From positions 9,056-25,039 of the forward strand of contig DKFG01000025.1 in assembly GCA_002452325.1 (NCBI GenBank): a stretch of 15,984 bases of DNA, in the 5' to 3' direction. This stretch comes from Geobacter sp. UBA6802. GTDB taxonomy: Bacteria; Desulfobacterota; Desulfuromonadia; Geobacterales; Pseudopelobacteraceae. Shown piece after piece: positions 1-15,984 of the stretch. Below the pieces are notes generated by a model. That model was not told where the DNA came from and did no database searches. It saw only the letters and a list, made by a program, of their open reading frames with translations. A program made the position numbers and the translations under genes. Positions within the stretch are counted from its first letter, which is position 1. Each line of letters begins with the position of its first letter.

Positions 1-1
1 G

Positions 2-640
2 ATAGTGATTGCGCCGCAGTATGATTATGCATTCAGCTTTTCCGACGGTCTGGCTTTTATCAGTCAGGGTGGCAAAAATAGTTATATAGACAAACAGGGC
101 CGGATAGTGATTGAACCGCAGTTTGATGATCCAAGCAATTTTTACGACGGTCTGGCCAGTATCAAGCAAGGTGGCAAATACGGATACATCAACAAACAGG
201 GGGGGATGGTGGTTTCGCCGCAGTTTGATTTTGCAAACGATTTTTCCGACGGCCTGGCCCTTATCAAGCAAGGTGGCAAATACGGCTTTATCAGCAAACA
301 GGGCCGGATAGTGATTGCGCCGCAGTTTGATGATGATGCAAACGATTTTTCCGACGGCCTGGCCCGTATCAAGCAAGGTGGCAAATACGGCTACATCAGC
401 AAACAGGGCCGGATAGTGATTGCGCCGCAGTATGATGATGCAAACAATTTTTCCGACGGTCTGGCCTATATCAAGCAAGGTGACAAATGGGGCTACATCA
501 ATAAACAAGGCCGGATGGTGATTGAACCCCAGTTTGATATTGCAAACAATTTTTCCGACGGCCTGGCCCGTATCAAGCAAGGTGACAAATGGGGCTACAT
601 CAATAAACAAGGCCGGATGGTCGTTCAGGAAGACACGCAG
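2..640 (+). repeat. In-frame tandem repeat of six or more units, period 101-105 nt, encoding the WG repeats
   Basis: The unit marker ggccggat(a/g)gtg starts at 98, 302, 407, 509 and 611, with a degenerate copy near 201 and a truncated copy at nt 1. Positions 469-519 and 571-621 are a perfect 51-nt match at an offset of 102. Confidence 0.9.
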
Positions 641-1105
641 TGCGGTGTCACGGTTGTTAAGGACGCTTCGGGCAAGGTAACCTGGCCGCGCAACATTCAG
701 CAGATCTGCCAAAAACAAAAGCAAGAACAGGCTGAAGCCGCCCGCAGGGAGCGGGAGGCTTCCCGGAGTTCGTATTCGAGTTCAAATAGCAGCAGTAAAT
801 CATGTGATTTCATTACCGTGAATTTCGATGTCGTAGCCGGTTTTTCCACTCAAGGCGTGGATCGAGTTTTCACAATGTCACCTGTTGACAGTGCAACCGG
901 AAGAGTAGAGCAGCAATCCAGTAAAAAAGGAGCCACCATTTTTAGGTCGTACAATAAGAGTCTAAGTGGTTACTACACGTGGAACGCCATGTGGGATAAC
1001 AACAGAAAAGGCTGTTCAGGCAAAATCTATGTCAGCGGCCAAAAGTGCAATGTTCTGTTAAACGTTTACACTGACTGTCGTGATGCTGGATCTACAGAAT
1101 TTTGA
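2..1105 (+). CDS. WG-repeat (KWG-type) exported protein; the 5' end lies outside the window
   Basis: The frame is open to the left edge (frame of nt 2; the 'M' at nt 5 is an internal GTG). There are six consecutive 34-35-aa units of the form PQ(F/Y)D.A..FSDGLA.IKQG(G/D)K(Y/W)GYI.KQGR.V. These are followed by the linker EQAEAARREREASRSSYS (725-778) plus a Ser-rich tail, then a ~105-aa Cys-containing C-terminal domain. The TGA stop at 1103-1105 is followed by a hairpin terminator. Confidence 0.85.
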   Translation: MVIAPQYDYAFSFSDGLAFISQGGKNSYIDKQGRIVIEPQFDDPSNFYDGLASIKQGGKYGYINKQGGMVVSPQFDFANDFSDGLALIKQGGKYGFISKQGRIVIAPQFDDDANDFSDGLARIKQGGKYGYISKQGRIVIAPQYDDANNFSDGLAYIKQGDKWGYINKQGRMVIEPQFDIANNFSDGLARIKQGDKWGYINKQGRMVVQEDTQCGVTVVKDASGKVTWPRNIQQICQKQKQEQAEAARREREASRSSYSSSNSSSKSCDFITVNFDVVAGFSTQGVDRVFTMSPVDSATGRVEQQSSKKGATIFRSYNKSLSGYYTWNAMWDNNRKGCSGKIYVSGQKCNVLLNVYTDCRDAGSTEF

Positions 1106-1119
1106 TCCCGTTACCACTT

Positions 1120-1153
1120 CCCCGCCCGGCATCTGCCCGGGCGGGGTCTTTTT
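1120..1153 (+). terminator. Rho-independent terminator after the WG-repeat gene; copy 1 of a repeated hairpin element (1114-1154)
   Basis: A 10-bp GC stem (ccccgcccgg 1120-1129 pairing with ccgggcgggg 1137-1146) is followed by tcttttt. Confidence 0.8.
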
Positions 1154-1180
1154 ATCCCACTGGCAGCAGTATCTAAACTG

Positions 1181-1189
1181 TGGTAGAAT
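1181..1189 (+). promoter_or_regulatory. Candidate extended -10 promoter (TGgTAGAAT) for the MNT/HEPN pair
   Basis: TG at 1181-1182 and TAGAAT at 1184-1189 lie about 30 nt upstream of the GTG at 1220. The -35 at 17-nt spacing is poor (TGGCAG). Sequence pattern only. Confidence 0.3.
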
Positions 1190-1219
1190 TTTGGCAACTT
1201 TTGCAGATAGAGGTGGCCT

Positions 1220-1561
1220 GTGGCCCGGATAACCCCACACATAGCCGCGCATGGTCTTGATCAAGGCTTGATTGACGAGATTGTAAACCGACTTCAGAAA
1301 ATAGCGCCGATGCAGATTTTTCTGTTTGGCAGTCAGGCAACCGGATCTGCCCATGCAGACAGCGACATAGACCTGCTGCTTATCAAGAAAGAAGTCTCAT
1401 CAGCCATAAAAGAGTCAATTGAAGCCAGAAAACTGTTGCGTGGTCTGGGACACTCCTTTGACCTGATTGTGACTACACCGGAAGAGTTTGAATTTTATCG
1501 TACCCAGGTGAACTCGGTGCATCATGCGGTGGCCAACTATGGGAGGCGGCTGTATGGGTAA
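1220..1561 (+). CDS. Minimal nucleotidyltransferase (MNT, Pol-beta superfamily), putative antitoxin of a HEPN/MNT pair
   Basis: The motif LFGSQATGSAHADSDIDLLL (nt 1328-1372) fits the GS...D.D nucleotidyltransferase signature. The protein is 113 aa. A GTG start at 1220 has AGAGG about 6 nt upstream. The 3' end overlaps the next ORF. Confidence 0.85.
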   Translation: MARITPHIAAHGLDQGLIDEIVNRLQKIAPMQIFLFGSQATGSAHADSDIDLLLIKKEVSSAIKESIEARKLLRGLGHSFDLIVTTPEEFEFYRTQVNSVHHAVANYGRRLYG

Positions 1562-1952
1562 TGGGCCGTTTCTTGATCAGCAGGCGATATTTGTCCTGAA
1601 GGCACGCCAGGACTTTTCGCTAGTCCATGAGGTTATGGGCAACAACAAGGTGGCGCCGGAAATCATGCTGTTTCATATTCAACAGGGCGTAGAAAAACTG
1701 ATAAAAGCCCTGTTCTGTATCCACGCTGTACGCTTCCCCAAAACCCATGATCTTGATGAACTTGTTGAGCTGGCCCTGGAGCACAACATACCTCTTCCAC
1801 CGTTTATGGAAACCTTGACGGAGCTTTCACCCTATGCCGTTGAATGGCGTTACGCCATCCTGCATGATGACCTGCACGACATAGCCGCCATGCTGGAGCA
1901 GGCTGAAAAGTTTTTGCAGTTTGTAGAGTCTTTCCTGAATTCACAAAAATAG
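1554..1952 (+). CDS. HEPN-domain protein, putative toxin partner of the MNT
   Basis: An R-x4-H motif is present in EWRYAILHD (Arg codon 1848-1850, His codon 1863-1865). I prefer the ATG at 1554 over the track start at 1524. It has GGAGG (1541-1545) about 8 nt upstream and overlaps the MNT stop by 8 nt (ATGGGTAA), the usual toxin-antitoxin coupling. About 132 aa and all-helical in appearance. Confidence 0.8.
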   Translation: MGNGPFLDQQAIFVLKARQDFSLVHEVMGNNKVAPEIMLFHIQQGVEKLIKALFCIHAVRFPKTHDLDELVELALEHNIPLPPFMETLTELSPYAVEWRYAILHDDLHDIAAMLEQAEKFLQFVESFLNSQK

Positions 1953-1968
1953 TCTTCATCTGCCACTT

Positions 1969-2003
1969 CCCCGTCCGGCACCTGCCCGGGCGGGTTTCTT
2001 TTT
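1969..2003 (+). terminator. Rho-independent terminator after the HEPN gene; copy 2 of the repeated hairpin element (1963-2004)
   Basis: The stem cccgtccgg (1970-1978) pairs with ccgggcggg (1986-1994) and includes one G-U pair. It is followed by tttcttttt. Positions 1963-2004 match 1114-1154 in about 37 of 41 positions, and the match includes the unpaired 5' flank ccacttc. Confidence 0.8.
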
Positions 2004-2023
2004 ACCACATCCGTCACACCATC

Positions 2024-2034
2024 TGTCCGTCTAA
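2024..2034 (+). promoter_or_regulatory. Copy (a) of the recurrent motif TGTCCGTCTAA; candidate alternative-sigma -10 element or operator
   Basis: An exact 11-mer with 43 nt between it and the ATG at 2078, on the same strand as the gene. See the motif finding. Confidence 0.5.
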
Positions 2035-2077
2035 CCTTTCTGAGTAAGCACCATTCAGACAAGGGAGCAACCAGGCC

Positions 2078-3925
2078 ATGCACCACCACAGCTACGCACA
2101 CGACTACCGCCTGCAGACCAACCGCTACACACGCCACGAAGAGGTAACCAGAGAGGTAACCGCTGGCATGGGTCAGCAGCCAACCGGCACCACTCTTCTG
2201 CCTAGCGGCAATGGTTGGCAGCAAGCATTGATTCTGCCCACGGTTACCCAACGCGATGACGGTATTCTGCTGGACAGCAGCGTCTCCAGCCGGATGCTTT
2301 GGCTGCAGTTGGACTCCGGCAGGATATGGGGGCTCTCGTACCGCAGCCGGTCATCGCTGCTGAGTTTCCGTGAGCTGAAAAAGATCGCGCAACGACTGGA
2401 AGCCGCACAGCAGCGCGAGATTGAGACGCTGCCGGGTCACCTGGCCAAGCTGTTCGGCTGGTTTACCTGTGGCTACAGTACATGGGAAGACCTTGACGAG
2501 ATCGCCGAGGATCTGGTGCGGGAAAAGCTGCGGGCCAGCCAACAATGGGATCAGGGCTACCTACTGACGGATGAATCGCTGCGCAAGGCTGCCGCACCGT
2601 TCAGGCAACGGTTTGTTGACGGGCTGGCATCCTTTAATGCAGCACTGGATCAGGAACTGTTGCACATGATCGGCGCTGACGACCATCAGACCATGGTGGA
2701 CACCACCCGCTACAACTACCTGCTGCATCCGATCGACAAGATCAGCACCTACCGCCGCCAGGCAGTGCAGACCTTCCCCCTGCTGGGCGACCTCTTCACC
2801 GGCGCCAGCACAGAGCACGCTGTGCAGCGTCTGCACAACTGGATCGATGCCGGCAACCCGCTGCTGACTGCCGTGGCCGATTACTGCCGCTGCGTCAAGA
2901 CCATCCCCCGTTTGCTGGCCGGCAAGGAATATGCTGAAATCGGCGCTGAATGGCAGGGCCAACTGCCGCTGTTAACCGACCTGCTGGGGATGCTGCCGCC
3001 GGATTACTGGCCCAAAAGCGCTGAAGAATGGCAACTGTTCAACCAGTGGCTGAGGCCGGTCTTCTATGCCCTGGGTGACACGCGACAGCGCAGCTACAGA
3101 CAGCAACTGCCCGGCTGGCTGCAGGAGCTTGCCAAGGAAGGCTACAATCGGATAGCAGACCGGCTTGAGCGGCATGGCGTGTCACTGGTGGATATCACGA
3201 CCCTGCCCGACTTTGAGCGCTCGCTGGGTGAATGGGCTAACCAGATTGATGCCGATCCTGACCAAGCCCTTGAGGCGCTGCACCAGTACTCCATCCTGCG
3301 TCTGGCGCAGCTTTCGCGACGCTGGCACGACTGGCAGGTGCGCCGCGTGGGCGAGGCCGAGCCAGACCTGTTTGCTGACATGGACGGGGATACCAGCGAC
3401 CATCGCCACTCCTGCTGGCTGAGCCTGATCGACAAACCCTGGCCCCATGGCCGTCACCAGGTGGTGCCGCTGACCACGCCGCTGATGCTGCAGAATGAAG
3501 GCGGCCGCATGGGCCATTGCGTGGGCAGCTACGCCAGTGTCTGCCTCTACTTTGGCTCCCACATTTTTTCGATCCGTGATACAACAAGCAACAAATCGCT
3601 CTCGACCGTTGAAATGAAACTTGCCGATGAAGGGTTCTTTGCCGGCAAGGTGCATGTGGTGCAGCATCGCGGGCCAGCCAATGCCGACCCCACGCCGGAA
3701 TGCCAACAGACCCTCAAGGCCTTTTTGTGGCACCTGCGCTGGGCACTCAAGCAGGAACGGATCAATGACCTGCAGCGTCAACTGCAGCAGCGCTGCGAGG
3801 AATCGGCCGCTTTTCTGCAAACAACCAAAATCAGGTGGTGGTCGGAGCAACAGATTGCCCAGTTCCGGGAACTGCTGCAGGGGTATGCAGGGCTGCTTGA
3901 TGCTGTGCACGAAAAATCAGGATAA
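2078..3925 (+). CDS. Large protein of unknown function with a PcfJ-like C-terminal domain
   Basis: A 615-aa ORF with GGGAG 10 nt upstream. An alternative start is the ATG at 2168. Near the C-terminus, LQNEGGRMGHCVGSYASVCLYFGSHIFSIRD...VVQHRGPANADP resembles the EG..M.HCV..Y...G...I.S.R core of PcfJ-like proteins as I remember it. The N-terminal ~470 aa is unassigned. Confidence 0.6.
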   Translation: MHHHSYAHDYRLQTNRYTRHEEVTREVTAGMGQQPTGTTLLPSGNGWQQALILPTVTQRDDGILLDSSVSSRMLWLQLDSGRIWGLSYRSRSSLLSFRELKKIAQRLEAAQQREIETLPGHLAKLFGWFTCGYSTWEDLDEIAEDLVREKLRASQQWDQGYLLTDESLRKAAAPFRQRFVDGLASFNAALDQELLHMIGADDHQTMVDTTRYNYLLHPIDKISTYRRQAVQTFPLLGDLFTGASTEHAVQRLHNWIDAGNPLLTAVADYCRCVKTIPRLLAGKEYAEIGAEWQGQLPLLTDLLGMLPPDYWPKSAEEWQLFNQWLRPVFYALGDTRQRSYRQQLPGWLQELAKEGYNRIADRLERHGVSLVDITTLPDFERSLGEWANQIDADPDQALEALHQYSILRLAQLSRRWHDWQVRRVGEAEPDLFADMDGDTSDHRHSCWLSLIDKPWPHGRHQVVPLTTPLMLQNEGGRMGHCVGSYASVCLYFGSHIFSIRDTTSNKSLSTVEMKLADEGFFAGKVHVVQHRGPANADPTPECQQTLKAFLWHLRWALKQERINDLQRQLQQRCEESAAFLQTTKIRWWSEQQIAQFRELLQGYAGLLDAVHEKSG

Positions 3926-3936
3926 CCGGGCAGCCA

Positions 3937-3947
3937 TGTCCGTCTAA
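3937..3947 (+). promoter_or_regulatory. Copy (b) of the recurrent motif TGTCCGTCTAA
   Basis: An exact 11-mer with 37 nt between it and the ATG at 3985. It sits exactly at the switch from GC-rich to AT-rich sequence. Confidence 0.5.
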
Positions 3948-3984
3948 GATTGTTGAATTTAGCGACATAAAATAAGGAGAAAAA

Positions 3985-4437
3985 ATGAAGATATTAGTGG
4001 CAGTTCTATCCTTGCTGGTTATTTCAATAAACAGCTTCGCATTAGATATTAAGGTAAATAGCATTACTAAAATGAAAAATAACATCAAAAAAACTGAAAT
4101 AACACAAATACCATCTACTGAAGAACGTAATGGATTATATCAAATGGTTAAAGAAGATACCCCTCAAAGTAATATGCTTCTTGAAGGCATAAAAGATGAT
4201 TTAACGCCTGAAGGTGTCAAGCTGTTTAACAAAGATAGAATAGGTTTCTTCAAATTGAATACTATCGAAATCAGAGGGTATCTTGTTGATTGCAATAGTA
4301 AACTTATTGCCCCTGCCTATTCTACAGACAAATATAATAAAACAATTATAATGTCTAAGACTTTTGAACCAAATTTCAGAAAAGCACAACCACAATTTGG
4401 AGAAGATATCGTTGTCACATTAAGTTGCAAAAGGTAA
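3985..4437 (+). CDS. Small AT-rich secreted protein of unknown function
   Basis: A strong RBS (AAGGAG, then 6 nt, then ATG). The signal peptide is MKILVAVLSLLVISINSFA|LD. The protein is 150 aa with two Cys and has no recognisable motif. Very low G+C compared with its neighbours. Confidence 0.7.
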   Translation: MKILVAVLSLLVISINSFALDIKVNSITKMKNNIKKTEITQIPSTEERNGLYQMVKEDTPQSNMLLEGIKDDLTPEGVKLFNKDRIGFFKLNTIEIRGYLVDCNSKLIAPAYSTDKYNKTIIMSKTFEPNFRKAQPQFGEDIVVTLSCKR

Positions 4438-4439
4438 GG

Positions 4440-4508
4440 ATGATATCGGTACTGTTCGGCAATACCATCCCGGCGGCGGCGGTCCGCGAAATTGAGGCGG
4501 CCAGCTAG
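4440..4508 (+). pseudogene. Possible relic of the 3' end of a GC-rich plus-strand gene (…ILFGNTIPAAAVREIEAAS*)
   Basis: A 22-codon GC-rich reading frame ends at the TAG at 4506-4508, 16 nt before hairpin 4525-4551. It lies between two AT-rich cassettes. Too short to assign. Confidence 0.3.
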
Positions 4509-4524
4509 TCAACTACACCAAACA

Positions 4525-4615
4525 CCCCGCCCGGTTCCTGCCGCGGCGGGGTGTTTCATTTTACTGCACCTGCTGCCTTGCCTTGGCCCGTTTTGCCAGC
4601 CCTTCCCGTACCGGC
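4525..4615. repeat. Direct repeat copy A: hairpin terminator 4525-4551 plus a duplicated gene 3' end
   Basis: Positions 4525-4602 match 6063-6140 with one mismatch in 78 nt (4535 t versus 6073 c, in the loop). Positions 4603-4615 still match 9 of 13. Confidence 0.95.
4561..4615 (-). pseudogene. Duplicated last 16 codons plus stop (VREGLAKRAKARQQVQ*) of the lipoprotein gene at 6099-7112
   Basis: The C-terminal peptide is identical to that of the 6099-7112 ORF. Upstream of it the frame runs into antisense AT-rich DNA, so the track ORF 4561-4758 is not a real gene. Confidence 0.75.
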
Positions 4616-4702
4616 GCTAAAATCGATTGTAAACACCTGATATTTAGAATAAATTGCTCATTACATTTTAGCTGTATAACATTTACATGGGAGGGAAATC
4701 TA

Positions 4703-6028
4703 ATGTTGGTGAGACGAATTACAGTTTCGTTGTTTTTAACCTGCTGCACATTGATCATGTGGACAAGTATGGTTAATGCAGAAACAGCAAAGCATAGAAG
4801 AAATTCGGAAACTGTTTCATCAAGTTACAATTCGGATATGGCAGTAGGAACAATAACCGACGGACTTGTTGCTTACTTTCCTTTTGAAAATGATGCACAA
4901 GACGTCAGCGGAAATTTTAATCATGGCCTCATTAATGGCAACGTAAAATTCGTAATTAGCGCCATAGGTAAAGGAGCTAAATTTAATGGCATAAATAGCC
5001 AAGGAGGGAATCAAAATCCGGACTACATACGCGTACCAAGTTCTGAAACTTTAAAATTTCACAACTCACTGACGGTATCATACTGGATTCACATTGACGG
5101 GAATCAAGTTCAAACTGCTGCAAACTGCTCTGGGGCAGTAGTATACGGTATTGGTGGTACAATTTTGGGAAAAAGCGGTGATCGCAACGGGTTTGTTTTT
5201 GGAGAATCAGAAAATGACAGTTCATTCATGATAAACCCCTACCAACGCGGAGTTGGCTTATCAAGCAAAAGTGGAGAATTGCCTAGTGCTTATAAAGCAT
5301 TTCGACATATAGCTTACACAATTGATGGCAATACTATAAGTCAATATGTCAACGGTGTTTTGGTTAACAAAGGTAATGGATCAGTTGATTTTTCATCTTC
5401 AAATTCGCGCGATATGTATATCGGCACCAGCTACAATCGCGGTGGAGCATGCTTGGACTACTGGTTCCAATTTGATGGAATAATTGATGAAGTTCGTATT
5501 TACAACCGAGCACTTTCACAATCAGAAATCCAACAAAATTTAAACACTGACAAGCTAAAAATGAAAAAACAGTATCGAAGCAATTACAAAAACATTAAAA
5601 CATTAGATGATCATGATATTTTTATAAAAACTTATACAGGTAAAGATCCTGGCAAATTAATACCAAAAGTAAAAAAAATGAAAGCGTCTGCAGAGTTGAG
5701 AGCAAAGCGGGAACAGGCTGAGGCTGCACGCAGAGAGCAAGATACTTCACGAAATTCATATTCAAGACCAGGAGGTTATACCTCAACTGGATCAACTTAT
5801 CCAACCTGTGGGTCGAATGATACATGCTTCGAAATAATTGAACAAAGCTGGACAGAAAAAAATTATTCAAAATACAGAATTCGTTGCACCAAAGGGCCTT
5901 ACACTGGCAGCGAAAAATGTCTTAGCAAATGGCATGATTCTGGAAAATGGGCATCGGGATGTGCTGTTGGGGACTATCATACATATGATTCTGCGCTGAG
6001 GGCTGGCAATTACAGTTGTTCTCCATAA
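4703..6028 (+). CDS. Exported LamG / concanavalin-A-like lectin domain protein with a Cys-rich C-terminal domain
   Basis: The likely start is the ATG at 4703, with GGGAGGG at 4689-4695; the track start at 4583 lies inside the duplicated segment. The signal peptide is MLVRRITVSLFLTCCTLIMWTSMVNA|E. The LamG_3-type pattern spans about nt 4850-5535 (LVAYFPFENDAQDVSGN...GKGAKFNG...DYIRVP...LTVSYWI...FRHIAYTIDGN...YVNGVL...MYIG...FDGIIDEVRIYNRALSQSEI). It is followed by the linker EQAEAARREQDTSRNSYS (5711-5764) and a ~85-aa C-terminus with 7 Cys. Confidence 0.85.
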   Translation: MLVRRITVSLFLTCCTLIMWTSMVNAETAKHRRNSETVSSSYNSDMAVGTITDGLVAYFPFENDAQDVSGNFNHGLINGNVKFVISAIGKGAKFNGINSQGGNQNPDYIRVPSSETLKFHNSLTVSYWIHIDGNQVQTAANCSGAVVYGIGGTILGKSGDRNGFVFGESENDSSFMINPYQRGVGLSSKSGELPSAYKAFRHIAYTIDGNTISQYVNGVLVNKGNGSVDFSSSNSRDMYIGTSYNRGGACLDYWFQFDGIIDEVRIYNRALSQSEIQQNLNTDKLKMKKQYRSNYKNIKTLDDHDIFIKTYTGKDPGKLIPKVKKMKASAELRAKREQAEAARREQDTSRNSYSRPGGYTSTGSTYPTCGSNDTCFEIIEQSWTEKNYSKYRIRCTKGPYTGSEKCLSKWHDSGKWASGCAVGDYHTYDSALRAGNYSCSP

Positions 6029-6062
6029 CCACCAGTTCAAATACGTTCTGTCTGTCCCTACT

Positions 6063-6153
6063 CCCCGCCCGGCTCCTGCCGCGGCGGGGTGTTTCATTTT
6101 ACTGCACCTGCTGCCTTGCCTTGGCCCGTTTTGCCAGCCCCTCACGCACCCGC
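6063..6153. repeat. Direct repeat copy B: bidirectional hairpin terminator 6063-6089 plus the genuine 3' end of the lipoprotein gene
   Basis: See copy A. The hairpin is ccccgcccgg-ctcct-gccgcggcgggg, followed on the plus strand by tgtttcatttt. Confidence 0.95.
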
Positions 6154-7112
6154 TGCAACGATTCCGTAACAACCTCGTCCGGCTTGGTCAGCAAGCCATC
6201 GGCACGGGTAATCAGACTGAGCGCGGCCTCAAGATCGCCATTCTCCTCGGCACAGACCCCCAGGTTGTGCTGTAAAGCCGCTGACTGCACCCCGCTGCCC
6301 CCGATCTGCTGCCAGATACTGCAAGCCCGGTCAAGGCGCTTGGCCTTGGCAAATTCCAGTGCATTCTCGAATGCCTGTTGATGGGAGGCCGGCAGCCCTT
6401 CGGTGGATTCCAGCAGGCGCACCTGGCTGGTGCGGTAGTACGGGGCAATATCCTTGCGCAGCCGCTCAATCACCTGCTGTTGTGCCTGGCGCAGCAGTTC
6501 TTCCGGTGTCGGCAACGGGCTGCTATCATCCCGGCAGCCGCTCTCCTCGCGTTGCTCCCGATACAGTTCCGAGAATACAACCCTGCCGCTCTGCACCTCA
6601 ATCAGGCGGGGGGTAACATCCAGCAGTGCGGTGCGACGAATGCAGGGGACCTTTGTGGTGGTCCAAGCCGTGCACTTGCCTTTGGCGTTCGTTGTACTGC
6701 ACACCCGCCGCTCCGTCAGGTAACGGCTATCGGTGACGCTGCGGGCTGTGATCTGGCCGGTGTAGATACCCCGCGCCCCGGTCAGCATCCCCACCTGCAC
6801 CACGTCTTCGGGGTGAAAATCGCCGGAGATGGACAGCTTCAGTTCGCTGAACACCTTATCCAGGTCGCTACGGCTGACCACCTGAAAGTACTGTTTACCA
6901 TCCAGCCTGATACCGGCCAGCATGGCCTCAATCTCAGCTGCGAGGGTCGCGCCGCCTGACCCGTTGAACGGCAACACCGCCACGGTCTTCAACCGGGCAG
7001 CCTCGATGGAACTACCCGGCTCCAGGGTGGTAATGGCTACCCTAGGAGCAGCGCAGGCGGCCAAAAGGCCACAGCAGATGAAAACCAGGCATAATCGCAG
7101 CAGATGGCTCAT
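6099..7112 (-). CDS. Lipoprotein with a CsgG/LpoB-like N-terminal domain and a TPR-like helical C-terminus
   Basis: The Met at 7112 is preceded by AAGGAG (7126-7121) with an 8-nt spacer. It opens the lipoprotein signal MSHLLRLCLVFICCGLLAAC (lipobox LLAAC). The track start at 7211 would overlap the upstream gene. VAVLPFNGSGG...LAAEIEAMLAG...YFQVVSRSDLDKVFSELKLSISGDF...GARGIYTGQI resembles CsgG-family lipoproteins. The C-terminal ~100 aa (AFENALEFAKAKRLDRACSIWQQI...NLGVCAEENGDLEAAL) looks TPR-like. Confidence 0.7.
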   Translation of the reverse strand: MSHLLRLCLVFICCGLLAACAAPRVAITTLEPGSSIEAARLKTVAVLPFNGSGGATLAAEIEAMLAGIRLDGKQYFQVVSRSDLDKVFSELKLSISGDFHPEDVVQVGMLTGARGIYTGQITARSVTDSRYLTERRVCSTTNAKGKCTAWTTTKVPCIRRTALLDVTPRLIEVQSGRVVFSELYREQREESGCRDDSSPLPTPEELLRQAQQQVIERLRKDIAPYYRTSQVRLLESTEGLPASHQQAFENALEFAKAKRLDRACSIWQQIGGSGVQSAALQHNLGVCAEENGDLEAALSLITRADGLLTKPDEVVTESLQRVREGLAKRAKARQQVQ

Positions 7113-7137
7113 ACAGACGTCTCCTTGTCTTGCTGTG

Positions 7138-10100
7138 TTACCACGTACCCACCTTAACCGCCTGCAGACGCTTGCTTGGTCCCAGCGGCGCGGCATACAC
7201 CATGTTGCCATCCACCGCCGGGGTCACCATCCGGTCACCGTAGAGATGACTTTCCCACAGGGGTACTTTTTCATGTTCTTTACCAGTTGCTGGATCAAGC
7301 ATCAGTAGGTTGACCAGATTGAGGATCGAGGTCTCGCCAGGTTTTGGCTTGTTTTCAGGCTCAAGCGTATAAACGGTCAGCCAGTATTTGCCGATAACCG
7401 GCCGGGCATAGGATTCTATGCTGGTTTCCAGCTGCCAGACCAAATTGCCCAACGGCTTGAAACCGATCTTGCGCAGCAGCGCCGGACGGACCCGAAACGC
7501 CTGCAGCCCGCCTTCGGTTTGAACAATCAGGCGGCTGTTGTGCAGCAAGGGCCGCACCAGGGCGGCCGCACCCAGTGCTACCATCTGCTGTGGTTGCAGT
7601 GTAACGGCATCCAGCACATGCAGTTCCTTGTCTTTGGTGGGCACAAAAGCCAAACCTGCTGCCACCTCAGGCATACCGGCATTTTTGACGCTGAAACGAC
7701 TGAACTTGCCGGAGATCAGATCAAAGCGTTTCAGCCCCTGTTTATTCAGGTAGTAAGCTCCATCGCCAACAATCCGCAGCGCATCCTCATCCCGTATCAC
7801 TGATTCCAGTTCTCCCAGGTTCCGTTCCCAGCGCAGCGTACCGGTGCTGCGGTCAACCGCCCAGAGAGTGCCGCTGTAGTCAGCCACCAGCGCCAGATTA
7901 CGCCAGAACTGGGCGCCCCCTGCCACCTGCTTGCCGCTATAGGCAAACTGCCAGACAATGCTGCCGTCAGCTGGCCGGATACGGGTAAGGGTATGGCTGT
8001 CTGCCGTCACAAACAGGTCACCATCCACCAGCCGCGGCGAGTGCCTGATCTCGCCCCCTAACTGCCGCTTCCAGCGCAGTGTGCCGTTTGACCGGTCAAA
8101 GGCGTAGAGATGGCCGTCTTCATGCCCGATCACCACCAGGTTGCCGACGATCAGCGGGCCGGATGCAAAGCCGTAGATCGACTTGTTTTCACGTTCTGTA
8201 ATGCTGGATGCCCACAGCACCGGCGACAGCAAGGTAGTGCTGCCCCCTGCCTTTTCGATGATGCTGATCAACTCAGCCAAGCCGCCCTGCTTGGCCAGAT
8301 ACAGCGGACTGGCGCCTTTGCTGTCAGCCTTGTTGGGATCGACCTTTCTGGCAAGCAGCCAGCGCACCAACGCCAGGTTTTCCTCACGTACCGCCTGCTG
8401 CAGTGCGGTAACGCCCTTGCTGTCGGCTTGGTTAAAATCTGCCTTGTAGCGGGACAGCAGCTCTGCCATGACAACACTCTTCACCATCACCACGGCAGGC
8501 TCTGCCAGAAAATCATCTGGTATGTTGTGCTTCTGCAGCAGATGCTGTCTATACTGATTAAAGTCGTTCTCCGGCGTTGCTACGCCGTTTGGTGTTGCCC
8601 GGTGTTCCAACAGGATACGGGCATTGGCAAGCCGGTCTTTTGCTACAGCCTCAAGCAGGGCAAAGGAGAGCAGTTCCGGATTGAGCTGCCTGCTAAACTG
8701 CTGCAGAGCCCGCGTCAGGCGCCCGGCACCTTTTTCTTCCTCTGCCAATGCCCTGAACAGTGTGCGTAGCATCACTGCAGAGAATGTCTGCCCCTTAAAG
8801 GCCAGTGCTGCATCAAGGTGTCCATTAGACAGGGCCACCTCCATCGGTGTCTTGTCAAACTGGCCCTGCTGAATACGGGCGCCCTTTTGCAACAGCAGAC
8901 GGATCGCCTCCAGATTACCTTTTTCAGCTGCCTGATGCAGGGCGGTATTGCCGCTCTTGTCCTTGAGATCCAGCGGGCTGCCGGCATCGATCAACAGCTT
9001 CATCACAGCTGCCGCTCCCTTTTCGCGCCGGGCAGCATCCATCAGCGGTGAAGTGCCGTAGTTGTCCTGATACTGCAACAGAGTTGTTGACAACGGCTTG
9101 CCATCTCTGCTCCGTTTGCGCATCTCCTGCAACAGGAACGAGACCACCTCCGGGCTAGCCTTCATGGCAGCCACATGCAGGCAGCTGCCACCGGTAACAC
9201 CATGCAGGCTGCTTGAGTCTTTGAGCAACTTGCCGGTAATGCCCAGGTCTGCGCCATGGGCCAAAAACAGCTTAAGGATATCCGGCTTCCGGGTGCCGCA
9301 GGCATCAAGGGTTGCCTCAGGATCAGGCTTGACACCCCGTTTGAAAAGCTCCTGCACCAGGGCTGGCGATTCGGTCCAGAACACCGCCATCTGCAGCGGC
9401 GTTGCGCCGCTGTCACTGCGCAAGTTCGGGTCAGCACCACGCCTGAGCAGTTCGATGGCCAGCTCCGGCTGTCTGGTCCAGGCTGCCAGGCTGACCAAGG
9501 GACGTTTGAAAAATCCACGGGCATTGCTATCAGCCCCTTTATCCAACAGATAGCGCACCACTGCCGGCTGTTTGTGTTCAACCGCATTAGCGACTGCCCG
9601 GTCTCCCTCTTTACCCCGTACCGGTGCGCCAGCCTGCACCAGTTCCTTTACCACGGCCAGATGGCCCTTTTGGGCGGCAACACTCAGGGCGGTTTCAACT
9701 TCGGAACTCCAGTGCGAGAGTTTTACCTTACGGTCCAGCAGCAGCTTCACCACTTCAGGATGACCGTTTTCAGATGCCTTGATCAGCGGGTTTTCGCTGT
9801 AGCTGTCCAGAGCCTCCGGATTTAGCCCCAGTGCAATCAGACGTCTTGCCATACCGGTTTGGCCCTTGACTGCGGCAATGTGCAAAAGGGTCTGTTGCTT
9901 GTCGGTCACGATTTTGGGATTTGCTCCGGCAACCAGCAAACGCTCAAAGACCTTGTCATGGCCACCAACCACAGCCCAGGCAAGTGCGCTCATGCCATCA
10001 TTGCGCTGATCCGTGGCCTTAGCTCCCTTTTGCAGCAGCAGTTCAATTGCCGGAAGACCGCCATCCACCGCAAACATCAGTGCATTACTACCGCGCGGGT

Positions 10101-10299
10101 TACGCTTGTGCAGATCAACTCCACTGCCCAACAGCGCCTTCATCCGGGCCAGATCACCTTTTTTTGCAGCCAGCATCAACGGTGTATTGCCGTCCTTATC
10201 CGGCGTATCAACAGCACCGGTTGCAGCGTATAGCGACTGCGCAGCTATGAAGAACAGTTGGACAAGCAGGCAGAGGACAGGAATCAGGCGCAGAAACAT
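7138..10299 (-). CDS. Exported ankyrin-repeat (about 15 or more repeats) + PQQ-like beta-propeller protein
   Basis: GGAG lies 7 nt upstream of the ATG. The signal peptide is MFLRLIPVLCLLVQLFFIAAQSLYA|A. ANK units of the form G.TPLM.AA..G....V..LL..GA recur through about aa 35-680 (roughly nt 8260-10200). The C-terminal ~350 aa carries PQQ/BamB-type repeats (GHLYAFDRSNGTLRWKRQL, TLTRIRPADGSIVWQF, GTLWAVDRSTGTLRWERNL). It is 25 nt upstream of the lipoprotein gene, so the two probably form an operon. Confidence 0.9.
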   Translation of the reverse strand: MFLRLIPVLCLLVQLFFIAAQSLYAATGAVDTPDKDGNTPLMLAAKKGDLARMKALLGSGVDLHKRNPRGSNALMFAVDGGLPAIELLLQKGAKATDQRNDGMSALAWAVVGGHDKVFERLLVAGANPKIVTDKQQTLLHIAAVKGQTGMARRLIALGLNPEALDSYSENPLIKASENGHPEVVKLLLDRKVKLSHWSSEVETALSVAAQKGHLAVVKELVQAGAPVRGKEGDRAVANAVEHKQPAVVRYLLDKGADSNARGFFKRPLVSLAAWTRQPELAIELLRRGADPNLRSDSGATPLQMAVFWTESPALVQELFKRGVKPDPEATLDACGTRKPDILKLFLAHGADLGITGKLLKDSSSLHGVTGGSCLHVAAMKASPEVVSFLLQEMRKRSRDGKPLSTTLLQYQDNYGTSPLMDAARREKGAAAVMKLLIDAGSPLDLKDKSGNTALHQAAEKGNLEAIRLLLQKGARIQQGQFDKTPMEVALSNGHLDAALAFKGQTFSAVMLRTLFRALAEEEKGAGRLTRALQQFSRQLNPELLSFALLEAVAKDRLANARILLEHRATPNGVATPENDFNQYRQHLLQKHNIPDDFLAEPAVVMVKSVVMAELLSRYKADFNQADSKGVTALQQAVREENLALVRWLLARKVDPNKADSKGASPLYLAKQGGLAELISIIEKAGGSTTLLSPVLWASSITERENKSIYGFASGPLIVGNLVVIGHEDGHLYAFDRSNGTLRWKRQLGGEIRHSPRLVDGDLFVTADSHTLTRIRPADGSIVWQFAYSGKQVAGGAQFWRNLALVADYSGTLWAVDRSTGTLRWERNLGELESVIRDEDALRIVGDGAYYLNKQGLKRFDLISGKFSRFSVKNAGMPEVAAGLAFVPTKDKELHVLDAVTLQPQQMVALGAAALVRPLLHNSRLIVQTEGGLQAFRVRPALLRKIGFKPLGNLVWQLETSIESYARPVIGKYWLTVYTLEPENKPKPGETSILNLVNLLMLDPATGKEHEKVPLWESHLYGDRMVTPAVDGNMVYAAPLGPSKRLQAVKVGTW

Positions 10300-10332
10300 T
10301 GGAATACTCCATGGTGGCGATTGTTACTGTTG

Positions 10333-10342
10333 TAGACGGACA
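10333..10342 (-). promoter_or_regulatory. Copy (d) of the recurrent motif (TGTCCGTCTAc on the minus strand)
   Basis: The reverse complement of 10332-10342 reads TGTCCGTCTAC. It has 33 nt between it and the minus-strand ATG at 10299 and is oriented with that gene. Confidence 0.5.
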
Positions 10343-10391
10343 AAACGGATGTTGCAACCACAGAAACCTTCTTTATGCGAATGAAACAAAC

Positions 10392-10420
10392 TTGTCCCAA
10401 CCCAAATTCATCTGTATACT
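10392..10420 (+). promoter_or_regulatory. Candidate sigma-70-type promoter for the sigma-factor gene
   Basis: TTGTCC (10392-10397), a 17-nt spacer, then TATACT (10415-10420) preceded by TG. This would give a very short leader of about 8 nt before the ATG at 10436, with no visible Shine-Dalgarno. Pattern only. Confidence 0.35.
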
Positions 10421-10435
10421 CTGCCGCAATTTGCC

Positions 10436-11323
10436 ATGCTCAAACTATTCAAACAACAACAAATCCCCGTAAAACCACCCGCTGGAGGCTTTGATAGTGC
10501 CACCTGCAAACGGCTATTGACCGAGCAGTTGGACTATATCACCAAGGTCTGCGAGAAGGCTGTTGGTCAGGCTGAAACCGCCCACAGCCAGTGCATTGCC
10601 GGTGAAGGGGGCCATGGCTATCTGGTGGAACGGGCCGGACGGCTGGACAAAGATGAGCTGTTCGTGCAGGTGCTGGATCATCTGCAGGAAGACGACTACC
10701 GACGGCTGAGGGAGTTCAAGGGCAACTCATCCATCACCACCTACCTGACCGCCATCATCAGCCGTCTGGTGGTGGATATCGTCCGCAGCCGCACTGGCCG
10801 TAACCGGGCCAAAGAGCGGGCCGAACGGTTTGGTGAGCTAGGCCGCCGCACCTATGAACTGGTTGTGCAAGCCAGGCATACGATTAACGAGGCTGTTGAG
10901 ATCTTGCAGGTCAACTATGGCATAACTGCCGATGCAGGCCAGTTGCAGCCCATACTTGATGAGATGCAGGGCCGCAGCAGTCGCCACCAGACCGATACCG
11001 ACCATGAGACCGCCTGGAGTGACAACGGTGAACTGGTCAGCATCCAACGCGGGACACCTGAGCAGAAAACCTCAGACAAACAGCTTGAACGCAAACGTAA
11101 CGAGGTGCTCAGGCAGGTGCTGGACAGCATGACGGCAGAGGACAAGCTGCTGATCAGGCTGCGCTTTCCTCTGGATGAGACAGCCGATCCGCTGGATAGC
11201 GCCACCGTGGCCAGAATGCTGGGCCTCAACCAACAGGAGGTGGAGCGCCGCACCCGGCGCATCCTGACAAACTGCCGGGAACTGCTGCTGAAACAGGGAA
11301 TTTCACTGGATGCATTATTATGA
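10436..11323 (+). CDS. Sigma-70 family RNA polymerase sigma factor, ECF-like but unusually long (295 aa)
   Basis: Region-2-like sequence: DDYRRLREFKGNSSITTYLTAIISRLVVDIVRSR (about nt 10690-10800). Region-4 HTH-like sequence: LLIRLRFPLDE...SATVARMLGLNQQEVERRTRRILTNCRELL (about nt 11150-11300). About 100 aa lie between them and about 75 aa precede region 2. An anti-sigma gene follows. Confidence 0.8.
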   Translation: MLKLFKQQQIPVKPPAGGFDSATCKRLLTEQLDYITKVCEKAVGQAETAHSQCIAGEGGHGYLVERAGRLDKDELFVQVLDHLQEDDYRRLREFKGNSSITTYLTAIISRLVVDIVRSRTGRNRAKERAERFGELGRRTYELVVQARHTINEAVEILQVNYGITADAGQLQPILDEMQGRSSRHQTDTDHETAWSDNGELVSIQRGTPEQKTSDKQLERKRNEVLRQVLDSMTAEDKLLIRLRFPLDETADPLDSATVARMLGLNQQEVERRTRRILTNCRELLLKQGISLDALL

Positions 11324-11331
11324 AACAGAAC

Positions 11332-11342
11332 TGTCCGTCTAA
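11332..11342 (+). promoter_or_regulatory. Copy (c) of the recurrent motif TGTCCGTCTAA, in the sigma / anti-sigma spacer
   Basis: An exact 11-mer with 22 nt between it and the ATG at 11365. It shares the 13-mer cTGTCCGTCTAAc with copy (a). Confidence 0.5.
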
Positions 11343-11364
11343 CTATGATGAACGGAATTGAGCC

Positions 11365-12021
11365 ATGAACCAGGCTACTGAAAAATACAACCGCGACCAG
11401 CAGATCGGGCGCAGTATTGCCGCTGCCATCCAGCAGCAGCAAACCGCCCCTACCTGCCTGAGCGATGAGCAGTTGGCAAGCCTGCTGGACAACCGCCTGG
11501 CAAGTGGCGAGCGGGAGCGTTGCCTTGTTCATATTGCGGCCTGTGATAGCTGTCTGGCACGTTACACCATGACCGCTTCTCTGTTGCAAACTGCACCGCA
11601 GAGAGAACAGGCATCACGTACCAGCGGCTTTCTCTATGGTGGTCTTGTTGTTGCCGCAGTGGCATTGCTGGCTATTGGATTGGTTGTGCAGCAGCAACCT
11701 AGTAAAACCGTTGAGCAGGTGCAAACTGCAGGTCATGCCGCCATTGGCGGCATAAACACCCCCAGCGCAGAAATAGTTCGCCTGCACCAGCGCCTGAAAA
11801 TCTGGTCCAATGAGACCATCAATGCGATTGAGGCAAAGCAGTATGAGCTGATTGATAAAAGCCTGCCCGCCACCCTGCAACAGGAAGCCCTCAGTCTTGG
11901 GGATGCTACTTTGGCTGATAAGCTGGAACCGCTGGTAAAACATCTGGCAGAGCCGAAGGATACGGATGAATGGTGCGAGGAGCTTAATATGATCATCAAA
12001 CTTAATTCAAGGTGCCAATAA
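11365..12021 (+). CDS. Zinc-finger (ZAS-type, HxxxCxxC) single-pass anti-sigma factor
   Basis: The motif HIAACDSC (H56, C60, C63) is at nt 11530-11553. One transmembrane segment, GFLYGGLVVAAVALLAIGLVV, spans about aa 87-108. It is followed by a ~110-aa helical extracytoplasmic tail. The gene lies directly downstream of the sigma gene. Confidence 0.8.
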   Translation: MNQATEKYNRDQQIGRSIAAAIQQQQTAPTCLSDEQLASLLDNRLASGERERCLVHIAACDSCLARYTMTASLLQTAPQREQASRTSGFLYGGLVVAAVALLAIGLVVQQQPSKTVEQVQTAGHAAIGGINTPSAEIVRLHQRLKIWSNETINAIEAKQYELIDKSLPATLQQEALSLGDATLADKLEPLVKHLAEPKDTDEWCEELNMIIKLNSRCQ

Positions 12022-15000
12022 ATGATGTCTGATAAACACGCACATTTAGACTCGAATACATCGAGGTGGGCTATAATCGCACCCGCCGCCATAATGCGAA
12101 TGGATGCATCAGTCCAGAAGCTTTTGAGATTCAACAAGGCACTTAACATTTTATTCGCAATTATCCGGCAGGATCAGGTTGGAGGTATTATACCGAAGCA
12201 ATCACTCGTTTTTTTTCTGTCATTTTTTTTTATAACAGTTTTATCCGGTTGTGCCATCAGACCTGTCAATAGCTGGCAAGCAGGGTTCAGTACTATCCAG
12301 GAAAACAACAGTTCGGCAAGCAGCGGTCAATTAGTCGTACAGGTGCCCCACGCCAGCAATATAGCTTCAGTTGCCATAAGCCCGAACGGCAGATATTACG
12401 CTTCGACTAGTATTGATAATCAGATCAATATCTGGTCCGCCGATGCCGTTATCGTCAAATCCTATAAAGACAGAGACAATCTGGAGGATGGAATTTACTA
12501 TAAGCTAGTTTTTTCGTCTAATTCAAGATATTTAACCTGTGTATCGCCATACAGAATTACGATATTCGATCTTGAAACCGGCAGTATTCGCCGCATGAAT
12601 TTATTCAACAGCAAAAAAAATGACAATGGAAACTTCTATTCCGGTTTTGTCGAGCTGTCCCCAGACGGCAATCTGGGTATTGCGCTGGTTTCGGAAAAGA
12701 CCATGAATTCTAAGCTGGTGTTGTTCAGAGTCGATAAAGATGAAGTTACCGATCTGCTTGAATTCAAACGGAAGGTTCAGCGTTTCGGCACCTTCAGTCA
12801 AGATGGTAAATACATCGTCATGCCAAGTGGTTATGATTATACAAAGGGATATATCTATACCATTTCCACGGGGGAGATGAAAAGCATTGGTATAGACGAT
12901 GACATGTGGATTCAGCATGCGGATATATATGGCAATAATGTTATCTTTACCAGTAAACAGGAAAACGTATACGTTTATTCTCTTGATGGTAAGTTACAGA
13001 AAAAGATTCAACTACAAGATTATTTTCACAGCATTGAAGCCATTCACCTGATAAAAAACACCTTGGTAGTCGGGCTGGAAGGGAATGTTGAGTTTGTGGA
13101 TATTGAAGCCGGTCGTACGGTAGGCAGCATTAACGGTTTTTTGGCTGATGTGGATAAATATTCAGGCACGATATTGGTGTCACATGACAGTAAAATGAAA
13201 CGTGGTACCTTGAGTAACGGCCAGAATTACGAATACCAGCTGGGCAGGATCAACATCGACTCGTTAACCGAAGAAGCTAGCTTGAGCGATGATGTAATTT
13301 ATTCGAAAATAATCAGCAACATGATCTTTGCCACTAAAGCGGACAAGAGCCTCCATGTATGGGATATCAATGGCAAATTCATCAACAGCATTACTGGGGT
13401 AAATTACATCGAATATCGTAACAACCAAAACTGGACACCTTTCGGCTACATCACCGGCAACAATGCTGTGCTGGCCGGAACTAAAGAAACATTGAGTCTC
13501 ATAGATACAAAATCTTCAGCTGTGCTGGAATCATTCAACTTACCACAGGTTTCCTCTGTTGATGCGAGCGCCGATTTCAAACTGGTTGTCGGTGGTTACT
13601 CGGACGGTTATGTGGGGGTTTGGGCCACGGACGGGAAATTACTGCAGCGTTTCAAGGCCCATATTGGCAATATCAGCCATGTATCAATCGAGCCTAACAG
13701 TAGCAGAATTCTGACTGTGGGGGATGGTGTCTTCAAGTTATGGTCAGTTGGCGGCAGACTGCTTACTAATGGCAATTGTAACGATTATAAGGCTACAGCC
13801 GGAAAATTTACTGGCAAAGGGAGTCACTACATTATTGCCTGTGGCAAAAAAGATGTTTTCAGCGGTAGTTATGAGTCACTACGCTTCAGGCATCACGACT
13901 CTAAACTCTACTTGTACGATAATGTAGATTCGGTCGGAAAGGAAATGAATGCTGTTTTCCCGAGAATAGAAGATCGTGGACTGGTGACGAATATCTATGT
14001 TGATGACCGAAATGGCAACATAATCACTACCCACGACACTACCCATTACAGCAGGCATTATACGAACGAGAAGTGGGAGGATTTTACAAATTTCGAGAAT
14101 TATATTATCTGGACAGCTGAAGGCAAATTTTTGAAATTTGCCAATAAAAGGGATAGGATTTTTGACAAAACACTATTGCCGGCTGAAGTGCTGATGAATG
14201 TCAATGGCCCATTCAAGAATATTATTGAGATTGCAAAAGACTACGAGAGTATCAGCAAAGCGGGTGATTTCGATACAATCAAACAGGTGCGTATATCAAA
14301 GGATCGAAAATATCTGGTGGCAGGGCTGACAGATGGCACCATAAGAATTATCAATACAAAAAATCAGAATATGATTTTCCTGCTGTCCAGAGGGAATAAA
14401 TGGGTTATGTACTCGGCTGACGGCATCTATGACTCGTCTATAGATGGCGGTGATTTGTTAAAAATCAGAAAGGGAGCAGCAGTATTTTCCATTGACCAGT
14501 TCGCCGTTGCCAAAAACAGACCTGATATTCTCCTGCAAAGAATGGAATTGGGGACGACCGAACAGATTCAGCATTACAGGAGACTGGCACAGGCTAGAGC
14601 GAGCAAGTTTGTCGCCGGAGGGCAGGGGTATACCAGTATTCCGGCCTCCTCGATTGTGCAGGCTAGGCAGCGCGGCAAAAAAGCACAGCTGGAGCTAAAT
14701 TTTAAAGGATACAACTCACCGCTCAAAGCCTACAACATCTTTATTAATGATGTCCCGCTGTATGGCTCTCAGGGTAAGGATATCAGCGGCTTTGAGGCGC
14801 AGATCAGTGTAGAGGTTGAGCTGACATCTGGCAAAAACAAAATCGAGGTATCGTGCGTCAACGGCTTTGGGGTTGAGTCATACCGCTCGTTGCAGTACCT
14901 GAACTATGACAAGCCGGTTAAGGGTGATCTATATTATGTCGGCCTAGGCGTATCAAAATACAAGGAGACCGCGATCAACCAATTGCTCTATGCCCACAAG

Positions 15001-15789
15001 GATGCTATCGATCTAGGGAATATCTTCAAGGCTGCGGACCGGACGGAGTTCGCCAATGTCTATGCCGTAACCTATACCGATGAGCAGGTAACAAGAGAGA
15101 CCATCAAAGAGCTGAAGAGCTTGCTCAAGAACGCTAGGGTTGACGACACCTTTGTCCTCTTCATCGCCGGTCATGGTGTGCATGATACCGATGAAGCATC
15201 CATCTACTATTACATCACCTACGACACCAGGCTGGACGATCTGAAGTCCACGGCGGCATCATTTGAACTTATCGAAGACACCTTGCAGCAGATTGCGCCA
15301 CGGAAAAAGCTGTTTTTAATGGATACCTGTGAGTCCGGGGAGCTCGATACCGTTGAAAACAACGCTCTGTTTGCATCTGCCGACAGACAGAAAATCAGAG
15401 CCCGTTCCTTGAAGGTAAAGAAAAAAAAATATGCGAGTACAAGCTTTACCAGTCATAGTCGCAAGTACCTGCTGGATAAGGACCGTTATATATATAATAA
15501 TGTTGCCAGAAGGTCGGGTGCCATAGTCTTTTCCAGTTCACGGGGCGGGGAATTTTCCTACGAGCCGATCTACTTTAATAAGAATGAAAACGGTTATTTC
15601 ACAAAAGAATTAATTGCGGCACTACAGAGTGGAACTAGCAACATAAAACAAAAATCCCTGTCTATTCGTTATATTAAGGAAATCGTAACCAGGAAGGTAT
15701 CGGAACGGACGAAAGGACTACAGAATCCAACCATTGATAGGGATAATCTCTACCAGTCCGTTACTCTGCCTACAGTCGGTAAAAAATAA
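12022..15789 (+). CDS. Membrane/lipid-anchored WD40-like beta-propeller + caspase-fold (peptidase C14, orthocaspase-like) protein
   Basis: The ATG at 12022 abuts the anti-sigma stop (TAAATG), with AAGGTG 7 nt upstream. A hydrophobic segment with a lipobox, LVFFLSFFFITVLSGC (Cys77), follows an unusually long 60-aa N-terminal region; starts at Met25 or Met27 are possible. WD40-like units include ASVAISPNGRYYASTSIDNQINIWS, GYSDGYVGVWATDGKLL..FKAHIGNISHVSIEP and LVAGLTDGTIRIIN. The C14 domain runs from about D969 (nt 14926) and has the dyad FIAGH(1051)G at nt 15172-15174 and MDTC(1103)ESG at nt 15328-15330. Confidence 0.9.
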   Translation: MMSDKHAHLDSNTSRWAIIAPAAIMRMDASVQKLLRFNKALNILFAIIRQDQVGGIIPKQSLVFFLSFFFITVLSGCAIRPVNSWQAGFSTIQENNSSASSGQLVVQVPHASNIASVAISPNGRYYASTSIDNQINIWSADAVIVKSYKDRDNLEDGIYYKLVFSSNSRYLTCVSPYRITIFDLETGSIRRMNLFNSKKNDNGNFYSGFVELSPDGNLGIALVSEKTMNSKLVLFRVDKDEVTDLLEFKRKVQRFGTFSQDGKYIVMPSGYDYTKGYIYTISTGEMKSIGIDDDMWIQHADIYGNNVIFTSKQENVYVYSLDGKLQKKIQLQDYFHSIEAIHLIKNTLVVGLEGNVEFVDIEAGRTVGSINGFLADVDKYSGTILVSHDSKMKRGTLSNGQNYEYQLGRINIDSLTEEASLSDDVIYSKIISNMIFATKADKSLHVWDINGKFINSITGVNYIEYRNNQNWTPFGYITGNNAVLAGTKETLSLIDTKSSAVLESFNLPQVSSVDASADFKLVVGGYSDGYVGVWATDGKLLQRFKAHIGNISHVSIEPNSSRILTVGDGVFKLWSVGGRLLTNGNCNDYKATAGKFTGKGSHYIIACGKKDVFSGSYESLRFRHHDSKLYLYDNVDSVGKEMNAVFPRIEDRGLVTNIYVDDRNGNIITTHDTTHYSRHYTNEKWEDFTNFENYIIWTAEGKFLKFANKRDRIFDKTLLPAEVLMNVNGPFKNIIEIAKDYESISKAGDFDTIKQVRISKDRKYLVAGLTDGTIRIINTKNQNMIFLLSRGNKWVMYSADGIYDSSIDGGDLLKIRKGAAVFSIDQFAVAKNRPDILLQRMELGTTEQIQHYRRLAQARASKFVAGGQGYTSIPASSIVQARQRGKKAQLELNFKGYNSPLKAYNIFINDVPLYGSQGKDISGFEAQISVEVELTSGKNKIEVSCVNGFGVESYRSLQYLNYDKPVKGDLYYVGLGVSKYKETAINQLLYAHKDAIDLGNIFKAADRTEFANVYAVTYTDEQVTRETIKELKSLLKNARVDDTFVLFIAGHGVHDTDEASIYYYITYDTRLDDLKSTAASFELIEDTLQQIAPRKKLFLMDTCESGELDTVENNALFASADRQKIRARSLKVKKKKYASTSFTSHSRKYLLDKDRYIYNNVARRSGAIVFSSSRGGEFSYEPIYFNKNENGYFTKELIAALQSGTSNIKQKSLSIRYIKEIVTRKVSERTKGLQNPTIDRDNLYQSVTLPTVGKK

Positions 15790-15984
15790 GGGGCTGTCCT
15801 AGATAACTGAATTTGGTCTAGGATAGCTTATGCGTAAAAGTCGCCTTAGCAGGCCGTTGAAAATCGACTCGATTTGAGTCCATTCCATCCAACCGGCTGA
15901 TTTTTTGTTCATTTTGTTGTTTCTGATGAAAAGCAGTATCAGATTGCGAATAGTTAAAAGCGGCTCTTCGTCGAAATGAGTGGG

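Follow-up and report, generated by a model that had tools for sequence, protein, structure and literature searches.

Escherichia coli sigma-E reads promoters of the form GGAACTT / GTC, flipping out the bases T−10 and C−9 (PMC6648896), and ECF promoters of Myxococcus xanthus have AAc / cGT in common (PMC6061681). In M. xanthus, the ECF sigma DdvS is paired with DdvA, a ZAS transmembrane anti-sigma carrying a periplasmic TPR-CHAT domain, and the pair drives four promoters, all within its own gene neighbourhood, that have one common motif, GTAA-N16-CGT (PMC6061681). The caspase-family protease module of DdvA has been proposed to initiate regulated proteolysis (PMC11506125). In the type III-E CRISPR craspase, the TPR-CHAT protein Csx29 cleaves Csx30, itself linked to an ECF sigma, according to the account of PMC10028731 given in PMC11506125.

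The window (the whole 15,984-nt stretch of DNA analysed here), from a Geobacteraceae genome resembling that of Trichlorobacter lovleyi, encodes an atypical sigma-70-family protein and an anti-sigma, and contains a short word repeated ahead of neighbouring genes. We consider it probable, at roughly 0.8, that TGTCCGTC(T/A)AA forms the −10-region block of promoters read by RNA polymerase with the sigma-like protein encoded at 10436-11323. The features concerned are as follows.

2024-2034, plus strand: motif copy 1 (TGTCCGTCTAA, exact match; 10-mer at 2024-2033), proposed −10 block for the PcfJ-like gene; predicted start about 2040-2042
2078-3925, plus strand: PcfJ-like gene, 615 aa (Pfam PcfJ, E = 3.3e-9; L001 gene call), proposed target unit 1
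3937-3947, plus strand: motif copy 2 (exact match; 10-mer at 3937-3946); predicted start about 3952-3955
3985-4437, plus strand: orphan ORF of 150 aa with an N-terminal signal peptide (translation starts MKILVAVLSLLVISINSFA), proposed target unit 2
6099-7112, minus strand: CsgG-like/TPR protein, 337 aa according to the L001 gene call (Pfam CsgG 1.5e-7, TPR_12)
7138-10299, minus strand: ankyrin-repeat and PQQ/BamB-like beta-propeller protein (ANK-PQQ), 1053 aa (Pfam Ank_2 2e-76, PQQ_2 2.6e-23), first gene of proposed target unit 3
10332-10342, minus strand: motif copy 3 (minus-strand sequence TGTCCGTCTAC; exact 10-mer at 10342-10333); predicted start about 10326
10392-10420, plus strand: sigma-70-type consensus match TTGTCC-N17-TATACT before the sigma gene (consensus scan)
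10436-11323, plus strand: atypical sigma-70-family protein, 295 aa (TIGR02937, 45.2 bits against a cutoff of 42.9)
11332-11342, plus strand: motif copy 4, between the sigma and anti-sigma genes (exact match; 10-mer at 11332-11341); predicted start about 11347-11348
11365-12021, plus strand: single-pass transmembrane anti-sigma with a ZAS-like H-x3-C-x2-C (HIAACDSC, from the translation), first gene of proposed target unit 4
12022-15789, plus strand: WD40-repeat and caspase (peptidase C14) protein, 1255 aa (Pfam WD40 2.3e-17, Peptidase_C14 1e-16)

The window also contains other short dispersed repeats: a GC hairpin of 40 nt is present four times, and there is a direct repeat of 94 nt.

Exact matches to TGTCCGTCTA occur four times in the window against 0.02 expected, and none of 200 dinucleotide-preserving shuffles contained four or more copies. 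No one-mismatch copies were found in the window, and two-mismatch copies were at chance level (12 against 8.4 expected). All four copies are intergenic and have the orientation of the downstream gene, as the initial annotation had reported when it judged them very unlikely to be due to chance. Its further particulars were reproduced: an eleventh base that is A at the three plus-strand copies and differs (C) at the minus-strand copy; 22-43 nt between word and ATG, measured from the 11-mer as 43 nt (2078), 37 nt (3985), 32 nt (10299) and 22 nt (11365); a sigma / anti-sigma spacer of 41 nt (11324-11364); and TTGTCC-N17-TATACT before the sigma gene. Comparison of the flanks of the four copies revealed no similarity outside a core of 10-13 nt, so the word is not a dispersed repeat.

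Relatives of the 295-aa sigma were gathered from 56 loci in several lineages, with identity down to approximately 26%. At 54-55 of these 56 loci a G[T/G]CCG[T/A/C]C core lies right after the sigma stop and before the gene for a conserved ZAS-type transmembrane anti-sigma, and copy 4 is the site conserved family-wide. The exact 10-mer follows the sigma stop in L005, L011 and L016, where sigma identity is only 53%, 31% and 29%, respectively. Family loci totalling 582 kb contained 51 matches to TGTCCGTCWA and control loci totalling 847 kb contained six, the chance expectations being about 2.2 and 3.2. A co-oriented ORF starts no more than 145 nt downstream of 46 of the 49 evaluable matches, and 40 of the 49 lie outside open frames of at least 150 codons; for random positions the share outside such frames is 19%, and the share that combines the two placement properties is 10%. 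In L006 an insertion of approximately 190 nt parts the sigma stop from the motif, which is still 14 nt from the anti-sigma ATG, indicating that the motif belongs to the downstream gene. The word also precedes other neighbouring genes, whose identity varies by locus. Five loci (L048, L049, L134, L136 and L137) have very different neighbour genes, each with the word in front, which argues that the word tracks the sigma and not the cargo. That the word travels with the sigma family in 56 loci lends support to the earlier proposal of a regulon of the local sigma in which the word may serve as −10 element or as operator.

Among the window's other sites, that of copy 1 before the PcfJ-like gene is retained at orthologous positions in L049 (3089) and L136 (1693); the start predicted there follows sigma-E geometry (PMC6648896). 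The site of copy 3, which is separated from the ANK-PQQ gene by a GGAG ribosome-binding site, is retained in L049 at 9276(−). Copy 2, 12 nt past the PcfJ-like stop, is the least conserved of the four: at the orthologous position L049 has a degenerate form (TGGCTGTCTAA), which counts against the promoter reading, and an inserted 171-aa gene. The 150-aa ORF behind it has an orthologue in L049 that is 83% identical, and gave no match in Pfam, NCBIfam or PADLOC. The ANK-PQQ protein has a signal peptide (N-terminus MFLRLIPVLCLLVQLFFIAAQSLYA), and the CsgG-like gene, which in the L001 call starts 26 nt past the ANK-PQQ stop, is probably co-transcribed with it. The WD40-caspase gene directly adjoins the anti-sigma stop; its product has a hydrophobic segment and an LSGC lipobox, and relatives are present in six other family loci. 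PADLOC yielded generic matches only for the neighbourhood cargo, with no CBASS or CRISPR genes. The sigma gene was said to lack the motif, which is correct here but cannot be extended to the clade as a whole, close relatives having a motif-preceded 186-aa gene immediately upstream of it. TTGTCC-N17-TATACT is a candidate housekeeping promoter of the sigma gene; TTGnCn…TATACT is retained in L049 and not in L048.

The 295-aa protein is not a canonical ECF sigma. AF2 models, with fold and sequence searches, gave a layout of an N-terminal extension of about 70 aa, sigma2, a folded four-helix insert of about 60 aa and sigma4; Pfam matches among family members were obtained for r4 in 17 of 17 and for r2 in 13 of 17. 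The middle domain had no significant structural match in the fold search, a point counted against the promoter reading, and a sigma3-like reader domain could not be demonstrated in the protein. No description of the family was found in the literature. The anti-sigma scored 16.7 bits against zf-HC2, under the cutoff of 22.2, and at 36 of 55 loci a homologue of its N-domain is encoded immediately downstream of the sigma.

The strongest competitor, although an improbable one, would make the word an operator bound by some other regulatory protein, whether repressor or activator, with its gene either in the neighbourhood (e.g. the PcfJ-like protein) or elsewhere. At 11 nt the block exceeds a typical −10 in length and varies less, the window's clade is without a fixed −35, and L049 has back-to-back motif pairs 39-40 nt apart that are readable as a composite site. 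However, the site lacks symmetry and strictly follows the orientation of the downstream gene, an unusual arrangement for regulators that bind as dimers. Moreover, no locally encoded protein other than the sigma and the anti-sigma occurs at all loci, and the PcfJ-like gene is found in only a few. Nor would a global regulator follow one small sigma family or change variant with clade: the variant GTCCGAC / GGCCGAC is limited to one monophyletic sigma clade, a link that reflects one evolutionary switch only. The promoter layout of relatives also argues against an operator. In distant clades 45 sites have G.GGAAAaa, with a GGAAA box 11-13 nt upstream of the core, giving GGAA-N14-16-CGTC; the box is also present at distant-clade sites that do not adjoin a sigma gene. 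Judged by sequence, this arrangement is a two-block promoter of ECF type, its spacing at the short end of the ECF range counting against the promoter reading. No conserved −35 box was found in the window's clade (13 sites) or the next clade (9 sites), where the upstream region has only an irregular A/T tract that is partly the tail of upstream terminators. The absence of a fixed −35, conceded as a weakness in the initial annotation, is thus true of the window's clade, whereas distant relatives have the GGAAA box. The 3' half of the word, CGTC(T/A)AA, fits the GTC-type −10 of ECF sigmas (PMC6648896, PMC6061681).

Less likely still is that the word works at the RNA level, where a protein or small RNA would bind it in the 5' UTR and so control translation or stability of the downstream genes. 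A word that is always on the sense strand and upstream of a start codon suits an mRNA element equally, and at some loci only 7-8 nt separate it from the ATG, the expected position of a translational operator. Against this, the distance to the start codon varies across loci from about 3 to 145 nt, the four sites have no common fold, each of them folds no better than its shuffled controls (z −1.25 to +0.70), and no Rfam family was matched. The divergent pairs in L049 leave scarcely any space for two upstream promoters, and a GGAAA box conserved upstream in relatives is a DNA-promoter feature.

Slightly less credible again is that the block is a −35 element or other promoter part, the true −10 lying 16-18 nt downstream. 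The −35 is often the better conserved half of ECF promoters, and nothing conserved is present upstream in the window's clade. Yet several loci have the ATG merely 7-8 nt past the 10-mer without a Shine-Dalgarno sequence, which speaks against a −35 element. With an annotated ATG at this distance at no fewer than eight sites, which are without an alternative in-frame start before the conserved anti-sigma N-domain, the −10 would fall inside the gene; furthermore, no conserved block was found downstream of the word, and relatives carry the GGAAA box upstream instead. The short gap is compatible with a −10 whose mRNA is leaderless or nearly so (PMC7776599). Finally, that the copies are functionless products of chance, or fragments of dispersed repeats or mobile elements, is extremely improbable despite the other short repeats in the window, being opposed by the shuffles and the dissimilar flanks and already contradicted by the comparative data, where the word is kept at orthologous positions with sigma proteins only 26-53% identical.

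The best reading, therefore, is a sigma-dependent −10 block that would drive a local regulon with negative feedback via the anti-sigma. The analysis established how often the word occurs, where it lies and which way it points, as well as its association throughout the family with the sigma / anti-sigma pair and the two-block layout of relatives. Direct recognition by this sigma, the positions of the transcription starts, the nature of the signal and the logic of the feedback are inferences. CGTC(T/A)AA would act as a GTC-type −10, its T and C flipped into sigma2 pockets and transcription starting about 9 nt after that C, while the invariant TGTC immediately upstream would extend the contact. 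The sigma gene would be expressed from its own housekeeping-type promoter and the ZAS-type anti-sigma would hold the sigma at the membrane. Once released, the sigma would fire the four local promoters, whose targets would be the anti-sigma and WD40-caspase lipoprotein (negative feedback plus output or activator), ANK-PQQ and the CsgG-like protein, the PcfJ-like gene, and the small secreted protein.

Circuits of this type are familiar. The word resembles, although no more than that, the extended −10 (TGn) promoters of group 1-3 sigmas, which likewise have a contiguous conserved block upstream of the −10 and an apparently dispensable −35, as in the window's clade; here, however, the TG is two bases further from the hexamer-equivalent. 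ZAS anti-sigmas, of which RsrA of sigma-R is an example, have H-x3-C-x2-C in their N-terminal sigma-binding domain, as is the case here with HIAACDSC, and there are weak matches to RsrA and zf-HC2 under curated cutoffs. Unlike RsrA, the present protein is membrane-anchored with an extracytoplasmic part of about 100 aa. In the craspase, as far as described in the account cited above, there is likewise a genetic coupling of a caspase-family protease with an anti-sigma-like protein and an ECF-type sigma; that system operates in the cytoplasm and is guided by RNA, whereas this locus has no CRISPR genes and its protease and anti-sigma C-domain are predicted to be extracytoplasmic.

With E. coli sigma-E (RpoE, ECF02) the family shares a −10 built on GTC followed by A-rich bases and, in relatives, a GGAA-type −35. 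A sigma-E-dependent promoter, the rseA internal promoter, drives rseA, and the sigma-dependent promoter proposed here would likewise serve the anti-sigma gene in negative feedback. The differences are an invariant block of 11 nt (TGTC + CGTCWAA), the lack of a −35 box in the window's clade, the promoter's place between the sigma and anti-sigma genes throughout the family, and a sigma of 295 aa with extra domains. DdvS belongs to a different sigma family, and the ddvS-ddvA promoter is autoregulated and upstream of the sigma gene rather than between sigma and anti-sigma. CHAT is fused to the anti-sigma in DdvA, whereas the WD40-caspase is a separate gene, other loci of the 295-aa sigma family hold different protease classes in its place, and the cargo lacks CBASS or CRISPR genes. 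Even so, the present pair would, like DdvS and DdvA, serve four neighbourhood promoters through one motif, both anti-sigmas combine a cytoplasmic zinc-type domain with one transmembrane helix, and a caspase-family protease module is associated with both.

The word TGTCCGTCTA occurred as four exact copies in the 15,984-nt window, at 2024 (+), 3937 (+), 10342 (−) and 11332 (+), while dinucleotide-preserving shuffles of the window contained a mean of 0.02 copies and a maximum of one. The claim of the initial annotation, that four exact copies were unlikely to have arisen by chance, was thus borne out, and the eleventh base, the distances of 22-43 nt to the start codons and the 41-nt spacer between the sigma and anti-sigma genes were all as described there. 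No copies with a single mismatch were found in the window, and the number of copies with two mismatches was at the level of chance. The CGTC core is present in all four copies, which stand before the PcfJ-like gene (site 1), the gene for a 150-aa protein (site 2), the ankyrin-propeller (ANK-PQQ) and CsgG-like gene pair (site 3) and the anti-sigma and caspase gene pair (site 4).

Genes of the window, with coordinates, strand and product
5-1105, plus strand: WG-repeat protein
1220-1952, plus strand: nucleotidyltransferase / HEPN pair
2078-3925, plus strand: PcfJ-like protein
3985-4437, plus strand: 150-aa protein with signal peptide (from translation)
4703-6028, plus strand: LamG-type protein
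6099-7112, minus strand: CsgG-like/TPR protein
7138-10299, minus strand: ankyrin and PQQ-propeller protein with signal peptide (from translation)
10436-11323, plus strand: sigma-70-family protein of 295 aa
11365-12021, plus strand: single-pass membrane protein with HIAACDSC (H-x3-C-x2-C; from translation), the anti-sigma
12022-15789, plus strand: WD40 and caspase protein with LSGC lipobox (from translation)

A 40-nt GC-rich, terminator-like hairpin (CCCCGCCCGG…CCGGGCGGGG, followed by a T-run) is present in four copies after genes (1114-1153, 1963-2002, 4519-4558 and 6057-6096), the copy at 1963 ending approximately 20 nt ahead of site 1. Partial second copies of the word, ACATCCGT, lie just 5' of sites 1 and 3, at 2007-2014 and at 10345-10352 on the minus strand.

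Loci of the sigma family were collected from species-representative genomes, metagenomes and exact-protein look-ups, yielding 56 full-length loci with the window included; 72 loci matching only part of sigma2, which belong to other families and are mostly from Planctomycetes, served as controls. The sigma factor of the window has only 63 detectable relatives in a large protein collection, the closest named being those of Trichlorobacter lovleyi (83% and 79%), with others in Geobacteraceae, Citrifermentans and an Acidobacteriota MAG. The exact 10-mer was located immediately 3' of the sigma stop codon in the collected loci L005, L011 and L016, where the sigma proteins are 53%, 31% and 29% identical to that of the window. 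When natural variants were allowed, a G[T/G]CCG[T/A/C]C core was found 0-225 nt past the sigma stop codon in 54-55 of the 56 loci, with CG[T/A]C in 54-55 of the 56 post-sigma sites. The site in L016 also has a partial second copy, CGTCCGTC, 12 nt ahead of it (8834-8841).

The family loci (582 kb) contained 51 copies of the form TGTCCGTCWA and the controls (847 kb) six, against chance expectations of approximately 2.2 and 3.2 respectively. Of the 49 evaluable hits, 46 are followed within 145 nt by the start of an ORF (60 aa or longer) in the same orientation, and 40 lie outside all open frames of at least 150 codons; among positions drawn at random from these loci, 19% fell outside frames of that length and 10% combined the two features. 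In L006, where approximately 190 nt are inserted past the sigma stop codon, the word is still 14 nt from the anti-sigma ATG, indicating that it belongs with the downstream gene and not with the 3' end of the sigma gene. The variant GTCCGAC / GGCCGAC was restricted to one monophyletic sigma clade, a match that reflects a single switch only and is consistent with co-evolution of word and protein; no column of the sigma alignment separated the GTCCGTC from the GTCCGAC clades at the 85% level. Two slightly different variants, GTCCGTCATA and GTCCGTCCAA, are found in L014 at 10926 and 13202, each after the end of a sigma C-terminal coding region (…DVGK*), which suggests two tandem paralogous sigma genes with their own words. 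A further conserved sequence, GGGAAATATCGAG-GTCCGTCAGA, lies on the strand opposite the anti-sigma gene approximately 550 nt into it (L056 3787(−), L059 2460(−), L063 2642(−) and L091 1047(−)), and may be either a promoter-like antisense site or coincidental, owing to conservation of the coding sequence.

The neighbours of relatives with 61-86% sigma identity were very different, and the word heads each transcription unit in these loci. L048 carries peptidase C10, a 2010-aa Lcl_C protein, Sel1 repeats and rhomboid; L049 an FtsH-like AAA-M41 protease with FHA, PP2C and kinase genes; L134 trypsin-PDZ and CHASE2; L136 an ADP-ribosylglycohydrolase; and L137 an S41-PDZ peptidase. The only proteins common to all loci are the sigma and anti-sigma; in 36 of 55 loci the N-terminal domain of the anti-sigma can be recognised in the gene immediately downstream of that of the sigma. 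Judged across these loci, the word tracks the sigma factor and not the cargo. It is kept before the PcfJ-like orthologues of L049 and L136 and before the ANK-PQQ orthologue of L049. Site 2 is the least secure of the four sites, because its L049 orthologue is degenerate (TGGCTGTCTAA) and the stretch that serves as leader of the window's 150-aa gene is interrupted there by an inserted 171-aa gene (L049 4990-5040 and 5540-5565, set against window 3926-3984). L049 also contains two back-to-back divergent motif pairs (1767-1825 and 9267-9326), whose words are separated by 39-40 nt with an A6/T6 tract at the centre; these pairs are candidate compact bidirectional promoters.

The nucleotidyltransferase / HEPN pair, comprising an MntA-like nucleotidyltransferase gene and an overlapping HEPN gene, is situated directly 5' of the PcfJ-like gene both in the window (1220-1952) and in L136 (880-1612); it is without the motif and is probably an independent module of the toxin-antitoxin type. 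The LamG-type gene, the only unit of the island without the motif, is flanked by a 94-nt direct repeat (94% identical; 4522-4615 and 6060-6153), an arrangement suggestive of junction duplication or of cassette insertion. The WG-repeat gene contains approximately six tandem DNA repeats of 102-105 nt, 61-97% identical, within window positions 1-723. Assignment of the window to a defence system was rejected, PADLOC having returned only generic ankyrin, caspase and nucleotidyltransferase matches.

In promoters of the ECF type the non-template strand carries a (C)GT(C) core in the −10 element, the −35 element is of AAC or GGAA type with a constant spacing of 14-18 bp, and transcription, which depends on the cognate sigma factor, begins approximately 6-9 nt past the −10 element. 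Sigma-E of E. coli recognises GGAACTT together with GTC, and its sigma2 pockets receive the flipped bases T−10 and C−9 (PMC6648896); AAc and cGT are common to ECF promoters of M. xanthus (PMC6061681). The CGTC(T/A)AA half of the word fits these −10 elements. At 45 sites in the more distant clades, including sites away from the sigma gene, a G.GGAAAaa box was found 11-13 nt upstream of GTCCG, giving GGAA-N14-16-CGTC, which is the two-block layout of an ECF promoter. The initial annotation had conceded the lack of a −35 element at fixed spacing, and this weakness proved to be real and specific to the window's clade: no conserved −35 box was found in the four sites of the window, in 13 sites of its clade or in nine sites of the next clade. 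When 13 and then approximately 22 sites were aligned on the motif, nothing emerged but an A/T tract at 15-21 nt 5' of it, irregular and made up in part of the tails of upstream terminators; this tract was not accepted as a −35 element. Taken together, the best reading of these data is that the word is the −10 block of promoters dependent upon the adjacent atypical sigma factor, and that it would mark a local regulon of four units. The comparative evidence argues strongly for the original proposal that the word is read by the locally encoded sigma. From the geometry of sigma-E promoters, transcription would be predicted to start near 2040-2042, 3952-3955, 10326 (minus strand) and 11347-11348.

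The reading of the word as an operator for another regulator is disfavoured, since the word is asymmetric and strictly oriented and no local protein besides the sigma and anti-sigma is common to the loci. A structured RNA element was not supported, since there was no Rfam match at the gathering threshold and no shared or unusually stable fold (z-scores −1.25 to +0.70), the distance from word to start codon spans approximately 3 to 145 nt, and the words of the two divergent pairs of L049 are only 39-40 nt apart. The possibility that the word is a −35 element is excluded by at least eight independent sites (among L009, L010, L011, L015, L054, L066 and L071) at which the start codon lies 7-8 nt past the 10-mer, with no Shine-Dalgarno sequence in the gap and no alternative in-frame start ahead of the conserved part of the anti-sigma. 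A gap of this size fits a −10 element that would feed a leaderless or near-leaderless mRNA, and is compatible with transcription beginning 6-9 nt past that element; leaderless ECF targets beginning with A are known (PMC7776599). A dispersed repeat of REP or MITE-like type was rejected, as alignment of ±100 nt around the four copies showed no similarity outside the core, the copies are co-oriented with genes, no significant fold was found and a repeat finder lengthened the word family by only a few bases (10-13 nt common to the copies), all of which marks it as a short word and not a piece of a longer repeat.

A canonical ECF sigma factor has approximately 170-220 aa and only two domains, sigma2 and sigma4, with a short unstructured linker in between; sigma1.1 and sigma3 are lacking. 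The sigma factor of the window, which is not a canonical ECF, has 295 aa, with an N-terminal extension of approximately 70 aa containing an invariant Cys and a confidently predicted four-helix domain of approximately 60 residues between sigma2 and sigma4 (residues ~124-177, AF2 model). Pfam Sigma70_r4 was detected in 17 of 17 family members and Sigma70_r2 in 13 of 17, the TIGR02937 score was just over the cutoff, and a PDB profile search matched sigma4 of SigB, SigF, RpoD and RpoS. The full-length model (AF2, pLDDT 70) aligned from end to end with three-domain sigmas (Thermus SigA, SigB, RpoS and sigma-32), but at a TM of approximately 0.2. The isolated middle domain (pLDDT 78) gave no significant structural match in the PDB, and in hhalign against an approximate sequence of the C-terminal half of E. 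coli sigma-70, only region 4 aligned. The idea that the four-helix insert might read the TGTC part of the word, as a sigma3-like domain would an extended −10, was not supported by these comparisons. Two cysteines, C39 of the N-terminal extension and C280 of sigma4, are invariant or nearly so in the family, and a redox or metal role is possible for them.

The N-terminal anti-sigma domain, encoded by the gene adjoining that of the sigma, has in HIAACDSC the H-x3-C-x2-C motif of zinc-binding (ZAS) anti-sigma factors, but scored below the cutoffs for zf-HC2 (16.7 bits; cutoff 22.2) and RsrA (19; cutoff 62.5); for the relative in L137 a weak zf-HC2 match is on record.

A sigma-70-type consensus match, retained in part in L049, lies 5' of the sigma gene at 10392-10420. 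The spacer separating the sigma gene from that of the anti-sigma yielded no terminator, so that basal co-transcription of the two is likely. By inducing the anti-sigma, the sigma-dependent promoter of this spacer would provide additional negative feedback, and it would also raise expression of the WD40-caspase lipoprotein, which translationally abuts the anti-sigma. This logic of basal co-transcription and feedback is inferred. In most ECF groups the promoter lies upstream of the sigma factor's own operon, allowing autoregulation. The motif in the window is 3' of the sigma gene, and upstream of it on the opposite strand only. A conserved 186-aa gene, absent from the window, is found just 5' of the sigma gene in L048 (6623-7227), L049 (9317-9914), L136 (3658-4256) and L137 (2558-3118); the motif stands ahead of this gene in the first three loci, where positive autoregulation is therefore possible.

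A full-text literature search for the word returned unrelated primer sequences only, and the main text of the ECF re-classification paper contains no Geobacter, caspase or WD40 entry. The sigma family appears to be uncharacterised in the literature searched. The kind of circuit is already well known, and the putative regulon of the window is a variant of it. If correct, the present reading would map the regulon, and locate the promoters precisely, of a hitherto uncharacterised sigma / anti-sigma family that ranges through Geobacteraceae, other Desulfuromonadota / Desulfobacterota and Acidobacteriota-type lineages, and would bring unassigned bacterial caspase-WD40, ankyrin-propeller and PcfJ-like genes under one envelope-linked switch. 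Promoter prediction for ECF sigma factors that is limited to the region upstream of the sigma gene would miss families that have their conserved target promoter in the sigma / anti-sigma spacer.

In most loci examined, the genes adjacent to the anti-sigma gene encode proteases of unrelated catalytic classes, namely C14 caspase (with WD40 or Lcl_C), TPR-CHAT, C10, AAA-M41, M48-TPR, trypsin-PDZ, S41-PDZ, S46 and transglutaminase-like. The pattern was seen in the window (12022-15789) and in L005, L007-L010, L013, L048, L049, L052, L056, L061, L072, L077, L134 and L137, and suggests that the protease is an exchangeable partner. The DdvS/DdvA system of M. xanthus comprises an ECF sigma and a ZAS transmembrane anti-sigma with four local promoters sharing one motif (PMC6061681), and the periplasmic TPR-CHAT domain fused to DdvA has been proposed to begin the regulated proteolysis of DdvA itself (PMC11506125). 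By analogy with that proposal, the recurrence of unrelated protease classes beside the anti-sigma suggests proteolytic activation, in which the partner would possibly act as the site-1 protease, and the module of the window might be a split, diversified counterpart of DdvS/DdvA, a lead and not a result. A fuller version seems rather unlikely to hold in its entirety: that an undescribed, non-canonical branch of the sigma-70 family (N-terminal extension, sigma2, four-helix domain and sigma4), reading an 11-nt extended −10 without a −35 in the window's clade, makes up a three-part portable module, the other members being a transmembrane anti-sigma of the ZAS type and an extracytoplasmic protease of exchangeable class (caspase, CHAT, C10, M41, M48, trypsin-PDZ, S41 or S46), which would free the sigma as site-1 protease in a ‘split’ relative of the DdvA TPR-CHAT arrangement. 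DdvS/DdvA is the closest characterised system to the module of the window, from which it differs in that the protease domain of DdvA is fused to the anti-sigma, whereas in the window's family the proteases are encoded by separate genes.

What the first reader, a model, noticed from the sequence alone, without database searches (positions are those of the whole stretch)
6099..15789. Sigma / zinc-finger anti-sigma / anchored WD40-caspase cassette, divergent from an exported ANK-PQQ + CsgG-like lipoprotein operon
**Seen in the sequence.**
- The sigma gene (10436-11323), the HxxxCxxC single-pass anti-sigma gene (11365-12021) and a 1255-aa gene (12022-15789) run in the same direction.
- The anti-sigma stop and the next start abut (TAAATG at 12019-12024), with AAGGTG 7 nt upstream. 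This arrangement suggests translational coupling.
- The large protein has an anchor/lipobox, WD40-like propeller repeats and a C-terminal caspase-fold domain with an intact His/Cys dyad (H1051, C1103).
- The divergent operon encodes a Sec-signal protein with about 15 or more ankyrin repeats fused to a PQQ-type propeller, plus a lipoprotein with CsgG-like and TPR-like parts.
- Every component other than the sigma factor is predicted to be extracytoplasmic and is built from protein-interaction repeats (WD40, ANK, PQQ, TPR).

**Inference.** This may be an envelope-located caspase wired to a sigma/anti-sigma switch. The caspase could be the sigma-controlled output (self-destruction, defence or surface remodelling). 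Alternatively it could be the protease that attacks the ~110-aa periplasmic tail of the anti-sigma, a site-1 role usually filled by DegS- or Prc-type proteases. I know of no characterised sigma/anti-sigma module that uses a caspase-fold protease, but I cannot search to confirm this.

**Caveat.** The caspase gene is clearly more AT-rich than the sigma and anti-sigma genes, so the linkage could be a recent insertion rather than an old functional unit.
Basis: partly seen in the sequence, partly recalled or inferred. Interest (0 to 1): 0.8.

Follow-up and report, generated by a model that had tools for sequence, protein, structure and literature searches.

The report
Sigma switch with swappable exported protease
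A Geobacter-relative (Trichlorobacter-like) bacterium has a sigma/anti-sigma gene switch whose downstream "slot" here holds a recently acquired, exported caspase-like protease; sister strains hold other proteases in the same slot, and a shared 11-base promoter-like signal ties the neighbouring genes into one probable regulon.

Summary

- **Sigma switch.** The sigma belongs to a small family, about 79 clusters at 50% identity. Each is paired with a zinc-finger (C-H-C-C), single-pass anti-sigma.
- **Conserved signal.** An 11-mer, TGTCCGTCTAA, lies just after the sigma stop in 39 of 67 related loci (at most one mismatch). In the window it also precedes the Ank-PQQ, orf150 and PcfJ-like genes. It looks like an ECF-type -10 element.
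- **Caspase gene.** It has no such signal. It follows the anti-sigma gene with no gap and no predicted terminator.
- **Recent arrival.** Its closest relative (85% DNA identity) stands alone elsewhere. Homology starts at 12211. The native ATG is now ATA. The last 15 anti-sigma codons were replaced.
- **Exchangeable slot.** Sister loci with 77-83% identical sigmas carry a C10 or an FtsH-like protease there.
- **Recurrent link.** Caspase genes lie downstream in 10 of 34 family loci and upstream in 0 of 32.

Best reading: the caspase is a sigma-controlled exported output. A site-1-protease role is not supported, because the anti-sigma tail does not co-vary with the cargo. Precedents for a caspase-fold/sigma link exist (DdvA, Craspase, and comparative surveys of 2012 and 2021).

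The parts
10392..10420 (+). Sigma-70-type promoter-like site TTGTCC-17-TATACT ahead of the sigma gene. The TGTATACT part is conserved in the Trichlorobacter-clade loci.
   Evidence: Consensus scan. Upstream regions of L099, L046, L103 and L101 compared. The block shared with sister loci starts at about 10407-10413.
10436..11323 (+). Sigma-70-family factor of 295 aa: an N-terminal extension of about 85 aa, region 2, a middle region and region 4.
   Evidence: TIGR02937 45.2 bits against a cut-off of 42.9. AF2 model and Foldseek: all significant hits are sigma factors. 83% identical to a protein annotated as a T. lovleyi sigma. Family size: 79 clusters at E<=1e-30.
11332..11342 (+). TGTCCGTCTAA, a family-wide promoter-like (-10-type) element. 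It lies 8 nt after the sigma stop and 23 nt before the anti-sigma ATG. It is the inferred sigma-dependent promoter of the anti-sigma-caspase unit.
   Evidence: Exact match. Same place, with at most 1 mismatch, in 39 of 67 family loci. 41 distinct exact 10-mer sites against 2.1 expected. Purine 7 nt downstream in 40 of 41 sites.
11365..12021 (+). Single-pass ZAS-type anti-sigma of 218 aa: cytoplasmic C31/H56/C60/C63, membrane helix at about residues 88-108, periplasmic tail 109-218. The last 15 codons (about 11975-12021) are junction sequence.
   Evidence: Sequence. Invariant H/C/C in family alignment A3. Tail residues 109-203 are 76/67/51% identical to L046/L099/L103, but residues 204-218 only 13-20%. 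blastn homology ends at 11974-11982.
11983..12210 (+). Junction DNA with no blastn match in the sister sigma loci or in L047. It supplies the new anti-sigma C-terminus and the 56-codon N-terminal extension of the caspase ORF. The GGAGG at 12181-12185 and the ATA at 12190-12192, seen only in the MAFFT alignment with L047, are the homologue's ribosome site and (mutated) start.
   Evidence: blastn boundaries. MAFFT alignment with L047. Start-codon inventory.
12022..15789 (+). WD40-propeller / Ig-like / Peptidase_C14 protein. Signal peptide with lipobox Cys77 (12250-12252). Propellers at about residues 98-800. C14 domain at residues 976-1243 (14947-15750). H1051 at 15172-15174 and C1103 at 15328-15330.
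   Evidence: Pfam. AF2. Foldseek finds tandem propellers. 85% DNA identity to the stand-alone gene in L047 over 12211-15789. dN/dS 0.13. No terminator-like site between it and the anti-sigma gene.
10332..10342 (-). TGTCCGTCTAC (1 mismatch), 33 nt upstream of the Ank-PQQ start codon.
   Evidence: The exact motif lies at the equivalent place before the Ank-PQQ orthologue in L099.
7138..10299 (-). Exported protein of 1053 aa with about 18 ankyrin repeats and a PQQ/BamB-like propeller. Probable regulon member.
   Evidence: Pfam. Signal peptide. 88.8% DNA identity to L099, next to its sigma. Absent from L046 and L103.
6099..7112 (-). CsgG-like lipoprotein of 337 aa, 25 nt downstream of Ank-PQQ. Part of a 4439-7132 block absent from L099.
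   Evidence: Pfam CsgG 31.3 bits, partial match. Lipobox LAAC. Gene call of 337 aa. blastn.
3937..3947 (+). Exact TGTCCGTCTAA, 38 nt before orf150 (3985-4437), a small exported protein.
   Evidence: orf150 is conserved in L099. L099 has no 10-mer site (at most 1 mismatch) before its orf150; there the gene follows PcfJ and a 171-aa gene on the same strand.
2024..2034 (+). Exact TGTCCGTCTAA, 44 nt before the PcfJ-like gene (2078-3925).
   Evidence: The same motif lies before the PcfJ orthologue in L099.

Best explanation
**The switch (inferred from family features).** The sigma (10436-11323) and its zinc-finger, single-pass anti-sigma (11365-12021) form an extracytoplasmic-signal switch. The family is small and centred on Geobacteraceae.

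**The promoter (inferred).** When released, the sigma reads promoters marked by TGTCCGTCTAA. One lies in the sigma/anti-sigma spacer. Others lie before the Ank-PQQ, orf150 and PcfJ-like genes.

**The cargo slot (shown by comparison).** Whatever lies directly downstream of the anti-sigma gene is transcribed with it. This position is an exchangeable cargo slot that repeatedly holds exported or membrane proteases:
- C14 here.
- C10 or FtsH-like in sister strains.
- BepA-like M48-TPR, DegP-like trypsin-PDZ, other caspases or a TPR-CHAT protein in more distant members.

**This window (shown).** The cargo is a horizontally acquired lipoprotein with a WD40 double propeller and an intact caspase domain. 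Its own start signal was lost. It is now read from the anti-sigma unit.

**Function (inferred).** The caspase is an envelope-located output of the switch, with the propellers choosing its substrates. It is not the switch's input.
For: **Motif**
- Three exact 11-mers and one with 1 mismatch lie 23-44 nt before start codons on the correct strand. By my arithmetic, about 0.008 exact matches are expected by chance in the window.
- The motif lies just after the sigma stop in 39 of 67 loci. There are 41 distinct exact sites against 2.1 expected, with a purine 7 nt downstream in 40 of 41.
- It also precedes an S41 protease (L103), an M48-TPR protease (L012) and, with 1 mismatch, a TPR-CHAT protein (L101).

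**Transcription unit**
- There is no gap and no terminator-like site between the anti-sigma and caspase genes.

**Association**
- Caspases lie downstream in 10 of 34 loci against 0 of 32 upstream. Any of six protease families: 19 of 34 against 2 of 32.
- The slot holds C10 in L046 and an AAA-M41 protease in L099.
- The cluster proteases inspected in relatives have N-terminal signal peptides or hydrophobic leaders, apart from one truncated ORF.

**State of the gene**
- The caspase gene is under purifying selection (dN/dS 0.13). Its dyad is invariant.
Against: - No transcript or binding data exist. That this sigma reads the motif is inferred from co-occurrence only.
- The -35 region is weakly conserved.
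- The caspase gene's ATG is mutated to ATA. The 56-codon extension could impair export, so the gene may be decaying or poorly expressed.
- The closest caspase homologue works without any sigma nearby, and L047 has no motif.
- Apart from C14, the protease families used in the enrichment count were chosen from genes first seen beside these sigma loci. Only the caspase count is an unbiased test.
Confidence: 0.6

Rival explanations
1. **Split DdvA-like input.** The periplasm-facing WD40-caspase senses a protein signal through its propellers. It then clips the 110-aa periplasmic tail of the anti-sigma (site-1 cleavage). This allows RseP-type cleavage and sigma release. Co-expression with the anti-sigma would give positive feedback.
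For: - Precedent of a caspase-fold (TPR-CHAT) domain fused to a ZAS anti-sigma and proposed to act as its own site-1 protease, and of Craspase cleaving a sigma-binding protein (PMC11506125).
- A caspase lies directly after the anti-sigma in the window, L012 and L095.
- The best, though weak, PDB matches of the anti-sigma profile are DdvA chains (E 0.045 and 0.34).
- Both proteins are predicted to face the periplasm.
Against: - The anti-sigma tail is conserved (76/67/51% identity) in loci whose slot holds C10 or FtsH-like proteases, or is unknown, so tail and protease do not co-vary.
- The caspase is a recent arrival, and its closest homologue has no anti-sigma partner.
- Several clusters carry up to four or five different proteases. 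That pattern fits a regulon better than a dedicated site-1 enzyme.
- No anti-sigma-C14 fusion was found, although the only search for one was uninformative.
Confidence: 0.12
2. **Hitch-hiker.** The region downstream of the anti-sigma gene is simply a recombination or insertion hot spot in a mosaic island. The caspase gene landed there by chance and has no functional relation to the switch. It may be on its way to becoming a pseudogene.
For: - GC drops to 0.43, and homology with the stand-alone copy in L047 starts at 12211.
- The ATG is changed to ATA.
- Contigs from two assemblies end 87-313 nt after the gene; the window itself ends 195 nt after it.
- The surroundings are a mosaic: the LamG/CsgG block is absent from L099, the 186-aa gene is lost, and dS values are discordant.
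- IS-like ORFs bracket the sigma/anti-sigma pair in L005.
Against: - The slot holds a protease in all three sister lineages where it can be seen, each of a different catalytic class.
- Caspases recur only downstream.
- The 1255-codon ORF is intact, opens exactly at the anti-sigma stop, and shows dN/dS 0.13.
Confidence: 0.2
3. **Defence or suicide module.** The sigma switch senses phage or envelope attack and induces the caspase as a death or defence effector, as in protease-activated defence systems.
For: - DdvS/DdvA regulates defence islands.
- Weak similarity to the NCBIfam 'caspase, EACC1-associated type' model (73.6 bits).
- A HEPN/MNT pair lies nearby.
- The Ank part of the Ank-PQQ protein matches PADLOC ankyrin models.
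Against: - The NCBIfam score is far below its cut-off of 140.
- The only PADLOC hits to the caspase protein are marginal (E about 6e-4, 15-17 bits), and the sigma and anti-sigma have none.
- The protease is exported, so it would not reach cytoplasmic targets.
- The companions in relatives resemble the envelope quality-control proteases BepA, DegP, Prc and FtsH.
- No cas, CBASS or effector genes were seen in the window.
Confidence: 0.06

Closest known systems
[quoted passage not shown]
   Same: - Zinc-binding C-H-C-C cytoplasmic anti-sigma domain and a single membrane helix.
- A repeat array plus a caspase-fold His/Cys protease on the periplasmic side of the same genetic module.
   Different: - There the protease is a CHAT domain fused to the anti-sigma, and the repeats are TPR.
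- Here it is a C14 domain on a separate, recently acquired lipoprotein with WD40 repeats, and the anti-sigma tail is only about 110 aa.
- DdvS drives CBASS and CRISPR genes; none are present here.
Metacaspase-sigma-70 operons noted in Myxococcus and other Deltaproteobacteria (Asplund-Samuelsson et al. 2012, PMC3501461)
   Same: A Peptidase_C14 gene in the same predicted operon as a sigma-70-family gene, in deltaproteobacterial lineages.
   Different: - That was only an operon-database observation, with no anti-sigma, promoter or cargo-exchange analysis.
- Whether those sigmas belong to this family was not tested.
RpoE/RseA envelope-stress system with its protease regulon (DegP, BepA) and DegS site-1 cleavage (my own knowledge, not checked in the papers read here)
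   Same: - Sigma plus a single-pass anti-sigma.
- A -10 element ending TCTAA that resembles the sigma-E type TCnaA.
- Regulon or cluster members in relatives are BepA-like M48-TPR, DegP-like trypsin-PDZ, Prc-like S41 and FtsH-like proteases.
   Different: - The anti-sigma is ZAS-type, not RseA-like.
- The sigma has an 85-aa N-terminal extension and a middle region.
- The promoter-like element lies between the sigma and anti-sigma genes.
- Cysteine proteases (C14, C10, CHAT) serve as cargo.
Craspase (type III-E Cas7-11 / Csx29 TPR-CHAT cleaving Csx30, which holds an ECF sigma), as cited in PMC11506125
   Same: A caspase-fold protease genetically coupled to a sigma factor and its inhibitor.
   Different: It is cytoplasmic, RNA-guided and uses a CHAT domain. 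There are no CRISPR genes here, and the protease here is exported.
EACC2-caspase neighbourhoods with an ECF sigma and a DUF1822 TPR protein (Kaur et al. 2021, PMC8195603)
   Same: A caspase with variable sensor repeats next to an ECF-type sigma, proposed to end in transcriptional output.
   Different: - No EACC domain or DUF1822 was detected here.
- The EACC1-type caspase model scores below its cut-off.
- The domain order here is repeats first, caspase last, behind a lipoprotein signal.

Membership tests
Sigma-70 family (ECF-like) sigma factor | Recognisable region 2 and region 4 | tested here: met
   - TIGR02937 scores 45.2 bits against a cut-off of 42.9 over residues 89-283.
- Pfam Sigma70_r4 scores 20.4, below its cut-off of 24.1.
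- AF2 and Foldseek: all 18 hits at E<=1e-3 are sigma factors aligned over about 280-310 columns.
Sigma-70 family (ECF-like) sigma factor | Minimal two-domain ECF architecture (about 170-200 aa, no region 3) | tested here: not met
   - The protein is 295 aa, with an N-terminal extension of about 85 aa and about 65 aa between regions 2 and 4.
- The best structural matches are group 1 and group 3 sigmas: SigB, sigma-A and sigma-32.
ZAS-type class I transmembrane anti-sigma | HxxxCxxC with an upstream Cys ligand, followed by one membrane helix, encoded next to the sigma | tested here: met
   - H56, C60 and C63 are invariant and C31 nearly invariant in 15 family members.
- The hydrophobic segment at residues 88-108 is visible in the sequence.
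- zf-HC2 scores 16.7 here, below its cut-off of 22.2, but 26.5 in the L008 homologue.
ZAS-type class I transmembrane anti-sigma | Physical binding and inhibition of the cognate sigma | not testable with these tools
   This needs pull-down or two-hybrid assays, or a multimer model.
Peptidase C14 (caspase / orthocaspase) | C14 profile match above the curated threshold, with the catalytic His-Cys dyad | tested here: met
   - PF00656 scores 61.8 bits against a cut-off of 21.4.
- GHG (H1051) and DxCxSG (C1103) are invariant in 19 homologues.
- The AF2 model has pLDDT mostly 71-93 over model residues about 820-1040 (ORF about 876-1096), with a low-confidence stretch just after the catalytic Cys (model 1049-1097).
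Peptidase C14 (caspase / orthocaspase) | Proteolytic activity and cleavage specificity | not testable with these tools
   This needs an enzyme assay.
DdvA-type anti-sigma (self-contained caspase-fold site-1 protease) | TPR-CHAT domain fused to the periplasmic end of the anti-sigma | tested here: not met
   - The anti-sigma is 218 aa, and its 110-aa tail has no protease domain.
- The protease is encoded by a separate gene and is C14, not CHAT.
Craspase / type III-E associated sigma module | Adjacent Cas7-11, Csx29, Csx30 and Csx31 genes | tested here: not met
   No such domains appear in any large ORF of the window by Pfam, NCBIfam or PADLOC.
EACC1-associated caspase conflict systems | Caspase of the EACC1-associated type reaching the NCBIfam cut-off, with an EACC partner | tested here: not met
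   NF047832 scores 73.6 bits against a cut-off of 140. No partner was detected.
Autoregulated ECF-type operon | Family-specific promoter motif next to the sigma/anti-sigma genes | tested here: inconclusive
   The conserved TGTCCGTCTAA motif is strongly enriched and consistently positioned. That this sigma recognises it is inferred, not shown.
CsgG family (curli secretion channel lipoprotein) | Full-length CsgG domain | tested here: inconclusive
   PF03783 scores 31.3 bits, above its cut-off of 20.8, but covers only profile positions 40-100 of 210. The lipobox is present.

The most novel reading that the evidence does not exclude
**Modular sensor protease.** The exchangeable protease behind the anti-sigma gene may be both output and input. 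In this reading it is a separately encoded, periplasmic sensor-protease: repeat array for recognition, caspase or another fold for cleavage. It would clip the short anti-sigma tail when it meets its ligand.

Swapping the cargo gene would then re-programme what the same sigma switch responds to. This would be a split, modular version of the fused DdvA TPR-CHAT anti-sigma. It would also be the first site-1 role for a C14 caspase.
Probability: 0.12. Interest if true: 0.8.

Novelty: new variant of a known kind. Interest (0 to 1): 0.55.

Why it matters
- **A concrete regulatory handle.** Bacterial caspase homologues have almost no assigned physiological roles. Here an exported WD40-caspase gets a defined sigma, anti-sigma and 11-base promoter-like signal that can be tested with simple reporters.
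- **An unusual family-level design.** One conserved switch carries a cargo position that different lineages fill with proteases of different catalytic classes: C14, C10, M41, M48, S1, S41 and CHAT. This is a natural experiment on how envelope proteolysis is put under signal control.
- **A link to recent work.** It ties into findings that caspase-fold proteases and sigma/anti-sigma pairs work together (DdvA, Craspase).

Tried and rejected
- **Fusion search.** A profile of the anti-sigma N-terminal domain was searched for anti-sigma-caspase fusions. It gave only 4 short hits and was uninformative.
- **Foldseek on the caspase model.** The results were swamped by WD40 proteins and gave no separate read-out for the C14 domain.
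- **PADLOC.** Only marginal hits to the caspase protein (E about 6e-4) and ankyrin-repeat hits to the Ank-PQQ protein; nothing for the sigma or anti-sigma.
- **Plasmid search.** blastn of the sigma/anti-sigma DNA against plasmids found no match.
- **Rfam and tRNA scans.** Nothing was found.
- **Minus-strand ORF fragment at the window end.** Pfam gave no hit, so the idea that it is a transposase remnant is unsupported.
- **ECF classification paper.** No supplement is held and no protease context is mentioned.
- **Failed look-ups.** P0008 is not on record.
- **Longer contig beyond the caspase gene.** None is available. The ENA and Logan assemblies end 87-313 nt after the gene.
- **A clear -35 element.** Only a weak A-rich or GGAAA-like signal was found.
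- **Considered and rejected: the Ank-PQQ plus CsgG-like genes as an old operon partner of the sigma.** Ank-PQQ is shared only with L099, and the CsgG-like gene with no other locus.

Full report
**1. Observation**

The anti-sigma stop and the next ATG abut (TAAATG, 12019-12024), with AAGGTG 7 nt upstream.

Profile searches confirm most domain calls:
- Peptidase_C14 at residues 976-1243, 61.8 bits against a cut-off of 21.4.
- WD40.
- Many ankyrin repeats plus PQQ_2.
- A partial CsgG match.

H1051 and C1103 are present and invariant in 19 homologues. An AlphaFold model shows a signal helix, tandem propellers, an Ig-like sandwich and a confident alpha/beta domain. Foldseek confirms the tandem WD40 propellers.

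The sigma call is weak in Pfam. It passes NCBIfam TIGR02937, and every significant Foldseek match of its model is a sigma factor.

The anti-sigma has the full C-H-C-C ZAS ligand set and one hydrophobic helix. GC falls from about 0.56 to about 0.43 at about 11900.

**2. Origin**

The best-named relatives of the sigma are annotated as Trichlorobacter lovleyi proteins (83% and 79% identity). Others are from Geobacteraceae. The same locus was assembled independently in ENA, Logan and JGI data.

**3. The caspase gene is a recent arrival**

- Its closest homologue, P0065 (86% amino-acid identity, 1199 aa), is a stand-alone gene. It lies between an RNase T gene and a two-component pair.
- DNA homology (85%) runs from window position 12211 to the stop codon.
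- P0065 begins with a canonical lipoprotein signal peptide (MLRQVLRFFLSFLFITALAGC).
- In the window the matching position keeps the GGAGG ribosome site, but ATG has become ATA (12190). The frame stays open for 56 codons up to the ATG at 12022.
- The gene shows dN/dS 0.13 against its homologue.
- The ENA and Logan contigs carrying the gene end 87-313 nt after it.

**4. The sigma/anti-sigma pair is a conserved block with variable flanks**

| Locus | Sigma identity | Shared block in window coordinates | What follows the anti-sigma |
|---|---|---|---|
| L046 (T. lovleyi) | 83% | 10476-11974 | Peptidase_C10 protein, then a 2010-aa Lcl_C protein |
| L099 | 77% | 10407-11982 | An 80-aa gene, an FtsH-like AAA-M41 protease, then FHA, PP2C and kinase genes |

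- The anti-sigma periplasmic tail (residues 109-203) is 76%, 67% and 51% identical in L046, L099 and L103. The last 15 residues are unrelated. The breakpoint therefore lies at about 11975-11982.
- Ank-PQQ, the PcfJ-like gene and orf150 are shared with L099 at 87-89% DNA identity. The block 4439-7132 (LamG plus CsgG-like) is not shared.
- A 186-aa zinc-ribbon membrane protein gene precedes the sigma in L046, L099 and L103. It is missing in the window.

**5. The theme is old**

I collected 69 non-redundant family loci from genome and metagenome scans. The table counts loci with at least 4 kb of flank on the stated side.

| Gene class | Downstream, same strand | Upstream |
|---|---|---|
| Caspase (C14) | 10 of 34 | 0 of 32 |
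| Any of six protease families | 19 of 34 | 2 of 32 |

- A caspase lies directly after the anti-sigma in L012 and L095. In L010 it lies between the sigma and anti-sigma genes.
- The commonest partner is a BepA-like M48-TPR protease, often with an SLH protein.
- Geobacter hydrogenophilus (L008) carries, in order after the anti-sigma: a 151-aa gene, trypsin-PDZ, a 251-aa gene, M48-TPR, trypsin, FGE-sulfatase and a caspase.
- L101 ends in a TPR-CHAT protein.
- The cluster proteases inspected have N-terminal signal peptides or hydrophobic leaders, except one truncated ORF.
- More distant sigma relatives, in loci labelled Aminicenantes and Clostridia, lack this context.

**6. A promoter-like element ties the genes together**

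TGTCCGTCTAA occurs in the window at four places:

| Position | Strand | Match | Location |
|---|---|---|---|
| 11332 | + | exact | 8 nt after the sigma stop, 23 nt before the anti-sigma ATG |
| 3937 | + | exact | before orf150 |
| 2024 | + | exact | before the PcfJ-like gene |
| 10342 | - | 1 mismatch | before Ank-PQQ |

- By my arithmetic, the expected number of exact 11-mer matches in the window is about 0.008.
- Across the loci there are 41 distinct exact 10-mer sites against 2.1 expected. T precedes the core in 95% of sites, and a purine lies 7 nt after it in 40 of 41.
- In 39 of 67 loci the 11-mer (at most 1 mismatch) sits just after the sigma stop.
- It also precedes the 186-aa gene, Ank-PQQ and PcfJ in L099, an S41 protease in L103, M48-TPR in L012 and an SLH gene in L014.
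- It ends in TCTAA and contains CGTC, like ECF -10 elements. This comparison rests on my own knowledge. The -35 region is only weakly conserved.
- No copy precedes the caspase gene, and L047 has none.
- No terminator-like site separates the anti-sigma and caspase genes.
- The sigma gene itself has a conserved sigma-70-like TGTATACT.

**7. Interpretation**

*Shown:*
- A conserved sigma/ZAS anti-sigma block.
- A family-specific motif in the spacer and before neighbouring genes.
- An exchangeable protease slot.
- A recent, intact caspase insertion.

*Inferred:*
- The sigma reads the motif.
- The caspase is co-transcribed with the anti-sigma gene.
- The caspase is an exported output.

The site-1-protease idea is disfavoured. 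Tail and cargo do not co-vary, and several clusters carry many proteases. It is not excluded.

**8. Comparison with known systems**

- DdvA fuses a periplasmic TPR-CHAT domain to a ZAS anti-sigma. Craspase cleaves a sigma-binding protein.
- Metacaspase operons with sigma-70 factors were noted in 2012.
- EACC2-caspase neighbourhoods with an ECF sigma were described in 2021.

This locus differs from these in four ways:
- A separate C14 lipoprotein with WD40 repeats.
- The cargo-slot behaviour.
- The spacer-located motif.
- An atypically long sigma.

Verdict: a new variant of a known kind, moderately interesting and readily testable.

Noticed in passing
window 1220-1952: An MntA-like nucleotidyltransferase (113 aa) overlaps a HEPN-domain protein (142 aa). 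This is a type VII toxin-antitoxin-like pair.
   Followed up: no
window 5-1105; L022 11250-12083: A WG-repeat protein lies at the left edge of the window. Another WG-repeat gene follows the sigma in L022, upstream of a caspase.
   Followed up: no
window ~4530-4570 and ~6060-6098: Two copies of a GC-rich hairpin plus T-run (CCCCGCCCGG[T/C]TCCTGCCGCGGCGGGGTGTTTCATT) bracket the AT-rich LamG gene. The whole 4439-7132 block (LamG plus CsgG-like) is absent from sister locus L099.
   Followed up: partly
L046 6667-7227, L099 9354-9914, L103 2558-3118: A 186-aa protein (N-terminal CxxC...CxxC zinc ribbon, C-terminal membrane helices) with its own TGTCCGTCTAA motif precedes the sigma gene in three sister loci. 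It is missing in the window. It may be an extra regulator.
   Followed up: partly
L046 7274-7462: A duplicated fragment of the sigma 5' end (80% identical to window 10413-10601) lies in front of a 758-aa lipoprotein gene inserted upstream of the real sigma gene.
   Followed up: no
L005 8750-9888 and 12417-13555: The sigma/anti-sigma pair is bracketed by two inverted copies of a 101-aa plus 278-aa ORF pair. The arrangement looks IS-like, like a composite transposon.
   Followed up: no
L005 15470-20659; L101 5121-11523: A recurring sub-module: a 152-aa protein, a CHASE2 sensor and a repeat-plus-caspase-fold protein. The last is WD40-C14 in L005 and TPR-CHAT in L101.
   Followed up: partly
window 15800-15984 (- strand): An open reading frame runs off the window end and converges on the caspase gene. 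It has no Pfam match. Two assemblies break 87-313 nt after the caspase gene, which hints at a repeat.
   Followed up: partly
window 7138-10299 vs L099; 10436-11323 vs L099: Divergence is discordant. dS is 0.46 for Ank-PQQ but 1.0 for the adjacent sigma gene, so the neighbourhood is a recombination mosaic.
   Followed up: no
L092 / L028 / L093 / L096: A distinct sub-family with short (about 195-aa) anti-sigmas has a conserved seven-gene tail in L092 and L028: unknown membrane proteins, then an SLT transglycosylase identified in L092 and a caspase. L096 also has a downstream caspase. L093 shares only the first genes before its contig ends. The motif lies after the sigma and before the first tail gene.
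   Followed up: partly
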